Assembly: GCA_034440375.1 (NCBI GenBank)
Contig: JAWXBZ010000105.1
Coordinates: 2,269 to 66,268 of the forward strand
DNA from: Candidatus Eiseniibacteriota bacterium
GTDB taxonomy: Bacteria; Eisenbacteria; RBG-16-71-46; JABDJR01; JAWXBZ01
Direction: 5' to 3'
Length of the DNA: 64,000 nucleotides
Positions within the stretch are counted from its first letter, which is position 1. Each line of letters starts with the position of its first letter. The notes below the pieces were generated by a model. That model did no database searches, was not told where the DNA came from, and saw only the letters and a program-made list of their open reading frames with translations. The position numbers and the translations under genes were made by a program. This document shows, in pieces, positions 1 to 64,000 of the stretch.

Positions 1-1
1 C

Positions 2-2308
2 GATCTTGGCCCCGGCGAAGTCGTCGCGGTCGATGGCGGACGGATGTCGGTGCGGTTCCCCCGCAGCGATTCCGTCCTGCAGTTCGCCATCGAGGACCAC
101 GCCTTCGTCCCCCTTGTCCTCTCTCCCGGGGCCGATCCCGAGCGCTGGCATCTCGACTATTCCGATGATATTGCAGAACGGCTGATCCGCAAGGATGTCG
201 ATTCACTCCGTTCGTTTCGTAATCGTCTAGATTCGCTCCGCCTGCAGCGGATTCGGGAAGCGGGTGGCCTCGGCAGTTATCTCGGAGGCCGCATCGAGAT
301 TTTCCCGCACCAGCTTCACGTGGCCGAGTTGGCCTTCCGCGCCGACCCGGTGCGATGGCTCCTCGCCGACCAGGTCGGTCTCGGCAAGACGATCGAGGCC
401 TGCCTGATTCTTTCGCGCCTGCTGCGCGCCGGTCGCGCGGAGCGCGTCCTCATCGTGGCCCCCTCGACGCTGACGGTTCAGTGGCTCGGCGAGCTCTATC
501 GCAAGTTCCACCAGATTTTCGTGTTGCTCGATGTCGAACGACGTCAGGATGTTCGGAAGGATCATCCGGGCTTCAACGCGCTGGAAATTCATCCCCGCTC
601 CGTCATCGCGCTGGAGGATCTGGTATCCGACAACCAGGTCGGCAAGGAGGCCACCCTTGCAAATCTCGATTTGCTGGTTGTTGATGAGGCACACCGGCTG
701 GAACGCCGGCCGGGTCATCCTGGAAACGCCGCCTACCGGGCCATCGCACCGCTGGCCGCGGCCAGTCGTAATGTGCTGTTGCTCTCGGCCACGCCGCTCG
801 AAGCCGATGCGCACGGCTTCTATCGCCTGCTCGAGTTGCTCTGGCCGATTGAGTTTCCGTCGTGGGAACTGTTCGAAGCCAATCTCGCGGCCGGTGTGCC
901 GATCTACCCCTGCACCAGTTCGACGACCCGGGACGACATCGGTGGCTTGCCCCCGCGCGTGGCCGAGGCTGTTGACCTCCCTCCATGGCCGGCGCTCGAG
1001 GTGGCCGAAGCCGGGGCGCGGGCGATGCCGATTGGCAACGCCCTGGAAAAGAAGCGGCGCCTGGAAGCGCTGCAGGCTGCGCAGACCGAACCCCACGGCA
1101 CCCTGGACCCCCGGCTCCTCTGGATCGTGGAACGCGCGGCTCAATGGAAAAAACGCGGCGAGAAGAACCTGATTTTCGTCGCCAACCGGCCGGCGCTGGA
1201 CTTTCTGAAGCGCGAGCTGGAATTTCGCATCGGTCAGCGGGTGGCGGTGTTCCACGAGGACCTGACCCCCGGCCAGCGCGACATCGAAGTGGCCCAGTTC
1301 GCGCAGTCCGAGGGAGCGGGCCTCCTCATTTCAACCGAGTGTGGTGGCGAGGGGCGAAACTTCGAGTTCTGTCGGCGGCTGATCCTCTTTGACCTGCCGT
1401 GGAATCCGGCGCTGGTCGAACAACGGATCGGACGGCTTGACCGGATCAATCGGAAGCGCCCGGTGGAGATCGCCTACTTCCGCCCCGCCTCAGGCTTTGG
1501 CCGTCCGCTGGTGGAACTGTACGAGCACCTTGGCATGTTCCGTGAACCGCTCGGCGGCCTTGAGCGATCGCTCAGCCATGTCGAGGAAGCCATCGAAGCC
1601 GCCGCCCTCGGCGAGTCACCGCTCGACATTGATGCCGTGATTCGGGAAACCCTCGAAGCGCGGGAGCGGATGACGCGGGCCGTCTACCACCACCTTCACC
1701 AGAATCGCTACGGTCCGGAGTTGGCCCGATCGATCGTGGAACGCATTCCGCCGGAGCTCGAAAATTTGACCGAACAGGTCGTCGTATCCGCCTGCCAGCA
1801 GTTCGGCTTCGATGTGATCGACCGACCGGACCAGGACACCTGGTACGTCGAATTCGGCGGCACCGCCGTCATCGACCACCTGCCCGGTGCCAGCTCCGGC
1901 AGCCGCTGGCTCGGCACCTTCGACCGCGCCAACGCCGTTGCCAGGGAATCGATCGACTTCTTCGCCTCCGGCCACCCCCTCGTCGAGGGAATCCTGATGG
2001 AGCTGGAAGACGGCCACCGCGGCCAACTGGCGCTGCTCGAGGCCGCCGAAACAGGCCACTCGGCAATCGGCCTGATCGTCGTCCTGAAACGGGGACCCGA
2101 GTTCGACATTCACATCCTGGATGCCACAGGCCAGCCCCACCCGGAGTGGCACCGATTCCTCCTCGATGCGGGGGCCCGAGTCCGGGATCTGCACCCCGGC
2201 CACTGGGACCCACCCGAGGGGTACGACGACTGGGTGCGACAGGTTGTCCAGGTGGTTCGGCAGTCCGGAAAGCCGGTGGCGCTGGCGGGGTTTCAGCTGA
2301 CGGCTTGA
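2..2308 (+). CDS. rapA: Snf2-family helicase, RapA/HepA-like (5'-partial; reading frame is open to the window edge)
   Basis: Walker A DQVGLGKTIEA, DEAH box (LLVVDEAHRLE) and helicase C motifs (LISTECGGEGRNF, QRIGRLDR). The ORF has no in-frame stop upstream of the M at position 44. The layout resembles RNA-polymerase-associated RapA. Confidence 0.75.
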   Translation, partial: DLGPGEVVAVDGGRMSVRFPRSDSVLQFAIEDHAFVPLVLSPGADPERWHLDYSDDIAERLIRKDVDSLRSFRNRLDSLRLQRIREAGGLGSYLGGRIEIFPHQLHVAELAFRADPVRWLLADQVGLGKTIEACLILSRLLRAGRAERVLIVAPSTLTVQWLGELYRKFHQIFVLLDVERRQDVRKDHPGFNALEIHPRSVIALEDLVSDNQVGKEATLANLDLLVVDEAHRLERRPGHPGNAAYRAIAPLAAASRNVLLLSATPLEADAHGFYRLLELLWPIEFPSWELFEANLAAGVPIYPCTSSTTRDDIGGLPPRVAEAVDLPPWPALEVAEAGARAMPIGNALEKKRRLEALQAAQTEPHGTLDPRLLWIVERAAQWKKRGEKNLIFVANRPALDFLKRELEFRIGQRVAVFHEDLTPGQRDIEVAQFAQSEGAGLLISTECGGEGRNFEFCRRLILFDLPWNPALVEQRIGRLDRINRKRPVEIAYFRPASGFGRPLVELYEHLGMFREPLGGLERSLSHVEEAIEAAALGESPLDIDAVIRETLEARERMTRAVYHHLHQNRYGPELARSIVERIPPELENLTEQVVVSACQQFGFDVIDRPDQDTWYVEFGGTAVIDHLPGASSGSRWLGTFDRANAVARESIDFFASGHPLVEGILMELEDGHRGQLALLEAAETGHSAIGLIVVLKRGPEFDIHILDATGQPHPEWHRFLLDAGARVRDLHPGHWDPPEGYDDWVRQVVQVVRQSGKPVALAGFQLTA

Positions 2309-2330
2309 CAAAGTAGCTACCGGTAGCTAC
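2305..2330 (+). promoter_or_regulatory. Candidate TA promoter/operator: consensus -35 TTGACA followed by two copies of the self-complementary octamer GTAGCTAC
   Basis: TTGACA at 2305-2310; GTAGCTAC at 2313-2320 and again at 2323-2330, immediately before the antitoxin ATG at 2340. Read directly from the sequence; this is a typical autoregulatory operator arrangement for type II TA loci. Confidence 0.45.
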
Positions 2331-2339
2331 CTTAATTAC

Positions 2340-2630
2340 ATGAAGGCTGTCGGCATCAAGGTCCTCAAAAATCGACTCAGCGAGTACGTCAAGCAGGCGG
2401 CCGGCGGGGAGATCATCCTCGTGACCGATCGTGATCGCGTCGTCGCCGAGCTGGGTCCTCCTCGTGAGAACCGCCCTTCGCTCCTGACCGATGCGGTCCT
2501 CGCGGACGCGGCGCGTCGCGGGTTGTACACGCCCCCTGCGAACCCTGGTGGTATCCCGCCGGCAGGAATTCCGATCATGACGGCCGACGAGATGCTGAAG
2601 GGTCTGGATGAGGATCGGGAGGATCGCTGA
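2340..2630 (+). CDS. Phd/YefM-family type II antitoxin
   Basis: N-terminus MKAVGIKVLKNRLSEYVKQAAGGEIILVTDRDRVVAEL matches the Phd/YefM fold. It is 96 aa and sits immediately upstream of a PIN-domain gene. Confidence 0.7.
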   Translation: MKAVGIKVLKNRLSEYVKQAAGGEIILVTDRDRVVAELGPPRENRPSLLTDAVLADAARRGLYTPPANPGGIPPAGIPIMTADEMLKGLDEDREDR

Positions 2631-3019
2631 TCTATCTTGACACCTCGGTCGCCCTGGCGCATGTCCTCACGGAAGACCGGCGACCGCCGGCTTCCTTCTG
2701 GGCGAACAGCTTCGTCTCGAGCCGGCTGCTGCACTACGAGATCTGGACGAGGCTTCACCGGCTCGGACAGTCGAAGTCCAGCGGTCCTCGCACGCGCGCG
2801 CTTCTCGAAGTCGTAGGAATTCTGGAGATGACGCCGGAGATGCTGGAACCGGTTCTCGACGGCTTCGGTGACTCGGTAAGGACGCTGGACGCCATCCACC
2901 TCGCCAGCATGACCTGGATGCGCGATCAGCGCATGGCGTTCAAATTGGCCACGTATGACAAACGACTGGCCGCCGCAGCGGCAAAATTCGGGGTCGAGGT
3001 CATGTCGCCCGAGAGGTGA
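2627..3019 (+). CDS. vapC: VapC-like PIN-domain toxin, with no canonical start codon (possible CTG start overlapping the antitoxin TGA)
   Basis: Translation from 2627 gives LIYLDTSVALAHVL...DAIHLASMT..., a PIN fold with conserved acidic residues. An in-frame stop at 2609-2611 excludes any upstream ATG, so the only candidate start is CTG at 2627, overlapping the Phd stop as GCTGA. Confidence 0.55.
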   Translation: MIYLDTSVALAHVLTEDRRPPASFWANSFVSSRLLHYEIWTRLHRLGQSKSSGPRTRALLEVVGILEMTPEMLEPVLDGFGDSVRTLDAIHLASMTWMRDQRMAFKLATYDKRLAAAAAKFGVEVMSPER

Positions 3020-3099
3020 AATCCCGACCTTGGAGCAATCAGCTACCTACCGATTTACCTCGACAGAATCCCAGGCCGCCTGGATCGGCCCAACCGACC

Positions 3100-3489
3100 C
3101 TAAAAGATATTGAGCACGAGCTTCCCAGCCTCCGAGATCATTTCCTTGTCCCACGGCGGCTCCCACGTCAGTTCAACCGTGGCGCCGGCCAGGCCGGGGA
3201 TGGACCGGACCTTGGTTTCGACTTCGCCGGGGAGGCTGCCGGCCACGGGGCACATGGGTGAGGTAAGGGTCATCTGGACTTTGGCGGTGGCGTCGTCCTG
3301 GATGGCGATGTCGTAGATCATGCCGAGGTCGTAGATGTTGACGGGAATCTCGGGATCGTAAACCTCCTTGAGGAGGGCGACGACCTTCTCCTCGAGCACC
3401 TTCTTTTCGGCGGCGTCGAGCGGGGTCGTCACGACATCTGGCGTGGTCGGGTCGTTCGTGGTGACATTGGTGGGGGTTGGTTCGTTCAT
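3100..3489 (-). CDS. sufT: SufT / DUF59 (MIP18-family) Fe-S assembly protein
   Basis: EVYDPEIPVNIYDLGMIYDI...TLTSPMCPVAGSLP is characteristic of DUF59/SufT. GGAG lies 8 nt upstream of the ATG at 3489. It is the last gene of the suf operon. Confidence 0.7.
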   Translation of the reverse strand: MNEPTPTNVTTNDPTTPDVVTTPLDAAEKKVLEEKVVALLKEVYDPEIPVNIYDLGMIYDIAIQDDATAKVQMTLTSPMCPVAGSLPGEVETKVRSIPGLAGATVELTWEPPWDKEMISEAGKLVLNIF

Positions 3490-3493
3490 TTCG

Positions 3494-3943
3494 TCACTCC
3501 GTCGAAACGGGATCATTCTTCTGGTCGAGCGCGGCTTTCATGGTGTGCCAGGCCAACGTGGCGCACTTCACCCGCATCGGGAACTCGCGAACGCCGCCGA
3601 AGACGGCCAACTTGCCGAGTCCGGCAGAGTCCGGCTGGGGTCCCTGTTCCGTCACCAGGTCGTGAAACGTGGTGAAAAGGCGATTGGCTTCGTCGACTGT
3701 CTTTCCCTTGAGCGCCTCGGTCATGATCGAGGCGGAGGCCGTCGAGATGGCGCATCCCGAGCCTTCGAAAGCCACGTCGGTCACGACGCCGTCGGTCATC
3801 TTCAGGTAAACCTTCACCTTGTCGCCGCAGAGCGGGTTGTATCCATCGGCGTGTGCGGTGGCGTCCGGCAGATCGTGGAAGTTACGCGGCTTCTTATAGT
3901 GCTCCAGAATCGTGTCCTGGTATAGGTCGCGCAGATCGTTCAT
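3494..3943 (-). CDS. sufU: SufU / NifU-like Fe-S scaffold (IscU family)
   Basis: LYQDTILEHYKKPRNFH...YNPLCGDKV...GSGCAISTASASIMTE is the classic SufU/IscU signature with its three Cys residues. Confidence 0.85.
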   Translation of the reverse strand: MNDLRDLYQDTILEHYKKPRNFHDLPDATAHADGYNPLCGDKVKVYLKMTDGVVTDVAFEGSGCAISTASASIMTEALKGKTVDEANRLFTTFHDLVTEQGPQPDSAGLGKLAVFGGVREFPMRVKCATLAWHTMKAALDQKNDPVSTE

Positions 3944-5214
3944 CGAAACATCCGGACAACCTGGTCGAGTCCATGGACAAGATCATCGATGTCCTCGCGC
4001 GTGTTGTAGAGCGCCAGCGAGGCGCGGGCCGTGGCCGGCACCTTGAAGCGATCCATCACCGGCTGGGCGCAGTGGTGACCGGTCCGAATGGCGATGCCCG
4101 CCTGATCCAGGATCGTGCCGATGTCGTGCGGGTGGATGCCTTCCAGCGTGAACGACAGGACGCCGGCCTTGTGGCGGGCGGTGCCGATCAGCTTGAGCCC
4201 GGGCACCTTGAGGAGTTCGGCGGTGCCGTAGGCCAGCAGATCCTCCTCGTAGGCCGTCACCCTCTCGATGCCGACATTCTCAAGCCACTGGATGGCCGCG
4301 CCGAGACCGATTCCACCTTCGATGTTGGGCGTGCCGGCCTCGAACTTGAAGGGCGGCTTGTTGTAGACGGTGCCGTCGAACGAGACCGACAGGATCATGT
4401 CGCCGCCACCCTGCCAGGGCGGGAGCGAGTTCAGCCAGCTGGACTTGCCGTACAGGACACCGATGCCGGTGGGGCCGAACATCTTGTGACCGGAAAACGT
4501 ATAGAAGTCGACATCGAGGCTTTGCACATCCACCTTCATGTGCGGAACTGCCTGCGCGCCGTCCAGCAGCACCGGGATGCCGCGCGCGTGCGCCGTGGCC
4601 ACGATCTCACGAACCGGCATGATCGTGCCAAGCGCGTTCGAGACATGCGCCGTGGCCACGAGTCGTGTCCGCTCGTTCAGAAATCCAACATACTCGTCGA
4701 ACATGAACTCGCCGGCGTCGTTGATCGGAACGACCCGGAGCGTGGCACCGAGCTCGGCGCACAGAATCTGCCAGGGGACGATGTTCGAGTGGTGCTCGAG
4801 ATGGGAGATGACGATCTCGTCACCCTTGCCGATGCGTGTCCGGCCGTAGGTTTGCGCCACGAGGTTGATGGCCTCGGTCGTACCGCGGACGAAGACGATC
4901 TCTTCCAGGAACTCGGCATTGATGAAACGGCGGGCGGATTCACGGGCGGCTTCGTACTGACCGGTGGCCTGCTGGCTGAGCCAGTGGACGCCGCGGTGAA
5001 TGTTGGCGTTGATGTCGGTGTAGTAGCCGGTGATGGCGTCGATGACGGCCTGGGGTTTCTGGGACGTCGCGGCGTTGTCCAAATACACCAGGGGCCGACC
5101 GTTCACTGTTCTCGACAGGATCGGAAACTCGCGCTTGAGCGCGGCGGCGTCCAGCCCAGCCTGGCCCTTCGGGGATCCGGAATTGAGCGCGACGGTGGGC
5201 GCGGTGGAGGGCAC
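3940..5214 (-). CDS. sufS: Cysteine desulfurase SufS (class V aminotransferase)
   Basis: LDNAATSQKP, HLEHHSNIVPWQ, FSGHKMFGPTGIGVLYGK and RTGHHCAQP motifs. The likely GTG start at 5214 is preceded by GGAGGAGG and lies 3 bp after the sufD stop. The longer ORF reaching 5433 is a read-through artefact. Confidence 0.85.
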   Translation of the reverse strand: MPSTAPTVALNSGSPKGQAGLDAAALKREFPILSRTVNGRPLVYLDNAATSQKPQAVIDAITGYYTDINANIHRGVHWLSQQATGQYEAARESARRFINAEFLEEIVFVRGTTEAINLVAQTYGRTRIGKGDEIVISHLEHHSNIVPWQILCAELGATLRVVPINDAGEFMFDEYVGFLNERTRLVATAHVSNALGTIMPVREIVATAHARGIPVLLDGAQAVPHMKVDVQSLDVDFYTFSGHKMFGPTGIGVLYGKSSWLNSLPPWQGGGDMILSVSFDGTVYNKPPFKFEAGTPNIEGGIGLGAAIQWLENVGIERVTAYEEDLLAYGTAELLKVPGLKLIGTARHKAGVLSFTLEGIHPHDIGTILDQAGIAIRTGHHCAQPVMDRFKVPATARASLALYNTREDIDDLVHGLDQVVRMFR

Positions 5215-5216
5215 GG

Positions 5217-6557
5217 TCAGATAACCTCCTCCGTCACATCCTCTTCGCGCAGGCGGTGGACCAGGTAGTCGTTCAGGCGCTCGCGGAGGGCGGGTACCTG
5301 GATGCGGGCCACGATGTCGTTGGCGAAGGCATAAGTCAGCAGGTGTTGGGCCGCCACTTCGCCGATGCCGCGGGAACGGAGATAGAAGATCATGCTCTCG
5401 TCCAGCTGGCCGATGGTGGCGCCGTGCGTGCACTTGACGTCGTCGGCATAGATTTCGAGCTGGGGATTGGTGTTCACCAGCGCCGTGTTCGACAGCAACA
5501 GATTCTTGTTGGTCTGTTTGGAATCGGTCTTCTGGGCGTCCTTGCGGACCAGGATCCGGCCGTTGAACACGGTTTTGGAGTGATCATCCAGCACAGCCTT
5601 GTACATTTCGTGACTGGTGCAGTGAGGCACGGCGTGATCGATGCTGGTGTGGTTGTCGACCACCTGCCGACCCGTGATGACGGTGAGGCCGTTCATGGTC
5701 GAGTCGGCTCCTTCACCGCCAAGCACCACGCCCGTATCGTTGCGGGTCAGAAGGCCGCCAAACGTGACGGCGTGTGTGTTGGCCACGCCGGAACGACCCG
5801 CGTGCATGTCGACACGACCGGTGTGGAAGGATTCCTCGGATTCACGCTGGAGCCGGTAGTGATCCGCCAGCGCGTTGGGGCCGGCCACGATCTCGGTGAT
5901 GGAGTTGGTCCAGTACACGCCGCGCCGCCCGACGTAGCTTTCCACAACACGAACCTCGGCCGACTCCTCGGCTATGATCAGGTTCCGCAGGTGAACCACC
6001 GCCGGCTCCGTTCCGGAGGGCACCGTGACATGCAACAGGTGGACCGGCTTCTCCACGACAACACCCTTCGCCGCATGAACGACGAATCCGTCCTCGAAGA
6101 GCGCCGTATTGAGCGCCGCGAAGGCATGATTCTCCCAGCGGGCGTGACGGCCAAGGTGGGCCTCGATGAGCGCCGCGTGACTGGTGAGCGCCTCCGAAAG
6201 GGGAAGTACGGTAAGTCCGGCAGGCAGACCCGCCAGGTCCGACAGTTCGGGCGCCGGGCGGCCGTTGATGAACACCAGGCGGTGGACATCGCCTCCCAGG
6301 GTCAGGCGCTCGAGCGCCGACAGGTTCAATGACGCGCCGGCTGCTTCTTTCGCCGGTACGAAGTGGGTGCCATTCAGGACCTGCGTGTTGGTGAACCGCC
6401 AGTCCTCCTGGTGCGTCGTCGGCATGCCGAGTTCGGAGTAGCGGTCGATGGCCTTCTTCCGGAGGCCCGCCAGCCAATCCGGCATGCCTCCCTTTCGGGC
6501 CAACTCGTCGTGTCGGGTTCGGTAGTGATCGGTTTCGAGCGTCACTTCCATCATCAT
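5217..6557 (-). CDS. sufD: Fe-S cluster assembly protein SufD
   Basis: Position between sufC and sufS. The C-terminal SufB/SufD-type beta-helix region reads NTNPQLEIYADDVKCTHGATIGQLDE. Confidence 0.8.
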   Translation of the reverse strand: MMMEVTLETDHYRTRHDELARKGGMPDWLAGLRKKAIDRYSELGMPTTHQEDWRFTNTQVLNGTHFVPAKEAAGASLNLSALERLTLGGDVHRLVFINGRPAPELSDLAGLPAGLTVLPLSEALTSHAALIEAHLGRHARWENHAFAALNTALFEDGFVVHAAKGVVVEKPVHLLHVTVPSGTEPAVVHLRNLIIAEESAEVRVVESYVGRRGVYWTNSITEIVAGPNALADHYRLQRESEESFHTGRVDMHAGRSGVANTHAVTFGGLLTRNDTGVVLGGEGADSTMNGLTVITGRQVVDNHTSIDHAVPHCTSHEMYKAVLDDHSKTVFNGRILVRKDAQKTDSKQTNKNLLLSNTALVNTNPQLEIYADDVKCTHGATIGQLDESMIFYLRSRGIGEVAAQHLLTYAFANDIVARIQVPALRERLNDYLVHRLREEDVTEEVI

Positions 6558-6566
6558 TGCCCGCCC

Positions 6567-7322
6567 CTACCGTGCTGCCACGAGGTCGTCGAGCCAGCCG
6601 TACCCCTTGGCTTCGAGCTCGATGGCCAGGTTCTTGTCGCCCGACTTGATGATGCGGCCATCGGCCAGGACATGCACGAAGTCCGGCACGATGTAGTCGA
6701 GAAGACGCTGATAGTGCGTGATGACCAGGACGGCCCTGTCCGGACGACGGAGCGCATTCACCCCTTCGGCCACGATCTTCAGGGCATCAATGTCGAGGCC
6801 GGAATCCGTCTCATCGAGGATGGCCAGCTTTGGGTCGAGGACAGCCATCTGAAAGATTTCATTCCGCTTCTTCTCTCCGCCGGAGAACCCTTCGTTGACC
6901 GCGCGATTGATCAGCGCCTCGTCCATATGCACCAGGCGAGCCTTTTCCTTGACCATCGCCAGAAAATCCATGGCGTCGACGGCCGGCTCGCCACGGTACT
7001 TCTTCATGGCGTTCAACGCCGAGCGGAGGAAGTACGAGTTGGAAACGCCCGGAATTTCGACCGGGTACTGAAACGCGAGGAAGATGCCTTCACAGGCGCG
7101 GTCCTCGGGAGACATGTCCAGGAGGTCCTTGCCGAGGAAGCTCACTTCGCCCCCCTCGATGACGTAGCTGTCGCGGCCGGCCAGCACCTGGGCCAGCGTG
7201 CTCTTTCCCGAGCCGTTCGGGCCCATGATGGCATGAACCTCGCCCGGTTTCATGGTGAGGTTGATCCCCTTGAGGATGGTCTTGCCGCCAACCGAGGCGG
7301 AGAGGTTCTTGATCTCGAGCAT
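6567..7322 (-). CDS. sufC: Fe-S cluster assembly ATPase SufC
   Basis: MLEIKNLSASVGGKTILKGINL...GPNGSGKSTL Walker A, an LSGGEKKR signature and the ILDETDSGLD Walker B. Confidence 0.9.
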   Translation of the reverse strand: MLEIKNLSASVGGKTILKGINLTMKPGEVHAIMGPNGSGKSTLAQVLAGRDSYVIEGGEVSFLGKDLLDMSPEDRACEGIFLAFQYPVEIPGVSNSYFLRSALNAMKKYRGEPAVDAMDFLAMVKEKARLVHMDEALINRAVNEGFSGGEKKRNEIFQMAVLDPKLAILDETDSGLDIDALKIVAEGVNALRRPDRAVLVITHYQRLLDYIVPDFVHVLADGRIIKSGDKNLAIELEAKGYGWLDDLVAAR

Positions 7323-7354
7323 GATGGTCGATTCCCTTCGTAAACGGTGGCGGA

Positions 7355-8799
<1,445 letters not shown>

Positions 8800-8803
<4 letters not shown>

Positions 8804-9261
8804 GCGATCTCCCCGGTCAGCTTGCTTTCGGCCGACATCAGGTGCGGAAGGGGCACCGTCGGGCGGGCCATGTCCGCCAGGCTGATGCCACGAAGTGACT
8901 TGAGAACAGCGTTGTTGATACGACTCCAATTACCCCGCGAGGGGCACCGCTCCTCGTGGGCGCATTCACCAGCATGAACGCTGCAGGTGGTCAGCCCGAT
9001 CGGCCCGTCAATGGCCTCGATGATGGCCGCGACCGAAATGGACTCGGCCGGCCGGGCCAGGTGGTAACCACCATTGACCCCCCGGTGAGAAATCAGGAGC
9101 CCCCGATGAACCAGGGCCTTCAGGATTTTCCCGACCATGGGGAGGGAAATCCCGGTCTCGACCGACAGATCCCGGGCCGTGTAATCGCCTTCTATTGCGT
9201 CAGTTATGAAGTGACTCAACAAAACGATCGCGTAGTCGGCCTGCTTGGTGATGCGGAGCAA
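8800..9261 (-). CDS. Rrf2-family transcriptional regulator (IscR/SufR-like), putative suf operon repressor
   Basis: [17 protein letters not shown]... is an Rrf2 wHTH N-terminus, and the C-terminal Cys cluster [20 protein letters not shown] could bind Fe-S. A TTG at 9261 gives the canonical MRITKQ-type N-terminus. The alternative start is the ATG at 9348. Confidence 0.6.
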
Positions 9262-9311
9262 TCTGGCCTCCGTGAAACGATGGGCAACGGGACTAAAGTC
9301 AATATCAGACC

Positions 9312-9326
9312 AAAACAGTCTGTTTT
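9312..9326. promoter_or_regulatory. Perfect 7-1-7 inverted repeat AAAACAG-T-CTGTTTT, candidate Rrf2 operator
   Basis: Read directly from the sequence. It lies about 50 bp upstream of the proposed Rrf2 TTG start at the head of the rrf2-sufBCDSUT operon. Confidence 0.45.
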
Positions 9327-9401
9327 CAGAATAACAGTCGTCCCGCATCGGTTCAAGGTAAATTCTGGCGTGGAAAAGAGGTGGCCGGGCGTTATCTCCC
9401 G

Positions 9402-10013
9402 CTACTTGATCAGGCCCGCCTTCTCCAGTCGGGTCGTCAGCGTTTCGGACAGTTCAAGGATGTTTTCGTTCATGCTGCTGTGCTTGATCACCGGGGATCT
9501 GGCCGACCAGAGCAGCTTGCCCCCGGCATCGTACAGATTCGACTCGACCTGGACGGAGGTCTCCTTCGAGTAGTAGCCCGGTGCGGACACGGCCGAGGCG
9601 GCCGCGGAATAGAAATCCCAATAGCTGTAATAGTAGTTCGGCGGGGTGTAGTCGGTCATGCCCGGTCGGGTGACCGGCTCCTTGCCGACGGAGACGGCCC
9701 GGGTCGTCAGGATGCCGTCGAAGCCCTTCTCCCTGACCATCCCGGAAATGGCCACCTTGTCGGCCTCGTGGCCACCTGGAATGATTGGATGGCTCTGGGT
9801 CGCCACATTGCCATGAGCCGTCAGCGTGCTGGCGAAGGTGTCCTCGAAGCTGCGACGACTCGTCTGGTTATCGCTGACACCGATAATCAGGATATTTCCC
9901 AGGGGCCCGACGGCCGTTGGATCCTTCCAGTCATTCCTGACCTTGGTTCCGCCGCCGCAACCGACGAATCCGAGGAGGACGATCGCCGTGGCAATCAATC
10001 TGTCTACACGCAT
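9402..10013 (-). CDS. Hypothetical lipoprotein
   Basis: N-terminus MRVDRLIATAIVLLGFVGCGGG carries a lipobox. I see no recognisable catalytic motif. Confidence 0.5.
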   Translation of the reverse strand: MRVDRLIATAIVLLGFVGCGGGTKVRNDWKDPTAVGPLGNILIIGVSDNQTSRRSFEDTFASTLTAHGNVATQSHPIIPGGHEADKVAISGMVREKGFDGILTTRAVSVGKEPVTRPGMTDYTPPNYYYSYWDFYSAAASAVSAPGYYSKETSVQVESNLYDAGGKLLWSARSPVIKHSSMNENILELSETLTTRLEKAGLIK

Positions 10014-10139
10014 GGCCAGCCTGCCCTTCGGGTTGGATTTCAGGATAATGGCTCGAACGACACCATCGGGGTGAAATTTGACTTGAGACGACAGTATCAG
10101 ATGATCCATGAAGTCGGGAATCTTCGAGAATCCGGAGAT

Positions 10140-11840
10140 CTATCGGACCAGAACCACGCGCGTTGTCAGCGCTCCGAGCCGCGCGACGTACACCCCCGGC
10201 GAAAGGTCGTCCGACGGTCGCCATGTCCATCGGCCGTCGGCGTCCTTTTTTTCAACCCGGGCGACTCGTCGTCCGAGGACATCAAATATCTCCACCGGGC
10301 TTGCCGTTGGCGGAGCCTCGGACAGCTCGAATGCGAAAGGTCCCGGCGAGGGAGAATGCCAGGCCAGCAGCCGCGCCGGCCTCTGCGTCCCGGTCGGCGG
10401 CACGGCGCTCGGCAAGCTGAATTCGTAGGCACCCAGATCGATCGGACCCGAGATCGGCCGGGTCCGTGAGCCCTGGTGTTTCATGTAATGGCGAGCGATG
10501 GCATGTTCCGGCAGCGTCGCCGGAGCCGCCGCAATCCCCTGGTCGATGCCGGCGGATGTCGATGCCAGTTCGAAGTTGTCAAAGGCGGCATCCTGGAAGC
10601 CGGGATCGCTCCCCGTGATCTGACCGTTGTTGATGACGCTGGCGGCGGCGCTGTGGCTGTTGACCCAGCCGGTCTTGAACCAGTTCTGCGCGATCGTGAG
10701 CGTGCCGGTCTGGTCCAGCATGCCGAGGCGATTGCCGGTGGCGGTTACGGAGACAATGTTATTCCGTGCGTCAGCCGTTTCGGCACTGCTGGAGAGACGC
10801 AAGAGTGTGGTGTTGCCGCTCCGCCGGGAAACCACCGTGTTCTGAAAAAACCAGAGCGTCCCCTGTCGATAATGGCTCAGTATGCCGCTGTCCCCGCCGT
10901 AGTGGGCGATCTGGCTGTTGCCATCGCCATCCCGCTCGAGGAGCACGTTTCCATACACGAACGTATTGCGATAGTCCGGGTCGTCGTACACCTCGGGGAA
11001 ATCGGAATCGACCAGGTCAAGCTGGCGGTTGCCCCCTTCGATCCAGTTGTAGCGGATGACGCATCCGGCCGAGCGATCCTTGAGATTGTTGCCGCCGGCC
11101 CCGACCTTGAGCGGGCCGAACCAGTTGTACTGGAACGTGATGTTGTTGGTCTCCGTGTAGTTGTTGTGCTCAAAGATGGAGCTGACGTTGCCGTTGTCCT
11201 CGAACCGGCACCCCTCGACAAGCAGATCGGATGACAGGTAGGCACTGAAGAATCCGTTGGCGCAGTCATGAAATCGGCAACCGCGAATGACGAGGTGCTG
11301 CCCCTTTTCCACGTAGATGCCGGCGGCATTGCCGGCCCATGCGGTCAGGCCGCTTCGCCCGGTAAAGCTGTTCGGCGTGTGCGCCGCGCGAAGTTCCAAG
11401 TTTTCGATCACGATCCACGCCGGCATCGTGTCGGGAGGGTTGTTGGCCCCGCCGATCTTGATCAGACCGCGATTCTCCGACCAGAAATTGAGCTGGGTGC
11501 GCGTCGTGGCATTCAGTCCGGTGATGACCGGCAGATTACCCACCGCATCGGGAATGCCCGTCACGACGATGGGCTCTGCCTCGGTACCGACCCGGCAGAG
11601 AACCCACTTCTCCGCGTAGGGTGCGGGGCGGGCGTGAATCAGGACAGAGTCGCCGGGTGCGAGGCTCTCCCAGGGGACATCACCGATATTGAGGAATGGG
11701 TGGCCCGGTCCGACATGACGGGTGATTGCGGCAAGAGCGGAACTCACGATTCCCGCGGTCAGCATCAAGAGGCATGAGATCGAAAGTGAAAAACGAATCG
11801 AGCCGGGGCGGTTGCGAGTGGGCATGCTGCAAGAATGCAC
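10140..11840 (-). CDS. Secreted right-handed parallel beta-helix protein (pectate-lyase-fold) with a C-terminal T9SS type-A/FlgD-Ig-like sorting domain
   Basis: Signal peptide; beta-helix repeats (NNITFQYNWF, RYNWIEGGN, VYGNVLLE); C-terminal tail ...IFDVLGRRVARV...SPGVYVARL... Confidence 0.6.
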   Translation of the reverse strand: MHSCSMPTRNRPGSIRFSLSISCLLMLTAGIVSSALAAITRHVGPGHPFLNIGDVPWESLAPGDSVLIHARPAPYAEKWVLCRVGTEAEPIVVTGIPDAVGNLPVITGLNATTRTQLNFWSENRGLIKIGGANNPPDTMPAWIVIENLELRAAHTPNSFTGRSGLTAWAGNAAGIYVEKGQHLVIRGCRFHDCANGFFSAYLSSDLLVEGCRFEDNGNVSSIFEHNNYTETNNITFQYNWFGPLKVGAGGNNLKDRSAGCVIRYNWIEGGNRQLDLVDSDFPEVYDDPDYRNTFVYGNVLLERDGDGNSQIAHYGGDSGILSHYRQGTLWFFQNTVVSRRSGNTTLLRLSSSAETADARNNIVSVTATGNRLGMLDQTGTLTIAQNWFKTGWVNSHSAAASVINNGQITGSDPGFQDAAFDNFELASTSAGIDQGIAAAPATLPEHAIARHYMKHQGSRTRPISGPIDLGAYEFSLPSAVPPTGTQRPARLLAWHSPSPGPFAFELSEAPPTASPVEIFDVLGRRVARVEKKDADGRWTWRPSDDLSPGVYVARLGALTTRVVLVR

Positions 11841-11962
11841 CGGGCCACCCGGCCGTGTCCATGAACATCGACGGCCTCTCCTTGCGGGCCCGCCCCCCCT
11901 TTGGGTACCGTCCCGGTCGTTTCCTCCCGCCCGTCACGTCGCACTTCGCCCCGAGGTGATGA

Positions 11963-13378
11963 ATGCCGACCATTCCCGACTGGCTCACTCAACTCCTGGC
12001 AATTGGGATTCTCCTCGGAGCCATTGCCCTCGTCATCCTGAACCTTCCCAGGGTGGAGCTGGGCCACTCGCCCGCGTTCCTGAAACGGCGGTTCTGGAAT
12101 TGGTTTCCGCTTGGCCTGACCTACGCCTTTCTGTACATGGGTCGATATAACCTGACGGTCAGCAAGAATGCGCTCGGCGACCTGATGAGCACGGCGGATT
12201 TCGGGACTATTTTCTTCTGGGGAACGCTGACCTACGGGACGGCATTCGTCATCAACGGTCCCCTGACCGATCACTGGGGGGGGCGCCGCACCATTCTGAT
12301 CGCGGCAGCCGGCTCGGCTGTCTGCAATCTGTTGCTTGGCCTGGTCACCTGGCTGGTCATTGCCCGCGGATGGAATCCGCCGGGCGGCGGGCTCGTTCCG
12401 ATCTTTTCAGTGGTCTACGCCGCCAACATGTACTTCCAAAGCTTTGGGGCCGTATCGATCGTCAAGGTTAACGCCGCCTGGTTTCATGTTCGCGAGCGCG
12501 GGATCCTCGGGGGGCTTTTCGGCATCCTGATCTCGCTTGGACTCTATTTCGCCTACGACTGGAGCGGCTTCATCGTGAAGCATGCCCCGACCTACTGGGT
12601 CTTCATCGTGCCGGCCATCATCCTCACCGGCTTCTGGATCATCGACTACTTCATCATCCGCGACACGCCGGGCGAGGCCGGCCAGCCGGACTTTGATGTG
12701 GCCGATGCCTCTTCCTTCGATACCGGACCACCCCTGGGTTTGGCCGCGGTGGCGAAGAAGATGTTCACGAATCCGGTCATCGTCACGATTGCGCTGATCG
12801 AATTCTGCAGCGGCTTTCTCCGCAATGCCGTCATGCAGTGGTACATCATCTTTGCCAAGCAGGTCGGCATCGCCGAGTCATTCGTGCCGAAGAACTGGGG
12901 GCTGCTCCTCTGCGTGGCCGGCATCACCGGTGGCATGCTCGCGGGCGTCATCTCCGATTATGTTTTCCATTCACGACGCGGGCCGGTGGCCGCCTTCCTG
13001 TACGCCGGGCTGATGCTCGGCGCGGTCCTGGTCTATTTCATGTTGTCGAGCCCGCTGCTCGGCTTTGTCGCCGTCTTCATGTCGCTTTGCTTCATCGGGG
13101 TGCATGGCATGCTTTCCGGCACGGCCAGCATGGATTTCGGCGGGCGGAAGAACGCCGGGGTGGCGGTCGGGATCATTGACGGGCTGGTCTATCTCGGCAC
13201 GGCAATGCAGAGCCTGTTGCTCGGCAAGGTGCTTCCGCTGGGTGACGCCGCAAAGAATCCCGAAAATTGGAGGAACTGGCCACTGGCCATGATGCCGGTG
13301 GCCGTCATCGGGTTTCTTCTCTGCCTCCGCCTCTGGCACGCCCGGCCGAACAGCAGCAAGGCCGTCGCCGCTCACTGA
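11963..13378 (+). CDS. MFS transporter, organophosphate:Pi antiporter (GlpT/UhpT)-like
   Basis: About 12 predicted TM segments. The N-terminal motif YMGRYNLTVSKNALGD resembles the OPA-family YLTRKNF region. Confidence 0.55.
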   Translation: MPTIPDWLTQLLAIGILLGAIALVILNLPRVELGHSPAFLKRRFWNWFPLGLTYAFLYMGRYNLTVSKNALGDLMSTADFGTIFFWGTLTYGTAFVINGPLTDHWGGRRTILIAAAGSAVCNLLLGLVTWLVIARGWNPPGGGLVPIFSVVYAANMYFQSFGAVSIVKVNAAWFHVRERGILGGLFGILISLGLYFAYDWSGFIVKHAPTYWVFIVPAIILTGFWIIDYFIIRDTPGEAGQPDFDVADASSFDTGPPLGLAAVAKKMFTNPVIVTIALIEFCSGFLRNAVMQWYIIFAKQVGIAESFVPKNWGLLLCVAGITGGMLAGVISDYVFHSRRGPVAAFLYAGLMLGAVLVYFMLSSPLLGFVAVFMSLCFIGVHGMLSGTASMDFGGRKNAGVAVGIIDGLVYLGTAMQSLLLGKVLPLGDAAKNPENWRNWPLAMMPVAVIGFLLCLRLWHARPNSSKAVAAH

Positions 13379-14905
13379 CTAGGGCGTCGACAGGACGCCG
13401 AGCACCGCCTGCCGGATCTCCTCCTCGCCGATTGTCGGCGGCGGACCGCCCGTGCGAATGATCCGATAGATGAGCGTCCGCATCCCGCGGGCCGACTGCT
13501 CGAAGTAGATCGGGCGGAGCCGCGATTCGGCGGCCACCACGGCCGCATCACGGGCCAGGGGCAAGAGCTCGGGTCGGAAGCGTTCGGTGACCCAATCATG
13601 GACGACGAGGAAGTCACCACCCCTCGCCACGATCTCGTCCAGTATGGCGTCGTAGCCGCCGGCCGGCGTGAATCGCCCGATCGCCCCGGCGTAGTATGCG
13701 GTGTAGGGCTTCCGGTCGTAGACGATGGTGGCCGGTGTGCAAAGGGCCTTGAGCCAGGTCCCGGCCTCGACCAGTTCCGGGAAGTAGCCGTCTTCATTCA
13801 TCGTGTAGAGATCCCGGGAGAACCAGGCCGCGAACGTGATGGAGCCGACCAGCAGCAGGGTCAGGGCCAAACGTCCGGCCGGTCGCCGGACCCGTTCGAT
13901 CGTGACCAGGGAAAGAATCCAGAGGATCGGCAGGAACGGGAAAAGGTAGCGAACGCGCGCGCCGATGAACGTGAGCGGCAGGAGAATGATCTGCGACAGC
14001 CCCGCCAGCAGGAGCCATGTCGGGCCGAAAAGCCCGAGGGGTCCGAGCAGCAGCGGCAGGTACCCCGACTGCGCCCCCAGCTGGCGCAATACCTCGCCGG
14101 CCCTTTGAGGGTAGAGGCGGATGGTCTCGCCACCGAATCGTGCGAGTCGTTCGGAAACGCCCATGCCGACGACCTCGCCGCCGGCCTGTGCTTCGGCGGC
14201 TGTCCAGCTGCCGGCGGCGATGTTGAGTGACTTGGGAGAGAGCGTCCAACGGCCATCGGTGAGGCCCACGGCCACGACATACGGGATGACGATCAGCGCC
14301 GCGCCGGCCAGGAGGCGCACCCAACTCGCGGGGCGACGCCATTGCAGCAAGGCCACGATCAGGACGCCCAGGAGTCCTTCCGGCCGGATGACGTAGGACG
14401 CGCCGAACACCGCCCCGGCTGCCAGCCAGCGAGTGCGGGCCGAGAGGCCGATGCCCAGGAAGAAGAGCGCCAGGAAAGGCATGTCGGTCATCGTGGTCAG
14501 GGAGTAACGGATGGCCAGCGGGGTGACAGCCAGGGCCGCGGCCGGCAGAAGGCGCAACCGACGATCCCGGAGGAACGCGGCGCCCAGCCAGCCGGTGATC
14601 GGAATGAGCAGGGTGCCGGCCACGAGCGCCACGACGCGGGCCGCAAGCACCCAGTCCGGAATCAGGAAGTGCGCCAGCCAGATCAGCGCCGGGTAACCGT
14701 ACTGATGCACGGAGTCGATGCCCGGGCCACCCGCGAAAGCCTGAGCCATGCGGAGGTAGGCCGTACCATCGACGGATGGAATGGACTGGGTGGACCAGAG
14801 CGCCACTCGAATGGCGAGGCCGAGGAGCGCGACGGCGGCGAGGGCGAACCACTCCCTCCGATCGATGGATGGCGGGGGGACGGAATCAGTGCCTTTGGGC
14901 GTCAT
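13379..14905 (-). CDS. Glycosyltransferase family 39 (ArnT/PMT-like) integral membrane protein
   Basis: 508-aa polytopic membrane protein. The N-terminal region (DGTAYLRMAQAF...YGYPALIWL) is typical of GT-C/GT39 dolichyl/undecaprenyl-phosphate sugar transferases. Confidence 0.55.
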   Translation of the reverse strand: MTPKGTDSVPPPSIDRREWFALAAVALLGLAIRVALWSTQSIPSVDGTAYLRMAQAFAGGPGIDSVHQYGYPALIWLAHFLIPDWVLAARVVALVAGTLLIPITGWLGAAFLRDRRLRLLPAAALAVTPLAIRYSLTTMTDMPFLALFFLGIGLSARTRWLAAGAVFGASYVIRPEGLLGVLIVALLQWRRPASWVRLLAGAALIVIPYVVAVGLTDGRWTLSPKSLNIAAGSWTAAEAQAGGEVVGMGVSERLARFGGETIRLYPQRAGEVLRQLGAQSGYLPLLLGPLGLFGPTWLLLAGLSQIILLPLTFIGARVRYLFPFLPILWILSLVTIERVRRPAGRLALTLLLVGSITFAAWFSRDLYTMNEDGYFPELVEAGTWLKALCTPATIVYDRKPYTAYYAGAIGRFTPAGGYDAILDEIVARGGDFLVVHDWVTERFRPELLPLARDAAVVAAESRLRPIYFEQSARGMRTLIYRIIRTGGPPPTIGEEEIRQAVLGVLSTP

Positions 14906-15546
14906 GGTCGCGCATTATAGGCGGGCATCAGGGCCCGCGCCCTGATGGCGGCCGGCCGAACATGGCACCCATCGAGATGATCGTTGACCAGTCCCATGGC
15001 CTGCATGAAGGCATACATGGTCGTGGGTCCGACAAAACTCCACCCCCGTTTCTTGAGCTCTCGCGAGAGTGCCTTCGACTCATCGGACATCGTGACCTTG
15101 ACCAGCGCCGATCGTGTCAGGACGCTCGGTCGCGATGCGGGAGCGGGCTCGAACTGCCAGAAAAAGGGGGCGAGAGAGCCGCACTCTTCGGCCATCTCGA
15201 TGGCGCGGCGGGCATTGTTGATGGTGGATTCGATCTTGCCCCTGTGGCGGACAATGCCGGCGTTGGTGAGCAGCCGATCCACGCGACGCGGCGTGAAACG
15301 CGCGACGCGATTGAAGTCGAAGCCGTCGAAGGCTTCACGGAAGTTGTCGCGCTTCCTCAGGATTGTCAGCCAGGAGAGGCCCGCCTGAAATCCCTCCAGG
15401 CAGATCTTCTCAAAGAGACGCGTCTCGTCGGTAACCGGAAATCCCCACTCGCGGTCATGGTAGGCCGCGTAGTCCGGGCTTCCGGCACCCCACCAGCAGC
15501 GGGGCGCCCCATCCTCTCCCGTCACCAGGCCCCTGCTCTCGAACAC
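14902..15546 (-). CDS. tag: DNA-3-methyladenine glycosylase I
   Basis: RCWWGAGSPDYAAYHDREWGFPVTDETRLFEKICLEGFQAGLSW and the C-terminal FVGPTTMYAFMQAMGLVNDHLDGC match Tag closely. A GTG start after AGGAGGGGGG is proposed. Its stop region overlaps the GT39 gene by 4 bp. Confidence 0.8.
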   Translation of the reverse strand: MFESRGLVTGEDGAPRCWWGAGSPDYAAYHDREWGFPVTDETRLFEKICLEGFQAGLSWLTILRKRDNFREAFDGFDFNRVARFTPRRVDRLLTNAGIVRHRGKIESTINNARRAIEMAEECGSLAPFFWQFEPAPASRPSVLTRSALVKVTMSDESKALSRELKKRGWSFVGPTTMYAFMQAMGLVNDHLDGCHVRPAAIRARALMPAYNARP

Positions 15547-15731
15547 GCACCCCCCTCCTTTCTCTCTGCAATGGCCCGTATGCCGGTCCGCGTCGCGAAA
15601 GCCGGCGGACAATATCGTGTGAGTCACAAATCATTCAATCAGACTTAACTATTGACTCAAGCGGACCATCCCTCCGGACGATTACAAGGAGCAGATCCTC
15701 AGTACTGGCCATCGCCGGTCGATAAGATCGG

Positions 15732-16763
15732 GTGATGAGACCTCGCGAACCATTCGAGCTTTGGGGAGACCGTGTGAACCAATCACAGGCCCATTCCTCT
15801 GCGTCCGAGCGAACCGGACCCGCCATCGTGCTGAAGGCCGGCCGCCGGATCATGCGACAAAGCTGGGACAACTGGCTGCTGATGCTCATCACGCTCGTGA
15901 CGACGACGATCGGCCTTGGTGCCGCGGTCGGGAGCTTGCTGTTGGCGCGTGATCGGGCGCCGTGGCCCTGGAGCGGAAGCGAGTGGGTTCTGCTGGCCGG
16001 GCTGTCGATCATGGTTGGTCTGTTCGGATCGTACCTGACGGTACAGCGCCGCCGGCTCTTCAGCCTCCAGCTCGAACTCGAGGAGGCCCGCGAGGCCGCC
16101 ATTGGCTCCAAGTCACGCCACCATGCCCGGCTGATGGCCCTCAGCCGTGTCAGTCAGACGATGGCCAACGAGAACGACATCGAGTCGATCTTCGCCGGCA
16201 TGACCCAGCACTGCTTCAGCCTGTTCGAGTGCGATCGCGTGTCGGTGATGCTGGTCGACCGCCAGACCGGCGAACTTGTCGTGCGGGCTGCCATGGGACA
16301 CCAGGGCGCGTCGGAAATGATCGGAACGCGCCAGCAACCCGGCAAGGGTATCGCCGGCTGGGTGGCCCAGCATCGTGAATCCGTCATCCTGGGCCAGGTC
16401 GTCGAGCCGGGACGGTTCGAAGGCTTCGAACCGAGCAAGGGGGGTCTGACAGCGGCCATCGTGGTGCCCATCGTGGTCCGCGATGAACTGGTCGGCGTCA
16501 TGAGCCTTTCCAGTCGGAAGCCCGGCATTGAGTATTTCGATGAGGACCTGAAAGCTCTCGAGATATTCGCGGGGAACGCCGGGATCTGTCTGCGGCATAC
16601 GGAGCAGGCGGGGTGGCTGCTCCAGCGCGTCGAGCTATTGGAAAGTACGATCCGTCCGGCAGCGACAAGCCACGGGATCAGGTCGGTCAATTGTCTCCCG
16701 GCGGTGGGGACTGATAATGTCGAAGCGTGCGACACCGACGAACGGCTGCGACCGGCCTCCTGA
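15732..16763 (+). CDS. GAF-domain membrane protein
   Basis: Two N-terminal TM helices followed by a GAF-like region (ESIFAGMTQHCFSLFECDRVSVMLVD...GKGIAGWVA). Confidence 0.55.
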   Translation: MMRPREPFELWGDRVNQSQAHSSASERTGPAIVLKAGRRIMRQSWDNWLLMLITLVTTTIGLGAAVGSLLLARDRAPWPWSGSEWVLLAGLSIMVGLFGSYLTVQRRRLFSLQLELEEAREAAIGSKSRHHARLMALSRVSQTMANENDIESIFAGMTQHCFSLFECDRVSVMLVDRQTGELVVRAAMGHQGASEMIGTRQQPGKGIAGWVAQHRESVILGQVVEPGRFEGFEPSKGGLTAAIVVPIVVRDELVGVMSLSSRKPGIEYFDEDLKALEIFAGNAGICLRHTEQAGWLLQRVELLESTIRPAATSHGIRSVNCLPAVGTDNVEACDTDERLRPAS

Positions 16764-17284
16764 CGGCCGCCCTCTTCCTTATCCTCCAATCGCCGGGCGT
16801 AGCCACCTCCCCAGCCGCCCCCAGGCTAGAATCCTTCGGCAAGGTCCTGCAGCGTCATCGGGTCACACTCGGGCCGGATCAGCATGTCGTGATCGGCGAA
16901 ATCTTTCATGGACCCGGATCGGAACTTGAGTTTGGCCTGGTTGAAGGCCGCTGGCACGACCGCATCTACTATCGCGGCAGCCGCCGAATCCTGCAGGAGT
17001 GGGCAATTCCCGGACCCGGCCTTCCCGACAGCGCCCTCTCGTGGGGCCGGAGCTTCGCCGCCCTTTTCAGCACGCACGACACGCTCTTCGTCGAGCTCTA
17101 CCAGCCCGGTGACCCGGGCTGGGCCACGGGTGAGCGGGCCATGCGAATGGAAGCCCTTTTCCAGAAGTGGATTCGGGGCGACTTCAATCGGGGGGATTGG
17201 GCCGAAGCGGGGGCGCTGGGGATTCCTGCGCAGCGCTTCCAGGGGCCGCCGCCGGAACTTGTATGCCCCCTCGGCGGCGGGTGA
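16727..17284 (+). CDS. Hypothetical secreted protein
   Basis: ORF with an N-terminal signal peptide (TGLLTAALFLILQSPGVATSPAAP). No recognisable domain. Confidence 0.35.
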   Translation: MRHRRTAATGLLTAALFLILQSPGVATSPAAPRLESFGKVLQRHRVTLGPDQHVVIGEIFHGPGSELEFGLVEGRWHDRIYYRGSRRILQEWAIPGPGLPDSALSWGRSFAALFSTHDTLFVELYQPGDPGWATGERAMRMEALFQKWIRGDFNRGDWAEAGALGIPAQRFQGPPPELVCPLGGG

Positions 17285-17363
17285 TGAGGTCCCGTCCCGC
17301 CCGTGCGGCGGATTTCGGTCTTGATGGCAGAACCCGGTCTATACTGCCCGCCGGAGGAAACCC

Positions 17364-18584
17364 GTGGCCCGATCACTGCCATCACCATTTGAACCACCCT
17401 GTCGATTTCTGGTCACCACCGCGCTTGGTCTCGAGGGGTTGTTGCGCGAAGAGTTGATCGAGATGGGCTTTGCGCCGTCCGCCACGCCGGCCGGGGTGGC
17501 CGTTCTGACCGGCGACTGGGATACGGCGGCGCGGGTGTTGACCCGTTCGCGCATCGGCTCGCGCCTCCTTCTTTCGGTCCGCGAGTTTTCGGCGCGTACG
17601 GTCGACATGTTGTATGACCAGGTCCGGCGCATCGACTGGCCGGCTCTTTTTCCGCACACCCTGTCGATCGCGGTCAACGCGTACGGCACGACTGACAGCA
17701 CCGGATACAAGATTTCGTTTGCGCCGCTCAAGATCAAGGACGCCATCTGCGATGAATTCCGCAAGCATGGAGGGCCGCGCCCGGATGTCGACCGGATCAA
17801 TCCGGACGTCCGGCTGGCCGCCTTCTTTTTCAATGGGCGATGCGAACTGTCAATCGACGTGAGTGGCCAGCCGATGCATCGACGCGGCTACCGCGAGGAG
17901 GGCGCCGCCGCGCCGCTGCGCGAGAATCGAGCCGCCGGGCTTCTGCGCATGGCCGGTTATGACGGTTCGGCCCCGCTCTTCGATCCGTTTTGCGGCAGCG
18001 GCACCATTCCGATCGAAGCAGCGCTCATCGCGCGACGGCTGGCACCCGGCCTGCTCCGCCCCGTGGACAGCTATGCCGCGGTCCGATTCATTCCCGCGCT
18101 GACGACGGCCCTCGGAGCGGAACGGGCAGTGGCCACCGAAGAGAGTCTGCCCGCCGCCCCCCATCCAATCCTGGGCCGCGACATCGACGACAGCACGCTC
18201 TGCGTGGCGCGAAGCAACGCGCGAAAGGCCGGCGTGGACCGGGACGTCCGTTTCGAGCAAGGTGACGCACGCAACCTGAATGCCCGGGGCGGCTGGATCG
18301 TGAGCAATCCGCCGTATGGTGAACGACTGGCCGACCCGGAGGCCGCCAGGGCACTCATCTGCGAGTTCGTCCGGCGGGTCAAACACCATGGCACGGGAAC
18401 AAAGCTGGCGCTGGTGCTGCCGCGGGGGCCCCTTGAAAAGTCCGTCGGGCTGAAACCGGCCCGGCGCCTGCCGATCGAAAGCGGGCCGCTCGGGCTGCAG
18501 CTTCTTCTTTTCGACGTTTACGCGGGAACCCGTCGCGGCGGTTCTGTCGACGCCGCGACGGCGGAAACCACACAGGGAGACTGA
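17364..18584 (+). CDS. THUMP-domain class I SAM-dependent RNA methyltransferase (RlmL/RlmKL N-terminal-like)
   Basis: FDPFCGSGTIPIEAA (motif I) and SNPPYGERL (catalytic N/DPPY), with a THUMP-like N-terminal domain. Confidence 0.7.
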   Translation: MARSLPSPFEPPCRFLVTTALGLEGLLREELIEMGFAPSATPAGVAVLTGDWDTAARVLTRSRIGSRLLLSVREFSARTVDMLYDQVRRIDWPALFPHTLSIAVNAYGTTDSTGYKISFAPLKIKDAICDEFRKHGGPRPDVDRINPDVRLAAFFFNGRCELSIDVSGQPMHRRGYREEGAAAPLRENRAAGLLRMAGYDGSAPLFDPFCGSGTIPIEAALIARRLAPGLLRPVDSYAAVRFIPALTTALGAERAVATEESLPAAPHPILGRDIDDSTLCVARSNARKAGVDRDVRFEQGDARNLNARGGWIVSNPPYGERLADPEAARALICEFVRRVKHHGTGTKLALVLPRGPLEKSVGLKPARRLPIESGPLGLQLLLFDVYAGTRRGGSVDAATAETTQGD

Positions 18585-19291
18585 TGCCCGGGGAGCCGAT
18601 CGTCGCGGCGAGCGACGAATCGTTCCTGATCCGCCTTGGCGAGACCGTGACACCCGAAACGAATCGACGGGTTCAGGCGGTGACCGAACAACTCCTCCTG
18701 CAGGCACCGGGCTGGCTGCGCAACTGCCATCCCGGTTACGTCAATCTGCTGGTCGAGTTTGATTGCCTGGCGATTGATGCGGGAGAAGTGCGTCGTTACC
18801 TCTTGAAGCTCCTCGAGGCGACGACCAGCGCGACACCGCTCCCAGCGGCACGGCGCCTCGAAATCGCGGTCTTGTACGATGCCGAGTTCGGCCCGGACCT
18901 GGCCCACGTGGCCGCCCACCATGGCCTCACGACGGATGAGGTGATCCGGCGACACACGGCGCCCGACTACCATGTGCACTTTCTCGGATTCTGCCCCGGC
19001 TTCGCCTATCTCGGCGGACTCGATTCCGGCCTGGCAACCCCCCGACTGGCCTCGCCACGCATCCGCATCCCGGCAGGAAGCGTCGGAATCGGAGGCGAAC
19101 AGACCGGTGTCTACCCGGTGGCCTCCCCCGGCGGCTGGCGATTGATCGGCCGCACGCCGGTCAGGATTTTCGATCCGACGATCGAGCCGGCCGTCCTCCT
19201 CGCCATCGGCGACATCATCCGGTTTCGATCGATCACCAGGGTCGAGTTCAACGCGTGGCCCCCCGCTGCCGATCGTGGCACAGGGGGCTGA
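18584..19291 (+). CDS. pxpB: 5-oxoprolinase subunit B (PxpB/KipI, allophanate hydrolase subunit 1 family)
   Basis: GYVNLLVEFD, HFLGFCPGFAYLGGLD and PGGWRLIGRTP motifs. Confidence 0.8.
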   Translation: MPGEPIVAASDESFLIRLGETVTPETNRRVQAVTEQLLLQAPGWLRNCHPGYVNLLVEFDCLAIDAGEVRRYLLKLLEATTSATPLPAARRLEIAVLYDAEFGPDLAHVAAHHGLTTDEVIRRHTAPDYHVHFLGFCPGFAYLGGLDSGLATPRLASPRIRIPAGSVGIGGEQTGVYPVASPGGWRLIGRTPVRIFDPTIEPAVLLAIGDIIRFRSITRVEFNAWPPAADRGTGG

Positions 19292-20247
19292 TGATGAGTT
19301 TTCTTGTCGTGGAGCGGCCGGGAATCCTGACAACCATCCAGGATCCCGGGCGGCCCGGCCTGGCTCATCTCGGCATCTCGATGTCGGGTGCAGCAGACGA
19401 TTTATCGATGCGCCTGGCCAATCGGCTGGTCGGAAACGTTGATCGCGCCCCTGTCCTTGAGATGACGCTGATCGGCGGCCAGTACGCCTTTCACGGTCCG
19501 GCCCACATCGCCCTGACGGGAGCCCCGATGCCGCTCCGGCTGGCCGGAGCCCCCGTGCCCATGTGGCGAACGCTGGCCGTTCGCGCCGGCGAGCGACTGA
19601 CAATCGAAGGAACAGCCACCGGTGCCCGCGCCTACCTGGCTGTCCGGGGAGGCATCGACGTGACGCTCCTCTTTGGCAGTGCCTCGACACATCTCGTGAG
19701 CGGAGTGGGCGGCCTCGGCCGTGCCCTTCGGGCCGGCGACATGCTGGGCTTCGGCACCTCGGGTTTCGAGCGCCAGCCCCCGGCCGATGGCCCGCCCCCG
19801 GGCCTCGACCGGCTTATCGAGCGCCTGTCGGCGGATCGAGCGATCCGCATCACACCCGGCCCGCAGGCCGACTGGTTCACCGACGCGGCGCGGCAATCGA
19901 TGGCTCTCGATACCTGGACGGTTCACGACCACTCTGACCGAATGGGCATCCGCCTGATCGGGCGGGCGATCGAACGCCATCGGCTTGATGAGCTCCTGAC
20001 CGAGGGGGTGACGCTCGGGGCGATCCAGGTGCTGCCCGATGGCCAGACGGTTCTTCTCTTCGTGGAGCACCAGACCACCGGCGGCTACCCGAAGATCGCC
20101 AACCTCGCGGCCGTCGACCGGCACCGGGCCGGCCAGCTCCGGCCACAGGCCCGGGTTCGGTTCGAATGGATTGACTTTGGTAAGGCCAGGCAACAACTGC
20201 GGGAGCAGGAGGCGGCCCTCGAGGCCTGTCTTCCGGGGGTCGTGTGA
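19291..20247 (+). CDS. pxpC: 5-oxoprolinase subunit C (PxpC/KipA)
   Basis: The ATG at 19291 overlaps the pxpB stop (ATGA). The N-terminus MMSFLVVERPGILTTIQDPGRPG is typical of PxpC. Confidence 0.8.
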   Translation: MMSFLVVERPGILTTIQDPGRPGLAHLGISMSGAADDLSMRLANRLVGNVDRAPVLEMTLIGGQYAFHGPAHIALTGAPMPLRLAGAPVPMWRTLAVRAGERLTIEGTATGARAYLAVRGGIDVTLLFGSASTHLVSGVGGLGRALRAGDMLGFGTSGFERQPPADGPPPGLDRLIERLSADRAIRITPGPQADWFTDAARQSMALDTWTVHDHSDRMGIRLIGRAIERHRLDELLTEGVTLGAIQVLPDGQTVLLFVEHQTTGGYPKIANLAAVDRHRAGQLRPQARVRFEWIDFGKARQQLREQEAALEACLPGVV

Positions 20248-21047
20248 CGGCCAGCATGGATCTGAATGCCGACGTTGGCGAATCGCCATCCGCACTGGCG
20301 GACGGCTCGGAGGAGCGGCTGATCGCGATGGTCAGTTCGGTCAATGTCGCCTGCGGTGGTCATGCCGGCGATCACGCCTCGATGCACGCGGTGGTGATGC
20401 TGGCGATGCGTCACGGCGTCGCCGTCGGCGCACACCCGGCCTATCCGGATCGCCGGAACTTCGGCCGCCGCGAACTGGACATGAGCCACGTAGATCTCAC
20501 GGCATCGATCAAAAGGCAGGTGACCGACTTCGTGAACATCGCCGGCTCGCTGGGGACGACGATCCGACACATCAAGCCTCACGGGGCCCTCTACAACGCG
20601 GCGGCCCACGATCGGCCTGTGGCGGAATTGATCGGGCAGTGTCTCCTGCCGTGGCGCGGGCGTGTCCATCTGGTCGGCCTGGCCGGATCGATCATGCTCG
20701 AGGTCTGGGCATCCATGGGATTCCGGGTGGCCGCCGAGGCCTTCGCCGACCGTCGCTACGAGCCCGACGGCCGGCTGCGCTCGCGCGAGCATGACGATGC
20801 CCTGATCCACGACAAGGCGGATGCGGCGCGTCAGGCGATCCAGATTGCGGAGCAGGGCACCGTGCTTGCCCTCGACGGCTCGGTTCATGCGTGCCGCGCC
20901 GACACCATCTGCCTGCACGGTGACGCGGCGGGTGCGATGGAGCGGGTAATCGAAGTTCGGCGTGCCCTGGAAGCGGGGGGCATCCGAATCGCCGCGCCAT
21001 GGCCCGTATTCGGATCGCCCTTGAATACGCCCCCCGGTGTACCATGA
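20244..21047 (+). CDS. pxpA: 5-oxoprolinase subunit A (PxpA, LamB/YcsF family)
   Basis: DLNADVGES...VNVACGGHAGD...IKPHGALYN motifs. Either a GTG start at 20244 overlapping the pxpC stop, or the ATG at 20256. Confidence 0.8.
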   Translation: MTASMDLNADVGESPSALADGSEERLIAMVSSVNVACGGHAGDHASMHAVVMLAMRHGVAVGAHPAYPDRRNFGRRELDMSHVDLTASIKRQVTDFVNIAGSLGTTIRHIKPHGALYNAAAHDRPVAELIGQCLLPWRGRVHLVGLAGSIMLEVWASMGFRVAAEAFADRRYEPDGRLRSREHDDALIHDKADAARQAIQIAEQGTVLALDGSVHACRADTICLHGDAAGAMERVIEVRRALEAGGIRIAAPWPVFGSPLNTPPGVP

Positions 21048-21068
21048 CCTTCTCCCGGGGAGTACGCG

Positions 21069-24000
21069 ATGGCCGGAACACGTTTTAATGTCGTCGATGC
21101 GCGCCTGGCGCGCCCGAGATTGCCGCAGGTGCTGGAGCGTAGCCGGCTCCTCGATCAGATCCGTACCGGCCTTCTTGAATTTCCCCTGACACTGATCACG
21201 GCCGGCGCCGGCTACGGGAAAACCACCCTCATGGCGTCCGCGGCCGAACTCAACCCGGACGGCACCCTCTGGTACTCCCTCGGCGAGGAGGATGCCGACC
21301 TCACGCGATTCCTGCAGCACATCGCCGCGGCGCTCCAACGTCGCAATCGGCGGCATGGCCGGGGCTTGAGCGCCCTCCTGGGCGAAGGGGCGGTGGGTGC
21401 CCGATCGGCCACGGCCGCGGCCGGAGCGTTGCTGAACGACTTCGAGAGGATTCGCGAACCGCTGATCCTGGCCATCGACGATCTTCACCTGGTGAGCGGC
21501 TCGACCGAAATCAGCCAGTTCCTGGAAACGCTGGTCGAGAACAATCGCACCCTTGTCCACCTGATGCTGGCCACCCGGACCGAACCACCGCTTCCACTCG
21601 GCCGATTACGGGCAAGGCGAATGATATTCGAGCTGGGTTCCGCGGATCTGGCGTTCACGTCGGACGAGATGCGCTCACTTCTCGAGGAAGTCCATCATCG
21701 CCCCGTGTCCGAATCGGATCTGGAGTTTCTCACCCGATTCACGGAAGGATGGGTCACGCCGATCCAGCTGGCGCTTCAGGCGGGTCGCACGCTGGCTCCC
21801 CAGGACTTGCCGCGAGCGCTGGAGCGAGCCATGGCCTCCGGCGCGACGCTCCATGACTATCTGGCCGTCGAGATCCTGGATCGACAGTCGCCCGAATGGC
21901 GACGCTGGATCCTGGAGAGTTCGCCCTTCGAGGAGATCGAGCCCGATCTGCTTCGGTCGGTCCTTGGTGAGTCGGATCCGGAAGGACGCCTGCGCGAGCT
22001 GCTGCGAAAGAGCCTGATTCAGGCGTTTGAGAGTGATTCCGGGATCGTGTACCGGTACCACACGCTCCTGCGTGATCTGTTCATGCGGCGATTTCGCGCG
22101 GAGCTGCCGGAGGCCGATCGTGAAAAGCTCCACACGTCGGCAGCGGCCTGGTTTCGACGCCGGGGCGATCTGGTCGCGGCGGCACGGCAGCTGGCCTTCC
22201 TCGAGGATCGGACGGCGCTGGCGGAGTTTCTTCGCGCCGAGGCCCTGACGCTGCTCGACTCGGGGCAGTACCAGGCCCTGGCCCACTGGTTGGAACAGTT
22301 ACCCCCCGGGCTGCTTGACGAAGACCCCTGGCTCCGGTTGCGCCGGGGCGATGCCCGCCACTATCTCGGCGACTGGCCGGGCGCCGAGCTTGACTACGAA
22401 CGGGCCCAGGCCCTCTTCCAGGATCAGGGAGACACGAGCGGCGAAGCCTGGACGACCCTTGGCCTCGCGCGACTCTGGAATCTTCGGGGTCAATCCCGAC
22501 GGGCCGTGGAGGAAGGCGAGGCGGCTTTGGGCACGCTCACCGACTCGGGCGATCGCTCGTCGGAAGAGCTGGAGGTTCGGCTATTGAAGGTCGTTTCCGG
22601 TGCCCATTACTACCTGGGGCAGTATGCGGACGCCATTCGCCGACTCGATCGACTGGAGGAACTGGCACGAGGGCACGCGGAGCGACAGGCCGTCGTCTGG
22701 AACAATCGCGCGGTGGTGCACGCCAGCCAGGGCAACTTTCCGGCCGCTGCCGCGGCCTTTGAAAAGGGATTGCGGCGTCCCGGCGCCCGACAATCGCCGC
22801 GGGCCGCGCTTCACCTGTCGAATCTCGGACTCCTGCTGAACGAAATGGGGGATCCGGAGCGTGCCCGGCCGCTCTTCGATGAGGCGCTCCGTCGAGCCCG
22901 GCGCTGGCAGAATCGGAGTCACATCCTCTCGGCGCTGCTCGGGCAGGCGCACCTGAACTATCGGTTGGGAAACATGGAGGCGTGTCTTGCGCGCCTGCGG
23001 GAGGCGGATGAGCTCAACGAGGAGCTTCGGATCCCGCTCCTCAAGTCCGATGCCCTGGCCCTCCGATCGCGCGTCCTGGCAGAGGCCGGCCAGTTTGCGG
23101 CGGCGCGCGAGCTGCTGCGGAGCGGGCTTGCCGCCTACGGCCCGGCCACGCGCGATTCGCACTGGCTGCTGTACCGGGTGGAGGATGCCGTGCTCGACCT
23201 TCGTGCCGGACGGTTGGAGGAAGCCTATGCCGCCCTCACGGAACTGCGTCCAGTGGCCTTCGAACTCGAGGCACTCTTTCCCCGGATGCGACTTCTCTTC
23301 CACCGCGGCGAGGCGGCGCGCCAGCTGGGGCTCGATTCCGCCGAAGAGGAAATGTCCGAAGCCCTCGGCCTCGGCCGATCACTCGGATATGACGCCTTTC
23401 TGCGGGCCGAATTTCGGCGCGATACGGCGCCCTTCTTCTACCTTCTGCGGCGAGGCCGGGAATGCGAGTTCATCGCCCGGCTGGCAGCGGGCGCCGGCTC
23501 GACGCTCGAGCTGGAGATTCTCCAGATGGCCGGGGAGGAGTCGCTGCCGCCCGAAGCCGGACGCGCCATTCTTCAAATCCTGGGTGAAATCGGCGGTCCC
23601 TCAAGCCATCGGCGCATCAGTGCGTCCGCCTGGGCCGCGGACGGAGCGCTGGTCCGCTCGGCGCGCGCGGCCCTGGAGGCCATCGAACGGCGGCACCCCG
23701 AAAGCCGGACGCTGAAGTCCTCAGGCCTCCCTGGCCTGCGCCTGACAACGCTCGGCCCGCTGCACCTCTTTGGACCTCTCGGCGAGATCGAGCCGGCGCG
23801 GTGGCGGTCACAGCGGGCCCTGTCAATCTTCCTCTACCTGGCCATGCGGGGCGGGCGCGGGGTGCCCCGGGATCGCCTGGTCGAACTCTTCTGGCCGGGA
23901 CGGCAGCGGCGCAGTGCCCAGGGCAATTTTCATCCGACTCTCTCCTACATCCGGGGCGCCCTCCGCGACGTCAGCGAGGGTCAGGTCGTGGTCGTCCGGA

Positions 24001-24476
24001 ATGCGCTGTACCAGCTCGATCCCGACCTCCTCCTGACAATTGATGCCCATCGCTTCGAGGCCCTGGCTGTTGAAGGACGCACGAGGACCAAACCGGCGGA
24101 CCGGATCAAGACGCTGGAGGAGGCGGTAGCCCTGTATCAGGGCGATTTCCTGGATGGCCGCGATGAGCCCTGGACGGACGAAATCCGCACCCGACTGGCA
24201 CTTGGCTTCGAAAATGTGCTGGCGGCGCTGGCGGCGCTGCTGGTCCAGGGCAACGAGCCAGCCCGGGCCATTCCCGTCTGCCGGCGCCTCCTGGACCGGA
24301 GCCCCTACCGGGAAGAGGTTCACGTCCGCCTGATGGGGTGCTACAATCTGATTGGCGATCGTCATGCAATACTCGAGCATTACCGACGACTGACGCGCCT
24401 GCTTCGCGAGGACCTGGGATCCGAGCCGCTCCCGGAAACGACTCGCTCGTACGAATCCTTGATTGCCGCAACTTAA
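21069..24476 (+). CDS. Large ATP-dependent transcriptional regulator: MalT-like N-terminal P-loop ATPase, TPR-like repeat region and a C-terminal OmpR-type winged helix plus BTAD (SARP-type) module
   Basis: N-terminus RLARPRLPQVLERSRLLDQIRTGLLEFPLTLITAGAGYGKTTL resembles the MalT N-terminus, with a Walker B at LILAIDDLH. The C-terminal 250 aa has a wHTH (LRLTTLGPLHLFG...RALSIFLYLA...) followed by a BTAD (AVALYQGDFLDG...RLMGCYNLIGDRHAILEHYRRL). Confidence 0.7.
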   Translation: MAGTRFNVVDARLARPRLPQVLERSRLLDQIRTGLLEFPLTLITAGAGYGKTTLMASAAELNPDGTLWYSLGEEDADLTRFLQHIAAALQRRNRRHGRGLSALLGEGAVGARSATAAAGALLNDFERIREPLILAIDDLHLVSGSTEISQFLETLVENNRTLVHLMLATRTEPPLPLGRLRARRMIFELGSADLAFTSDEMRSLLEEVHHRPVSESDLEFLTRFTEGWVTPIQLALQAGRTLAPQDLPRALERAMASGATLHDYLAVEILDRQSPEWRRWILESSPFEEIEPDLLRSVLGESDPEGRLRELLRKSLIQAFESDSGIVYRYHTLLRDLFMRRFRAELPEADREKLHTSAAAWFRRRGDLVAAARQLAFLEDRTALAEFLRAEALTLLDSGQYQALAHWLEQLPPGLLDEDPWLRLRRGDARHYLGDWPGAELDYERAQALFQDQGDTSGEAWTTLGLARLWNLRGQSRRAVEEGEAALGTLTDSGDRSSEELEVRLLKVVSGAHYYLGQYADAIRRLDRLEELARGHAERQAVVWNNRAVVHASQGNFPAAAAAFEKGLRRPGARQSPRAALHLSNLGLLLNEMGDPERARPLFDEALRRARRWQNRSHILSALLGQAHLNYRLGNMEACLARLREADELNEELRIPLLKSDALALRSRVLAEAGQFAAARELLRSGLAAYGPATRDSHWLLYRVEDAVLDLRAGRLEEAYAALTELRPVAFELEALFPRMRLLFHRGEAARQLGLDSAEEEMSEALGLGRSLGYDAFLRAEFRRDTAPFFYLLRRGRECEFIARLAAGAGSTLELEILQMAGEESLPPEAGRAILQILGEIGGPSSHRRISASAWAADGALVRSARAALEAIERRHPESRTLKSSGLPGLRLTTLGPLHLFGPLGEIEPARWRSQRALSIFLYLAMRGGRGVPRDRLVELFWPGRQRRSAQGNFHPTLSYIRGALRDVSEGQVVVVRNALYQLDPDLLLTIDAHRFEALAVEGRTRTKPADRIKTLEEAVALYQGDFLDGRDEPWTDEIRTRLALGFENVLAALAALLVQGNEPARAIPVCRRLLDRSPYREEVHVRLMGCYNLIGDRHAILEHYRRLTRLLREDLGSEPLPETTRSYESLIAAT

Positions 24477-24488
24477 GGTGTCTAAAGG

Positions 24489-27062
24489 ATGAGATCGGGC
24501 AACGGCCGGACCGTGACCAGAATCCAGATTCCATTTCGCGCCATCGTCCTCCTGGCATGCGTCCTGCTGCCTGCTGCCCTTCCCGCCCCCGCAGTCGCCT
24601 CGGAACCCTGGATGTGGGATCAGGACGAGGACGGCATCGACGATCGACTGACGGCCACATTCCAGCAGGGGATTTCCGCCGCCTACGAGAATGGCGATCC
24701 GGAAGGCCGGCTGCGGTTCGACGTATCAACTCTGAACAACGCGCTCCAGTACGGCGGCTACATCCTGTATGACCACCCGCCGACCACGCTTGACAGCCTG
24801 GCCCTGGCAGGCGCCGGCGCCGAGGTCATCACGCGGTTCATCTCGGTGCCCTACATCCGCGTGCGGGCACTCTACCCGAGCCTGGTCGCCATTGCCGCCC
24901 AACCCGGCGTGGAGCGCGTCGAAGCGGTGACGCTGATGTTCCCCACCAACTGGAGGACCACCGGTGCCGTCGGCATCCGAGGTGGCGGAAGCGGCGCGGC
25001 TCCGGCACTTCACGAACTCGGTGGCCCCACCGGCAGTGGCTCGGTCGTGGCGATTCTCGATACGGGAATCAATGACACGCCGATCGGTGCCTATCCCGGC
25101 CATTCCGACATTGCCGGAAAAGTACTGGGGGGCAGCTCCTACTCCGGACCCGGCCCACTCGGTTACACGAACTGGGGATCCAGCGTCAATCCGGCCCAGT
25201 CGACGCCCGGCCTGTCGAGCTACCACGCCACCCACGTCGCGGGGACCATCGCCGGAGCCGGCCGCGACCGAACATTTGGCGGCATGGCGCCCGACGCGCG
25301 ACTGGTCGACGTCAAGGTGCTGGATGACTCTGGAACGGGGTACGGCCTGGCGGAGGGGCTTGAGTGGTGTCTCCAGAACCGGACCCGCGTCTGGGACCCC
25401 ACGCACACGGGCATCGACGTCATCAACCTGAGTCTCACCTCGATCGATCCCTCGGACGGTCAGGATTGTGTCTGCCGGCTGGTCAATGCCGCCGCCGCCA
25501 GTGGAATCGTTGTCGTGGCCGCCGCCGGCAATGATGGTCGTTGTAAATTCATCCCCGCGCCAGGTGCCGCGGATCAGGCCATCACCGTCGGTGCCCTCGA
25601 TCTGGATGTCGCATCGGCATCGAGCCGGCCGGCGCTCGCCACCTTTTCCAACGACGGTCCGCGAAACGACGACCTGGATGGCGGTCACGCCGACGAACTG
25701 AAACCCGACCTGGTGGCACCGGGCACCCAGATCGCCGCCGCCTGGGGCGCCCCGCTCGGCACGGGCCAGGGTTGGCGCCGGAGCAGCGGGACGAGCATGG
25801 CGGCTGCCACCGTTTCGGGCGTGGTGGCCCTGCTTCGCGAGACCAGCCCCACCGCGTCGCCCGATCAGATCCGAGAGATACTCCGCCGGACGGCCCGGCA
25901 CCGGACCGACACCACCCTCGGTTGTTCCATCGGCGCCGATCCGTACGGGATCGAGCCGGACTGGCGGGCCGGCTTCGGCTTCGGCGAACTGGATGCCCTC
26001 GCCGCCTGGGAAGAGCTGGTTCATGAGACAACCACCCAGTATGTAAACCTGTCAGCGGAGTTCCAGGCCGGTTCGGGTGAGATCGAATTCGCCTGGACCA
26101 CGCAGCGGGAGTCCGGAACCACCAGTTTCCTGGTCGAGCGGGCCGATGATCTGGGCGGCGCACCGGGAACATTCACGCCGGTTTCGCCGGCTGTTCCGGC
26201 GGTCGGCTTTTCCAATCTCGCCCTGGGCAACCGGACGACCTATCTCTGGTCCGACCCGGTGCCGGCCGGTCGCAAATTCTGGTACCGGGCGCGTACGCTG
26301 GGCGGCCCCACGACCATATCGTCGTCGATCCCGGCTCGAAGCGAGGACCCCATAGGGCGTGCGGAGATCACCTTCTGGCACAACCGCCCGGAACTCGATT
26401 GGACGATGCAGTTCGGTTCCGGTCCCTGGATTGCCCCGCCGGATTGGAGCTCACCCCTGGCGATCGACGCGGACCTGAACTCCGCAGCACCCTTGCCCAG
26501 CGCCGATCCCGAGGACAAGTACCAGGGGATCCTGGTTCGATCCCTCTATGCCAGCGACATCCCCGCGTGGCTCCTGCCTCCGTCTGCATCCCACCCCTGG
26601 TGGTTCGAAACCCTGGAAGGCAACTCGCCCGATCATTCGGGGCTGGTCACCGACTTCCGAATTGTGGTGGGGATGACTCTGTACCAGTCGTCAGACCCGA
26701 TGCCACAGTTGACCATCGAGGGTTCGCCCACCGTTGTTGTCATCCCGACGATCACCATCTCGGGGACGATGGCCAATGGGGCACCGGACGCCGGGCCCCG
26801 TTGGCTGCGCGTGCGGGTCAACCCGGCCCGTGGCCCGGTTCAACTGAACCTTCCGCCTGGCAGCGATGCCTCGACCCTGACCATTCTTGATATCCAGGGA
26901 CGCATCGTGCGCCGCTTGCCGATTCCGGCTACGGCTGGTGAGTCCGTCGTCACCTGGGACGGGAGCAATGAGTCCGGCGAGGAGACGCCCTCCGGCCGCT
27001 ATTTCGCTCGGCTCGACGATGGCACCACGCGACAGGTTGTGGGCGTGGTCCGGATTCGCTGA
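24489..27062 (+). CDS. Secreted S8-family serine peptidase (subtilisin-like) with a C-terminal T9SS type-A/FlgD-Ig-like domain
   Basis: Signal peptide; catalytic triad motifs VVAILDTGIND (Asp), HATHVAGTIAG (His) and SGTSMAAATVSGVVALL (Ser); C-terminal tail TLTILDIQGRIVRRL...SGRYFARL.... Confidence 0.8.
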   Translation: MRSGNGRTVTRIQIPFRAIVLLACVLLPAALPAPAVASEPWMWDQDEDGIDDRLTATFQQGISAAYENGDPEGRLRFDVSTLNNALQYGGYILYDHPPTTLDSLALAGAGAEVITRFISVPYIRVRALYPSLVAIAAQPGVERVEAVTLMFPTNWRTTGAVGIRGGGSGAAPALHELGGPTGSGSVVAILDTGINDTPIGAYPGHSDIAGKVLGGSSYSGPGPLGYTNWGSSVNPAQSTPGLSSYHATHVAGTIAGAGRDRTFGGMAPDARLVDVKVLDDSGTGYGLAEGLEWCLQNRTRVWDPTHTGIDVINLSLTSIDPSDGQDCVCRLVNAAAASGIVVVAAAGNDGRCKFIPAPGAADQAITVGALDLDVASASSRPALATFSNDGPRNDDLDGGHADELKPDLVAPGTQIAAAWGAPLGTGQGWRRSSGTSMAAATVSGVVALLRETSPTASPDQIREILRRTARHRTDTTLGCSIGADPYGIEPDWRAGFGFGELDALAAWEELVHETTTQYVNLSAEFQAGSGEIEFAWTTQRESGTTSFLVERADDLGGAPGTFTPVSPAVPAVGFSNLALGNRTTYLWSDPVPAGRKFWYRARTLGGPTTISSSIPARSEDPIGRAEITFWHNRPELDWTMQFGSGPWIAPPDWSSPLAIDADLNSAAPLPSADPEDKYQGILVRSLYASDIPAWLLPPSASHPWWFETLEGNSPDHSGLVTDFRIVVGMTLYQSSDPMPQLTIEGSPTVVVIPTITISGTMANGAPDAGPRWLRVRVNPARGPVQLNLPPGSDASTLTILDIQGRIVRRLPIPATAGESVVTWDGSNESGEETPSGRYFARLDDGTTRQVVGVVRIR

Positions 27063-27184
27063 TCAAACGAACCTGGCTGTTGCTACCCCTCCTGGATGCA
27101 TGAACGGATCCATGTTCAATCATTTTATGTAAGTTAATTGTTTTCAACAAGATGTGGCCTTCCGGCTTGAATTAAATCCCGGTT

Positions 27185-27206
27185 ACTCAATACCCACTCA
27201 ATACCC
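27185..27206 (+). promoter_or_regulatory. Perfect 11-bp tandem direct repeat ACTCAATACCC x2 in an AT-richer intergenic region
   Basis: Read directly from the sequence. It lies about 75 bp upstream of the ATG at 27282. Direct repeats with one-helical-turn periodicity are the usual binding-site architecture for OmpR/SARP-type winged-helix regulators, established for Streptomyces SARPs. Confidence 0.4.
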
Positions 27207-27281
27207 CCCCGACAAACTTCCTCCTGTCAGTCACCCAGAGCCGGATGGCTGGTCCGATGGCCCCACCGAGGAGGTTTCAAG

Positions 27282-27854
27282 ATGCATCGCTTGACGTGCA
27301 AGGCGAGTCGCGCCGCCCAAATCATCCCACTGGTCCTGGTGGCCGGGGCGATGGCGCTGTCGATTCAAGCATTTCGATCCGGATCAACCGACAACTCCGG
27401 AGTGACGCCCGCCCTTGTCACTCCGAATTACGAAGTCTCGACCTGCAACCTGCGTCATCCGATCGAAGCCCGGCTGGTGCCGCAGGGCGCAATGACCCGG
27501 GGCGGCACGGTGCGCGTGGCGCTCGAGGTTGAGGCCACGGTGTCCCTTTCCGCCGCCGAGGCCCGAATCCTCTCCAGCGGCGGGGCCACGATTCTCGGAC
27601 GTCAGCGGGCCGAACTCGGAACACTCGACGCCGGTGATGTCCGGCGCATCGAGTTCACCCTGCGTCTTCCGGAGAACGGCCGGCGGTTCGTTCTACAAGT
27701 TCTGACCACCGGCGAATCAACCACCGGCCCGATGAATCGTCTGGCGATGCTGAACATCCTGCCCGACGGCCCGGCCGATCCGGGGCAGGTCGTGACAACC
27801 CCCACCGGCGAATCGATCCGCCAGTACGCCTCGAGCGGGCGGAGGATCAACTGA
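27282..27854 (+). CDS. Hypothetical secreted protein
   Basis: Signal peptide (IIPLVLVAGAMALSIQA). The stop overlaps the downstream ATG (TGATG), indicating translational coupling with the large exoprotein gene. Confidence 0.45.
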   Translation: MHRLTCKASRAAQIIPLVLVAGAMALSIQAFRSGSTDNSGVTPALVTPNYEVSTCNLRHPIEARLVPQGAMTRGGTVRVALEVEATVSLSAAEARILSSGGATILGRQRAELGTLDAGDVRRIEFTLRLPENGRRFVLQVLTTGESTTGPMNRLAMLNILPDGPADPGQVVTTPTGESIRQYASSGRRIN

Positions 27855-30800
27855 TGCGCCTCCTCGATCGCCTCCGTCATGGGAAGGGCTGTCCGAACAA
27901 GTCCTTCGCCTACCTCATCGCCCTGATCATCCTGATCACGCTCGTCGCGACCCTCGTGCTCACCTCCTTCGTCACGTCCGCCGAGGCCGCCTTCACGGCC
28001 AGCGGCCGCTTCCTGTATGCCGACAAGCTCTGGGACAAGGACGGCTACACGGGTCAGGAACAGAACCTGCCCATCCGCCACGCGCGGGTCGAAATCGTCG
28101 ATGTTCCGTCGCTCCAGGTGATCGGATCCGGCGTTGCCGACGCCGACGGCAATTACTCGATCACGGTCACGCCACTGGCGCCGATCGTGCCGGTCAACGT
28201 GGTAGCTCGTGTCCTGACCGACGGGCGCACCGCCGGCTACGAAATTCGTATCGTCGACGAACTGACGCGCGGCCTGGGTGAGCCCGCCGTCATCGGCAAC
28301 ATTCACGCCGTCCTCAACGATCCGGTCCTGAATCACAACCAGGCCCAGCCGCTCAATTTCGGCACGTTTCTACTCGAGGATCCGGACGGCACGGGTGTGG
28401 CCCAGGCCTTCAACATCTTTGACTGTGCCGTGGATTACTTCGACTGGATGGCCCAGCCGGGCCTCTTGAACCGGCTGCCGAATGCCACCGAATACGTCAT
28501 TTTTGCGTGGTCGCCGACCAGCTCCAATGAGGGTTCCAACTACAGCGGCCACGCAATTCTTCTGGCATCCCCAGGCCAGGGGAACGACACGGACGCCTGG
28601 TCCGACACGGTCATCCTCCATGAAACCGGCCACTGGTTCGATGACTTTTTCTCGAGGTCGGACAATCCTGGCGGCCCGCACGGGATAGGTGACAACAACG
28701 CCAATGTGCTGCTGGCCTATGGTGAAGGTGTGGCCACGTTTCACTGCGCCAAGGTCCGCAAGCTCCGGGCCACCACCCGCCTGAACCTGATCGCACAGCC
28801 GATCGACAGCCACGTCAGCATCTACGGCGACCTGATGATTCCGCCCGATTCGATGATGGCCGGCGGCCTGTCGTTCTCCTACGACTTCGAGACCGGCGTC
28901 GTCTTCCAGCCGGGCCTGCCGCCGGGTGGCTTCTTTATCGGCCAGCGGGGCAGCGCCAACGAAACAAACGTTACCTCGGCCCAGTGGGACCTGGTGGACG
29001 ACGCAGGAACCCCGGATGAAACCCCGGGCGTCGACGACGATCAGGTTGGTGTCAACGATGCCATCCCGTTCGCGATCGAGCGCATCTGGTTGCCCGGCCT
29101 CCCAGCCGGCAATGCGGTCACGATCGAGGACTATTACCAGGGGTGGTACGCCCAGAACGGCGCCAATTTCATGCGCGCCGGCGTGGACGACATCTTCTTC
29201 AACCTGTCGCTGATGGAGTTCTACCCCGACTCGTACGAGCCGGATGGCACCGCGGCGCAGGCAACTTCGATTGCGCCACTGGCCTACTCCGTGACGACTG
29301 GCGCGCACCTGGTCATCAGCGAGATCGACCTCGGCGCCCAGGATGCCGTGGAGGTCTTCAACCCGTCCGACGCCGCGATCGACATGACCGGCTGGCAGAT
29401 CCAGGTGTACGTCAATGGCGACGCCGCCCCGGTGGTCAGCCGCATCTACACGTTTCCAGCCTTCACGCTCGATCCGGGTGAGGCCGTGGCGCTGCTCGAG
29501 CGCGGCGATCCGCTGAACAACGGCGCGCACCACCTCTACGGCGGCAGCACCGTGCCCAACTCGTGGAACGCCTCATGGAACTACGGCCTCGACGGGGCCG
29601 TCGTCCTGCGGGATGCGTCCAGCCAGGCCGTGGACTTTGTGAGCTGGCGACATGGGAACGGCACCCCGAACAGCACCCCGGTACCGTCGGGCACGGCCTT
29701 CACCGGCCTCCTCGACAGTCCCCCAGCGGCATCCAACCTGGCGCGTGACATCAACGGCACGGATACCGATGCCGCGGCCGATTTCACCCCAGAGGACGGC
29801 ACGCTGGCCTCGGCCAACGGCACCTTCTCACGGCATCAGACTCTGTTCGACCTGGGCGATGCCGACCTGATCCGTTTCGACGCCGTGGCCGGCATGCGCT
29901 ACGGCTTCGAGGTCCGGGCATTTTTCAGCGCCAGCGATCCGTTCGTCGAGCTCCTCTCACCGACGGGCGCGATCCTCGGGTCGAACGACAACTCGGACCC
30001 CGGCATCCGGGACGCCCGCATCGATCTCTTCGCCGGAACGACCGGCACTTACTATCTCAAAGTGCGCCACGTCGGTCCGCACACCGACTGGGCGGCCTAC
30101 AACGTGGCGGCCTTCCAGCGTCCGCCGAGCACGACGCTGCTGGCTCCTGGTGGCATCACGGCCACGGCCCAGAATGTCAACAACATCAACGATCCGGTCC
30201 ACCTGGACTGGCTGAACGGGGCGCCCTACGACTCGGTGCGGCTGTATCGCAACGGGGCGCTGCTCCAGACACTCCCGGGCTCCTCGACCAGCTACGACGA
30301 CCTGGCCGACCGCGGTGTGTATACCTATGAAGTTTCGGGTGTCGGCGGGTTGAGCGAAACCGCCAGGGCCTCGACCAACGAATACGCCGGTGTCATCGGC
30401 TGCTTTGTTTCCGAGGACTTCGAGCAGGGGAACGCCAACGACTGGATCAGCCCCCCCAACACATGGGGCGTCACGGCGCTGGCGGAGGGGGGCGTGTTCG
30501 GTTACACGGACAGCCCGGTCGGCACCTCTCGCGGTTGTGCCGGCGTCCTGGAAAGTTGCACCACCTCCACCCCGACCGTCCTCCGAGTCCCGGTTCGGCT
30601 CCCGCCCAATTCGCACCTCATGTTCGACCAGATCTGCATCACCGAACATTGCGCACCGACGCCATGCGATCTCGGCATCGTCGAGATCTCCACGGACGAG
30701 GGAACCAGCTGGACGGAAATCGCCCGCTACGATCAGGCCAGCGATCCGGCCTGGACCGACAATGTGGCTGATCCGACCGACTGGCGGCCCGCGGATCTCT

Positions 30801-31237
30801 CACTGGACGATTTCATCGGACAGCAGATCCTGGTCCGTTTCCGGGTTCAGACAGATCCGCTGGCGGAGCTGGACGGCTGGTATCTCGACAATGTCCGGGT
30901 CAACGAGGGTGATTGCACGCTGGCCGCCGTCGGGCCGGCGGCCGGTGCCGCGGGCCTCACCGGTTTGATGGCACCGTATCCCAATCCAATGACCGGCACC
31001 GCCCGGTTCGCGTTCCAACTGGCCACACCGGTGACAAACGTCTCGATGTCGGTTTATGACATCTCGGGTCGCCTCGTCCGCCGTGAGTCACTCGGCCATC
31101 TCGATACCGGCACGCACGCCTGGCTCTGGGACGGTCGCGGCGATTCCGGAAGCGAGACAGCCAACGGTGTCTACTTTGCCCGGCTCGAAGCCGCCGGCAA
31201 ATCGTTCACGCAGAAGGTTCTTAAAGTCACGCGGTAG
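27854..31237 (+). CDS. Large secreted multidomain protein: HExxH zincin-like segment, lamin-tail domain, pre-peptidase C-terminal domain and a C-terminal T9SS type-A/FlgD-Ig-like domain
   Basis: N-terminal TM/signal anchor. VILHETGHWFDD is an HExxH motif. HLVISEIDLGAQDAVEVFNPSDAAIDMTGWQIQV is a lamin-tail domain. DADLIRFDAVAGMRYGFEV...GTYYLKVRH is a PPC-like domain. C-terminal tail VSMSVYDISGRLVRR...NGVYFARL. Confidence 0.6.
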   Translation: MRLLDRLRHGKGCPNKSFAYLIALIILITLVATLVLTSFVTSAEAAFTASGRFLYADKLWDKDGYTGQEQNLPIRHARVEIVDVPSLQVIGSGVADADGNYSITVTPLAPIVPVNVVARVLTDGRTAGYEIRIVDELTRGLGEPAVIGNIHAVLNDPVLNHNQAQPLNFGTFLLEDPDGTGVAQAFNIFDCAVDYFDWMAQPGLLNRLPNATEYVIFAWSPTSSNEGSNYSGHAILLASPGQGNDTDAWSDTVILHETGHWFDDFFSRSDNPGGPHGIGDNNANVLLAYGEGVATFHCAKVRKLRATTRLNLIAQPIDSHVSIYGDLMIPPDSMMAGGLSFSYDFETGVVFQPGLPPGGFFIGQRGSANETNVTSAQWDLVDDAGTPDETPGVDDDQVGVNDAIPFAIERIWLPGLPAGNAVTIEDYYQGWYAQNGANFMRAGVDDIFFNLSLMEFYPDSYEPDGTAAQATSIAPLAYSVTTGAHLVISEIDLGAQDAVEVFNPSDAAIDMTGWQIQVYVNGDAAPVVSRIYTFPAFTLDPGEAVALLERGDPLNNGAHHLYGGSTVPNSWNASWNYGLDGAVVLRDASSQAVDFVSWRHGNGTPNSTPVPSGTAFTGLLDSPPAASNLARDINGTDTDAAADFTPEDGTLASANGTFSRHQTLFDLGDADLIRFDAVAGMRYGFEVRAFFSASDPFVELLSPTGAILGSNDNSDPGIRDARIDLFAGTTGTYYLKVRHVGPHTDWAAYNVAAFQRPPSTTLLAPGGITATAQNVNNINDPVHLDWLNGAPYDSVRLYRNGALLQTLPGSSTSYDDLADRGVYTYEVSGVGGLSETARASTNEYAGVIGCFVSEDFEQGNANDWISPPNTWGVTALAEGGVFGYTDSPVGTSRGCAGVLESCTTSTPTVLRVPVRLPPNSHLMFDQICITEHCAPTPCDLGIVEISTDEGTSWTEIARYDQASDPAWTDNVADPTDWRPADLSLDDFIGQQILVRFRVQTDPLAELDGWYLDNVRVNEGDCTLAAVGPAAGAAGLTGLMAPYPNPMTGTARFAFQLATPVTNVSMSVYDISGRLVRRESLGHLDTGTHAWLWDGRGDSGSETANGVYFARLEAAGKSFTQKVLKVTR

Positions 31238-31288
31238 GTTTCACCTCGCGACGTCGGGGGTCTGACGGTCACGGCTCTGGCCGGCAGG

Positions 31289-31309
31289 CCCCCGGCTCGC
31301 GGGGGTTTA
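31289..31309. terminator. GC hairpin (CCCCCG-GCTCG-CGGGGG) followed by TTTA, lying between convergent genes
   Basis: Read from the sequence. The hairpin has a 6-bp stem and the T tract is weak. Confidence 0.3.
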
Positions 31310-31924
31310 TCGAGATGGCGAAACTGGGTGGAAAACAAGGATGTCGGCGGCATCCCTGAGCAGGTCAATCCGTTGGACCTCGACCCGAAGCGCCGCCATT
31401 CCCGTTTTCAAATGGATGTCGGCCAGAAGCTTTGCCTCGTTGCCCGGCTGCAGCAATTCGAGATGGTCATAGATCATCGGCGTCGACTGCAGCGAGTCCT
31501 TCCAGGGGCGCAACTCGATGGCAGCCACCATCCCGACAACGACTCCGTTAACGACGAGTATCTCCATCATGCTGACACTACCGTTGGCAACCCCGTTAAG
31601 AAGGCCGAGTCCAATGACGATGAACAGGTAGGTGAGATCTCGAATGCGGATCTGTTCCGTGCGATATCGCAGGATGCCGAACACGCCGAACAGCGCCAGC
31701 GCAAAACCGAGCTCGGTCGGCACCTTGCGTAGCAGAAGACACAGGAAGAGCGTCACCACGTTGAACAGGTAGTAGGTGAATACGTACTCACGATTTCGGT
31801 ACAGGCGGTAGTAGATCAGGCGAATCACGACGCTCGCGAACGCAAGATCAAGCACAAACCGCACCAGCAACTTGCTCATTTCGGACCAATCCGCGAAAAT
31901 ATCACCACCAGGAATCGTGTTCAT
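31307..31924 (-). CDS. DUF4956-domain membrane protein
   Basis: Multi-TM protein (YVFTYYLFNVVTLFLCLLL, LGFALALFGVFGILRYRTE) with a C-terminal soluble region. It overlaps the VTC gene stop by 4 bp. Confidence 0.55.
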   Translation of the reverse strand: MNTIPGGDIFADWSEMSKLLVRFVLDLAFASVVIRLIYYRLYRNREYVFTYYLFNVVTLFLCLLLRKVPTELGFALALFGVFGILRYRTEQIRIRDLTYLFIVIGLGLLNGVANGSVSMMEILVVNGVVVGMVAAIELRPWKDSLQSTPMIYDHLELLQPGNEAKLLADIHLKTGMAALRVEVQRIDLLRDAADILVFHPVSPSR

Positions 31925-32733
31925 TCCGCTCGTCCTTCCAGTGCCCGGAGGCCGGGCAACAATGCGTTCAGGCGCACACCGGGATGGGTCAAGGCAATCC
32001 CGGTGCAGTACTTGCTCGTCCAGCCTGGCCGGCAACCGGACTCCCTCAGCGCCGACATGACCGGGGTTCCACGTCCGTATGGCCACTGCTTCACCTCAAC
32101 GATGACGATGCCGGACAGCGATGCGTGGCGCTGCCCCATTTCCATTCGTACATCGAAATCAAGGGTCACGCGCTCGCAAGTCTCAAGGCCCAGGAGTGTC
32201 AGCCGCCGAAAGTGAGTCCAGACCTGAGGGAGAACACCCCGGTCAATCCCGGTGTGGATGGCCACGAAGTCCTGGTCATCAGCGCTCAACTCGTTGCCGC
32301 CAAACGGATGCTCGCGGGAGAGCTTGGTCGTTTTCAATTTGCTCCGCCGTGTCTTGACTTCGAGCATCGTCAGGCTGCGATCCGGGTAGTGCCGAACGCG
32401 TGCCTTGTGCCGCACCCGGCGGCCGCGCCGATGCGCGTGGAAGAAATCGAGCTCCGGGGTGTCGAAGTACAGCGTCTGGTAAGTCGCGACGAGCTCGGTA
32501 CCGGCGGTCAGCACGGCGTAATCCCCCGTGATCGCGCGGACGAGGTCGGCCGCTGACGCCGGAGACAGGACAAACTTGGTGTCCGTCCGTCGCCGCAGCT
32601 CACGCCGGGCAATGAGTTCCGGCGTCGCCACCGGAAAACAGCTGAGCAGGGCCTGCCACTCCCCGCCTGCCATCGAAGCAGCCTTAGTATCTGACCTGGG
32701 TCCAGGCATAGAACTTGTCATCCTGTCGCGCAC
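31921..32733 (-). CDS. VTC-domain (CYTH-like, polyphosphate-polymerase-type) protein
   Basis: YFDTPELDFFHAHRRGRRVRHKARVRHY...LEVKTR...VIVEVK matches the bacterial VTC/CYTH tunnel-fold domain. The start is uncertain; the ATG at 32733 or an internal start are both possible. Confidence 0.6.
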   Translation of the reverse strand: MRDRMTSSMPGPRSDTKAASMAGGEWQALLSCFPVATPELIARRELRRRTDTKFVLSPASAADLVRAITGDYAVLTAGTELVATYQTLYFDTPELDFFHAHRRGRRVRHKARVRHYPDRSLTMLEVKTRRSKLKTTKLSREHPFGGNELSADDQDFVAIHTGIDRGVLPQVWTHFRRLTLLGLETCERVTLDFDVRMEMGQRHASLSGIVIVEVKQWPYGRGTPVMSALRESGCRPGWTSKYCTGIALTHPGVRLNALLPGLRALEGRAE

Positions 32734-33820
32734 CGTCCCTCAACTCGCGAAGCTCGTAGTTCAGCATCAGGCGCCATGGTTTCTTCGGAAGCCCGTAATA
32801 GGCGCCGAGAGTCCAGCGCTTGAAGTCATCATCAAGCGTGTCGTATCGAACGATGGGGCCGACCTGGGCCTCCGTCTTGCCGACCAGGTTCACGTAGTAA
32901 CCCGACGGATCGTTCATCTCGCCGGTCTCCACGATCTCGTCCGAGCCACGCACGTATTCGGCGCTGATGAAGAATCGCGGGTGGTCGAGTTCCACGTCGA
33001 CACCAAGTCGTTTGAACTTGATCTGCATTTTCTCCTCCCCCAGCAGAAGATCGGCCGGCTCAATGAAATCACCGGAAGCCCCGGAGACTCCGAACCTTGC
33101 CGTCAGGTTTTCCGGGTCGGATTTCCATCGAAGCCCGACGCGCCCCCACAGGCTCATGCGCGCCGTATTGTCCTCCTGCACATTCAATCCGGCGCCGTTG
33201 ACGATGGTGATGGTATCCTCAAAACGGAACCCTTTCGGCCCGAGTTTGACGTTGCCCATCAGGCCGATCCCAATATCCCGCAGATTGACACCGCGCGACA
33301 GGGCGTCGGACAGCTCCGTTCGATTCACCGCGTACAGATTGGTGGATGACTCCGTGTTTTCGTATCCGAACTGCGTTTTCTGCTGGCCGACCCGAATGTC
33401 GTGTCGGGGAATCACTTTGAAATCGACGTACGCATCCCGGAGTATTCCCGTGACTTCCGGAGCTCGTGGATCGATCTCGATGTTGTAGGAGAGCCACTCG
33501 GAAATGTCGCCCTTGACGCCGATACGGACCCTTTGAACACGATAATTGTCGTTGTCGACTAAGGGGTCGTCGCCGGTCATCAATGAATACTTGTAGTGAA
33601 TCTGCATGAACCCGAAAACTTCCGGAGGCTTCAACCCCCGTCGTTTCGATGACCTGGGCTGGTCCGCCGCGCCGGAAATCTTCGGGTCGACGCGGGTGGA
33701 ATCGACTGCGCCGACGGAACTGTCCATCTGCGCATGACCGACTCCGCACCACAACACGATCACGCTGGCCGCGATGGTCGCCGTCCTTCGCATTGGATTG
33801 ATCGAACGCGTCAAGGACAT
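32684..33820 (-). CDS. Phosphate-selective porin O/P family outer-membrane protein
   Basis: Signal peptide MSLTRSINPMRRTATIAASVIVLWCGVGHAQ, a beta-barrel pattern with a C-terminal aromatic residue (...YAWTQVRY), and similarity to the OprO/OprP family. Confidence 0.6.
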   Translation of the reverse strand: MSLTRSINPMRRTATIAASVIVLWCGVGHAQMDSSVGAVDSTRVDPKISGAADQPRSSKRRGLKPPEVFGFMQIHYKYSLMTGDDPLVDNDNYRVQRVRIGVKGDISEWLSYNIEIDPRAPEVTGILRDAYVDFKVIPRHDIRVGQQKTQFGYENTESSTNLYAVNRTELSDALSRGVNLRDIGIGLMGNVKLGPKGFRFEDTITIVNGAGLNVQEDNTARMSLWGRVGLRWKSDPENLTARFGVSGASGDFIEPADLLLGEEKMQIKFKRLGVDVELDHPRFFISAEYVRGSDEIVETGEMNDPSGYYVNLVGKTEAQVGPIVRYDTLDDDFKRWTLGAYYGLPKKPWRLMLNYELRELRDGARQDDKFYAWTQVRY

Positions 33821-34034
33821 GAAGCGCACCTCCGGAAAAGGACGACTGCCAGGCCATGTGTCACCGAACGACACCCCCGGAGGCTCGCAATCAATCTGCG
33901 GCCCGGCCGAAAAATCAACGCGAGCATGTGTCAGGGGCAAGAAAGGAACACACCGCCGCCCGGTTTGTGACATGGATGATTCCGCGGGTGAACCGGGGCC
34001 CCTGGTGCCGGAAGGGTGATACATTTGCCAGTCC

Positions 34035-34622
34035 ATGGTCACACGAACCCAACGGGGCCGGGAGGCCCGAGTCGAGCCCCCCTATCTCCGGGACGCCGAG
34101 CTTTTGAAAGCCTGCCGACTGGGAGATGACGCCGCGTGGCGTGAACTGATGCGTCGCTACCGCGATCTCATCTATTCGATCCCGAGGCGGTACGGGCTCG
34201 ATGCGGACGACACGGCCGATGTCTTTCAGATTGTCATTGCCGCCCTCTGGAAGGGTCTGGCCGAGCTCCGTTCGGAGAAGGCGCTGACGCGATGGATCCA
34301 GGTGACCACCCGGCGCCAGAGTCAGCGCCAGGCGGAAAAGATTCGGCGGCATGCCTCCGTGGACGTACTGGCTCGACAGCCGGACCCGGATTTGCTCGTG
34401 TCCGAGAGGCTCCATGCGGCCGAATCGGCCCACCGCGTCCGGCGGGAGCTGGATCGGCTTGGGAGTCGTTGTCGGGAGATCCTGACCCTCCTGTACATGG
34501 AAGAGCCTCCCATGGGATATGACGAGGTTGCGCGGCGCATGGGATTGCCCCGCGGTTCGATCGGCCCAACGCGGGGCCGTTGCCTGGACAAGCTTCGGGC
34601 ACTCATGGGAAAAGACTTGTGA
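34035..34622 (+). CDS. RNA polymerase ECF-type sigma-70 factor
   Basis: Region 2 (RELMRRYRDLIYSIPRRYGLDADDTADVFQ) and region 4 (ILTLLYMEEPPMGYDEVARRMGLPRGSIGPTRGRCLDKLR). Confidence 0.8.
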   Translation: MVTRTQRGREARVEPPYLRDAELLKACRLGDDAAWRELMRRYRDLIYSIPRRYGLDADDTADVFQIVIAALWKGLAELRSEKALTRWIQVTTRRQSQRQAEKIRRHASVDVLARQPDPDLLVSERLHAAESAHRVRRELDRLGSRCREILTLLYMEEPPMGYDEVARRMGLPRGSIGPTRGRCLDKLRALMGKDL

Positions 34623-34677
34623 GGAAGTATCCGATCGGGGGCCGGCGGTACCTTCCGGCTGGTAATGGGAGGAGACC

Positions 34678-35313
34678 ATGTCCGTGAAAAGGATTGACGT
34701 CGGCGCAAAGACCGGGCACCCGGAAACGGGTGAGCTGCTGGATCAGCTTGAAGGACGGCTGGCTTTGGACCGACTCCGGGAAGTTGCGACGCACGTGCTG
34801 GCCTGCCGACGCTGCCAAAGGTCGATTGAGGAGCTGAAGCGCGTAACCAACTCGCTCGGCGCATCGACACTGGAGTCGCCCCCGGAGTGGCTGGCGAACT
34901 GGGCGGACGATCGGCCGCGGGATCAGCCGAAAAAGGTTCCGAAGGGTCTGATGCCAATCCTGAGGCTGGTCCTCGATTCATGGCGTCTCGAACCGCTGGG
35001 GGCTCGCGGGGTCGCCCCTTCCAGCCGCCGTCTCCTCTATCGGGCCGGCTCGGTCGATCTGGATATTGAACTAGACCTGGGACGCGCGGGCCGGACGGCC
35101 ACGGTTCGGGGCCAGATTCTTGATGCCACCGTGACCGGTGGGCGACAGTTCTCGGAAGGGCACGTTCGGTTACTCGCCGGCCGGCGGCTCGTGGTCAAGG
35201 TGCCGCTCGGCACCCGGGGAGACTTCCGGCTGAGCGACGTGCCCCGCCGCGTCTACCACCTGAATATCGCGGCGGCCGGATTCCGGGTTCGAGTCGATTC
35301 ATTCGAGATATGA
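34678..35313 (+). CDS. Putative zinc-binding (ZAS-type) anti-sigma factor, soluble
   Basis: H-x3-C-x2-C motif (HVLACRRCQ) near the N-terminus, immediately downstream of the ECF sigma gene. No evident TM helix. The stop overlaps the next gene's start (ATGA). Confidence 0.55.
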   Translation: MSVKRIDVGAKTGHPETGELLDQLEGRLALDRLREVATHVLACRRCQRSIEELKRVTNSLGASTLESPPEWLANWADDRPRDQPKKVPKGLMPILRLVLDSWRLEPLGARGVAPSSRRLLYRAGSVDLDIELDLGRAGRTATVRGQILDATVTGGRQFSEGHVRLLAGRRLVVKVPLGTRGDFRLSDVPRRVYHLNIAAAGFRVRVDSFEI

Positions 35314-38111
35314 CCCTGTCCGTTCGCGTCGGCGCGCTGGAGCGCGACCTCTTGAACAGCCGGGGTGATGCCATCCGACCGGCCCATTTCAAAAAATACC
35401 TGGCCTCGCTCCAGCGGACCACGCGTCGCGATCCATTGAAAGCTGAGTCCGCATCGAGCCGGGCCATGCTGGTTGCCCGGGCCGTGGGCGATGGCGTCGC
35501 GCTGGCGCATCTGCAGCGGGCACGGGCCCACGCGCGTCGCGCGAGTAACCGATGGCCGGAGGCGGCCTCGGACTATCGCGCGGCTCTCAAGCGATTTCAG
35601 GATCTGGATCGGGCGGACGAATGCGCGTTCACCCGTATCGGCCTGATTGATGCCCTCATGTACCTCGGGCGCTACGAGGATGCCCTGTTTGAGGCGCACG
35701 CGGCGCGACGAACGGTCCAAAGGCTTGGCGATCCGATTCGCGGCGCCCGCATCGAAAACAACATCGGAAACATTCACCATCGGCGCGATGACCTCGAAAC
35801 GGCCATCCAATGGTATGACCGCGCGCGGCGGACATTTCGGCGGCGGCACGACGACTCCGCGCTGGCATTGGTTGAGTTCAACCGCGGAAACGTGCTCGGG
35901 CCGATGGGGCGCACCGCCGAGGCGCGGATCGCCTACGAAACCGCCGGGGCCATTTTTTCCCGGCAGGGCTTCACGGACCGGACGGCCCAGGTGCGGTACA
36001 ACCTGGCCTACCTTCGCTTTCTCGAAAACCGGTTGCCGGAGGCTCTCGAGGAGTTGGAGCAGGTCCGCGTGACCTTTCAGGCGACGGGCGATGAACGTCA
36101 CCTCGGCCTGACGCGACTCGATGAGTCTGAGATCCTTCTCCGCCTGAATCTTTGGGATGACGCCGGAGAAGCGGCTACCGAAGCCATCCGCCGGCTGAAG
36201 GCACTCGGTCTCGACTACGAGCGGGCGAAAGCCCTCACGTTCCTGGCCCTGGCCACGGCCCGTCGAGGCGATCCGTCGGAGGCGGCGGGCCTGCTGGACT
36301 CGGCCCGCGAACTTTTCAAGACGGAAAAAAACCGCTGGTGGGTCGGTGAGACCAGCCTTCAGCTGGCCCGATTGGCTGTCGGTCGAGGTGCCTGGTCAGA
36401 GGCACGGCTGGAAGCGCAGCGGGCACGCCGGACGTTCGCCCGAAGAATATCCAACGAAGCGCTGGGGCGGGCCCTGCTGATCGAAGCGGAGGCGGCCCGC
36501 GGAGCCGGCCGCAGGGCCCAAGCCGGGCGCACGCTGGAGGCGGCGCTTCAGGCCGCCCGGCGGAGTCGCTCGCCCTGGCTCACGGCGGAAGTTCGCGAGT
36601 TGGCGGGACTCCTGGCACTTGACCGGGGCGATGCTGCGACGGCACGGCGCCACTTCAACCAGGCCATCAAGGCCATTGAACAGCTTCGTGCATTGCTCTC
36701 CGGTGACGACCTCCGGGCGGGGTTTCTGCGCGAGCGGGATCGCCCCTATCTGGAATTGGCCCGTCTCGAACTCGTGGCCGGCCGGCCGCGACAGGCGTTC
36801 GAACTATTCGAACGCGGGCGGGCGCGGGCCCTGCTCGACCTCCTGACGGACATGCCGGCGGGAAAGCGGGCACCAGGCAAGGGTCGCAGGAAATTGGAGA
36901 CACGAGCCAGGCACCTGCTGTCGGAATTGGGGCGCCGTTATCACGAAGACGACGTCGCCGAATCGTCCGGCCAACGACAGTGGACCAGCGCCGGAATATC
37001 CGAAGCGCGGGAATCGCTCGAGGCGGAAGCGGCCCGGCTTCTGCGTCGCGTGGATCAAAGCCCTGGTTCGATCGCCGGGCGGCGTCCCGGTCTCGGCGAG
37101 GTGCAACGTCTCCTTCGTCCCGGCGAAACCCTTCTTTCTTTCCACGAAATCGGCGGCCGGGTCGGGGTATTTCGGATTACCCGGACCCGCTTCGACTCGG
37201 TGCCGGACCTGGCCGGCGCGGCCGACATCGAGAGGCTGGCGGAATCGCTGCGATTTCAGTGGGGGCGGTTCCGCTTCGATGCGGAATTACTGGCACGCCA
37301 CGGCGCTCAGTTGGAAAGCATGGCCCGGAGCGATCTTCGGCGCCTTCATGAGCTCTTGATCTCACCCTTTGATTCTCCCTCGGAGAAGGGGCCGCTGATC
37401 ATCGTTCCGACGGCTGGACTTCGCTCGGTCCCTTTTTCCGCACTCGACGACGGAACGGCGTGTCTGGCCCGGAGGCGGGCCATCGTCGTGTCGCCCAGTG
37501 CGGCGGTCTGGAGCCGTTGCCGGACCCACGAGACGGGCGATGGGGGCCTTGAGAGGGCCGTGCTCATTGGTATCCCCGACAAGCGGGCTCCGCAGGTTGC
37601 CGACGAAATACGGGAGTTGGCCGGGCGGCTACCGGGTGCCCGGGTATTCCTCGGTTCGGAGGCAACGGCGCACCAATTTCTGGCATCCCTGCCGAAGGCC
37701 TCGATCTTGCATGTAGCCACGCATGGCATGTTCCGTACCGATCGCCCGAACCTGTCGGGAGTCCGACTGTCCGATCGATGGGTCTACGGCTATGAAGTTG
37801 CCCGGGGAATGATGCGGGCCCGCCTGGTCGTGCTATCGGCCTGCGTGACCGGGCTTTCCGCCGCCTGGGCCGGCGGCGATTGGATGGGCCTGGCCCGATC
37901 CTTTCTGACCGCGGGAGCCCGCCGGGTTCTGGTAGGCCTCTGGGATGTCGATGACGATGCCACCCGGCAATTGATGGGACATTTTTACCGCTTTCTGATC
38001 AACGAAGGGCATCTGCCGGCGGAAGCGCTGGCCCGGGCCCAGGCCGAAATGGCGTCCAGCGGCTGGCACCCGTACTACTGGTCCGGCTTTTCGCTCATGG
38101 GAGATCTGTGA
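35310..38111 (+). CDS. TPR-repeat CHAT-domain protein (caspase-like His/Cys peptidase)
   Basis: About 600 aa of TPR-like repeats followed by a CHAT domain (LIIVPTAGLRSVPFSAL...ASILHVATHGMFR...ARLVVLSACVTGL...WSGF) with a His/Cys dyad. Confidence 0.75.
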   Translation: MTLSVRVGALERDLLNSRGDAIRPAHFKKYLASLQRTTRRDPLKAESASSRAMLVARAVGDGVALAHLQRARAHARRASNRWPEAASDYRAALKRFQDLDRADECAFTRIGLIDALMYLGRYEDALFEAHAARRTVQRLGDPIRGARIENNIGNIHHRRDDLETAIQWYDRARRTFRRRHDDSALALVEFNRGNVLGPMGRTAEARIAYETAGAIFSRQGFTDRTAQVRYNLAYLRFLENRLPEALEELEQVRVTFQATGDERHLGLTRLDESEILLRLNLWDDAGEAATEAIRRLKALGLDYERAKALTFLALATARRGDPSEAAGLLDSARELFKTEKNRWWVGETSLQLARLAVGRGAWSEARLEAQRARRTFARRISNEALGRALLIEAEAARGAGRRAQAGRTLEAALQAARRSRSPWLTAEVRELAGLLALDRGDAATARRHFNQAIKAIEQLRALLSGDDLRAGFLRERDRPYLELARLELVAGRPRQAFELFERGRARALLDLLTDMPAGKRAPGKGRRKLETRARHLLSELGRRYHEDDVAESSGQRQWTSAGISEARESLEAEAARLLRRVDQSPGSIAGRRPGLGEVQRLLRPGETLLSFHEIGGRVGVFRITRTRFDSVPDLAGAADIERLAESLRFQWGRFRFDAELLARHGAQLESMARSDLRRLHELLISPFDSPSEKGPLIIVPTAGLRSVPFSALDDGTACLARRRAIVVSPSAAVWSRCRTHETGDGGLERAVLIGIPDKRAPQVADEIRELAGRLPGARVFLGSEATAHQFLASLPKASILHVATHGMFRTDRPNLSGVRLSDRWVYGYEVARGMMRARLVVLSACVTGLSAAWAGGDWMGLARSFLTAGARRVLVGLWDVDDDATRQLMGHFYRFLINEGHLPAEALARAQAEMASSGWHPYYWSGFSLMGDL

Positions 38112-38204
38112 TGCGCCGTGACGATTGGGCTGGCCACCGGCCGGGGGGGGCCTGTACTCTTTGATTCCCGCCAAGGACTCATGCCGCCGAAAGGGAATTC
38201 TGTC

Positions 38205-39548
38205 ATGACATTCTCATTTCCCACCGCGCGGGCCGCGCTTTCGCTTGGCATCGGTCTGGCCCTGGCACTCCCGGGCTGCGGCCAGGACACTCTCGAGGAA
38301 TCGCCCCGGGTTGACAGTTACGCCGCCAGAACCGGCGGCCTCCTGACCGACGACTTCGACAGTGACGAAATCCTGGCGATCGTGGACCCAAATTTCGACC
38401 CCGGCACCATCGCCATCGAACACGGGCTGCTGCTGGTCGATGAACTGCCGGACGGACTCTCGACACGCTTTCGAGTGCCAGCCGGGGGCGTCCTGGCGCA
38501 GGAGGAAGCCGAACTGGCGCTCGATCCGCGCGTTCTCGGCGTCGACAGGAACCTCTTCGTCATCGACACCGAGACGCGACAATCGAGCATGGCCTTCGAC
38601 GAGGGCAATTTTGTGGAAGGCGCCGTCGGTGACCAGGGCTTTCTGCGCCTGCTCCACGTGGCCCGGGCGCACGATCGCACCCGGGGCGATGGGGTGGTCG
38701 TTGCCATTCTTGATACGGGAATAGACTTCAGCCATCCGGCCCTGGCCGGGCACATTCATCCGGCGAGTCGTGACTTCCTCGACGGCGACACCGACGCCTC
38801 CGAATCCCCCAACGGCATTGATGACGATGGCGATGGATTCATCGACGAGGCCCTGGGTCATGGCACGCATGTGGCCGGACTCGTCCGCCTGGTGGCCCCG
38901 GAAGCCAAAATCATGGTCCTTCGGGTCCTGGACGCCGATGGGCGGGGCCCGGCCTGGGGCGTAGCGCAGGCAATCGAATATGCCGCTGATCAGGGCGCGT
39001 CGATCATCAACATGAGCCTCGGCATGTTGAGCAAACCCGAGATCATGGATGAGGCTCTCAGCTACGCGGCCGACCGGGGTGTGATCATGGTCGGCTCGAT
39101 CGGCAACTGGGGGGCGGAGGATCCGGAGGAGTACCCTTCGTCCAGCAGCTCGGTCTGGGCTGTCGTCGCCACGGATCACGAGGATCGGGCCGCCACGTTC
39201 ACGAGCTATTCCAGCCACGCCGCGATCGCCGCCCCGGGAACCCTGATCCGCAGCGCCCACTATGGCGGCGGCTCGGCCGTCTGGAGCGGCACGTCGATGG
39301 CCTCACCGCTGGTGGCGGGCACTGCGGCGCTTCTCCTCTCCATTCACGCCGATTGGACGCCCGCCATGGTCCTGGCGCGTATCCAGTCCACCGCCCGGCC
39401 GGTTACTCCCCTGCATTCGGAACAGATTGGCGAACTGGGCGCCGGCCGGATCGACGTGGGAGCAGCCCTCGCGGCCGATCAGCACGACGGCACCGCAAAC
39501 GACGATGGCGAGGGCGAGGTGTACTGGAATCGTCGAACCCGGCGCTGA
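38205..39548 (+). CDS. S8-family serine peptidase lipoprotein
   Basis: Lipobox LALALPGCGQ; VVVAILDTGID (Asp), HGTHVAGLV (His), GTSMASPLVAGTAALL (Ser). It lies 7-90 bp downstream of the CHAT gene, depending on which start is used. Confidence 0.8.
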   Translation: MTFSFPTARAALSLGIGLALALPGCGQDTLEESPRVDSYAARTGGLLTDDFDSDEILAIVDPNFDPGTIAIEHGLLLVDELPDGLSTRFRVPAGGVLAQEEAELALDPRVLGVDRNLFVIDTETRQSSMAFDEGNFVEGAVGDQGFLRLLHVARAHDRTRGDGVVVAILDTGIDFSHPALAGHIHPASRDFLDGDTDASESPNGIDDDGDGFIDEALGHGTHVAGLVRLVAPEAKIMVLRVLDADGRGPAWGVAQAIEYAADQGASIINMSLGMLSKPEIMDEALSYAADRGVIMVGSIGNWGAEDPEEYPSSSSSVWAVVATDHEDRAATFTSYSSHAAIAAPGTLIRSAHYGGGSAVWSGTSMASPLVAGTAALLLSIHADWTPAMVLARIQSTARPVTPLHSEQIGELGAGRIDVGAALAADQHDGTANDDGEGEVYWNRRTRR

Positions 39549-39591
39549 GCCAGGGCGGGGGCTGACACCCCGCTGACCCCAATTTAGCAGG

Positions 39592-39620
39592 AGCCCGCTC
39601 CGGAGCGGGCTTTTTCTTGC
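39592..39620 (+). terminator. Rho-independent terminator
   Basis: AGCCCGCT-CCGG-AGCGGGCT hairpin followed by TTTTTCTT, directly after the subtilase stop. Confidence 0.7.
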
Positions 39621-39707
39621 CCGATTGTGTATCCCGTGTCCACCGGACCGTACCTTGCCTCCATGCATCGCAATGAGGCGTATCCGTTCCGGAACGGTGA
39701 CCGAAAA

Positions 39708-40919
39708 ATGGCACGGCGAATTGCCGCCTACTCGCACGATACCGTCGGACTCGGGCACCTGCGCCGCACCCTGACCATCACCCGCCATCTCGGGGCACGG
39801 CGCCCCGACTTGAACTCGCTCATCATCTCCGGTTCCCCATTCGTCCAGGCGATGGGTTCCTATGATCGAATCGATTTCCTCAAACTCCCCGCGGCGAAGA
39901 AAATTCGGAACGGGCACTACGAAGCCCGGTACCTCGGCCTCGACTTTGATCACTTCAACCGGTTTCGATCAGGCGTCATCGACGAGGGGCTCCGGGCTTT
40001 CGAGCCCGATCTCCTGATCATTGACAAGACGCCGGGGGGGATGAACGGCGAATTGCTTCCCTGTTTGCGGCGCCTTCGGGAGACCGGCGCGCGGACGCGG
40101 GTGGTCCTTGGTCTGCGCGATATCCTGGACGAGGCGCCGAACCAGCGTGCCGAGTGGACGGCCACCGGCGACTGGCAGACGCTCGACGAACTCTATGATG
40201 CGATCTGGATCTACGGCTCGGCGGACGTTTTCAACCCGGTTACCGAGTACGGCTTCAGCGATACCATGGCCGCGCGCACGTCTTTTCTGGGCTACCTCCC
40301 AAAGTACAACGGAATTCGGCCCGTCGAGGCCATCCGGGCTGAACTTGACGCAAAGGATCAGCCGCTCCTGGTCTTGAGCCCCGGCGGCGGCGAGGACGGT
40401 TACGAACTTCTGTCACTCTTTCTCGAAGCGAGGGACGGGGGCTTCCTTCCGACCGGACACCTGCCGGTCCTGGTCACCGGACCAGGCATGCCGGAAGCGC
40501 GCGTGGCCGAACTCCGGCATCGCCTCGGCGCCAACGGCCGATTGCTGGAGTTCAGCGATCATTTCACGTCAATTCTGGCGGCCGCCGACCTGGTGATCAC
40601 CATGGGTGGCTACAACACGCTCACCGAAGCGCTCTGCCTTGGCAAGCGGGTGGTCTCGGTTCCCCGCGTGCGCCCGAGGCGCGAGCAGTGGATACGGGCA
40701 CAGCGATTCGCCGAGCGCGGGCTGCTGACAATGGTCGAGCCGGACGGTGCCTCCCCGGCCACACTCGGCGCCGCGATCCGTCATGAACTCGGCCGCGACG
40801 TGAGCACCGGATGCCTCCCGCTCGATTTCGGGGGCCTGGAACGGCTGGACGACGAATATGCCCGCCTCTTCGACAATGAGATGCCGGCCCTTCAAAGCGA
40901 GTCCGGAGCAACGCGATGA
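39708..40919 (+). CDS. GT-B glycosyltransferase, GT28/MGDG-synthase-like (Glyco_tran_28_C-type)
   Basis: N-terminus RIAAYSHDTVGLGHLRRTLTI and C-terminal ADLVITMGGYNTLTEALCLGKRVVSVPR motif. The ATG at 39708 is preferred over the one at 39627. Confidence 0.55.
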   Translation: MARRIAAYSHDTVGLGHLRRTLTITRHLGARRPDLNSLIISGSPFVQAMGSYDRIDFLKLPAAKKIRNGHYEARYLGLDFDHFNRFRSGVIDEGLRAFEPDLLIIDKTPGGMNGELLPCLRRLRETGARTRVVLGLRDILDEAPNQRAEWTATGDWQTLDELYDAIWIYGSADVFNPVTEYGFSDTMAARTSFLGYLPKYNGIRPVEAIRAELDAKDQPLLVLSPGGGEDGYELLSLFLEARDGGFLPTGHLPVLVTGPGMPEARVAELRHRLGANGRLLEFSDHFTSILAAADLVITMGGYNTLTEALCLGKRVVSVPRVRPRREQWIRAQRFAERGLLTMVEPDGASPATLGAAIRHELGRDVSTGCLPLDFGGLERLDDEYARLFDNEMPALQSESGATR

Positions 40920-42244
40920 CGACGCCCGCGACAACACACGCTCCGCTTTGCGTGGCCTACCTCGTCAAGACCTGGCCGCGCCTCTCGGAGACATTTGTCC
41001 TGAACGAGATTCTGGCGCTGGAGGCGCGCGGCGCCATCGTCACGATCCTGGCCCTGAAGCGCCCGGCGGAGCGTCGCTTCCACGAGAAACTGGCGCGTGT
41101 GCGCGGGGACGTGTTGTACGCGCCGGAGGTACGGCCGAATCAAGTCCTTTCCTTCCTCGCATCGCAGCACAAACACCTGGCCGGGGCGGAAGTGCTTCTA
41201 TCGCGGCACTTCTGGACGTCCCTGGATCAGGCGGACGATGAGGGCCTGGAGTCGCTGATTCCCGCGATCGCATTTCTGCCGGTGGTTGTCGAACGGCAAA
41301 TCGACCACCTTCATGCCCATTTCGCCACCTCGGCCGCCGCCACGGCCATGCGGCTGGCATCGCTCGCCGGAATCGGTTGGTCAATGACGGCCCACGCCAA
41401 GGATATTTTCCACCAATCGGTTTCAAGTGACCGCCTGCGCGAGAAGGTGGCGTCGTCACGCTTCACCGTGGCCGTGAGCGACTGGAGCGCCGACTTCCTG
41501 CGCGACGTCGTCGGTCACCCGGCCGCATCAAACGTGCGGCGGCTGTACAACGGTCTCGATCTGACTGAATTTCCGACGCCGCGGTTCGGGGGGGCCGGCA
41601 CGGAAACAGCGGCCTGCCTGCCGGAACTCCCGGTCACTCCGGGGCGGATTCTTTCCGTGGGTCGCCTCGTGCCGAAGAAAGGCTTCGGCACTCTGCTTCT
41701 GGCGGCGCGTCGACTCATCGATCAAGGCCACGACATTCACGTCGACCTCGTTGGTGACGGCGAACTGCGCGTCGAACTGGAGCGTCGCATCCACGAGCTC
41801 AACCTCGACGCGAGAGTCCACCTGCTTGGCGCGCAGTCCCACGATGCCGTCCGGCAGCTCATGCAATCGTCGACGCTGTTCGCGCTCCCGGCCGAAGTGG
41901 CGGAGGACGGCAATCGTGATGGATTACCCGTCGTGGTCGTGGAGGCCATGGCATCGGGACTTCCGGTCCTCTCAACGCCAGTGGTCGGCATCCCCGAGGC
42001 GGTCCTCGATGGGATCACCGGCCGCCTTGTCCCGGAAAGGGATCCGATCGCCTTGGCCGGCGCAATAGCCGAACTCCTCGCCGATCGCGCGGGTGCCGCG
42101 CGGCTGGCGGAGGCCGGCCGGCGACGCGTGGACGAGCACTTCGACGGCGCGCGTTCGGCGGCCACGCTTCACGAGTGGTTCCAGGGGGCCGTACGACTGG
42201 AGGCGGCGAAACCGAAATCGATGATGGAGGCGGTCGGTCGATGA
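40916..42244 (+). CDS. Glycosyltransferase family 4
   Basis: GRLVPKKGFGTLLLA...EDGNRDGLPVVVVEAMASGLPVLST (GT4 E-x7-E region). The start overlaps the preceding gene's stop. Confidence 0.7.
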   Translation: MTTPATTHAPLCVAYLVKTWPRLSETFVLNEILALEARGAIVTILALKRPAERRFHEKLARVRGDVLYAPEVRPNQVLSFLASQHKHLAGAEVLLSRHFWTSLDQADDEGLESLIPAIAFLPVVVERQIDHLHAHFATSAAATAMRLASLAGIGWSMTAHAKDIFHQSVSSDRLREKVASSRFTVAVSDWSADFLRDVVGHPAASNVRRLYNGLDLTEFPTPRFGGAGTETAACLPELPVTPGRILSVGRLVPKKGFGTLLLAARRLIDQGHDIHVDLVGDGELRVELERRIHELNLDARVHLLGAQSHDAVRQLMQSSTLFALPAEVAEDGNRDGLPVVVVEAMASGLPVLSTPVVGIPEAVLDGITGRLVPERDPIALAGAIAELLADRAGAARLAEAGRRRVDEHFDGARSAATLHEWFQGAVRLEAAKPKSMMEAVGR

Positions 42245-43410
42245 ACTGGCTCGTCCTCGCAAACGACTTCGGCGTCCCATGGCACGGCACCAAGGGGGCC
42301 TCGATTCACCTCCGATCGATGGCCGAAGCCCTGGCCACCGGCGTCGACTCCGTCGAGGTGGCGGTGCGGCGCCTCGGCCGGCCGACCGCCGGAAATCCTG
42401 GCCATGGGCGAGTCATTCTGACCGGGCTCGCAACCACGGAACCGCCGACCAATCCGGCGTTCGATCCCGATCGGATGAACGCGGAATTGCTTGCGTGGAT
42501 CCTGGAGCGGCATCGCCACTCTCCGTTCGATGCCATCTACGAGCGCTATGCCCTTTGGACGGTGGCGGGACTCGATGCCGCCCGAAAGCTCGGCATTCCC
42601 CATCTACTTGAAGTCAACGCGCCGCTGGTGGACGAGGCCTCCCGCTGGCGGAACCTGGAACTCACGGTGACCGCCCGGGCGGCGGAACATCGCCTGGCCA
42701 TGGACGGTGATCATCTTCTGGCGGTGTCGTCACCGATCGCACGACATCTGCTCCGACTTGGCGCCAATCCCGACCGAATTCATGTTGAAGGCAACGGCGT
42801 GGCAGATGCGTTCCTCCGCGTGGAACGGCGCCACGAAGCCGGTACCTCTCCTTTCGTGGTGGGATTCGCCGGCAGTTTGAAACCATGGCACGGACTGTCG
42901 ACGCTGGTTTCGGCATTCGATCGACTCGGCGGCGCCGCCTCGGGTTGGCGGCTCCGCATCGTCGGCGAGGGTCCCATGGCAGAATGGCTGCGCGCGGCTG
43001 CAGAGACGCGTGAGGGGGTCGTCCTCACCGGCCCAATGCCGCACGAGTCGATTCCCGGCGAACTGGCCCGAATGGATGCCGGCGCCGCGCTCTACGAAGA
43101 GGTCGGCGAGGGGTACTTCTCGCCGCTCAAGGTGGCCGAGTACCAGGCGGCAGGGCTCCCCGTGGTGGCCTCGGGCGGCGCCGGGGTCCGTGAGATGATC
43201 ACGCATGGCAACGACGGCCTCCTGGTCCAGGAAGGCGATGTGGCCGGGGCCGCCACGGCCTTCGAACGGATTCGCTTCGAATCAAACCTTTCGGCCACGC
43301 TCGCGGCGGCCGGCCGATGCCGCGCGGCGGCCCGCACCTGGTCTGCCATCGCCGCACGTTGTCGCACACTGGCCTCGGGTCAGTCGCCCTGCGCAGAGAT
43401 CGGTCGATGA
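42241..43410 (+). CDS. Glycosyltransferase family 4
   Basis: FVVGFAGSLKPWHGL...SPLKVAEYQAAGLPVVAS motifs; ATGA overlap with the preceding gene. Confidence 0.65.
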   Translation: MNWLVLANDFGVPWHGTKGASIHLRSMAEALATGVDSVEVAVRRLGRPTAGNPGHGRVILTGLATTEPPTNPAFDPDRMNAELLAWILERHRHSPFDAIYERYALWTVAGLDAARKLGIPHLLEVNAPLVDEASRWRNLELTVTARAAEHRLAMDGDHLLAVSSPIARHLLRLGANPDRIHVEGNGVADAFLRVERRHEAGTSPFVVGFAGSLKPWHGLSTLVSAFDRLGGAASGWRLRIVGEGPMAEWLRAAAETREGVVLTGPMPHESIPGELARMDAGAALYEEVGEGYFSPLKVAEYQAAGLPVVASGGAGVREMITHGNDGLLVQEGDVAGAATAFERIRFESNLSATLAAAGRCRAAARTWSAIAARCRTLASGQSPCAEIGR

Positions 43411-46025
43411 CGACCAGAGCGGCCCTGTCGAAGCCTTCCAGGACGCTCGTTGAAGACCGGCTGTCACACCTCGAGGAAGTCCTTGATGCGGGAGCCGTCG
43501 GGCGTGCCCTCTTCGATCACCTCGGAGGAGCCGGGTTCAAACCCAATGGGGCCCGCGTCACCTATCTGAATCACAAACCGGCGGTCGGGGCCCTGATCGG
43601 GTATCAATTCGACTTGATCGGGCGCGATGAACCGCTGCGGGCGGCCGGCCGGCTCGTTCCGGCGGCGCGGCTTGGCGCGGTACGGATTGCACTCGAAAGC
43701 TGGGCCCTTCGCCACCCGGGGGCACAGGTCATCCACCTTCATCCGTGGCCACTGGTGGTCACACTCTATCCGCATGACCGACACCTTCCGGGACTTTCCG
43801 TGCTGGGCCAGAAGGGAAAGTTCAAGCGCCATGTGGACGCGATGGGGATCGGCGCCGGCTTTGAAGGGGGCCGCGTCAGCGGCGGGCGGACGACACGCCG
43901 GCTTCTCACCTGGAAACCCGGGCGCCGGGCCGTCCTCTGCGCCGACCTCGTCTTCGTGGACAGTACGGGTCGGCACCTGGGCGAACGGGCCGTCATCGTC
44001 AAAGCCTACGCGGACAGCACCGGGCGCGAAACACGCGAGTGGATGACGGCGCTTCAGGCCATCGGCGACCTGCCGAAGCCGCTCAGGCTGGCCATTCCGC
44101 TGGCCTGGGACGATTCCCGAAAGATCCTCTATCAGGAACGACTGGCCGGCGAGCCGCTCCTGGAATCGACAACAGCTGTGGAGGCGGCGCGAACCGCGGG
44201 GCGATGCCTTGGCGGGCTTCATGGGATTTCGCCCATGAGGGGTGCACCCGGATCGACAAGACAAGTCCGGTCGGCACCCAGCGTTCTCGGTCAGGTGCGC
44301 GCCGTCTCCTGTCATTTTTCGGAGATCCTTCGGGAGATTGGAGCAGGAGCTGGCGGCCGACTCGGTCAACAACTGGACGGACTGGTAACGCGCCTCGATC
44401 AAACGATCGGCGACACCGAATGCGGTTCCCCTGACGATCTCAGAGTCATCCACGGCGATTTCCACGCCGGACAGATTCTGATCGAGAAGGATCGAATCGG
44501 CCTCATCGATCTGGACGAGATGCGGGCCGGGGATCCCCGCCTCGATCTGGCCACGTTTCGGGCCCATCTCACGTCCCAGGCGCTGGCGGGGCTGATGCCG
44601 ATGGAGCGGGCGACAGCCATCGACAACGCCTTCCGGGACGGGTACCGCGACGGGTGCGGCACTCTTCGGGGTCAGGGCTGGTTCGATGCCGCCGGGTTGG
44701 CGCTCCTGACGCTGGAACCGTATCGTCGGCGCGATCCGAACTGGGAGGCGACAACGGCAAGGATCATCGAATCAGCCGAGGCACTCGTGGCGCCGACCCC
44801 GGCTCGTCGACCCCGGGCGCCGCACGATGCCGAATCAATGGTCGAGCGGCTTCTGGATCGAGACGGGGCCCTTTCCCTCCTGAACGGTCTCCTCGAGGCT
44901 CGTGGTTCCACTACCCGGCTTCTCGAGGTTCGAAAAGGGGGGCTCAAGGTCAAGAATGAACGGCTGGAAGGAACCTTTGACGTTGTCGTCAAGACGGCCG
45001 CGACTGGAAATGGACACCGGCCGATCACCCATCTCGGCATCGCATTGCCACACGACCATCAAGGTTCGGACGATCAGTTGAGCCTCCATCTCTCGCCCGA
45101 GGATCCGGCCCTGCCGATGTCATGGATCGAGTCGCCCCAAACACGGTTCCGCACGGCGACTCTTCTCGGTCCTGGCCGCCCGGAGTTCCGGCTCGTGCGC
45201 CATCGACACGGCTCTCGCGCGGCCTGGCAGGCGGTTGCGCCGGGCCCGGGCAGGCCGGCCGTTGCCCTCAAGCTGCGACGCCGCTCTCCGCGTTGGTTCG
45301 TAACCGGGGCGGATGAACTTGTTCCGTGGACAGTCCGGCTGCCGTCGCCGCGCAGAACCTTTGCCACGGCACAGGAGTGGGTCGGCGGCCCTTCGCTGCA
45401 CGAACGGATCATGACCGTCGGGGCCACCTCGTCGGAACTGGGCCGGGTGGGTCAGCTCGTCGGTCGTTTTCACCGCGAGGCGCGACTCGTCCCCGCCGGC
45501 CGAACGGGCGTGGTGAACACGAGGACGCTCGGCAACGAGCTCGAATCGCTTGCACGTCAACTGGCCACGATGCCGGTGGCGCCCGATGAGTTGATCAACG
45601 GCGTCGCCTCCCGGCTGGATCAGGCTCGTAAACGGTTACCAGGAGCGGTCCGATCCATCGCCGCCCTGCATGGCGATCTACACGATCGGCAGGTGTTACT
45701 CGAGGGGGATCGACCGGTTGTCATCGACTGCGACATGGCCTCTCCCGGGGAGGCGGAACTGGACGTTGGCAATTTTCTGGCTCACCTCGTGCTCCGGGCC
45801 GTGCAGCTCGGGAAGGATCCGACTCACATTTCCAGCGGGGCCGGTGTCTTTCGCCGGGCCGCGGAGGATGCCTCGCTCCGCCCGCTGGACAGGGACAGAC
45901 TCATCGCACATGTCGCCTGCTCCCTCCTTCGCCTGGTGCTTCTCTATCGACTCAGGATCGGGGGACGCCGTTTCGGCCCGGCGCTCCTGGCGGCGCACGA
46001 CGTAGCCGGAGATTGGGTGACATGA
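43407..46025 (+). CDS. Tandem double phosphotransferase (two APH/choline-kinase-like protein kinase-fold domains)
   Basis: Two Brenner-type motifs: VIHGDFHAGQILIEKDRIGLIDLDEMRAGDPRLDLA and ALHGDLHDRQVLLEGDRPVVIDCDMASPGEAELDVGNFLAHL. ATGA overlap with the upstream GT4 gene. Confidence 0.6.
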   Translation: MTTRAALSKPSRTLVEDRLSHLEEVLDAGAVGRALFDHLGGAGFKPNGARVTYLNHKPAVGALIGYQFDLIGRDEPLRAAGRLVPAARLGAVRIALESWALRHPGAQVIHLHPWPLVVTLYPHDRHLPGLSVLGQKGKFKRHVDAMGIGAGFEGGRVSGGRTTRRLLTWKPGRRAVLCADLVFVDSTGRHLGERAVIVKAYADSTGRETREWMTALQAIGDLPKPLRLAIPLAWDDSRKILYQERLAGEPLLESTTAVEAARTAGRCLGGLHGISPMRGAPGSTRQVRSAPSVLGQVRAVSCHFSEILREIGAGAGGRLGQQLDGLVTRLDQTIGDTECGSPDDLRVIHGDFHAGQILIEKDRIGLIDLDEMRAGDPRLDLATFRAHLTSQALAGLMPMERATAIDNAFRDGYRDGCGTLRGQGWFDAAGLALLTLEPYRRRDPNWEATTARIIESAEALVAPTPARRPRAPHDAESMVERLLDRDGALSLLNGLLEARGSTTRLLEVRKGGLKVKNERLEGTFDVVVKTAATGNGHRPITHLGIALPHDHQGSDDQLSLHLSPEDPALPMSWIESPQTRFRTATLLGPGRPEFRLVRHRHGSRAAWQAVAPGPGRPAVALKLRRRSPRWFVTGADELVPWTVRLPSPRRTFATAQEWVGGPSLHERIMTVGATSSELGRVGQLVGRFHREARLVPAGRTGVVNTRTLGNELESLARQLATMPVAPDELINGVASRLDQARKRLPGAVRSIAALHGDLHDRQVLLEGDRPVVIDCDMASPGEAELDVGNFLAHLVLRAVQLGKDPTHISSGAGVFRRAAEDASLRPLDRDRLIAHVACSLLRLVLLYRLRIGGRRFGPALLAAHDVAGDWVT

Positions 46026-47797
46026 CCGGCCGGCGCGCGCGCACAATCATGCCCATCATCGCCCGGACCACCGGCTTCCTCTACCTGGTTGGTGGAGCGT
46101 GCGTCTCGATCGCATCCGGGCCGGCTCCTTCGTTGAGCGACCTCCGGCCGGGTGACTGGGTCGAAGTCAGTGTGACACCCGCTGCCTCTGGCGGCTGGCA
46201 GGGCAACGAGGTCGATCTGAAGGATCACAGCGGAATAGCCGGAGGGTCACTGACCGGCACACTCCAAACGATGGCGGACGGCAGACGGTCGATCCTGGGT
46301 CACCCCATGGCCATTTCGGCCAGTACAGCGATCAAGGACACCGCGGGCCTGAACATCGCCGCGAGCGCCCTGCTCGACGGGCTCATCGTCGAAGCGCAAA
46401 TCCAGTCGGAAGGCGACGGATGGAGCGCGCTGAAGCTCAAAGTAAGGCCCGACGATGTCGAATGGGAAATAGAGGGGTCCCTGGAGGCCGTGGTTCCAGG
46501 TGATCCGACGGTGCTGCGTGTCCTCGGCTTCGACATTCGCACCACACCCGACACGATTGTCCGGCGTCGTGCCCGGAAGGCGACTCAAATCCCGGGCGTC
46601 GATGACGACGATGTCCGACCATCCCGCGCGATTGCCGTGGGGCCGTACCAGGTCGGAATGGTGGCTGGCCTGGAATTCGACCCGCGCCGCAACTATGACA
46701 TCAACAGCGCCCGCGACCGCAATCTCTCGCTGCTCGACATGTCGGCCCTGATCGAGGCGACCGCCCGTTCGGGTGACCGTTGGCGGTCCTTCATCAAAGG
46801 GGGTTACCGCCGACAGGAGGTGTTGCTCGACGAGCGCGGTACCCGAGCCGGCAGCCAGCGCTGGCAACTCGAGGAGGCCTGGATTGCCCGATCCGGGTTC
46901 CTCCACCCGGACCTGGCAATCCAGGTTGGGCGGCAGGACTTCGACGAGGCCCACGAGTGGCTCTACGACGAAAACCTGGATGCGATTCGACTCCACTGGC
47001 TTCCCGTCGGAGCTCACGCCACCGCGTCTCTGAGCACGCGACTCGATGACAATGACCCGACTTCCCACGATCTCTGGAACGGGTTGGTCACACTTGACTG
47101 GACCATGAATCCTGACCGGGCCTTCGGCCTGGTGGTGCTATCGAGGTACCCCATCGCCGGCGCGCCATTGCCCACGCGGACGTGGATTGGGGCCCGGGCC
47201 CTCCGGATTCGAATTGGCCGATTCCGGGGATGGGGCGATGTCTCCGTCCTGCGAGGCCATGCGGGTGTCTCGAAGATCCGCGCCCAGGCCGCTCATCTGT
47301 CGACCAGCTTTCTCCTGTCCCGGGCGGGCCGGTTGACCCTCAACGCGGCCTGGGCACGCGGTTCCGGGGACAACGATCCGGCCGACGGGATCGACGGCAC
47401 GTATCGCCAGACGGGCTTTCATGACAACAATGATCGATTCGGCGGTGTGACCGGCTTTCGCTACTACGGGGAGATGCTGAGGCCGGAGCTGTCAAATCTT
47501 TCCGTTGTCACACTCGGCTTCGGGAGTCGCCCAACGCCGAGCAGCTCCATCGACCTCGTCTATCACCACTACCGACAGGTTCATGCGGCTCCCTACCTGT
47601 CCGAGTCGAACCTCGATGCGAATCCTCTTGGCCTCAACCCCGATCTCGGACACGAAATCGACCTGATCATCGGTATCCGGGAGTTTTCGAATATGCGCCT
47701 GGAGGGGGTGATAGCTGCCTTCTTCGCGGGCCCTGCCTTTCTTGTCGACTCGGAGACGGCCGTCAACAGCCGCCTCCAGGTCGATGTGAGTTTCTGA
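46013..47797 (+). CDS. Putative outer-membrane beta-barrel protein
   Basis: N-terminal signal-like segment, amphipathic beta pattern, and a C-terminal ...LQVDVSF ending in Phe, which is an OMP signature. No identifiable family. Confidence 0.4.
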   Translation: MGDMTGRRARTIMPIIARTTGFLYLVGGACVSIASGPAPSLSDLRPGDWVEVSVTPAASGGWQGNEVDLKDHSGIAGGSLTGTLQTMADGRRSILGHPMAISASTAIKDTAGLNIAASALLDGLIVEAQIQSEGDGWSALKLKVRPDDVEWEIEGSLEAVVPGDPTVLRVLGFDIRTTPDTIVRRRARKATQIPGVDDDDVRPSRAIAVGPYQVGMVAGLEFDPRRNYDINSARDRNLSLLDMSALIEATARSGDRWRSFIKGGYRRQEVLLDERGTRAGSQRWQLEEAWIARSGFLHPDLAIQVGRQDFDEAHEWLYDENLDAIRLHWLPVGAHATASLSTRLDDNDPTSHDLWNGLVTLDWTMNPDRAFGLVVLSRYPIAGAPLPTRTWIGARALRIRIGRFRGWGDVSVLRGHAGVSKIRAQAAHLSTSFLLSRAGRLTLNAAWARGSGDNDPADGIDGTYRQTGFHDNNDRFGGVTGFRYYGEMLRPELSNLSVVTLGFGSRPTPSSSIDLVYHHYRQVHAAPYLSESNLDANPLGLNPDLGHEIDLIIGIREFSNMRLEGVIAAFFAGPAFLVDSETAVNSRLQVDVSF

Positions 47798-47815
47798 AGT
47801 TGTCCACACATCAAG

Positions 47816-49576
47816 ATGAGGATTCCGACCATGCCCGCTGAAATGACTCGAATCGGACGCCGCACGCCAGCGGCCCTTCTGTGCTTCGGAACGGCTCTGA
47901 TTTTGTCCGTCGGTCCGGCCTCGGCCTGGACGATTTCCGGGCATGTCACGAACTCCAACGGTCAGAACGCCGTGGATGTCGACCTCGACTTTGAGGATCG
48001 AAGCACCGGAACGATCCTCGACACACCGGGCGACAGGACGGACGCATTCGGCAACTACAGCGTGACCGTTCCAACCGGTGACTACCGGATCTACTTCAAT
48101 GCCACGCCGGCCTCACACCTGTTCGACGGCAGTGTGGACGCGACAATCACCTCAGATAGGACGATTGACATGGTCTTGAATGTTGGGACGTACGTCAGTG
48201 GCGACGTGGTCGACATGGATGGCTTCGGCCTCGCCTTCGTCGACCTGAATTTCTACGATGTTTCCAGTGGCGCCAACCTCGGGTACGCGGGCGACGACTC
48301 CGACGCTTTTGGAAACTTCGCGGTGCTGGTCGATCCGGGCCTGACCTTCGACATCCTCTTCCGGCCGGCGATCGGCGACCCGCATTGCGCGCGCCAGATC
48401 GAGAACGTCGCGGTCGGCACGTCGGACATCGTTCTGCCCCCGGTGGTCCTGGAAAGCGGCGCGTTTGTCTCAGGAAGCGTCCACCGCACGGACAACGGCA
48501 ACCCGGTGGTCGATGCCGATATCGACGCCACGAATACTCTGACTGGTGAACGTCGGACCCGGCTCGGCTTAGACAACACGGACGGATCAGGAGCCTTTCA
48601 GGTCGTGCTGCCCGCCGGCACCTGGGACATCACAGCCACTCCCCCGGCCGGGCAGGGGCTGGCGGCGGAAATCGTTCCCGCTGTGGTCGTCAGCGGCTCC
48701 GTCTCGACCGGCACGATCCAGCTGCCCGTCGGCTACAGCATCACGGGCACCGTCCTTGGCCCGGGGAACGCGCCGCAGTCGGATGCCAACGTCGATCCTG
48801 TGCATGTCGTGCGCCGTATCGAGATGCCGACGTCAGGCGACCACACGACCCCCTCCGGGCAGTACGCCATGATCCTGGCGGCGGCGACGTACGATTTCCT
48901 GGTCTGGCCGCCCCCGGGAGCGCCGCTGGCGGTCGGTGTTCTGCGCAATCGAAGCGTGACCGGGGCTGCCACCCTGCCGACCGTCAACTTGTCCGGCGGT
49001 GTCGTCATCCAGGGCACCGCGAAGACCCCCTCGGGTCTGCCGGTCCGCGATGCCGACATCAACGCCGAGCAGCTGGCCGATGCGTTCGTTTACCCCACCC
49101 GTGACGACAATACCAACGGGTCCGGGGTCTACGCGATCCGTGTGCCGGCGGGATCGTATCGACTCATCGCCCGTCCCCCCGTCGGGAGCGGGCTGGTGGC
49201 CGATACGGTTGTCGTGGCTGCGACATCAAACCAGACGGTCCACTTCACGTTCGGCGTGACGACGCCCAGTGGCGTCGGGGACAGCCGCCCTCCGTCCCGC
49301 CTGGCGCTGGCCACGGAACACGATATCGCCGCCGGAGCCGTGGCCTTCCGGTTCTCACTGCCACCGGGCCAGGCCATGCCGACAACCCTCCGGATCTACT
49401 CCGCTGATGGCCGCCTGCGCCGGACACTGATCGACGAAGTTATGGACGGCGGATCCCACCTCACAAGGTGGGACGGGCGGGACGGCTCCGGTCGTCGCCT
49501 CCCGTCGGGAATGTACTTCGTCCGACTGGCATCGGCTTCCGACGCAGTTAACGCCCGGGCTGTCCTGGTGGAATGA
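47816..49576 (+). CDS. Secreted protein with repeated CarboxypepD_reg-like (transthyretin-fold) domains and a C-terminal T9SS type-A/FlgD-Ig-like domain
   Basis: Signal peptide, then four or more repeats of the form GxV.D..G.P...A.VD........T.DGNY.V.VP.G.Y.I. C-terminal tail TLRIYSADGRLRRTL...SGMYFVRL. Confidence 0.6.
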   Translation: MRIPTMPAEMTRIGRRTPAALLCFGTALILSVGPASAWTISGHVTNSNGQNAVDVDLDFEDRSTGTILDTPGDRTDAFGNYSVTVPTGDYRIYFNATPASHLFDGSVDATITSDRTIDMVLNVGTYVSGDVVDMDGFGLAFVDLNFYDVSSGANLGYAGDDSDAFGNFAVLVDPGLTFDILFRPAIGDPHCARQIENVAVGTSDIVLPPVVLESGAFVSGSVHRTDNGNPVVDADIDATNTLTGERRTRLGLDNTDGSGAFQVVLPAGTWDITATPPAGQGLAAEIVPAVVVSGSVSTGTIQLPVGYSITGTVLGPGNAPQSDANVDPVHVVRRIEMPTSGDHTTPSGQYAMILAAATYDFLVWPPPGAPLAVGVLRNRSVTGAATLPTVNLSGGVVIQGTAKTPSGLPVRDADINAEQLADAFVYPTRDDNTNGSGVYAIRVPAGSYRLIARPPVGSGLVADTVVVAATSNQTVHFTFGVTTPSGVGDSRPPSRLALATEHDIAAGAVAFRFSLPPGQAMPTTLRIYSADGRLRRTLIDEVMDGGSHLTRWDGRDGSGRRLPSGMYFVRLASASDAVNARAVLVE

Positions 49577-51312
49577 TGTCGAGACCCCGGCACTACCTCT
49601 TTGAACTGTTTCTGGCAGCCATGATCGTGGCCGGCGGTAACTCGTTTGCCCTGGCCGGTGACCCGGAGGCGCCGAGGCTTCGTGGCACGGTCGTGGACCA
49701 CAACGGCGCCCCGATCTACAAGGCGGATCTGGACTTTTACGAACCGGGTACCCGCAACCGTGTCGACCCGACTCCGCCGGGCCGCGATCCGGACTCGGAC
49801 AAGACCGACCTGGACGGGCAATACTCGATAAAGGTGGCTCCTGCCACCTACGACATCCGATACCAACCACCGTTGGGCCGTTCCGACCTGGCCACGGTCG
49901 TCGTCGAGGGTGTCCGCATCACGGCAGACACGACACTCGACGTGAGGCTCCCGCGAGGCCATGTCGTGACCGGCCGCATCACCACCCGTGGCGGTGAGGC
50001 GGTCGAAGGGGTCGACATCGACGTCCTCGACCCGATTACCGGACGGCATCTGCCAACGCCCGGCGACAAGACCGGCACGGGCGGTGCCTACCGGGTGATC
50101 ATCGTTCCAGGCACCTACACTTTCACCTTTACACCGCCGTCCGGAGCCCGCCTGGTCGCCGTCGTCCTGACGCGCGTGGCGATCACGGCCGCCACGCGGC
50201 TCGATGCCGCCCTTCCACCCGGGTATTTTCTGGTTGGGCGACTCCTTGGACCGGACGGCGCGCCGGTCACCGGCGCTGACCTCGACGTCGATGACTCGAC
50301 AAGCGGGGAGCGGATCCGGACACCGGATGACAGCACCGATCCGAACGGCCGCTTCCGAATCGTCGTTCCCGCCGGCCCGATCGATCTGATCCTCAATCCG
50401 CCGCCGGGCCGGGAAATGGCGGCAAACATCGTGAGAAGTATCATTCTGACCGGAGACCGTGATCTCGGGGATCTCAGCTTCGAGACTGGAGCAAACCTAT
50501 CGGCGATCATACTCGGCCCCGACGGCCTGCCCCTTTCGGGCGCGCGCGCGCTGTTCCACGAGGAAAGCACCGGCCTCCGTTACCCGGCCCCGGGCTCCAC
50601 CAGCGGTTTGGATGGACGACTGAGCGTCCGCCTGCCTCTCGGCTCGTGGATCGTCCGCGTCGCGCCACCGATTGGAGCGGCGTTCGACACTCTCGACGCC
50701 GGTACGCTGCGGCTCGACCGACCCGGGGAAGCCATCTGGCAGTTCGACGCCGGCGAGTTCCGCCGGCTGACCATCGGCCTCCTCAACGCCTTGACTCGGC
50801 TCGAAGGAACAGTTGAGCTCTGGCGATCGCCACGGTCGGGCAGACCACTCGTGGCCCTGTCGGTGGGCGGTGACCGACCCGCCGAACTGACGCTGTCTCC
50901 CGGTCGATACGATCTGGTGGCCCGTGCCGGGTCCGCCTACCTTCCGGATTCAATAACGATAGTCGATCTATCAATTTCGGCTGACACCACGCTGACGTTC
51001 GACTTTCTGGCTCGGACGCCCCCACCCACGCCGCAAACCGCGGTCGCTCTCGGCCGATCAACACCAAGCCCATTCGCGAGTACCACGCGCATGACGGCGA
51101 TGGCGACATCCGGGACCCGGGCAACCCTCTTCGTTTTCGACGTATCCGGGCGGCTGGTTCGTGAATTCCCTCTCGAATTCGCCACCACAAGTCAGGATGT
51201 CGAATGGAACGGCCGCGATATGAGTGGCGCACCGGTCCCGGCCGGTGTTTACTTCCTTCGACTGTTCACTCCCACCTCCGTGGCCATCGGCCGCGTGGTC
51301 AAACGTCCATGA
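49573..51312 (+). CDS. Paralog of the preceding gene: CarboxypepD_reg-repeat secreted protein with the same C-terminal domain
   Basis: Same repeat architecture (GTVVDHNGAPIYKADLDFYE..., TGRITTRGGEAVEGVDIDVLD...). C-terminal tail TLFVFDVSGRLVREF...AGVYFLRL. Its start overlaps the upstream gene's stop. Confidence 0.6.
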   Translation: MMSRPRHYLFELFLAAMIVAGGNSFALAGDPEAPRLRGTVVDHNGAPIYKADLDFYEPGTRNRVDPTPPGRDPDSDKTDLDGQYSIKVAPATYDIRYQPPLGRSDLATVVVEGVRITADTTLDVRLPRGHVVTGRITTRGGEAVEGVDIDVLDPITGRHLPTPGDKTGTGGAYRVIIVPGTYTFTFTPPSGARLVAVVLTRVAITAATRLDAALPPGYFLVGRLLGPDGAPVTGADLDVDDSTSGERIRTPDDSTDPNGRFRIVVPAGPIDLILNPPPGREMAANIVRSIILTGDRDLGDLSFETGANLSAIILGPDGLPLSGARALFHEESTGLRYPAPGSTSGLDGRLSVRLPLGSWIVRVAPPIGAAFDTLDAGTLRLDRPGEAIWQFDAGEFRRLTIGLLNALTRLEGTVELWRSPRSGRPLVALSVGGDRPAELTLSPGRYDLVARAGSAYLPDSITIVDLSISADTTLTFDFLARTPPPTPQTAVALGRSTPSPFASTTRMTAMATSGTRATLFVFDVSGRLVREFPLEFATTSQDVEWNGRDMSGAPVPAGVYFLRLFTPTSVAIGRVVKRP

Positions 51313-53051
51313 AGTCGCCACCGGGATTGCCCCTCACCACCCTCATCGACACGATTCGCCCACCAGCCCGCCGGGCCTGGAAAATTATCCTGGCCGGCAT
51401 GGTAGCCATGCTCGGTGTCTCGGCCATGAAGCTTTTGATCCCCTGGCCAATGAAGCTGATCGTCGATCAGGTCCTCATTCCCACCGCCGGCCGATCCCGG
51501 CTGGATTGGCTTCCGGCCGACGCAACTTCGTCCCTCACGGTGCTCTGTCTCGGGCTCATCGCCATCTACCTCGTCAAGGGGTGGCTCTTCTCACGGCAGG
51601 AAATCGCCATGGCCCGGGCGGGGCGGGTGATGATCCTGGCTCTTCGCTCCCGGCTATTCGGGAAAATTCTCGAGCTGCCTCCCGCTTTCCATTACCGGCG
51701 AAAATCCGGTGACCTTCTCACTCGATTGATGACCGATGTGAACCAGATCAAGGATCTGGTTTTCGGCGTCGGGTTCAACGCGATCGGTGACGTGGTCACC
51801 GTCATCGGGATGCTGGCCATCCTGACCTGGTATGACCCGATCCTTGCCCTGGTGGCGATGGTCGCCGGACCGATCGTCCTGATTCCCTCGCGAGTCTTCT
51901 CGCGCAGGATCCGTGGCGTGGCGCGCGAACAAAGAAAGCGGCAGGGCGAGTTGGCCGGATCCGTCAACGAAGTCCTCCGCTCCCTGCGCGTCGTGCAAAC
52001 CTTCGATCGGGCGGATGCCCACCAGAGGGCCTTCGATCAAAAAGATGCGGGGCAATTGGATGCCGATGTTCGGATGACGCGTCTTCAGACCAATCTCTTC
52101 CGGGTCGTTGAGATGGGTGTTGCCGTCGGATCGGCGCTGATCCTCTGGCTCGGCGCCCGTCGGGTACTGGCCGGGCAGCTGAGCCCGGGTGACCTGATCG
52201 TCTTCACGCAATACGTCCGCACCATGTACCGGCCGTTTCAGGACATGGCCAAGCTGGCCGGCCGGTGGAACAAGGCATTGGCCTCGGCCGAACGAATCGC
52301 CGACATCCTGGTCACGCCCGACACCCTCCCCGACCCGGTTCGGCCAACGCCTCTCGGGCGCGCCCGCGGTGATGTTGAATTCCAGAACGTCACGTTCGCC
52401 TACGAGGGTCGCACGGCCGTCCTGAACAACCTCAATTTCACCGTGGCGGCGGGTGAATCCGTGGCTCTCGTCGGTCCCAGCGGCATTGGCAAATCAACGA
52501 TGTCGAGCCTGATCCTTCGCCTTCATGATCCCCAGGCAGGCTCGGTACGACTCGATGGCGTTGACGTCCGCCACTACCTCAAGGCGGATCTTCGACGCCA
52601 GGTGGCCGTGGTCTTCCAGGAGCCCTGGCTCTTTGGAGTCAGCGTCCGGGACAACATCGCGTACGGGCGCGAGGGAGCAACTGAAACCGAAATCGAGGCT
52701 GCCGCCCGTGCCGCGCGTGCCCACGACTTCATCCTTGACCTCCCGGAAGGATATGACTCGGTGCTGGGAGAACATGGCGCCACATTGTCCGCCGGGCAGC
52801 GACAGCGGCTGGCCATCGCGCGGGCCCTGCTCCGGGATGCGCCGATCCTGATCCTCGACGAGCCGATGACCGGACTCGACGAGGGAAGCCGGCGGGAGGT
52901 TGCCGATGCGCTTGGCACACTGCGTCGCGGGCGGACGACGATCCTGATCACGCACGATCTGGAGGACCTCGACGGCATCGACCGGATCCTCCGCCTTGAC
53001 GGGGCGAACGGCCTCCACGAAACGGAAAGCTACGCTTTCAACCGCTCGTAA
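51309..53051 (+). CDS. ABC transporter, fused permease/ATP-binding exporter (MsbA-like)
   Basis: Six-TM N-terminal domain; Walker A GPSGIGKST, signature LSAGQRQRLAIARAL, Walker B ILILDEP. ATGA overlap with the preceding exoprotein gene. Confidence 0.8.
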   Translation: MKSPPGLPLTTLIDTIRPPARRAWKIILAGMVAMLGVSAMKLLIPWPMKLIVDQVLIPTAGRSRLDWLPADATSSLTVLCLGLIAIYLVKGWLFSRQEIAMARAGRVMILALRSRLFGKILELPPAFHYRRKSGDLLTRLMTDVNQIKDLVFGVGFNAIGDVVTVIGMLAILTWYDPILALVAMVAGPIVLIPSRVFSRRIRGVAREQRKRQGELAGSVNEVLRSLRVVQTFDRADAHQRAFDQKDAGQLDADVRMTRLQTNLFRVVEMGVAVGSALILWLGARRVLAGQLSPGDLIVFTQYVRTMYRPFQDMAKLAGRWNKALASAERIADILVTPDTLPDPVRPTPLGRARGDVEFQNVTFAYEGRTAVLNNLNFTVAAGESVALVGPSGIGKSTMSSLILRLHDPQAGSVRLDGVDVRHYLKADLRRQVAVVFQEPWLFGVSVRDNIAYGREGATETEIEAAARAARAHDFILDLPEGYDSVLGEHGATLSAGQRQRLAIARALLRDAPILILDEPMTGLDEGSRREVADALGTLRRGRTTILITHDLEDLDGIDRILRLDGANGLHETESYAFNRS

Positions 53052-53563
53052 AACTCCTTCCGAAGCTTCGCCACCTTGGGTGCAATGACCGCCTGGCAGT
53101 AGGGCTGATTGCTGTTCCGGGCGTAGTAGTCCTGGTGAGTCTCCTCGGCCTTGTAAAACGTTTCGAGCGGCTCGATCGTGGTGACGATCGGATCCGGCCA
53201 GAGACGCCGGGCCTCGATATCCTTCCGGACACGGTCTGCCGTGGCCCGCTGCGTCTCGTCGCGATACAGGATGATCGAACGGTACTGGGTTCCCGTGTCG
53301 TGCCCCTGGCGGTTCAAGGTTGTCGGGTCGTGCAGCGTGAAGAAAATGACAAGGAGGTCCGTAAGTTCGATCACCAGAGGATCGAACGACACATCGACAA
53401 CCTCGGCGTGGCCGGTTGTCCCCTCGCAGACCTCGCGATAGCCCGGATTCCTGACCTGACCGCCGGCATAGCCCGATTCGACCCGCTCAACGCCCTTCAA
53501 GTCCTTGAAGACCGCCTCAAGGCACCAGAAGCAGCCGCCGCCAAGTGTGATTCGCTCGCTCAT
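53030..53563 (-). CDS. msrA: Peptide methionine sulfoxide reductase MsrA
   Basis: ITLGGGCFWCLEAVF...GYAGG...GHAEVV...HDPTTLNRQGHDTGTQYRS matches MsrA closely. Confidence 0.9.
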   Translation of the reverse strand: MSERITLGGGCFWCLEAVFKDLKGVERVESGYAGGQVRNPGYREVCEGTTGHAEVVDVSFDPLVIELTDLLVIFFTLHDPTTLNRQGHDTGTQYRSIILYRDETQRATADRVRKDIEARRLWPDPIVTTIEPLETFYKAEETHQDYYARNSNQPYCQAVIAPKVAKLRKEFYERLKA

Positions 53564-53587
53564 CCTTGTCCTCCCCAGGTTGGTTCA

Positions 53588-55234
53588 ATGGTAGAGTCTA
53601 ACCCGTTTCCTTCTTCACCCCCGACACGACCTGTCCCGAACGGAGAACCGTTGTCCGACGTAACACTACCCCTGTTCGCAGGGCGACTGGCCGATCCGGA
53701 ACAGGTGCTGCAGCAAGTCTTCGGTTTTACCGAGTTTCGGCCGGGCCAGCGCCGGATCATCGATGCGGTTCTGGCGGGCCGGGATGCCATCGGCGTCATG
53801 CCCACCGGCGCCGGCAAGTCACTCACGTTTCAGGTTCCGGCCCGCATCCTGCCCGGCGCCGTTCTGGTCGTCTCCCCGTTGATCTCGCTGATGAAGGATC
53901 AGGTCGACGCGATGATCCGATACGGATACTCGGCAGCGGTCCTCAATTCCAGCATCGACTTTGATGCCCGCCGCGAGGTTCTGGCGCGTCTTCGCCGGGG
54001 GGAACTGCATCTTTTGTACGTGGCCCCGGAGGGAATCGAGGGATCGCTCCGCCAATTGATCGCCGAGTGCCACATTTCCCTGGTGGTCGTTGACGAAGCG
54101 CACTGCATCAGCCACTGGGGACACGAGTTCCGGCCGGCCTATCGCAAGTTGAAGGGATTGAAGGAACAGCTCGGCAACATCCCGGTCCTGGCCCTGACGG
54201 CCACCGCCACGCGCCGGGTGGCGGCCGATATCCTGGCCCAGCTTGGCATGTCCAGGCCCGACGGGTTCCGCGGGTCGTTCTTCCGACCCAATCTCAAGAT
54301 CACCGCCCAGAAGAAAGGCGAGGGGCGCAACACACGCCAGGACATCCTGGGGATCATCCGTCGCCACGACGGCATGAGCGGCATCGTCTACTGCCTCAGC
54401 CGCAAGGGCGTGGACGCCCTGACCGCCTGGCTGCGCGAACAGGGGATCCGTGCCCTGCCGTACCACGCCGGCCTGCCGGACGACGAGCGCCGCCGGAGCC
54501 AGGACGCCTTCGCTCGGGATGAGGCGGATGTCATCGTGGCCACGGTCGCGTTCGGCATGGGGATCGACAAGAGCAACATCCGCTTCGTCATCCACCGCGA
54601 CATGCCCAAGAGCGTCGAAGCCTGGTACCAGGAAATGGGACGCGCCGGCCGCGACGGCCTGCCGAGCGATTGCGTCCTCATGTACTCCTGGTCGGACGTG
54701 ATCGGCTACGAGTCATTTCTCAATAACGTCGAGGACGAAACGCTCCGCGAGGAAACGCGCAGGAAGACCGTGGAGATGTTCCGCCTCGTCGACCAGGGGG
54801 GCTGTCGTCATCAGAAGCTGGTGGCCTGCTTCGAGGACTCCATCGATCCCTGCGGGGATTCGTGCGATGTCTGCAAGGGGGGCACGGTGGCCGACCTCAT
54901 CACGCAAGGTCCAGTGCGTACAGGGCGCAAGGTCCAGGCGGTCCGATCGGGCCCGTCGATCGACGGCCGATCAACCGGGGCCGCCACCCCCCGCTCCACC
55001 CTGCCCACCGATGTCGACCCCGGGCTCTTCGAGCGCCTCCGCGCCCTCCGTCGCCGCATCGCCGACCGCGAAAACGTGCCGGCCTATATCGTCTTCAGCG
55101 ACGCCGTGCTCACCGCCCTGGCCGACCGCCGGCCCGCCACCCCGGAGGAGATGCTGGCAACGCCCGGCATCGGCCCGGCCAAGCTGGCTCGCTATGGCGG
55201 GGAGTTCCTGGAGTTGTTGAACGGGGCGGAATAA
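53588..55234 (+). CDS. recQ: ATP-dependent DNA helicase RecQ
   Basis: FGFTEFRPGQRRIIDAVLAGRDAIGVMPTGAGKSL, DEAHCISHWGHEFRPAY, a zinc-binding Cys cluster (CRHQKLVACFED...CGDSCDVC) and a C-terminal HRDC-like region. The start at 53588 is tentative. Confidence 0.8.
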   Translation: MVESNPFPSSPPTRPVPNGEPLSDVTLPLFAGRLADPEQVLQQVFGFTEFRPGQRRIIDAVLAGRDAIGVMPTGAGKSLTFQVPARILPGAVLVVSPLISLMKDQVDAMIRYGYSAAVLNSSIDFDARREVLARLRRGELHLLYVAPEGIEGSLRQLIAECHISLVVVDEAHCISHWGHEFRPAYRKLKGLKEQLGNIPVLALTATATRRVAADILAQLGMSRPDGFRGSFFRPNLKITAQKKGEGRNTRQDILGIIRRHDGMSGIVYCLSRKGVDALTAWLREQGIRALPYHAGLPDDERRRSQDAFARDEADVIVATVAFGMGIDKSNIRFVIHRDMPKSVEAWYQEMGRAGRDGLPSDCVLMYSWSDVIGYESFLNNVEDETLREETRRKTVEMFRLVDQGGCRHQKLVACFEDSIDPCGDSCDVCKGGTVADLITQGPVRTGRKVQAVRSGPSIDGRSTGAATPRSTLPTDVDPGLFERLRALRRRIADRENVPAYIVFSDAVLTALADRRPATPEEMLATPGIGPAKLARYGGEFLELLNGAE

Positions 55235-55285
55235 GGCCGACAGGGGGCGCCGCCTCGTTGACGGATCCGCCATGCCTTTGATCCA

Positions 55286-55834
55286 TCAGTTCGTCGCTCC
55301 GCCGGCCCTCGTCCAGACCCACTCCTCCGAGGCCGGCTTGCCGTTCATGGTCCCCTCGATACGGGCATGCAATCGCTTCTCGTCGTCCAGCCAGTAGAGT
55401 ATCCGTTGCGGAAAGTCATGTTCGAGATTCTCGAACACCACCCGGGTGACGCCCATGTCCTTGACGGCAAAGGCTGTCTGCGGTGCGCCGCGCGGACTGG
55501 AGAAATAGGTCACACGGCCGTCGGGGCCGATTCCTATGCGCAGGAACTCGAACGACACCATTCGATTGCCCTTGACGTCCTTGTGCATGCCGACCAGCCC
55601 GCCACCCCCGGTTCCGGTCCAGTGCTCCTCGCTTGTCATGCCTCCGTCCGTGCCAACCCAGTAACCGGTCATCCAGCCAAGCGCGTCAATTCCCCACGAG
55701 ACGCCCTCCCGCGGTGGCGCCGTCGGCTTGGTAGCCTCGGCTGCCCGGCCGGCCCACATCATCGCGACCACTCCGAAAACTGCCATCGCCAGCCGTGCGC
55801 CCGGCCCGATCACTTTCGAGTTCCTCATCATCAC
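55286..55834 (-). CDS. Hypothetical secreted protein (DUF-type, no catalytic motif)
   Basis: Signal peptide MMMRNSKVIGPGARLAMAVFGVVAMMWA; 182 aa. Confidence 0.4.
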   Translation of the reverse strand: MMMRNSKVIGPGARLAMAVFGVVAMMWAGRAAEATKPTAPPREGVSWGIDALGWMTGYWVGTDGGMTSEEHWTGTGGGGLVGMHKDVKGNRMVSFEFLRIGIGPDGRVTYFSSPRGAPQTAFAVKDMGVTRVVFENLEHDFPQRILYWLDDEKRLHARIEGTMNGKPASEEWVWTRAGGATN

Positions 55835-55842
55835 TCCCCCCT

Positions 55843-56547
55843 CTAGAACGGATTGGTGGCGAACACCGAAAATTCGGGGATAAAGCCCCGATCGTCGATC
55901 TCGAGGGCCCCCACGATGGCCCGGGCGATTTCCTCGCTGCGAAGTTTTTTCTCATTGTAAGGGCGCCCTGCACCACCCGCGGCCACGCTGAAGTTGGTCT
56001 GGACTTCGCTTGGATTGACCAGCGTGACCCGGATGTTGTGACGGCGCAATTCGTCGCGCCAGCAGTCGGTCATGCCGCGCAGGGCGAACTTGGTGCCGCA
56101 GTAGGTCGTGCCGTTGGCAAATCCCTTCAGTCCGGCGGTAGAGGCGATGTTGATGATATTGCCGGAAGCCTGGCGGATCATGTGCGGCGCCACGGCCTGC
56201 GTCATGAGCAGGACCCCCGTCACATTGGTGGCAAACGTCCGCTCGAAGTCTTCGAGCCGGATCTCGATCAACGGGCCAAACGTACCGAAGCCCGCATTGT
56301 TCACGAGCAGGTCGATACCCCCGAATTCAGCCATGACCGAATCAACCACGCGTTGTACGTCCCCTGGCTTCGATACGTCGCCGGCAAAAGGCGTCGCCCC
56401 GATCTCACGGGCCGCCACCTGCAGCTTTTCGATATTGCGCGCCATGAGGGTCACGCGGGCCCCCTTGTCAATCAACAGCCGGCCAAGCGCCAGCCCGATT
56501 CCATCGCTTCCGCCCGTGATGAGCGCGCGAGCTCCCTTCAAGTCCAT
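55843..56547 (-). CDS. SDR-family short-chain dehydrogenase/reductase
   Basis: TGGSDGIGLALG (NAD(P)-binding), NNAG, and the catalytic ...S...YCGTKFAL (YxxxK). Confidence 0.85.
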   Translation of the reverse strand: MDLKGARALITGGSDGIGLALGRLLIDKGARVTLMARNIEKLQVAAREIGATPFAGDVSKPGDVQRVVDSVMAEFGGIDLLVNNAGFGTFGPLIEIRLEDFERTFATNVTGVLLMTQAVAPHMIRQASGNIINIASTAGLKGFANGTTYCGTKFALRGMTDCWRDELRRHNIRVTLVNPSEVQTNFSVAAGGAGRPYNEKKLRSEEIARAIVGALEIDDRGFIPEFSVFATNPF

Positions 56548-56757
56548 GCTCTTCTCCCTGGAAAGTGCCCTGATACATTCAGTTCGCCAGATTACGCCCC
56601 GAAGCCGCCAGGCTCAATGCGGTATATCGCAAAATCACACTATAATGAGCGGCTCACGCGGGGTGGACCGGTCACCCGTGTCGAGAAAATTTCCATTCTT
56701 GACCATAAGATCAAGTGGATAATAGGGTTAGATTGCAACAGGCTAACAGATTAGTCG

Positions 56758-56787
56758 TTGCCACGCCCGGTCAGATGCACGTATAAT
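56758..56787 (+). promoter_or_regulatory. Candidate sigma-70 promoter (TTGCCA-N18-TATAAT) for the downstream NHL-repeat gene
   Basis: The hexamers were read from an AT-richer 320-bp intergenic region. The ATG at 56870 is about 80 bp downstream. Confidence 0.35.
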
Positions 56788-56869
56788 AAGTGACCGGCTG
56801 GTTGTATCTCCTGGTTCCGGCCGATAATCCACAAGTAATGAGCTGATAACAATCGTTCGCGGAGGATCC

Positions 56870-58057
56870 ATGCCCGACTGGCGCCTGCTGAACAACATTC
56901 GGTGCAACATCCTTTGGGGCGTCCCGGCAAGCCTTCTCCTTTTTTCAGCGCTGGTCGGCGGCGGTTGCTCTTCCGACGACACCCCCGGCGTCGAACCGGG
57001 CCTGGATGGCGTCGCCTACGTCGTCGCCGGCACAGCCGGCGAAAGCGGTAACGTGGGTGATGGTGGCCCCGCCACCGAGGCCCTCCTGTACTGGCCGATC
57101 GACGTGGCTGTTCTCCCGGCTGGCGAACTCGTTGTCGTGGACTGGAACAATCATTGCCTGCGTAGGATCGATGCCAACGGGATCATCCATCTCTTCATCG
57201 GTTCCGGCCGCCTGGGTGACTCCAAAACGGGCCAGATGCTCGAGATCAAGTTCAACCACCCCACCGATTTCAAGATTGGGCCGGACGGGACCTACTACGT
57301 AGCCGCCTTCCATAACTGGGCCGTCCGTCGGATCGATCCGACCACCGGTCAGGCCACCACGCCCATCGGCAACTCCATCAAGGGCTTCGGTGGTGACGGC
57401 GGGCCGGCCAACGCGGCGCAGTTCAACCTCCCCGGCAGCCTCGTCTTCGATCCGACCGGGAACCTTTACATCACCGACCAGGGAAACATGCGGATCCGCA
57501 TGGTCAATGCCGGTGGCACCGTATCGACGATCGCCGGCTCAACGTTCGGATTCGAGGACGGCCAGGGCAGCAACGCCAAGTTCGGCTTCGAGGGGGATCA
57601 GGCCACGACCGGTTCGGGGCCCCGAAGTGGCTGCATCGATATTTCGGCCGACGGCCTGTATCTCTACGTGGCGGACACCCTGAACAACCGCATCCGGCGC
57701 ATCGAACTCAGCACCGGCATGGTGTCCACCATCGCCGGAACTGGCGCCACCGGCAACCTGGGCGATAACGGACCGGCGCTTGCGGCCACGCTGAACGGCC
57801 CCAGTGACGTCACCTGTGCGGCGAATGGCGACATCTACTTCTCCGACCGGTACAGCCACGTCATCCGCAAGATCAACACCGCCGGGACGATCACCCGGGT
57901 GGTCGGTACCGGCGCGAAGGGTGTCTCTCCGAACGGAACGCCGGCCCTGGAGACAAAGCTCAACGAACCACTCGGCCTGACGTTCGACAACGCCACCAAC
58001 ACGCTCTACATCGCCGACCAGTACAACCACCAGGTATTGAAGGTGAAAAATCCATGA
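56870..58057 (+). CDS. NHL-repeat (six-bladed beta-propeller) lipoprotein
   Basis: Lipobox LVGGGCSSDD. Repeated NHL-type blades (LYWPIDVAV...GELVVVDWNNHCLRRID; LPGSLVFDPTGNLYITDQGNMRIRMV; NGPSDVTCAANGDIYFSDRYSHVIRKI). Confidence 0.7.
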   Translation: MPDWRLLNNIRCNILWGVPASLLLFSALVGGGCSSDDTPGVEPGLDGVAYVVAGTAGESGNVGDGGPATEALLYWPIDVAVLPAGELVVVDWNNHCLRRIDANGIIHLFIGSGRLGDSKTGQMLEIKFNHPTDFKIGPDGTYYVAAFHNWAVRRIDPTTGQATTPIGNSIKGFGGDGGPANAAQFNLPGSLVFDPTGNLYITDQGNMRIRMVNAGGTVSTIAGSTFGFEDGQGSNAKFGFEGDQATTGSGPRSGCIDISADGLYLYVADTLNNRIRRIELSTGMVSTIAGTGATGNLGDNGPALAATLNGPSDVTCAANGDIYFSDRYSHVIRKINTAGTITRVVGTGAKGVSPNGTPALETKLNEPLGLTFDNATNTLYIADQYNHQVLKVKNP

Positions 58058-59184
58058 TGACTCGATACGCGATTGCCTTGATGACCGCGGCGATTCTCGT
58101 CGGCTGCGGCAGTGACACGTCGACCGGCCCACGGGTCGAGATGGACGGCGTCCTCTACAACGTGGCCGGCGTCGCCGGTGAACCGGGCGGCGGCCGTGAT
58201 GGTGTCCAGGCGACGGCGTCGCGCCTTTATTGGCCTCAGGACCTGGTTGTCGATGCTGCCGGCGAGATCATCGTGGCCGACTGGAACAACCATGTGATCC
58301 GCGCCATCAGCACCGACGGCAAAATTCGCCGAATCATGGGTTCGGGAATTCACGGTGATGACAGCAACGGTGCGGCACTCGAGGTCAACCTGAACCATCC
58401 CGACGGAGTCGCCATCGGACCCGACGGTAACGTCTACATTTCGGGGTGGCACAACTGGAAGATCAAGATGTGGGATGTCGCGACGGGCCTCATCTCGTCG
58501 GTTGTCGGCAGCGACAATGGCTTCAGCGGTGATGGCGGACTGGCTACCGAGGCCGCCATCTCGCTTCCGAGCAGCGTCGTCTGGGACCACAGCCATAACA
58601 TGTACATCTCGGACCAGGGGAACAACCGGATCCGCAAGATCAATACCAATGGCATCATCCGGACATTTGCGGGGGCCGGCAGGGGTTTCACTGACGGCGT
58701 CGGCCCGGGGGTGAAGTTCGCCTTCCCGAATGGAACCGACGCCTATCCGGGCGGCCGTATCGACGTCAGCGCGGACGGGCGCTATCTCTACGTTGCCGAT
58801 ACCGAGAACCACCGGGTTCGCCGCATCGAGCTCGCCACACAGGTCGTCACGACCATCGGCGGCGACGGCAGCGGCGCGTACACCGGCGACGGTGGCCAGG
58901 CCACTCTGGCCCGATTCAACTACCCCACCGATATTGCCTGCACGCCGGAAGGGGACATTTTCGTGGCCGACGCCAGGAACCATGCCGTCCGAATGATTGC
59001 GGCTGACGGCCAGGTGACCACGGTGGCCGGCACCGGCATCCGCGGTGTTTCGGGTGACGCTACCCTGGCCACGGAGGCCAATCTGGATACCCCGTCAGCC
59101 CTCTACTATCACGTGGCAACGAGGACCCTCTACATCTCCGACACCTACAATTGCCAGATCAAGAAGGTGAGGTTCCCCGCTTAG
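58054..59184 (+). CDS. NHL-repeat lipoprotein, paralog of the preceding gene
   Basis: Lipobox LVGCGSD. Blades LYWPQDLVVDAAGEIIVADWNNHVIRAIS and NYPTDIACTPEGDIFVADARNHAVRMI. ATGA overlap with the upstream paralog. Confidence 0.7.
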   Translation: MMTRYAIALMTAAILVGCGSDTSTGPRVEMDGVLYNVAGVAGEPGGGRDGVQATASRLYWPQDLVVDAAGEIIVADWNNHVIRAISTDGKIRRIMGSGIHGDDSNGAALEVNLNHPDGVAIGPDGNVYISGWHNWKIKMWDVATGLISSVVGSDNGFSGDGGLATEAAISLPSSVVWDHSHNMYISDQGNNRIRKINTNGIIRTFAGAGRGFTDGVGPGVKFAFPNGTDAYPGGRIDVSADGRYLYVADTENHRVRRIELATQVVTTIGGDGSGAYTGDGGQATLARFNYPTDIACTPEGDIFVADARNHAVRMIAADGQVTTVAGTGIRGVSGDATLATEANLDTPSALYYHVATRTLYISDTYNCQIKKVRFPA

Positions 59185-59204
59185 CACTTCAGAGTTCCAG
59201 CATC

Positions 59205-59243
59205 GGGCCGGCGGCGACTTCGATCGCGCCGGCCCTTTTTCTT
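59205..59243 (+). terminator. Rho-independent terminator
   Basis: GGGCCGGCG...CGCCGGCCC stem (9 bp) followed by TTTTTCTT, 20 bp after the NHL gene's stop. Confidence 0.55.
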
Positions 59244-59254
59244 GGCCTGCGGCA

Positions 59255-59725
59255 CTACCGGGCGCCCTCAATGATCCAGGTCCGGACCAGTTCCAGATCG
59301 CCCGGCGTCAGAGAGGCGCGATTGTCCGGCATCCGATCGCCACGGATGCCCCCTCGCCCCTCCAGCTTCCAGAAGAGATAGCTGGAGTCGGGCAGCCCCG
59401 GTTTGATGGCGCAGATACGGAGGGCGGTGGCCTCTTCCCCCGCCTCGAACAGATCGGCATGCGTGCCGGTCAAGTACCGGGAGCGGGTCCCGAGACGGCT
59501 GTGGCATCCCGCGGTGTTGCACGAGTAGCGATCGATCAACGGCGCGATATCCGCCGCGTAGGTCACGGAGGCCGGAAGGCTGGTGTCGGCCACGCTTGTG
59601 CAATCGGGGGGCGGGCCGGGTGTCGTGGAGCCGGAACCGCACGACTGGAATGCCAGCGCGAGGCCGAGCATCGCCGCGGCACTCAAGAAAAACGGGGTCC
59701 GGTGGGAGTGAATCAGAAGCGGCAA
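59255..59725 (-). CDS. Small lipoprotein with a PSCyt1-like (planctomycete-type cytochrome c-like) domain carrying a C-x4-CH motif
   Basis: Lipobox LAFQSCGSG. ...DIAPLIDRYSCNTAGCHS...RMPDN...LTPGDLELVRTWIIEGA resembles the PSCyt1 pattern (F..DI.PIL...C..CH ... L..WI..GA), but with two extra residues between the Cys pair. Confidence 0.45.
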   Translation of the reverse strand: MPLLIHSHRTPFFLSAAAMLGLALAFQSCGSGSTTPGPPPDCTSVADTSLPASVTYAADIAPLIDRYSCNTAGCHSRLGTRSRYLTGTHADLFEAGEEATALRICAIKPGLPDSSYLFWKLEGRGGIRGDRMPDNRASLTPGDLELVRTWIIEGAR

Positions 59726-60804
59726 ACGCGGACGCGGTTGTTGTACGTATCGGCAATCCAGAGATCACCGCTGGCATCGAATGCCAGGGCCGAGGGGTAA
59801 TCAAGTTCCGCCTCGAGCGCCGGCCCGCCATCACCGCCAAAGCCCCGCAGGCCGGTGCCGGCAACGGTCGTTATCACGCCATCGGACGCCACACGCCGGA
59901 TCCGGTTGTTGCCCGAATCGGCGATGTAAATCGCACCGTCCGGTCCAGGAATCGCGTCGTAGGGATCGGAGAGTCCGGCTGCGGCGCCCGGGCCACCATC
60001 CCCCTCTGAGCCCGGCTGGCCGGTGCCCGCCACGGCATGAATGATGCCGGCGGCATCGATACGCCGCACCGCATGATTGCCTGTGTCGCAGATGTAAAGA
60101 TCGCCCGTGGCCTGGTTCAGGCGAAGTCGATAAGGGTGCCGGAGTCTGGCCGCCGCCGCCGGACCGCCGTCGCCGGCATGGCCCGCAAGGCCGGTGCCGG
60201 CGATGGTCGTTACGCGGCCATTCGCATCGATCCGTCGAATCCGGTGATTGCTGGTATCGGCCACGTAAATCGGGCTGCCGCCGGTGGCCACCGCCACGCC
60301 GCACGGCTCGTCGAATGAGGCTTCCAGCGCGGGGACGTTTTCGTCGCCTACGCCGTGCTCGGCCCGTCCGGCCACGATGAAGGCCCGCCCGTTGGGGTTG
60401 CAATAAAGGATTCGGGGCTCGTGGTTACCGGCCAGGTAAAAGCCGCCGAGCCCATCGCGGGCCATCGAGAAGGTGTGGTGCAAGGGTGTCTCGAGGGCGG
60501 GCCGGTCATCGATGACCGCGGCCTCGGCCCCCGTTCCCATGATCGTGCGGAGGCGATTGTCCGAGTCCAGCCGGCGGATCCGGAAGTTGTTCCAATCGAG
60601 GATGAGCAGTCGCCCGCTCTCGTCAAACCCAAGGTCAATCGGCAGAAAGAGCGCCGCCTGATGGGGAGGGGCGCCTTCGCCGCGATAGGCCGGCACACCC
60701 GTTCCCACGACGCTGCAGATCGAGCCGGGGTCCGTGCATGTGACCTGTTCGACGCCGGCCGGATCCTTGCCGCAGCCACTGGCCAGGAGAAGAACCAGCG
60801 CCAT
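59713..60804 (-). CDS. NHL-repeat lipoprotein
   Basis: Lipobox MALVLLLASGCGKD. Blades LFLPIDLGFDESGRLLILDWNNFRIRRLD and LSDPYDAIPGPDGAIYIADSGNNRIRRV. The start at 60804 avoids overlap with the upstream gene. Confidence 0.65.
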   Translation of the reverse strand: MALVLLLASGCGKDPAGVEQVTCTDPGSICSVVGTGVPAYRGEGAPPHQAALFLPIDLGFDESGRLLILDWNNFRIRRLDSDNRLRTIMGTGAEAAVIDDRPALETPLHHTFSMARDGLGGFYLAGNHEPRILYCNPNGRAFIVAGRAEHGVGDENVPALEASFDEPCGVAVATGGSPIYVADTSNHRIRRIDANGRVTTIAGTGLAGHAGDGGPAAAARLRHPYRLRLNQATGDLYICDTGNHAVRRIDAAGIIHAVAGTGQPGSEGDGGPGAAAGLSDPYDAIPGPDGAIYIADSGNNRIRRVASDGVITTVAGTGLRGFGGDGGPALEAELDYPSALAFDASGDLWIADTYNNRVRVCRF

Positions 60805-60845
60805 GACTCGTGGCAGGATCGGCCATTGCGATAAATGAAATTCCC

Positions 60846-61376
60846 TCACTCCGGCGCCCCGTTCGTGATCCATTCCTCGATGACATCGATCTCGCCGTCC
60901 GAGAGGTAAGGCCCGCCATTCGGCATTCGACGCCCCTTGGTCGCCGGCACGCCCCGAAGCTTTTGAATCAGGAAACTGTTGTCGGGATCATTGGGATCGA
61001 CCCGGAGCAGCCCCTCGAGCTGGGCATCGCGCGTCGTTGGGACCACACCCACGAGATTCTGGTGGGACATGCCGGCCTCGAGGACAAGTCCGGCCTCACC
61101 CTGCGCCGAACTGTGGCAATTGCTGGTGGCGCAGGTCGGCGTGAAAATCTCGGCCTGGATACTGGCCATGGTCGGCTCGACCGTCACCGGTGGGGGTTTG
61201 CTGTCCCCGCCGCAGGCGGCCAGTGCAATACTGATGAGCAATCCGACCGCCACCACAACCTGTTGCCATGAAACAATTTGAGAGAGAGAGCGAGGCAAGA
61301 TCCGATCCTCCGCAGCCAACTGGTGATGCCCCCCTTGAGGACTTACCGTCTGTAATGATAGCTGAAGTCGCCGCAC
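60846..61376 (-). CDS. Small lipoprotein with a PSCyt1-like domain (C-x4-CH), paralog of the 59255-59725 protein
   Basis: LAACGGDS lipobox; ...IQAEIFTPTCATSNCHS...RRMPNG...LSDGEIDVIEEWITNGAPE. The exact start is uncertain. Confidence 0.45.
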   Translation of the reverse strand: MRRLQLSLQTVSPQGGHHQLAAEDRILPRSLSQIVSWQQVVVAVGLLISIALAACGGDSKPPPVTVEPTMASIQAEIFTPTCATSNCHSSAQGEAGLVLEAGMSHQNLVGVVPTTRDAQLEGLLRVDPNDPDNSFLIQKLRGVPATKGRRMPNGGPYLSDGEIDVIEEWITNGAPE

Positions 61377-61411
61377 CCCGGAATCATTGGCTCAGACGTT
61401 GTTGCCGGCCG

Positions 61412-61897
61412 TCAATCGGAAGCACCAGGTCCGGGGGCTTGTCCCAGGCGTCTCGTCAACACGCGATCCAGCGCATTGGCAAAGGCCTGCCGGTCCCGCG
61501 AATGAAAGGATGGCGGGCCCCCCGTAATCTGGCCGGCTCCCCGCAGGTCATACATCAGATCCCGCGACGACAGGATCTCTCCCACATTTTCGGGCGTGTA
61601 CTCCCGCCCCCGCGGGTCGATCACCGCCAGCCCACGGCCAACCAGGAGCGCCGCCAGCGGGATGTCGGCCGTGATGGCGATGTCCGCCGCTTCGGCATGA
61701 TCCACGATGTACTGATCGGCCACATCCGCCCCGCCCTCAACGAGGACGCTCGTGACCATGGGGCTGGCGGCGGGAAGCGGCATTCCCTGATTGGCTACCA
61801 GGATCGTCTGCAGTCCGATGCGTTTCGCCGCCCGGAAGATGACATCCTTGACCTCGCGGGGCATGGCATCGGCGTCGATCCAGAGTTTCAGCGGCAC
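61412..61897 (-). CDS. YaiI/UPF0178 (DUF188) family protein
   Basis: The N-terminus MPLKLWIDADAMPREVKDVI matches the UPF0178 signature (IWVDADACP). It overlaps the upstream M13 peptidase gene's stop. Confidence 0.7.
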   Translation of the reverse strand: MPLKLWIDADAMPREVKDVIFRAAKRIGLQTILVANQGMPLPAASPMVTSVLVEGGADVADQYIVDHAEAADIAITADIPLAALLVGRGLAVIDPRGREYTPENVGEILSSRDLMYDLRGAGQITGGPPSFHSRDRQAFANALDRVLTRRLGQAPGPGASD

Positions 61898-63960
61898 TAC
61901 CAGATGCGGACCCGTTCCTCCGGCGCCAGGAACATCGCATCGCCCGACTTCAGGTTGAATGCCTCGTAGAAGGCGTCGACATTGCGGAGGGTGCCGTTGA
62001 CGCGGAATTCGTTGGGGCTGTGGGGGTCCGAGGTGATGACCGTGGCCATCAGGGCGTCCCGCATCTTTCCCTGCCAGATCTGGGCGTAGCCGAGGAAGAA
62101 GCGCTGGTCGCCGGTCAGTCCGTCGATCACCGGCGCCTCCTTTCCCTTCAGGCTGAGATGGTAGGCGTGGTAGGCGATTTCGAGTCCGCCCAGGTCGCCG
62201 ATGTTTTCCCCCAGGGTCAGTTCACCATTGACGTTCATGCCTTCGAGCGGGCTGAAGGCTGAGTACTGCTTGACCAGCATGTCGGCGCGCTGCTTGAAGC
62301 GCTCGGCGTCGGCCTCGGTCCACCAGTCGGTCAGGACACCGTTTCCGTCCGATTTGCGCCCCTGATCGTCGAATCCGTGGCCGATCTCATGGCCGATGAC
62401 GGCCCCGATACCACCGTAATTGACGGCATCATCCGCGACGGCATCGAAGAAGGGGGGCTGCAGAATCGCGGCCGGGAAAACAATCTCGTTCATCGAGGGA
62501 TTGTAGTAGGCGTTGACCGTTTGAGGCGTGAGAAACCACTCATCGAGATCGACCGGCTTGTCGAGTTTGGACAGTTCAAAATCATAGTCGAGTTCGCGCG
62601 ACCGGTTCACGTTACCGAGCAAGTCGCCTTTCCGGACGTCCAGGGCGAAGTAGTCACGCCACTTCTTCGGGTAACCGATCTTGACGTTGAACTTGGCCAG
62701 CTTTTCATGCGCCTTGACCTTGGTTTCGGCGCTCATCCACTCGAGCGTGTCGATTCGCTCGGCCATGGCCGCGATGAGATTGTTGACCAGTTCGTCCACC
62801 CGGGACTTGGCCTCCGGCGTGAAGTGCCGCTCGACATACAGTCGACCGACCGCTTCCCCAAGGGTGCCGTTGATGAGCTGGGTTCCACGGCGCCACCGCT
62901 CCCGTTTCTGCTTTGCTCCGGTCACGGCGGTGGAGAAGAACGTGAAGTTGGCGTCATCGACCGACTCGGGCAAAAAGGCGGCATTGTTCCGCAGCAGGGC
63001 GGTGGCCACGAAGTCCTGCCACACCTCGACCGGGGTTTCGGAGAATACCTTTCCCATGCCGGCTATCGCGCTTGGCATCATGACGATGTAGTCGGGCTGC
63101 TGATCTAGCTCAAGTCCGGCCAGATAGGGCGCCCAGGGAAATTTCGGGGCGAGTACTTCCATTTCCTTCCGGCTCATCTTGTTGTAGGTCTTTTCGACGT
63201 CGCGGGTTTCCTCCGCGGGCCAGTGCGCCTTGGCCAGCGCCGTTTCAAGCGTCAGGATGGCCCCGGCACGACGCGCCGGCTCGGACCGACCGGCAAAGGT
63301 CAGCAGCTTGACCAGGTAAGCCTGATACGCCTCGCGCGCATTCGCGAAACGGGGATTCTCCCTGTCCAGGTAGTAGTCACGATCCGGCAGCGCCAGCCCA
63401 CCCTGCCCCAGATGGGGCCGATAGTGGGCTGGATCCTTCGAATCCTGTTGGATGGAAAAATTGAACGGCGTCGTGGCACCGAGCCGGGAGAACTCCGCCA
63501 GGAGTGCCGCCACATCGTCATGCGACTTTGCCTTCTTGATCTTTTCCAGGTCCGCGGACATCGGTTCGAGCCCCCTGGCTTCCCGCGTCTTGTCGTCGAC
63601 GAAGTCGTTGTACATGTCACCGATTTTCTGCGACAAGCTTCCGGGCTTCACATCCGGCATCGCCGCCGCCTCGGATACGATGGCCTTCACGTTGTTTTCC
63701 GACCGAAGAAAGAGATGCACGAACGGACCGTAGCTCGCCAGGTCGGCCGGGATCTCAAAAGTGTCGAGCCACTGCCCGTTGGCATGACGAAAGAAGTCGT
63801 CCTGCGGGCGGACCGATGTTTTCCGGTTCTTGAGATCAACTCCGAATTCGCCCAGTTCAGGGGTGGCGGCGGAGGCGGCGTGATTCGGGGCCATGAGAAC
63901 GGTCAGTCCGAGCAGCGCCGACAAGTGACGGACACGAGATGGATGGGACAAATTGAACAT
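61897..63960 (-). CDS. M13-family zinc metallopeptidase (neprilysin/PepO-like), secreted
   Basis: Signal peptide; VIGHEIGHGFDDQGRKSDGNG (HExxH), a downstream E (third zinc ligand) and a C-terminal ...NVDAFYEAFNLKSGDAMFLAPEERVRIW typical of the M13 family. Confidence 0.85.
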   Translation of the reverse strand: MFNLSHPSRVRHLSALLGLTVLMAPNHAASAATPELGEFGVDLKNRKTSVRPQDDFFRHANGQWLDTFEIPADLASYGPFVHLFLRSENNVKAIVSEAAAMPDVKPGSLSQKIGDMYNDFVDDKTREARGLEPMSADLEKIKKAKSHDDVAALLAEFSRLGATTPFNFSIQQDSKDPAHYRPHLGQGGLALPDRDYYLDRENPRFANAREAYQAYLVKLLTFAGRSEPARRAGAILTLETALAKAHWPAEETRDVEKTYNKMSRKEMEVLAPKFPWAPYLAGLELDQQPDYIVMMPSAIAGMGKVFSETPVEVWQDFVATALLRNNAAFLPESVDDANFTFFSTAVTGAKQKRERWRRGTQLINGTLGEAVGRLYVERHFTPEAKSRVDELVNNLIAAMAERIDTLEWMSAETKVKAHEKLAKFNVKIGYPKKWRDYFALDVRKGDLLGNVNRSRELDYDFELSKLDKPVDLDEWFLTPQTVNAYYNPSMNEIVFPAAILQPPFFDAVADDAVNYGGIGAVIGHEIGHGFDDQGRKSDGNGVLTDWWTEADAERFKQRADMLVKQYSAFSPLEGMNVNGELTLGENIGDLGGLEIAYHAYHLSLKGKEAPVIDGLTGDQRFFLGYAQIWQGKMRDALMATVITSDPHSPNEFRVNGTLRNVDAFYEAFNLKSGDAMFLAPEERVRIW

Positions 63961-64000
63961 GAGATCAAGGCTCCTTCTGGGGCGCGATGCTGTCCACAGG

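Follow-up and report, generated by a model that had tools for sequence, protein, structure and literature searches.

In MalT of E. coli, the DNA-binding domain sits at the C-terminus. It is preceded by an N-terminal P-loop NTPase, a winged-helix domain and a MalT-type TPR sensor, belongs to the LuxR/GerE type of helix-turn-helix (HTH), and acts at MalT boxes in the service of maltodextrin use. PhoB/OmpR-type response regulators, with their receiver domain and control by phosphorylation, bind two 11-bp direct repeats in tandem, in place of the −35 element. In EmbR of Mycobacterium tuberculosis, a winged helix-turn-helix (wHTH) and a bacterial transcriptional activation domain (BTAD) form an N-terminal module that is followed by an FHA domain, and control is by Ser/Thr phosphorylation and not by a STAND switch. 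AfsR and the other large SARPs of Streptomyces do have a STAND NTPase and TPR repeats, yet their SARP module comes first, then an NB-ARC NOD and then the TPR part, and their targets are antibiotic clusters of actinobacterial hosts. Small, medium and large SARPs alike have been classed with an N-terminal SARP module (PMC10972967). The DNA sites they recognise consist of heptamers repeated directly in 11-bp units, which extend over the −35 and leave 8 nt to the −10, and on its 22-bp repeat AfsR, which resembles GlnR and PhoP (PMC11301090), places two DNA-binding domains side by side (PMC11301090, PMC10972967, bioRxiv 10.64898/2026.09.02.748808). The SARP-LAL proteins PimR, SanG and PolR, hybrids of a SARP and a LAL/MalT-like ATPase that bind heptameric direct repeats (PMC10972967), likewise begin with the SARP part and end with the LAL part, are confined to actinobacteria and, according to the AfsR preprint (bioRxiv 10.64898/2026.09.02.748808), lack TPR repeats.

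The stretch analysed here (the window; 64,000 nucleotides from a Candidatus Eiseniibacteriota bacterium) encodes a genuine ATP-switch regulator of transcription, 1135 residues long, which joins a MalT-like sensor to a SARP-type DNA-binding end. Its closest named relatives are Candidatus Eisenbacteria metagenome-assembled genomes, and 16 orthologues (1131–1204 aa, 45–96% identity) were drawn from independent assemblies (ENA, NCBI, JGI, Logan). The gene and its parts are as follows:

21069–24476, + strand: regulator gene, 1135 aa, ATG start; MalT-clade STAND NTPase, TPR sensor and C-terminal SARP module, in this order
21069–22103, + strand: NOD (about residues 1–345), comprising NTPase, helical domain and MalT-type winged-helix domain, with a conserved RYH motif that includes H331
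21201–21224, + strand: Walker A/P-loop, residues 45–52, AGAGYGKT
21477–21482, + strand: Walker B acidic pair D137 and D138, after strand 132–137 in the model
22104–23732, + strand: TPR/MalT-type sensor superhelix and helical linker (about residues 346–888)
23733–24041, + strand: OmpR/PhoB-type winged helix-turn-helix DNA-binding domain, residues 889–991
24042–24473, + strand: BTAD, residues 992–1135

The original prediction had read the protein as a MalT-type ATPase with a TPR middle and a wHTH-BTAD pair at its C-terminal end, and profiles, PDB comparisons and fold matches bear out all three domain calls. The P-loop string on which the first call was based, LITAGAGYGKTTL, is present at residues 41–53 of the open reading frame, within a match to AAA_22/AAA_16 (residues 26–168). 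The MalT model of NCBIfam covers residues 9–560 (E 5e-65) at 220.1 bits, far below its equivalog cut-off of 537 bits, and residues 9–420 match the PDB structure of MalT, 8bob (E 1e-37; Foldseek E 8e-16). No NB-ARC match (PF00931) was obtained for residues 1–400 at E up to 10, which sets the NOD of the regulator, of the MalT clade, apart from that of AfsR. The switch residues G48, G50, K51, D137, R170 and H331 are conserved in 42 homologues of the same architecture; the Walker residues G48, G50 and K51 as well as D137 are invariant among these, and D138 and H331 are each at least 90% conserved. The winged-helix domain is on record (WHD_MalT, PF25873) for the 96%-identical orthologue P0001 and for every other orthologue. 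The middle part scores 52.6 bits against TPR_MalT (cut-off 45 bits) and E 4e-18 against TPR_12, and residues 348–875 are all-helical in the AF2 model. Thus, the P-loop NTPase with both Walker motifs, the winged-helix domain and the TPR sensor that define the N-terminal part of MalT are all present in the regulator, and for both proteins inducer and ATP are presumed to bring about oligomerisation.

The C-terminal part (residues 889–1135 of 1135) differs from that of MalT: no LuxR/GerE-type HTH (PF00196) was found in the regulator, whose C-terminus is wHTH plus BTAD. That this region might be merely more TPR is at odds with the BTAD match (PF03704; E 7.7e-24, 85.2 bits against a cut-off of 22.1), which spans residues 991–1130 and profile positions 1–144 of 146. 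The wHTH matches Trans_reg_C of Pfam weakly (E 0.08, not significant alone), and two AlphaFold models give it an OmpR-type topology, in which beta-strands (890–893, 899–902) are followed by three helices (915–927, 934–941, 947–964) and a beta-hairpin (974–983). For this wHTH-BTAD module, EmbR is the solved structure closest in sequence; its residues 15–247 align with regulator residues 894–1124 (E 2e-5; TM 0.76–0.78), and a BagI/FevR SARP model matches residues 924–1124. Structure prediction, suggested along with the original domain calls, returned an AfsR/EmbR-like SARP module: when the C-terminal model was compared with PDB folds, the six top matches were all of this kind (TM 0.73–0.78, E 3e-11 to 4e-10, AfsR structures 8k60 and 8hvr included), ahead of the generic TPR proteins that come next (E ~1e-3). 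Of the features typical of the SARP family, the regulator therefore has the wHTH and the BTAD right behind it, but neither the N-terminal placement nor the actinobacterial, biosynthetic-cluster context. With PhoB/OmpR-type proteins it shares the class of wHTH, combined with a BTAD and a STAND switch instead of a receiver domain.

This order of domains had been put forward as unusual, which did not hold. When the whole library was searched with the C-terminal 235 aa of the regulator and the 150 nearest wHTH-BTAD representatives were scored, the module was C-terminal in 124 and N-terminal in only 10, and the order NOD, TPR, SARP recurred in 44 of the 120 best homologues. Rarity was therefore rejected by this search together with two contig scans for further homologues, which used an alignment of 17 orthologues as query. 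Among the matches listed, full-length proteins of the same architecture come from Eisenbacteria, Chloroflexota, WOR-3, Paenibacillaceae and others, and JGI automatically names such proteins “MalT/DNA-binding SARP family transcriptional activator”. The design is thus common in uncultured bacteria. Seen from the MalT side the order is even the normal one, because the DNA-binding domain of MalT is C-terminal too; relative to MalT, the difference lies solely in the kind of output domain. In the literature searched, we found no paper on an architecture of MalT-type NOD and TPR with a C-terminal SARP module, though one may exist.

In the window, the regulator is surrounded by pxpBCA and genes for secreted hydrolases. 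Its immediate neighbours are:

20244–21047: pxpA (LamB_YcsF), ending 21 nt upstream of the regulator gene
24489–27062, + strand: partner gene, encoding an 857-aa secreted S8 subtilase (signal peptide; FlgD_ig/T9SS-type C-terminal domain)

The subtilase gene starts 12 nt past the stop codon of the regulator, and its product has a hydrophobic N-terminus, Peptidase_S8 (E 4e-46) and FlgD_ig (E 2e-11) matches and the triad motifs ILDTG, HATHVAG and GTSMAA. The original prediction had placed the regulator between pxpA and this protease and linked it to the latter. Both neighbours are as described in the window, but only one of them is conserved. An orthologous secreted S8 protein is encoded directly downstream of the regulator in 11 of 11 Eisenbacteria-type loci (L001, L003, L005, L006, L007, L008, L010, L089, L090, L091 and the window), down to 32–34% protein identity, which upholds the protease link. 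Among the loci examined, pxpA adjoins the regulator in just two, the window and L089, a 96%-identical relative, so that a linkage to pxpA was rejected; other orthologues have an Rrf2, acetyltransferase, ribD or TPR gene upstream. In the window, regulator and S8 protease are probably co-transcribed from an upstream promoter.

Beyond the subtilase gene lies a pair of direct repeats, followed by two further genes:

27185–27206, + strand: box predicted to be bound by the regulator; ACTCAATACCC occurs twice, as 11-bp direct repeats
27213–27218, + strand: weak −10-like hexamer CAAACT, 6 bp after the box
27282–27854, + strand: first gene downstream of the box; its exported product of 190 aa has a hydrophobic N-terminus
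27854–31237, + strand: second gene downstream of the box; its exported product of 1127 aa has lamin-tail (LTD), InhA-like_MAM, FlgD_ig and Por_Secre_tail domains

The repeat, already noticed in the original prediction, turned out to be the sole copy in the window of a box that is kept near these genes in other genomes. Across 13 boxes the consensus is RGTCAAGnnnn RSTCAAKnnnn, i.e. two 11-bp direct repeats, and a weak −10 (nAnnnT) follows after 6 bp; TCAA and CAA are invariant and the hexamer position is fixed in all 13, with A at position 2 and T at position 6 in 12 of 13 each. In the window, CAAACT lies 8 bp after the second TCAATAC heptamer, a distance that depends on the heptamer start chosen. 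A weight matrix built solely from other loci ranks the site at 27185–27206 first in the window (19.9 bits versus 9.9 for the next match; 2 of 400 shuffles reach 19.9), and neither this matrix nor a pattern search detected a second box upstream of the regulator, S8 or pxp genes. A consensus scan for sigma-70 promoters and terminators over 20200–27900 gave nothing informative.

The box is conserved beside the regulator in nine loci. With matrices that left out one locus at a time, the boxes were the top one or two matches in each of eight box-carrying loci and stood far above background (in L001, 23.5 and 19.7 bits versus 4.5), while none appeared in the ~9 kb available for L090. The L091 site, which was outside the training set, is the best match in 1.45 Mb of other loci and sits between a 33%-identical orthologue and the S8 gene of that orthologue. 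As for its position, the box directly precedes the S8 gene in L008, L010 and L091, whose orthologues diverge most, the regulator-S8 unit in L001, L003, L005 and L006, and the next exported-protein gene, a second S8 paralogue in L003 and L005, in L001, L003, L005, L007 and the window. The window, L007 and L089 lack a box ahead of the regulator/S8 pair, so the link to S8 in the window is one of operon structure and not of the box. Besides, the L127 locus has a high-scoring box upstream of the orthologue that is oriented away from it, with no evident gene behind.

In the window, the operon at 27282–31237 is the only detectable direct target, as predicted from the box. Its 190-aa product has no Pfam or NCBIfam match, with counterparts in L007 (178 aa) and L089 (191 aa). 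The 1127-aa product is possibly a metalloprotease, a tentative call because its basis is a HETGH motif at residue 256 and a weak profile match to Tox-MPTase3 (E 0.08).

Taking these observations together, we consider the regulator to be a MalT-family STAND (NLR-like) activator in which a SARP module takes the place of the usual C-terminal LuxR-type domain and acts at the 2 × 11-bp box, a reading to which we assign a probability of roughly 0.6. Co-localisation and SARP-like geometry make the regulator the most likely owner of this predicted site, which would correspond to the 22-bp two-repeat site of AfsR over the −35 and near the −10, and take the place of MalT boxes. At rest, the NTPase would be ADP-bound and the regulator closed. 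An inducer, presumably a ligand of the MalT-type TPR sensor, would trigger the exchange of ADP for ATP and self-association, whereby two C-terminal wHTH domains would come to lie side by side on the two direct repeats. As the box occupies the place of the −35, 6 bp from a weak −10, BTAD and wHTH would then recruit RNA polymerase as in AfsR and other SARPs. Where MalT serves maltodextrin use, and AfsR antibiotic clusters, the predicted targets here would be genes of exported hydrolases and T9SS-type cargo: family-wide the partner S8 subtilase and often, as a positive feedback, the regulator itself, and in the window the operon behind the box.

On a rival account, which we regard as unlikely, the TCAAG box belongs to another DNA-binding protein, for instance an OmpR/PhoB-type response regulator, and the regulator has its targets elsewhere. 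Two 11-bp direct repeats that replace the −35 would be just as typical of such a protein, and the regulator/S8 pair of the window has no box of its own. However, the box tracks the regulator gene across loci that differ in their other neighbours, is missing from the remaining ~20 kb of each locus, and has no response-regulator gene conserved nearby. Moreover, none of the orthologues with the box deviates at the recognition-helix residues N953, H955, P956, T957, Y960 and R962, i.e. the helix is conserved along with the box. It is less probable still that the regulator does bind the box but that repression or negative autoregulation is its main effect there. A protein bound across the core promoter may equally keep RNA polymerase out, and four loci have the box upstream of the gene for the regulator itself. 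Against this stand the presence of a BTAD, a geometry identical to that of SARP-activated promoters (PMC11301090), and the box-adjacent −10 elements, which are weak and without the −35 and TGn extension of other promoters there. Ordinary promoters carry TGnTAnnnT in 8 of 10 loci, and its absence from the box promoters fits a dependence on an activator.

There is very little room for an anti-phage or conflict system akin to IetAS, in which the STAND/NLR-type NTPase would sense an invader and the subtilase would be the effector. TPR-sensor STAND NTPases are frequently encountered in defence systems, the S8 protein weakly matches IetS (E 1.5e-4), and a second pair, of TPR-CHAT and S8, is located at 35310–39548. 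Nevertheless, the regulator matches 0 PADLOC families, on which ground this reading was rejected, and ends in a DNA-binding activator module; the IetS match reflects general subtilase family similarity; and the S8 protein, given its signal peptide and T9SS-type sorting domain, should act outside the cell. Finally, a fusion of two genes by a frameshift or misassembly has practically no probability left: nothing was found in its favour, the 16 orthologues from separate assemblies are colinear over 99–100% of the query, 28 further, more distant homologues have the same domain order, and the AF2 model is confident along the whole length (pLDDT 86.7).

In summary, the pairing of regulator and S8 subtilase in eleven loci and the conserved box with its fixed spacing to the −10 are new. 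They do not amount to a new principle, because all parts and the likely mechanism have close precedents. If a STAND activator with a SARP output indeed acts at this box, it would represent a natural output-domain swap between MalT and AfsR, the two best-studied bacterial STAND activators. While the literature has treated SARP output as N-terminal and restricted to actinobacteria, in uncultured phyla it is found here to serve widely as the C-terminal output of MalT-type switches. As a wider and more tentative proposal, possible rather than probable, MalT-type NOD and TPR with a C-terminal SARP module may form a large, multi-phylum class of activators, of which one Eisenbacteria group could serve as master switch of secreted proteolysis (S8 subtilases along with further T9SS-type cargo) through the TCAAG 2 × 11-bp box with positive autoregulation. 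Such a switch might sense peptides freed by the partner protease, as a protein-foraging counterpart of the MalT/maltotriose loop. Together, box and target genes provide a concrete regulon signature for the regulator in a phylum without cultured members and, if the proposal is true, would give initial access to the control of extracellular proteolysis in Eisenbacteria.

The regulator gene lies where the original prediction had placed it, between pxpA and a secreted subtilase gene of the S8 family (hereafter S8):

20244-21047, pxpA (LamB_YcsF), preceded by pxpB and pxpC and ending 21 nt before the regulator gene
21069-24476, + strand, regulator gene, 1135 codons with an ATG start
24489-27062, S8 subtilase gene (857 aa), beginning 12 nt past the end of the regulator gene

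The encoded regulator is composed of the following domains:

Residues 26-168 (N-terminus), AAA_22/AAA_16 (Pfam)
Central region, TPR_MalT (52.6 bits against a 45-bit cut-off) and TPR_12
Residues 991-1130 (C-terminus), BTAD (E 7.7e-24)

Among the NCBIfam models, that of MalT covers residues 9-560 (E 5e-65, 220 bits) and the SARP model BagI/FevR covers residues 924-1124. Designed TPR proteins aside, MalT and EmbR were the only solved structures matched by sequence (8bob at regulator residues 9-420, E 1e-37; residues 15-247 of 2fez at regulator residues 894-1124, E 2e-5). Besides, the nucleotide-switch residues G48, G50, K51, D137, R170 and H331, the latter within an RYH motif, are kept in 42 homologues. 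Yet, the regulator is not a MalT equivalog, since it lacks the LuxR HTH of MalT and its 220 bits fall well below the NCBIfam equivalog cut-off of 537 bits.

At the C-terminus, the Trans_reg_C profile is non-significant when taken alone (E 0.08). Despite this weak match, structure modelling upheld the original assignment of a wHTH plus BTAD to this end, with clear evidence from the predicted fold. In the full-length AlphaFold model (42 homologues; mean pLDDT 86.7), strands at 890-893 and 899-902 are followed by helices at 915-927, 934-941 and 947-964, a beta-hairpin at 974-983 and then an all-helical BTAD. The top six PDB matches of a separate model of residues 880-1135 (pLDDT 93, pTM 0.87) were all SARP modules, namely those of AfsR (8k60 chains I and J; 8hvr chain I) and EmbR (2fez, 2ff4), at TM 0.73-0.78 and E 3e-11 to 4e-10, with generic TPR proteins next at E ~1e-3. 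MalT was the first structural match of the full-length model (E 8e-16).

A fusion of two reading frames through a frameshift in the assembly, the artefact that the original prediction had asked to be checked, is ruled out by 16 colinear full-length orthologues (1131-1204 aa, 45-96% identity, 99-100% of the regulator aligned), which were drawn from independent ENA, NCBI, JGI and Logan assemblies and all share the same N- and C-terminal ends. Two of the 16 are named by NCBI as Candidatus Eisenbacteria.

On the other hand, the domain order turned out to be less exceptional than first thought. The small, medium, large and SARP-LAL classes of SARPs all carry the module N-terminally (PMC10972967; bioRxiv 10.64898/2026.09.02.748808), and no paper was found in a literature search on C-terminal SARP modules attached to a MalT-type NOD. 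However, a MalT-like N-terminus together with a C-terminal wHTH-BTAD is present in 44 of the 120 best homologues, several of which bear the JGI automatic name 'MalT/DNA-binding SARP family transcriptional activator'. When residues 901-1135 alone were searched against 1.84 billion representatives, 44,950 matches were obtained at E <=1e-3, and in the best 150 of these the module was C-terminal in 124, made up the whole protein in 14, and was N-terminal in 10 and internal in 2. Those 124 C-terminal cases include 36 proteins of at least 850 aa and 20 with a recognisable MalT-like N-terminus; fragmentary genes may account for some of the shorter ones. The order AAA_16/22, TPR_MalT, BTAD recurred among ten of the matches to this segment that were scanned with Pfam. 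Full-length matches, among those listed, came from species-representative genomes of Eisenbacteria, many Chloroflexota/Anaerolineae, WOR-3, a Paenibacillaceae MAG and others, as well as from metagenome contigs. One homologous protein of 1368 aa (P0140) has two BTAD matches, an NB-ARC NTPase and TPR repeats, with one wHTH-BTAD at its extreme C-terminus (1141-1356). Judged by these sequences, the order is unusual only against characterised proteins and common in sequence space.

In MalT, the DNA-binding domain is at the C-terminus. Since the output of MalT is thus itself C-terminal, the simplest description of the regulator is a MalT-family switch in which a SARP output took the place of the LuxR-type one. 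Where the SARP end is missing, the relatives closest to its N-terminal half carry PF00196. While the SARP family of the literature is actinobacterial with an N-terminal module, the module of the regulator is C-terminal and its context a different one, which places it outside that family as so defined.

As to the neighbourhood, pxpA adjoins the regulator gene only in the window and in L089 (a 96% identical relative) among the loci compared, so that this adjacency is not conserved; the upstream neighbour in the other orthologue loci is a divergent Rrf2 gene, an acetyltransferase, ribD or a TPR gene. The protease link is conserved, an S8 orthologue being retained 3' of the regulator gene in the window and in all ten loci L001, L003, L005, L006, L007, L008, L010, L089, L090 and L091, at distances from a 4-nt overlap to ~150 nt and down to 32-34% regulator identity. 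Near the distant homologues, those of Chloroflexota included, no S8 orthologue was found. The S8 protein combines a hydrophobic signal sequence with D/H/S triad motifs and ends in a FlgD_ig/T9SS-type domain, features that mark it as exported. The window holds a second pair of a TPR protein and a subtilase (35310-39548, + strand), with weak generic PADLOC matches only:

35310-38111, + strand, TPR_12 + CHAT-domain protein (933 aa)
38118-39548, + strand, second S8 subtilase (476 aa), starting 6 nt past the TPR_12 + CHAT gene

Further downstream, a group at 43317-51312 (+ strand) begins with a 902-aa protein (43317-46025) in which two regions resemble APH-type kinases. Next come an outer-membrane protein of the alginate-export-like kind and a pair of CarboxypepD_reg + FlgD_ig paralogues; three glycosyltransferase genes lie upstream of the whole group.

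The 11-bp repeats noticed originally at 27185-27206 belong to the single element that recurs in the compared intergenic regions, a box of two 11-bp direct repeats, 6 bp and a -10-like hexamer (13 instances), for example:

L001: GGTCAAGCCCG GGTCAAGCCCT ccgggg GAACCT
L003: GATCAAGCCCC GGTCAAGCCCC ggccgc GATGCT
L010: GGTCAAGCGGG ACTCAAGCCCC gtcgtg TGAGAT
Window, 27185-27218, + strand: ACTCAATACCC ACTCAATACCC ccccga CAAACT

TCAA of the first repeat and CAA of the second are invariant in 13/13 boxes, and A at position 2 and T at position 6 of the hexamer are each found in 12/13. With a weight matrix built without the locus being scanned, the boxes were the top one or two matches in each of eight box-carrying loci, far above the next match (L001, 23.5 and 19.7 against 4.5 bits; L005, 22.9 and 20.0 against 3.5 bits). 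On either strand of the 64-kb window the best match was the 27185 site (19.9 bits, next 9.9), a score attained by 2 of 400 Markov shuffles; it lies in forward orientation within the 219-bp intergenic region 3' of S8. In a blind check of 1.45 Mb of non-training loci, L091 gave the best match (28.5 bits), located between the orthologue (33% identity) and its S8.

In L008, L010 and L091, whose orthologues diverge most, the box directly precedes the S8 gene, L008 having another box before a second S8. In L001, L003, L005 and L006 it stands ahead of the regulator-S8 unit. A box also stands before the next gene downstream in L001, L003, L005, L007, L089 and the window. This gene encodes a second S8 paralogue in two of these loci (L003, L005) and a 782-aa protein with TPRs in L001; in the window, L007 and L089, the gene for a small exported protein comes first, with one for a large LTD/T9SS-tailed protein after it. 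In L001 alone, a second kind of direct repeat (GAACAAT, a few bases, GAACAAT) was seen twice in the leader of the 782-aa gene, downstream of the box promoter (16150-16240). Two loci depart from this pattern: L090 has no box within the 9 kb available, and L127 has a strong box of 27.6 bits (5155-5188, - strand; ACTCAAGCGTC AGTCAAGCGCC ttcttg GATCGT) that is upstream of, but directed away from, an orthologue with 35% identity, with nothing obvious behind it, the gene on that side being a convergent one for an FG-GAP/T9SS-tailed protein. Most intergenic boxes have an AT-rich tract of ~30-40 bp some 20-60 bp upstream (~-60 to -100 from the predicted start; window 27110-27150; L001 9530-9572 and 15990-16025; L003 9560-9590 and 16045-16080; also L005 and L007), which is too distant for a canonical UP element and might be a site for another factor.

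At SARP sites, the -35 region is overlapped by heptameric direct repeats, classically in units of 11 bp (PMC10972967). AfsR binds two 11-nt repeats with two adjacent DNA-binding domains, 8 bp separating the proximal site from the -10 downstream of it (PMC11301090), and its whole site is a 22-bp repeat (bioRxiv 10.64898/2026.09.02.748808). In the box, with the heptamer taken as TCAAGnn, the second heptamer likewise ends 8 bp before the hexamer, a figure that varies with how the heptamer is delimited. Since box promoters have nAnnnT alone, without a TG extension or a -35 element, they bear the signature expected of activator-dependent promoters. Other promoters in these loci have an extended -10 (TGnTAnnnT), which in 8 of 10 loci lies 30-110 nt before the start of the regulator gene, where a rough base-composition estimate would give ~0.04 per locus. 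In four loci this proximal element is joined by a distal box promoter, ~240-380 nt upstream of the regulator start, in a two-promoter arrangement:

L001, distal box at 9587
L003, distal box at 9605
L005, distal box at 9876
L006, distal box at 9725

Regulator starts are near 10001 (L005, ~10202); in L005 the start appears to have been called ~65 codons too early. The putative recognition-helix residues N953, H955, P956, T957, Y960 and R962 are invariant in the 17 orthologues with a common box and variable across the wider homologue family. Together, box geometry and recognition-helix conservation point to a SARP-type mechanism.

Most probably, the regulator works like both MalT and SARP, with a SARP-type output under the control of a MalT-type switch. 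From the analogy to MalT and AfsR, we infer that a ligand at the TPR sensor would trigger ADP/ATP exchange and oligomerisation and thereby gate DNA binding, and that the regulator would then bind the predicted box and activate the promoters carrying it. A peptide or other product of the partner protease would be a speculative candidate for this ligand. A different wHTH regulator could own the box, yet the box tracks the regulator gene across loci whose other neighbours differ. The regulator could also act as a repressor, but box geometry and the BTAD favour activation. That regulator and S8 form a defence-type STAND/S8 pair is unlikely, as PADLOC gave no match for the regulator and S8 is predicted to be exported.

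With respect to targets of such a MalT-type switch in the window, a whole-window matrix and pattern search found no box for the regulator and S8 themselves, which are probably transcribed by pxp read-through or from an GTGTACCAT element within the pxpA 3' end that is also present in L089. In the window, a single direct target is predicted, the operon 27282-31237:

First gene, 190-aa exported protein without a family match
Second gene, 27854-31237, + strand, 1127-aa exported protein with HETGH, a lamin-tail domain (LTD), an InhA-like MAM and a T9SS tail

In the 1127-aa protein, the first 480 residues have no family match, and HETGH is at residue 256, before the LTD, the InhA-like MAM and the T9SS tail. 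This protein may be a metalloprotease, perhaps an unclassified secreted metallopeptidase, a weakly supported assignment.

In summary, the observation behind the original prediction is confirmed and its interpretation partly right: the protease link is supported, the domain order is unusual only against characterised proteins, and the pxpA adjacency is not conserved. The architecture is common and already auto-annotated, and it appears uncharacterised; the useful new points are the conserved box and the partnership with a protease.

Follow-up and report, generated by a model that had tools for sequence, protein, structure and literature searches.

Pho boxes, the sites of PhoB, PhoP and WalR, are composed of direct repeats of 6-7 bp with an 11-bp periodicity, precede the -10 box by about 10 bp and are bound by tandem winged helices. 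SARP regulators and their operators with an 11-bp period are known almost only from actinomycetes, in which they switch on antibiotic pathways. The regulators themselves are mainly found in actinomycetes and the promoters that depend on them contain two or more direct repeats at 11-bp (or 22-bp) spacing (PMC10936776). In the afsS promoter of Streptomyces coelicolor, the 22-bp afs box extends from -40 to -19 with its centre at -29.5, the -35 element is poor and the -10 box is CACTGT. T-38 and T-27 on the non-template strand of the afs box are contacted by the recognition helix of the SARP regulator AfsR and are essential for binding (PMC10936776).

Here, we analysed a tandem repeat of an 11-bp unit, which is located in a 64-kb window (the whole stretch of DNA that was analysed, 64,000 nucleotides) derived from a Candidatus Eisenbacteria metagenome-assembled genome (MAG). 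The locus resembles the afs box of AfsR (PDB 8hvr, 8k60) in several respects: the box comprises 22 bp and consists of two 11-bp direct repeats, a putative weak -10 hexamer follows at a distance of 6 bp (afsS has CACTGT, the window CAAACT and the orthologous locus L021 again CACTGT), a -35 element is poor or absent and, on the inferred numbering, the box extends from -40 to -19 and has T's at positions -38 and -27. The candidate cognate regulator, encoded nearby, shares with AfsR the combination of a SARP domain, a STAND ATPase and TPR repeats. There are also differences. Large SARPs carry the SARP domain at their N-terminus and additional domains thereafter (PMC10936776), whereas the order in the candidate regulator is ATPase, TPR repeats and then SARP domain. 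The upstream repeat of afsS contains TTCAGC, whereas the half-site found here is nnTCAA; since only T..A is shared in register, a different specificity is to be expected. AfsR is a protein from an actinomycete, whereas the candidate regulator stems from an uncultivated lineage; to our knowledge, the Eisenbacteria have no cultured members. And whereas the targets of the afs box are antibiotic regulators, the present site precedes genes for surface or secreted proteins without an assigned function. With Pho boxes, the locus has in common the direct repeats with 11-bp periodicity in the place of the -35 element, but the TCAA core is unlike published boxes, no receiver-domain regulator is encoded by the main ORFs of the window and the only local winged-helix protein, unlike Pho-box regulators, carries a BTA domain, which is the signature of SARPs. 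We propose, with moderate confidence, that the repeat is a SARP-type activator site that replaces the -35 element in the promoter of the 27282-31237 operon, and that the neighbouring STAND-SARP protein is its most likely binder.

Results

The repeat and its setting

Two abutting and perfect copies of ACTCAATACCC are present on the + strand at 27185-27195 and 27196-27206, and the 11-bp tandem repeat on which the original prediction was built is therefore real. The copies are located in a gap of 219 bp, which separates the stop codon (27062) of a subtilase gene from the ATG at 27282 (Table 1). This gap had been described as low in GC, and with a GC content of 0.49 compared to 0.60-0.75 in its flanks it clearly is; the DNA around is about 65% GC. 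The AT-rich block within the gap is also seen at most related sites, at a variable distance from the repeats, and is missing in the loci L017, L018 and L021.

Table 1. Position of the regulator, the repeats, the predicted promoter and leader elements and the adjacent genes in the 64-kb window
Feature	Coordinates	Strand	Remarks
Candidate cognate regulator	21069..24476	+	1135 aa; MalT-like STAND ATPase, TPR repeats, C-terminal SARP domain
SARP domain of regulator	23736..24473	+	winged helix ~residues 890-991; all-helical BTA ~992-1134
Subtilase	24489..27062	+	S8 domain and FlgD_ig C-terminal domain; 13 bp past regulator gene
AT-rich block	27114..27153	+	~30-70 bp upstream of repeats
DR1 (upstream direct repeat), ACTCAATACCC	27185..27195	+	TCAA core 27187-27190; predicted promoter positions -40 to -30
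DR2 (downstream direct repeat), ACTCAATACCC	27196..27206	+	TCAA core 27198-27201; predicted promoter positions -29 to -19
-10-like hexamer CAAACT	27213..27218	+	6 bp after repeats; A27214 and T27218 invariant
Pyrimidine-rich 5' arm, AAACTTCCTC	27214..27223	+	complementary to ribosome-binding region; overlaps -10-like hexamer and discriminator
Predicted transcription start, ~27225-27226	27224..27227	+	inferred from the usual 6-8 nt from -10 T(-7) to +1
Shine-Dalgarno region, GAGGAGGTTT	27268..27277	+	3' arm of predicted helix; start codon 27282
First operon gene	27282..27854	+	190 aa; N-terminal hydrophobic segment, no known domain
Second operon gene	27854..31237	+	1127 aa; LTD, MAM-like and FlgD_ig / Por_Secre_tail (T9SS-type) C-terminal domains

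Taken alone, the repeat is statistically mild and borderline unusual. In 64 kb of the same composition, 0.06 perfect, non-trivial duplications of an 11-bp unit are to be expected, and 7.7% of simulated windows contained a perfect duplication of a unit of 11-15 bp. According to Tandem Repeats Finder (TRF), the window contains 27 short tandem repeats, and the score of several of these is equal or higher. No further copy of ACTCAATACCC was found in the window when one mismatch was allowed. The repeat is present in identical form, with two copies each, in six further assemblies from this population and is thus not a variable-number repeat; with two copies in all 7 population assemblies as well as in all orthologs, a slippage product is likewise ruled out.

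Conservation of the TCAA cores

Homologues of the 190-aa gene were collected by homology search and contig look-up, which yielded 11 orthologous loci; these represent 8 lineages of the Eisenbacteria and have protein identities of 36-100%. A genome scan with peptides of the close clade gave zero loci and a second scan with a broader alignment two loci; a pattern scan of metagenomes recovered L014 again and nothing else. The pair of a small gene and a large gene (190/1127) is retained in all 11 loci, with varying genes upstream of it (subtilase, thioredoxin-like, divergent uvrB and others). At each of the 11 loci, two TCAA cores are present at an exact distance of 11 bp, located 82-107 nt from the start codon, and it is this retention that puts the element beyond chance. 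We regard it as close to certain that the element is a functional cis-element.

An ungapped alignment of the 11 loci, anchored on the first repeat, yielded nnTCAA-N5-nnTCAA as the conserved unit, in which T3, C4, A5, T14, C15, A16 and A17 are invariant and A6 is present in all loci except L020. When two additional sites from the locus L023 (see below) were included, T14, C15, A16 and A17 were invariant at all 13 sites, and T3, C4, A5 and A6 were invariant or nearly so. Further downstream, A30 and T34 are invariant in the 11-locus alignment with an information content of about 1.9 bits each, amid neighbouring columns of low content. They are part of a hexamer, (C/G)Ann(C/G)T, which starts 6 bp past the 22-bp block, and the spacing between the repeat cores and this -10-like hexamer is fixed at the 13 sites, which represent 10 lineage groups. 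The complete identity of the two units (11/11) is peculiar to the lineage of the window. In its closest relative, the units are alike at 8/11 bases, and in more distant relatives they are alike at the hexamer and some C's and nothing more. Examples of the units outside the lineage of the window are ACTCAAGCCCC / ACTCAACACCC and AGTCAAGCCCA / GGTCAAGCAGC. The repeat had been put forward as a candidate binding site in the form of the perfect 11-mer; what is conserved are the TCAA cores and their spacing, whereas the perfect 11-mer is a lineage-specific form and not the conserved unit.

These data bear on the possibility that the repeat is a functionless duplication, which arose by chance or slippage. 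The borderline frequency of a perfect 22-bp duplication (0.06 expected per window) and the 27 short tandem repeats of the window would be in line with such an origin, but cores and spacing are invariant at 13 sites in deeply diverged lineages with different flanking genes, and conservation thus effectively refutes it.

The motif is also highly specific. The pattern STCAA-N6-STCAA-N12-A-N3-T has one match in the window and one per orthologous locus, and TCAA-N7-TCAA was found in the other fetched loci at the expected places only. A weight matrix derived from the sites gave 24-42 bits at the sites, and the next best position in the window, which is located in a coding region, reached 14.4 bits. 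A second TCAA-N7-TCAA in the window (48165-48179, minus strand) is attributed to chance, as it is coding and has no downstream A/T signature. Judged by these scans, the motif is rare and intergenic throughout, and copies at many unrelated, non-promoter locations, which would mark a generic repeat, were not encountered. The idea that the motif also precedes other genes for proteins with a C-terminal sorting domain was not borne out in the window: in the window scan, the motif was absent upstream of the subtilase gene and of the two FlgD_ig genes (47816 and 49573).

A putative activator-dependent promoter

Within the hexamer, the invariant A and T are four bases apart and the remaining positions are free, which matches the key positions -11 and -7 of a -10 box, and the hexamer of L021, CACTGT, is that published for afsS. 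We interpret the hexamer, from its position and base pattern, as a putative weak -10 box. If it is set at -12 to -7, the repeat block covers -40 to -19 with its centre at -29.5. The two T's that never vary, 27187 and 27198, would then correspond to -38 and -27, provided that +1 is 27225. As the mark of a SARP operator, we looked for a box over the -35 region, a 3' repeat 6-8 bp from the -10 box and a poor -35 element. No TTGACA-like hexamer was found at 17-bp spacing from the -10-like hexamer at any of the 13 sites.

A consensus scan of 26800-27500 revealed no sigma-70 consensus promoter on the + strand and no terminator. Matches to TTGACA-N16-18-TATAAT (at least 8/12) are essentially absent upstream of all 13 sites, and scans of the AT-rich block did not reveal a sigma-70 consensus promoter. 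The start of the divergent uvrB gene in L021 is separated from the repeats by no more than about 47 bp. As there is no upstream sigma-70 promoter, as the AT-rich block is missing at three sites and as L021 leaves only these 47 bp, the block formed by repeats and hexamer is the best candidate for the promoter.

Other promoter types were considered and rejected, mostly by reasoning on the sequence. The two repeats are unlikely to be the -35 and -10 elements of one promoter, because a distance of 11 bp from centre to centre is too short for the sigma-70 family. For a sigma-54 promoter (-24/-12), the GG/GC consensus is absent and sigma-54 does not read direct repeats. A promoter recognised by an ECF sigma factor was considered in view of the likeness of TCAA to the -10 boxes of some ECF promoters and of an ECF sigma factor gene at 34035 in the window. 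However, an AAC-type -35 element is missing at the right distance, and the sigma factor gene is not conserved near the orthologs. No match to a Bacteroidetes-type -33/-7 promoter was seen by eye.

The neighbouring regulator carries a SARP domain

The N-terminal 560 residues of the 1135-aa regulator match the MalT model NCBIfam NF003420. The Pfam BTAD model was found with an E-value of 8e-24, and the Pfam Trans_reg_C model gave no match in the C-terminus even at E-values up to 10. In a phmmer search, residues 894-1124 aligned to residues 15-247 of EmbR and also to AfsR, with both sub-domains covered. An AlphaFold (AF2) model of residues 871-1135, built from 26 sequences, reached a pLDDT of 90.6 and has the topology of an OmpR-type beta-sheet, three helices and a wing, followed by seven helices. 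When this model was compared to the PDB using Foldseek, the six best matches were the SARP domain of AfsR (in initiation complexes) and EmbR (8k60, 8hvr, 2fez, 2ff4), with TM-scores of 0.72-0.77, E-values of about 1e-11 and about 255 aligned columns; the remaining hits were generic TPR folds. Together, the phmmer, AF2 and Foldseek results indicate that the C-terminal ~250 residues, as modelled, are a true SARP domain. The original prediction had pointed to a regulator with a matching DNA-binding module upstream of the site; the three methods confirm this with respect to the fold, despite the negative Trans_reg_C search. The module is located at the C-terminus of a MalT-like STAND protein and not, as in classical SARPs, at the N-terminus.

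Relatives of the regulator with the same overall layout carry either Trans_reg_C and BTAD or a LuxR/GerE helix-turn-helix at the C-terminus. MalT and the LAL (large ATP-binding LuxR-type) regulators likewise combine a STAND switch with a DNA-binding output at the C-terminus, but their output is of the LuxR type, whereas here it is a SARP domain (winged helix and BTA). As the operator, one would therefore expect a tandem direct repeat at -35 and not MalT boxes. All of 13 Eisenbacteria orthologs, which share as little as 44% identity in the aligned C-terminal module, have the recognition helix NFHPTLSY(I/V/A)R without change, whereas it differs in other phyla; its invariance parallels that of TCAA in the Eisenbacteria.

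Linking the regulator to the site

In 9/11 orthologous loci, no regulator gene is present in the available flanks. Gene order alone can therefore not tie the regulator to the site, and the adjacency seen in the window could be coincidental. A connection is suggested by L023, a locus on a 2-Mb contig, which encodes a 54% identical regulator with the subtilase ortholog 11 bp on, without the 190/1127 pair. TCAA-N7-TCAA occurs exactly 2 times in L023, compared to 0.04 expected. The first site (GGTCAAGCCCG GGTCAAGCCCT, then CCGGGG, then GAACCT) precedes the regulator gene by about 400 bp, and the second (GGTCAAGGATG GCTCAAGGGCG, then CTCCCG, then CACACT) is located between the subtilase gene and an unrelated gene for a 782-aa protein. 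Both sites are intergenic and on the + strand, and A30 and T34 are kept. In addition, the MAG that contains locus L013 encodes a 72% identical regulator on another contig, the shared genome being deduced from the neighbouring accessions HEX7877823.1 and HEX7879019.1.

Boxes of the PhoB/PhoP/WalR type just as typically have the arrangement hexamer-N5-hexamer at -40 to -19. One might therefore assume that another protein of the same tandem winged-helix architecture, either an OmpR/PhoB response regulator or a different SARP, occupies the site and that the STAND-SARP gene is nearby by chance. The geometry of the repeats is common to OmpR/PhoB response-regulator sites, AfsR and PhoP share sites (PMC10936776), and an OmpR-type regulator and kinase pair is encoded 7.6 kb away in L020. 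That the regulator is not nearby in 9/11 loci would also agree with another binder. The nnTCAA half-site, which is unlike published SARP repeats, and the negative Trans_reg_C search count against the SARP assignment. On the other hand, two sites flank the regulator ortholog in L023 where 0.04 are expected, regulator and operon co-occur in the L013 genome, no response regulator with a receiver domain and Trans_reg_C is encoded among the main ORFs of the 64-kb window, and the product of 21069-24476 is the only OmpR-type winged-helix protein among them. We consider a different binder unlikely.

A predicted helix that pairs with the ribosome-binding region

The consensus and centroid folds contain a 10-bp helix between 27214-27223 (AAACUUCCUC) and the Shine-Dalgarno (SD) region at 27268-27277, in which GAGGAGG is invariant in near orthologs. 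A segment 23-48 nt past the first repeat pairs better with the SD/start region of its own lineage than with non-cognate ones (exhaustive permutation over 8 lineages, p 0.002-0.01), and control segments were not significant. When tested against shuffled arms, the pairing reached p <= 0.001 in L013, L017, L020 and L022, with 13-17 pairs and co-varying flanks, and p 0.022 in L014; in the lineage of the window it was marginal (p 0.046) and in L011, L018 and L021 the helix was absent. This lineage-specific complementarity suggests that the arm segment is transcribed, which is at odds with a start at 27225: the 5' arm spans the predicted promoter positions from about -15 to +7, and a transcript from 27225 would thus lack most of it. 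The upstream genes in L017 and L020 are divergent, so that simple read-through from upstream fails to explain the helix in these loci. The helix may be read in three ways: it may silence upstream transcripts, transcription may start upstream with an RNA element or a repressor operator in the leader, or there may be two starts. That the RBS-pairing signal disagrees with the promoter reading is the main limit on our confidence.

With an upstream start, the repeats would be part of the 5' leader and UCAA would be read on the RNA, by a protein or a small RNA that controls the RBS-pairing fold. The SD-sequestering helix in the consensus fold and the lineage-specific complementarity, including G-U pairs that are workable on the + strand alone, speak for such a leader, and, like many leaders, the stretch between the repeats and 27237 is poor in G and free of structure. 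However, the exact 11-nt period and the ungapped distance to the A and T fit recognition of B-DNA and a -10 box better. An Rfam scan of 26500-28000 gave no match at E-values up to 1, there is no complementary UUGA partner, and the single-sequence fold is no more stable than that of shuffled sequences (z +0.8), with one long-range helix alone supported; a known cis-regulatory RNA such as a riboswitch or leader was rejected on the grounds of the Rfam and fold results. Furthermore, the helix is absent in the three loci named above, no upstream promoter is recognisable, with almost no room for one in L021, and the L023 sites are 245-410 nt away from the next start codon, with no such pairing seen by eye. 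An RNA leader of this kind is, in our view, rather improbable.

The repeats could also be a DNA operator downstream of an upstream promoter, at which a winged-helix protein acts as a repressor or roadblock. This would reconcile a transcribed anti-SD arm with the DNA-type 11-bp periodicity, and AT-rich blocks able to hold a promoter precede most sites. However, these blocks vary in distance or are missing and have no consensus promoter inside, the invariant A and T at -10-like spacing would be left unexplained and SARP domains are known only as activators (PMC10936776). We think that this arrangement is quite improbable.

The downstream operon

The start of the 1127-aa gene overlaps the stop of the 190-aa gene, and the 190-aa family has an invariant N(L/I)LPDGPA motif. 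No peptidase domain was detected in either of the two products. The genes behind the repeat had been labelled as secreted-protease genes, which is therefore inaccurate; the subtilase is the upstream gene. The regulator-subtilase pair with equally tight spacing was also found in L023 and L024, and, as judged from this gene order, the subtilase is a conserved operon partner of the regulator and is not among the targets identified. A link to phosphate, to which VTC, DUF4956 and porin O/P genes next door might point, was dismissed, as these are not conserved in the orthologous loci.

Discussion

We found that the cores, their spacing and two bases of the hexamer, A and T, are conserved, that the regulator adopts a SARP fold and that the motif recurs beside a regulator ortholog. 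Binding of the 21069-24476 protein to the site and activation from there are deduced from these observations. We propose that the two 11-mers act as the operator of an activator-dependent promoter, which would drive transcription of the operon 27282-31237. To this end, two winged-helix protomers would bind side by side, one per repeat and on the same face of the DNA, and read the TCAA cores at 27187-27190 and 27198-27201. The activator would thereby cover approximately -40 to -19, in the place of a normal -35 box, which is missing, and recruit RNA polymerase to the weak -10 hexamer CAAACT (27213-27218), with transcription starting near 27225. The most likely activator would be the 21069-24476 protein, the ATPase and TPR part of which may gate its activity in response to some signal. 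The original prediction of a SARP-type site thus receives in silico support from the conserved cores and their -10-like spacing, the afs-box geometry, the SARP fold and the recurrence in L023, with binding as a predicted step.

How could such a promoter be reconciled with the RBS-pairing arm? A precedent for an arm in this position is fold-back inhibition of the IS10 and IS50 transposase mRNAs, in which the 5' arm of the RBS-hiding helix is located upstream of the element's own start, so that translation is limited to transcripts from the proper promoter. The locus described here is similar in that an RBS-hiding 5' arm would be located upstream of the predicted own start. We tentatively speculate, well aware that the odds are against it, that promoter and leader are interlocked and that the DNA of the -10 hexamer and discriminator also encodes the RBS-hiding arm. 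In this case, only activator-dependent transcripts would be translated and those entering from upstream would remain silent. In contrast to IS10/IS50, where transposases are controlled, the helix would serve here as a possible reconciliation of two signals, and a co-directional gene upstream is missing in two lineages in which the helix is strongest. If true, a fold-back safeguard known from transposases would operate on a chromosomal operon of an uncultivated phylum.

Taken together, what is unusual about the case is the phylum in which it is found, a regulator with inverted domain order, targets that are unrelated to antibiotics and the overlap with an RBS-pairing arm. The locus offers a specific pair outside the actinomycetes, namely a 34-bp promoter model and a 250-residue DNA-binding domain. 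The operon under its proposed control is conserved and encodes surface or secreted proteins without an assigned function. The promoter model provides a first handle on the transcription signals of the Eisenbacteria and could be used to define the regulon of the regulator in metagenome-assembled genomes.

Gene neighbourhood of the repeats

The operon downstream of the repeats consists of a translationally coupled gene pair coding for a small protein and an LTD/MAM/FlgD_ig protein of approximately 1100 aa, and the same pair is present in the related loci L011, L013, L016, L017, L018 and L020. The small protein (160-200 aa) possesses a hydrophobic segment at its N-terminus and an invariant N(L/I)LPDGPA motif. 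No functional domain that accounts for the role of the pair was found in either protein. The pair is kept across Eisenbacteria, with neighbours that change. Directly 3' of the operon lies a cluster of genes for a DUF4956 protein, a protein with a VTC domain and a phosphate-selective porin of the O/P family; this cluster hints at polyphosphate or phosphate metabolism and is not kept beside the orthologous operons. Beyond it come the gene for an ECF-type sigma factor, that for a possible anti-sigma factor of 211 aa, and those for a TPR-CHAT protein of 933 aa and another S8 subtilase. Further along lie two paralogous genes in tandem, whose products have CarboxypepD_reg and FlgD_ig domains, and three genes for NHL-repeat proteins; the repeat motif is absent upstream of each of them.

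Coordinates of features in the window and in related loci
Feature	Locus	Position	Strand
Regulator-subtilase gap	window	24476-24489	
Regulator-subtilase gap	L023	13402-13414	
Helix, 5' and 3' arms	window	27214-27223 / 27268-27277	
Small/~1100-aa gene pair	window	27282-31237	
DUF4956/VTC/porin cluster	window	31307-34042	-
Sigma factor to second subtilase	window	34035-39548	one strand throughout
Tandem paralogs and NHL-repeat proteins	window	47816-51312 and 56870-60873	
Bare TCAA-N7-TCAA	window	48165-48179	-
Matrix match, 14.4 bits	window	53817-53850	+
Perfect palindrome	L016	303-327	
Motif copy	L023	9587-9620	

Apart from the repeats, the window contains only two weak motif matches, the bare TCAA-N7-TCAA and the matrix match; both lie within coding regions and were taken as chance occurrences. 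Around the repeats themselves, the putative -10/discriminator region can pair with the Shine-Dalgarno and start-codon region. Equivalents of this helix are found in L013, L017, L020 and L022 and its covariation is lineage-specific; its formation conflicts with the inferred transcription start (~27225). Approximately 30 bp 5' of the repeats, L016 carries the sequence CAAGTCATTGAT-A-ATCAATGACTTG, which is a perfect palindrome; that of L013, TCAAGTAAT-N4-ATTATTTGA, is imperfect, and L009 has ATTGCAAT. The AT-rich blocks may contain the site of a second regulator.

The regulator and its partner

The STAND-SARP regulator and the S8 subtilase, which has a sorting domain, are encoded as a conserved pair with a tight spacing of 11-13 bp, and the two genes probably form one operon. 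In the window, the regulator gene starts 21 bp past a LamB/YcsF (pxpA-like) gene and hence lacks an intergenic region of its own. In L023, a locus with orthologs of the regulator and subtilase, a motif copy preceded by an AT-rich block is located approximately 400 bp 5' of the regulator ortholog, which suggests that the regulator is autoregulated in this genome.

What the first reader, a model, noticed from the sequence alone, without database searches (positions are those of the whole stretch)
27282..31237. Translationally coupled pair: unknown exoprotein plus a 1127-aa exoprotein combining an HExxH motif, a lamin-tail domain, a PPC domain and a T9SS-type C-terminal domain
The large protein combines a zincin-like HETGH motif with a lamin-tail domain (an Ig-like fold seen in bacterial nucleic-acid- and polymer-binding exoproteins) and a pre-peptidase C-terminal domain. 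I do not recognise this combination as a described peptidase family. It lies immediately downstream of the SARP-type regulator and subtilase, so it may be a protease or glycan-targeting exoenzyme co-regulated with them.
Basis: partly seen in the sequence, partly recalled or inferred. Interest (0 to 1): 0.55.

Follow-up and report, generated by a model that had tools for sequence, protein, structure and literature searches.

The report
Orphan thermolysin-like protease plus partner
The two overlapping genes encode a secreted zinc protease that has the thermolysin fold but belongs to no catalogued family, plus a small exported partner protein found directly upstream of it in bacteria from many phyla; the partner probably keeps the protease inactive or helps it fold.

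Summary
ORFs 27282-27854 (190 aa) and 27854-31237 (1127 aa) overlap by one base (TGATG), and each has a Shine-Dalgarno sequence.

**Protease**
- HETGH (residues 256-260) is not a chance motif. H256 and H260 are invariant and E257 is 99% conserved in 95 homologous genes, as are H276, E291-G292, Y324 and E370.
- No Pfam, NCBIfam, PDB-sequence or profile-profile method links the catalytic domain to any family. hhalign against an M4 profile gives 4% probability.
- The family is nevertheless large: about 5,800 clusters at 50% identity, named in databases only by accessory domains.
- Domain order: signal peptide, transthyretin-like sandwich, catalytic domain, a PPC domain split by a nested lamin-tail domain, a MAM-like domain, and a T9SS C-terminal domain.

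**Partner**
- It has an N-terminal hydrophobic anchor, a linker and an Ig-like sandwich, with no family match.
- It sits immediately upstream of 77 of 95 family genes, almost always overlapping or within 6 nt, and is duplicated together with the protease.

**Interpretation**
Best reading is a propeptide-less thermolysin-fold protease with a cognate latency or folding factor, working like the Tannerella KLIKK-peptidase/potempin pairs. The partner's role is inferred, not shown.

The parts
27268..27274 (+). Shine-Dalgarno GAGGAGG, 7 nt upstream of the small ORF's ATG
   Evidence: Read directly from the sequence.
27282..27854 (+). Partner gene: a 190-aa exported protein, identical to NCBI MDZ4804702.1 (hypothetical protein, Candidatus Eisenbacteria)
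   Evidence: ORF. Identity to P0024. Homologues lie immediately upstream of the protease gene in 77 of 95 cases. No Pfam, NCBIfam or PDB-sequence match.
27309..27377 (+). N-terminal hydrophobic helix of the partner (residues 10-32): a Sec signal peptide or uncleaved membrane anchor. 'SIQA' could be a cleavage site. There is no lipobox.
   Evidence: AF2 model helix 10-32. 69 of 77 partner homologues have such a segment and 5 of 77 match a loose lipobox pattern.
27462..27758 (+). Ig-like beta-sandwich of the partner (residues 61-159)
27786..27824 (+). C-terminal beta-hairpin of the partner (residues 169-181), preceded by the clade-conserved 'PDGPADPG' segment
27841..27856 (+). Coupling junction: GGAGGA Shine-Dalgarno inside the partner gene's 3' end, then TGATG (stop and start share one base)
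   Evidence: The same kind of junction occurs in 72 homologous pairs: 31 overlaps of 4 nt, 13 of 1 nt, and nearly all the rest gaps of 1-6 nt.
27854..31237 (+). 1127-aa multidomain exoprotease, identical to NCBI MDZ4804703.1 ('lamin tail domain-containing protein')
27854..27988 (+). Signal peptide (residues 1-45, ending 'TSAEA')
   Evidence: Read from the sequence. Homologues begin with short signal peptides followed directly by the conserved 'FTxSGxFxYxDR'.
27989..28228 (+). Transthyretin/CarboxypepD_reg-like beta-sandwich (residues ~46-125). G64, R75 and G99 are invariant; G51, Y55, D57 and G67 are at least 96% conserved.
28229..29218 (+). Thermolysin-fold catalytic domain (residues ~126-455)
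28619..28633 (+). HETGH (H256, E257, H260): two zinc ligands and the catalytic base
   Evidence: H256 and H260 are 100% conserved and E257 99% in 95 genes; all are invariant in A1.
28661..28726 (+). 'SDNPGGPH' loop with H276 (98% conserved), then the 'YGEG' helix with E291-G292 (100%). E291 is the inferred third zinc ligand; H276 is the inferred transition-state-stabilising residue or alternative ligand.
   Evidence: Conservation. Helix positions. The E291-to-E166 correspondence appears only in a low-confidence extended hhalign alignment, so it is inferred.
29219..29278 (+). First strand of the PPC domain ('FYPDSYEPDGTAAQATSI'; D459 and E462 are 95% conserved)
29294..29650 (+). Lamin-tail domain (residues 481-599), nested inside the PPC domain
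   Evidence: PF00932, E 7.6e-16. Nesting shown by the LTD-deleted alignment.
29810..30124 (+). Remainder of the divergent PPC domain (residues 653-757)
   Evidence: PF04151 below threshold (E 0.088). BLASTP E 4e-7 to the PPC domain of P0009. Orthologues carry PF04151 hits.
30668..30904 (+). InhA-like MAM / choice-of-anchor-J-like domain (residues 939-1017, partial model match)
   Evidence: PF20773, E 3.8e-7 and 2.7e-8. NCBIfam matches to the equivalent part of sortase-dependent M36 peptidases.
30977..31225 (+). T9SS type A C-terminal sorting domain (residues 1042-1124)
   Evidence: TIGR04183, 41.7 bits against a cutoff of 23. PF18962 and PF13860 also match.

Best explanation
The large gene encodes a secreted zinc metalloendopeptidase. 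Its catalytic domain has the two-lobed thermolysin (gluzincin) fold but belongs to a large, uncatalogued sequence family.

Inferred catalytic machinery: zinc is held by H256 and H260 and, by inference, E291. E257 is the catalytic base. H276 and/or Y324 stabilise the transition state.

Inferred route: the protein enters the periplasm through Sec and leaves the cell through a type IX secretion C-terminal domain. The PPC, nested LTD and MAM-like modules would bind polymeric substrates or the cell surface.

Unlike M4 and M36 enzymes it has no N-terminal propeptide. Instead, a translationally coupled upstream gene makes a roughly 1:1 partner: a Sec-exported, probably membrane-tethered Ig-like protein. 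My committed mechanism is that this partner binds its cognate protease in the periplasm and keeps it latent by blocking the active-site cleft until export. It may also assist folding, and it stays behind when the protease leaves. That would be functionally equivalent to the potempin inhibitors of the T9SS KLIKK-peptidases.

Shown: the genes, their coupling, the fold, the conserved catalytic residues, and the conserved pairing. Inferred: zinc-ligand assignment, proteolytic activity, physical binding, and inhibition.
For: Protease:
- HExxH, H276, E291-G292, Y324 and E370 are 98-100% conserved in 95 genes from many phyla.
- The AF2 model has pLDDT 85 and pTM 0.88.

Secretion:
- N-terminal signal peptide and a TIGR04183 C-terminal domain above cutoff.

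No propeptide:
- The conserved transthyretin-like domain starts right after the signal peptide.
- There are no FTP or PepSY hits.

Partner:
- A homologue lies immediately upstream on the same strand in 77 of 95 family genes. That rises to about 80 of the 91 with upstream sequence once the weaker hits are added.
- The association also holds when searched from the partner side: the loci recovered with DNA from 2 of 3 partner look-ups are each followed by a family protease, and the third, which returned no DNA, also has an adjacent gene overlapping its stop.
- Junctions are 4-nt or 1-nt overlaps in 44 of 72 pairs and gaps of 6 nt or less in nearly all the others.
- Seven loci duplicate the two genes as a unit. 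The partner copies diverge faster (26-37% identity) than the protease copies (41-49%).
- The partner has a hydrophobic N-terminus in 69 of 77 cases, an Ig-like sandwich fold, and no conserved polar residues, so it is not an enzyme.
- Pairing persists in phyla and family members that lack a T9SS C-terminal domain. The partner is therefore tied to the catalytic domain, not to the secretion route.

Precedent: KLIKK-peptidase genes are preceded by small ORFs whose stops overlap or lie 5 bp or less from the peptidase start. Those ORFs encode specific inhibitors (PMC9890683).
Against: - No binding or inhibition was tested, and no complex could be modelled with the tools available.
- The partner's fold is a generic Ig-like sandwich. 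It is unlike potempins (OB fold or 8-stranded barrels) and unlike any known metalloprotease inhibitor. It also lacks the potempin lipobox.
- About 10 family genes with adequate upstream sequence have no detectable partner.
- The same genetic evidence fits a folding chaperone equally well.
- The zinc-ligand assignment rests on fold analogy.
- Whether this organism has T9SS machinery was not checked.
Confidence: 0.45

Rival explanations
1. The protease is as described, but the partner is mainly a folding factor. It would be a propeptide surrogate encoded in trans: a membrane-anchored steric chaperone comparable to the Lif foldases of secreted lipases. It would be needed to fold a thermolysin-type domain that lacks its own propeptide, with any inhibition only incidental.
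For: - Characterised thermolysin-fold families (M4, M36) depend on FTP/PepSY propeptides for folding (established knowledge). This family has none.
- The partner is encoded upstream and coupled, which is where a propeptide would sit after a gene split.
- Its layout of hydrophobic anchor, Pro/Ala/Ser-rich linker and periplasmic domain resembles Lif (my own knowledge).
- It is duplicated with its cognate protease.
Against: - The fold is an Ig-like sandwich. It is neither FTP/PepSY nor the helical Lif fold.
- The only apparent fusion of partner and protease (L020) looks like an assembly frameshift, because the protease keeps its own internal signal peptide.
- AF2 models the catalytic domain confidently on its own, although that says little about the folding pathway.
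Confidence: 0.25
2. The partner is a non-regulatory subunit: a surface or membrane adaptor, or a substrate-binding subunit that works together with the active protease.
For: - Ig-like, CARDB and MG-like sandwiches are common adhesion and binding modules.
- Tight translational coupling suits any heteromeric complex.
- The partner has a membrane-anchor-like N-terminus.
Against: - A Sec-anchored inner-membrane protein cannot accompany a T9SS-exported enzyme to the cell surface.
- The protease already carries its own binding modules (PPC, LTD, MAM).
- The partner has no conserved surface residues and evolves fast, which is more typical of inhibitor or immunity proteins.
Confidence: 0.15
3. The large protein is not a general protease. 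It would instead be a glycopeptidase or a polymer- or nucleic-acid-directed enzyme, or an inactive binding protein, with the HExxH domain serving another role.
For: - The LTD occurs in extracellular nucleases such as ExeM (weak NCBIfam hit).
- One database fragment is named as a xylanase.
Against: - Every catalytic-type residue is conserved, so the domain is unlikely to be inactive.
- The minimal family members are only catalytic domain plus PPC, so LTD and MAM are lineage-specific add-ons.
- The xylanase name has no supporting domain hit.
Confidence: 0.07
4. The gene adjacency has no functional meaning, and the small ORF is an unrelated or spurious gene.
For: High-GC genomes contain many long spurious ORFs.
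Against: - The protein family is conserved.
- It is modelled confidently as a folded domain.
- It is found upstream of the protease across many phyla with overlapping junctions.
- The association is reciprocal.
Confidence: 0.02

Closest known systems
Thermolysin / pseudolysin (MEROPS family M4, clan MA(E))
   Same: - HExxH sits on the active-site helix, followed by a helix carrying an invariant Glu.
- Secreted enzyme, often followed by a PPC domain.
   Different: - 11-13% identity. No Peptidase_M4 or M4_C Pfam hit. Profile-profile probability is 2-4%, with only the HExxH helix aligned.
- 30 residues separate the second His from the Glu, against 19 in thermolysin. The extra loop carries the invariant DNPGGxH.
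- No FTP/PepSY propeptide. Instead there is a conserved N-terminal transthyretin-like domain and a partner encoded by a separate gene.
Fungalysin-type peptidases (M36), including bacterial sortase- or T9SS-dependent M36 proteins
   Same: - The C-terminal MAM-like domain and sorting signal resemble NCBIfam's T9SS-, myxosortase- and rhombosortase-dependent M36 architectures (weak hits).
- A 'GEG' motif surrounds the putative Glu ligand, similar to the M36 motif as I recall it from memory (a lead, not a test).
   Different: No Peptidase_M36 or FTP hit. The NCBIfam matches cover only the MAM and C-terminal sorting parts and fall far below the cutoffs.
KLIKK-peptidase / potempin system of Tannerella forsythia (PMC9890683)
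   Same: - A T9SS-secreted peptidase gene, including one M4-type enzyme (forsilysin), sits immediately downstream of a small ORF with its own signal peptide.
- The small ORF's stop overlaps or lies 5 bp or less from the peptidase start.
- Each peptidase has its own cognate small protein, and those small proteins diverge very fast.
   Different: - Potempins are 98-132-residue outer-membrane lipoproteins with OB or 8-stranded barrel folds, and are reported as unique to T. forsythia.
- This partner is about 160 residues when mature, has an Ig-like sandwich fold and no lipobox, and is spread over many phyla, including ones without a T9SS C-terminal domain on the protease.
- Inhibition is not demonstrated here.
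Operon-encoded bacterial metalloprotease inhibitors (serralysin inhibitors AprI/Inh; emfourin with protealysin)
   Same: A small dedicated protein is co-transcribed with a zinc protease to protect the producer. PMC9890683 cites the serralysin inhibitors, and PMC9505478 mentions emfourin.
   Different: In those systems the inhibitor gene lies downstream and the folds are different. Emfourin and protealysin are intracellular. No sequence or fold match to this partner was found.
Lipase-specific foldases (Lif)
   Same: An inner-membrane anchor, flexible linker and periplasmic domain, encoded in an operon with the secreted enzyme that it folds (my own knowledge).
   Different: Lif is helical and acts on lipases exported by T2SS. 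No similarity was detected here.

Membership tests
Peptidase family M4 (thermolysin) | Sequence match to the Peptidase_M4 / Peptidase_M4_C profiles, or detectable profile homology | tested here: not met
   No Pfam or NCBIfam hit in the window protein or in the more than 40 relatives scanned. hhalign against thermolysin gives 2%, and a 284-sequence family profile against an M4 profile gives 4.4%.
Peptidase family M4 (thermolysin) | Two-lobed thermolysin fold with HExxH on the active-site helix | tested here: met
   [not shown]
Peptidase family M4 (thermolysin) | Third zinc ligand Glu on the next helix (HExxH...E), plus transition-state His/Tyr | tested here: inconclusive
   E291 is invariant and lies on the helix following HExxH. 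H276 and Y324 are also conserved. Coordinates could not be inspected, and the sequence alignment to E166 is not significant.
Peptidase family M4 (thermolysin) | N-terminal FTP/PepSY propeptide | tested here: not met
   No FTP or PepSY hits. The signal peptide is followed directly by the conserved transthyretin-like domain.
Peptidase family M36 (fungalysin) | Match to the Peptidase_M36 profile or the NCBIfam M36 models at cutoff | tested here: not met
   [not shown]
Peptidase family M6 (immune inhibitor A) | Peptidase_M6 catalytic domain | tested here: not met
   Only the accessory InhA-like_MAM domain matches. A true M6 gene in L001 is recognised by Pfam while its neighbour, a homologue of this protein, is not.
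KLIKK-peptidase/potempin-type pair | Small ORF immediately upstream whose stop overlaps or lies 5 bp or less from the peptidase start | tested here: met
   TGATG junction in the window. 44 of 72 homologous pairs overlap, and nearly all the others have gaps of 6 nt or less.
KLIKK-peptidase/potempin-type pair | The small protein is a lipoprotein (lipobox Cys) anchored to the outer membrane | tested here: not met
   No lipobox in the window protein. A loose lipobox pattern matches only 5 of 77 homologues.
KLIKK-peptidase/potempin-type pair | The small protein has an OB-fold or 8-stranded up-and-down beta-barrel | tested here: not met
   [not shown]
KLIKK-peptidase/potempin-type pair | The small protein specifically inhibits the co-transcribed peptidase | not testable with these tools
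   This needs biochemistry or complex modelling. Only indirect support exists: unit duplication and fast divergence.
T9SS type A cargo | C-terminal sorting domain matching TIGR04183 / PF18962 | tested here: met
   TIGR04183 scores 41.7 bits against a cutoff of 23, and PF18962 scores 28.7 against 27.
T9SS type A cargo | T9SS machinery (SprA/Sov, PorK-N, PorU/V) present in the same genome | not tested
   None of the window ORFs scanned is a T9SS component. The rest of the genome was not available.
Lamin-tail domain (PF00932) | Profile match above the gathering score | tested here: met
   58.9 bits against 34.3, residues 481-599.
PPC / pre-peptidase C-terminal domain (PF04151) | Profile match above the gathering score | tested here: inconclusive
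   14.1 bits against 25.9 in this protein. The region is homologous to PF04151-positive domains of relatives, and the domain is interrupted by the LTD.

The most novel reading that the evidence does not exclude
The pair may represent an ancient 'split zymogen' spread across many phyla. In this reading, a whole family of thermolysin-fold proteases (about 5,800 clusters at 50% identity) dispensed with the covalent propeptide. It relies instead on a separately encoded, membrane-tethered Ig-like protein that both folds and silences its cognate enzyme in the periplasm. That would be a new protease family together with a new inhibitor/foldase family. It would also generalise the supposedly Tannerella-specific peptidase/potempin logic to much of the uncultured bacterial world.
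Probability: 0.25. Interest if true: 0.7.

Novelty: new variant of a known kind. Interest (0 to 1): 0.55.

Why it matters
- **A family for the catalogues.** It would add a large, currently unannotated family to the thermolysin clan. Databases name its members only by accessory domains ('lamin tail domain-containing protein', 'pre-peptidase', 'MopE-related', and one fragment wrongly as a xylanase). The proteolytic capacity of Eisenbacteria, Acidobacteriota, Planctomycetota and related soil and sediment lineages is therefore undercounted.
- **A question about propeptides.** The obligate, translationally coupled partner offers a testable answer to how a thermolysin-type enzyme can fold and stay harmless without one.
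- **A possible new inhibitor scaffold.** If the partner is an inhibitor, it would be a new structural class of metalloprotease inhibitor.

Tried and rejected
- **Sequence routes to a known family all failed.** These were Pfam and NCBIfam on the window protein and more than 40 relatives, phmmer and a family profile against PDB sequences, and hhalign against thermolysin and against an M4 profile built from thermolysin plus eight plasmid-borne M4 genes. Only the HExxH helix aligns.
- **'Mycolysin_N (faint)' on the partner homologue in L004** was not reproduced by hmmscan at E up to 10. Dropped.
- **An apparent natural fusion of partner and protease in L020.** The junction is garbled and the protease keeps its own internal signal peptide. 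I judged it an assembly frameshift, not a Rosetta-stone fusion.
- **The partner as a T9SS-specific accessory.** Rejected, because the pairing persists in Planctomycetota, Nitrospinota and other members whose proteases lack a T9SS C-terminal domain.
- **A functional module with the SARP regulator and S8 subtilase.** These neighbours are conserved only in the four closest loci, and neighbours differ elsewhere.
- **Polymorphic-toxin metallopeptidase.** Tox-MPTase3 hits were only E 0.015-0.08. Dropped.
- **Promoter and terminator scan** of 26900-31500 gave nothing above shuffled expectation in the intergenic regions.
- **Literature searches** found no description of this family.

Full report
**1. 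The observation**

The window carries two same-strand ORFs at exactly the reported coordinates: 27282-27854 (190 aa) and 27854-31237 (1127 aa). The small ORF's TGA stop shares its last base with the large ORF's ATG (TGATG). Each start codon has a strong Shine-Dalgarno sequence 7 nt upstream. Both proteins are identical to records from a Candidatus Eisenbacteria metagenome-assembled genome: MDZ4804702.1 ('hypothetical protein') and MDZ4804703.1 ('lamin tail domain-containing protein').

Profile searches on the large protein gave the following:

| Domain | Residues | Result |
|---|---|---|
| LTD (PF00932) | 481-599 | E 7.6e-16 |
| T9SS type A sorting domain (TIGR04183) | 1042-1124 | 41.7 bits against a cutoff of 23 |
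| PPC (PF04151) | 653-757 | below threshold, E 0.088 |

The PPC call is supported indirectly. The region is homologous to the PF04151-positive domain of relatives (BLASTP E 4e-7), and many orthologues with the same architecture carry the Pfam hit.

The PPC domain is also interrupted. Its conserved first strand ('YEPDGTAAQAT', around residue 460) lies before the LTD. A construct with residues ~471-650 removed aligns without a break across the junction to relatives that have an uninterrupted PPC (E down to 7e-15). The LTD is therefore a nested insertion.

**2. The HExxH region is a real catalytic domain of thermolysin fold**

Residues 1-480 match no Pfam or NCBIfam model. A search with residues 45-481 found 23 relatives. 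In their alignment H256, E257, G259 and H260 are invariant, together with D251, G274, E291-G292, E370, W378, D379 and D382. H276 is nearly invariant (numbering is the fragment position plus 44).

The same picture holds in 95 genes recovered from GTDB species representatives and other contigs. H256, H260, E291 and G292 are 100% conserved. E257 is 99%. H276, Y324 and E370 are 98%.

An AlphaFold2 model of residues 45-481 is confident (pLDDT 85, pTM 0.88).

| Method | Match | Score |
|---|---|---|
| Foldseek | thermolysin | E 7e-6, TM-score 0.58-0.60 |

Foldseek also assigns the first ~80 residues to a transthyretin-like sandwich.

By analogy with thermolysin's architecture, the invariant E291 on the helix after the HExxH helix is the likely third zinc ligand. 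H276 lies in the intervening 'DNPGGxH' loop, where thermolysin has Tyr157.

**3. It is not a member of a catalogued family, yet the family is large**

- No Pfam or NCBIfam model hits the catalytic domain in more than 40 relatives scanned.
- A family profile finds nothing relevant among PDB sequences.
- hhalign of the family against thermolysin gives 2% probability.
- A deep 284-sequence profile against an M4 profile (thermolysin plus eight plasmid-borne M4 genes) gives 4.4%, with only the HExxH helix aligned.

An exhaustive HMM search of 1.84 billion representative proteins nevertheless finds 5,774 clusters at E ≤ 1e-3 and 1,552 at E ≤ 1e-30.

Record titles place members in Eisenbacteria, Krumholzibacteriota, Latescibacterota, Acidobacteriota/Polarisedimenticolia, Planctomycetota, Gemmatimonadota, Verrucomicrobiia, Nitrospinota, Omnitrophota and others. 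All are metagenome-assembled genomes.

Source annotations name members only by accessory domains or as hypothetical. One fragment is called a xylanase.

The minimal architecture is signal peptide, transthyretin-like domain, catalytic domain and PPC, about 500 aa in total. LTD, MAM, MopE, TSP3, beta-helix and T9SS C-terminal modules are lineage-specific additions. There is no FTP/PepSY-type propeptide: the conserved transthyretin-like domain follows the signal peptide directly.

**4. The small ORF is a conserved, coupled partner**

In the first five homologous contigs inspected, a 176-202-aa gene with no Pfam family above a 'faint' hit sits immediately upstream of the protease gene. Its end overlaps the protease start in four of the five and lies 15 nt short of it in the fifth. 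These proteins are homologous to the window's small protein and form a family of their own, with no Pfam, NCBIfam or PDB-sequence match.

Evidence for the pairing:
- **Frequency.** With an iterated HMM, 77 of 95 family protease genes have a partner homologue ending at their start on the same strand. Four of the misses are at contig ends, and three more are recovered at weaker thresholds or in frame.
- **Reciprocity.** Of three look-ups starting from partner proteins, the two that returned DNA gave loci each followed by a gene matching the family profile with an HExxH motif; the third returned no DNA but shows an adjacent gene overlapping the partner's stop.
- **Junctions.** Of 72 junctions, 31 are ATGA/GTGA overlaps, 13 are TGATG-type overlaps, and nearly all the rest are gaps of 1-6 nt. 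I chose the start codon nearest the stop, which biases the gap estimates downward. The exact overlaps do not depend on that choice.
- **Unit duplication.** Seven loci carry the two-gene unit twice in tandem. Partner copies are 26-37% identical and protease copies 41-49%, so each protease keeps its own faster-evolving partner.
- **Independence from T9SS.** The pairing is retained where the protease has no T9SS C-terminal domain.

The partner's predicted structure has four parts:
- a hydrophobic helix (residues 10-32);
- a disordered Pro/Ala/Ser-rich linker;
- an Ig-like sandwich (residues 61-159, pLDDT mostly above 90);
- a C-terminal hairpin.

**5. Mechanism**

*Shown:* a conserved two-gene unit with roughly 1:1 coupled translation. 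One product is a Sec-exported thermolysin-fold domain with an intact catalytic signature and no propeptide. The other is a Sec-exported or Sec-anchored Ig-like protein specific to it.

*Inferred:* the partner binds the protease in the periplasm.

I commit to a latency-factor model. The partner blocks the cleft of the newly folded enzyme until the enzyme is exported (here through its T9SS C-terminal domain), and the partner stays behind.

The closest precedent is the Tannerella forsythia KLIKK-peptidase/potempin system. There, T9SS peptidase genes, including an M4-type enzyme, are each preceded by a small ORF whose stop overlaps or lies 5 bp or less from the peptidase start. Each ORF's secreted product specifically inhibits only its own peptidase (PMC9890683).

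This pair is not a member of that system. The partner is not a lipoprotein and has a different fold, and inhibition is untested.

The main rival is a trans-acting propeptide surrogate or foldase. The arguments for it are that thermolysin-type enzymes normally need a propeptide, that the partner sits where a propeptide would be encoded, and that its anchor-linker-domain layout resembles Lif foldases (my own knowledge). The two roles are not mutually exclusive. The genetic evidence cannot separate them.

**6. Context**

The AAA/TPR/BTAD regulator (21069-24476) and the S8 subtilase with a FlgD_ig/T9SS-like tail (24489-27062) precede the pair here and in the four closest relatives that have upstream sequence (L006, L013, L015, L017). 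They do not precede it in the other loci, where neighbours vary.

A 219-nt AT-rich spacer separates the subtilase from the pair. No consensus promoter or terminator stands out there. Downstream, a convergent DUF4956 gene ends the unit. Co-regulation with the subtilase can be neither supported nor excluded.

**7. Verdict**

The finding is real and the zincin interpretation is correct. It can be sharpened to a thermolysin-fold, sequence-orphan metallopeptidase family with a nested LTD-in-PPC architecture in the Eisenbacteria clade.

The most interesting element is the conserved, translationally coupled partner gene. This is a new variant of known kinds (thermolysin-clan protease; operon-encoded protease partner), not a categorically new system. 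Interest is moderate at 0.55. It would rise to about 0.7 if the partner proves to be a new class of inhibitor or foldase replacing the propeptide across this large family.

Noticed in passing
window 29219-30124: The lamin-tail domain is inserted inside the PPC domain, after its first strand, rather than lying beside it. The same nested arrangement is standard in more than 100 Eisenbacteria orthologue clusters. LTDs also occur after the catalytic domain in Acidobacteriota and Latescibacterota members.
   Followed up: yes
window 34678-39548: A small zf-HC2/CarboxypepD_reg protein (34678-35313) is followed by a 933-aa TPR+CHAT protein (35310-38111) and a second S8 subtilase (38118-39548). All are on the + strand and tightly packed. 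This could be another regulated protease module.
   Followed up: no
window 46013-51312: An Alginate_exp-like outer-membrane protein (46013-47797) is followed by two tandem paralogues (47816-49576 and 49573-51312) with CarboxypepD_reg repeats and FlgD_ig/T9SS-like tails.
   Followed up: no
window 61897-63960 (-): An M13 (neprilysin-type) peptidase gene. Together with the two subtilases and the protease studied here, the window is rich in exported peptidases.
   Followed up: no
L001 2924-7123 (-): In the closest homologous contig, a 1399-aa M6 (InhA-type) peptidase with MAM and FlgD_ig domains lies divergently next to the partner-protease pair. Pfam recognises that M6 enzyme but not its neighbour.
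   Followed up: partly
L059, L068, L070, L071, L073, L075, L081: Loci, mostly from Planctomycetota (L070's record gives no phylum), carry the partner-protease unit twice in tandem. L078 has partner-protease-protease, with no detectable partner for the second copy.
   Followed up: yes
L003 8251-12965 (-): Topoisomerase VI A and B genes lie next to the pair in a 574-kb contig. The B subunit gene carries intein and LAGLIDADG homing-endonuclease domains.
   Followed up: no
L020 3221-7156: The partner domain and the protease lie in one stop-free frame in a long-read assembly. The junction translation is garbled and the protease keeps its own signal peptide, so this is probably an indel error and not a true fusion.
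   Followed up: yes
cluster of window:27854-31234 (TPW16824.1): A 770-aa fragment of essentially this protein is deposited as 'glucuronoarabinoxylan endo-1,4-beta-xylanase, partial'. No domain evidence supports that name.
   Followed up: partly
window 27989-28228 and family-wide: The N-terminal transthyretin-like domain is as strongly conserved as the active site (G64, R75 and G99 at 100%; Y55 and D57 at 96% or more). This suggests an integral role, such as forming part of the cleft, binding calcium or docking the partner. That role could not be examined without model coordinates.
   Followed up: partly
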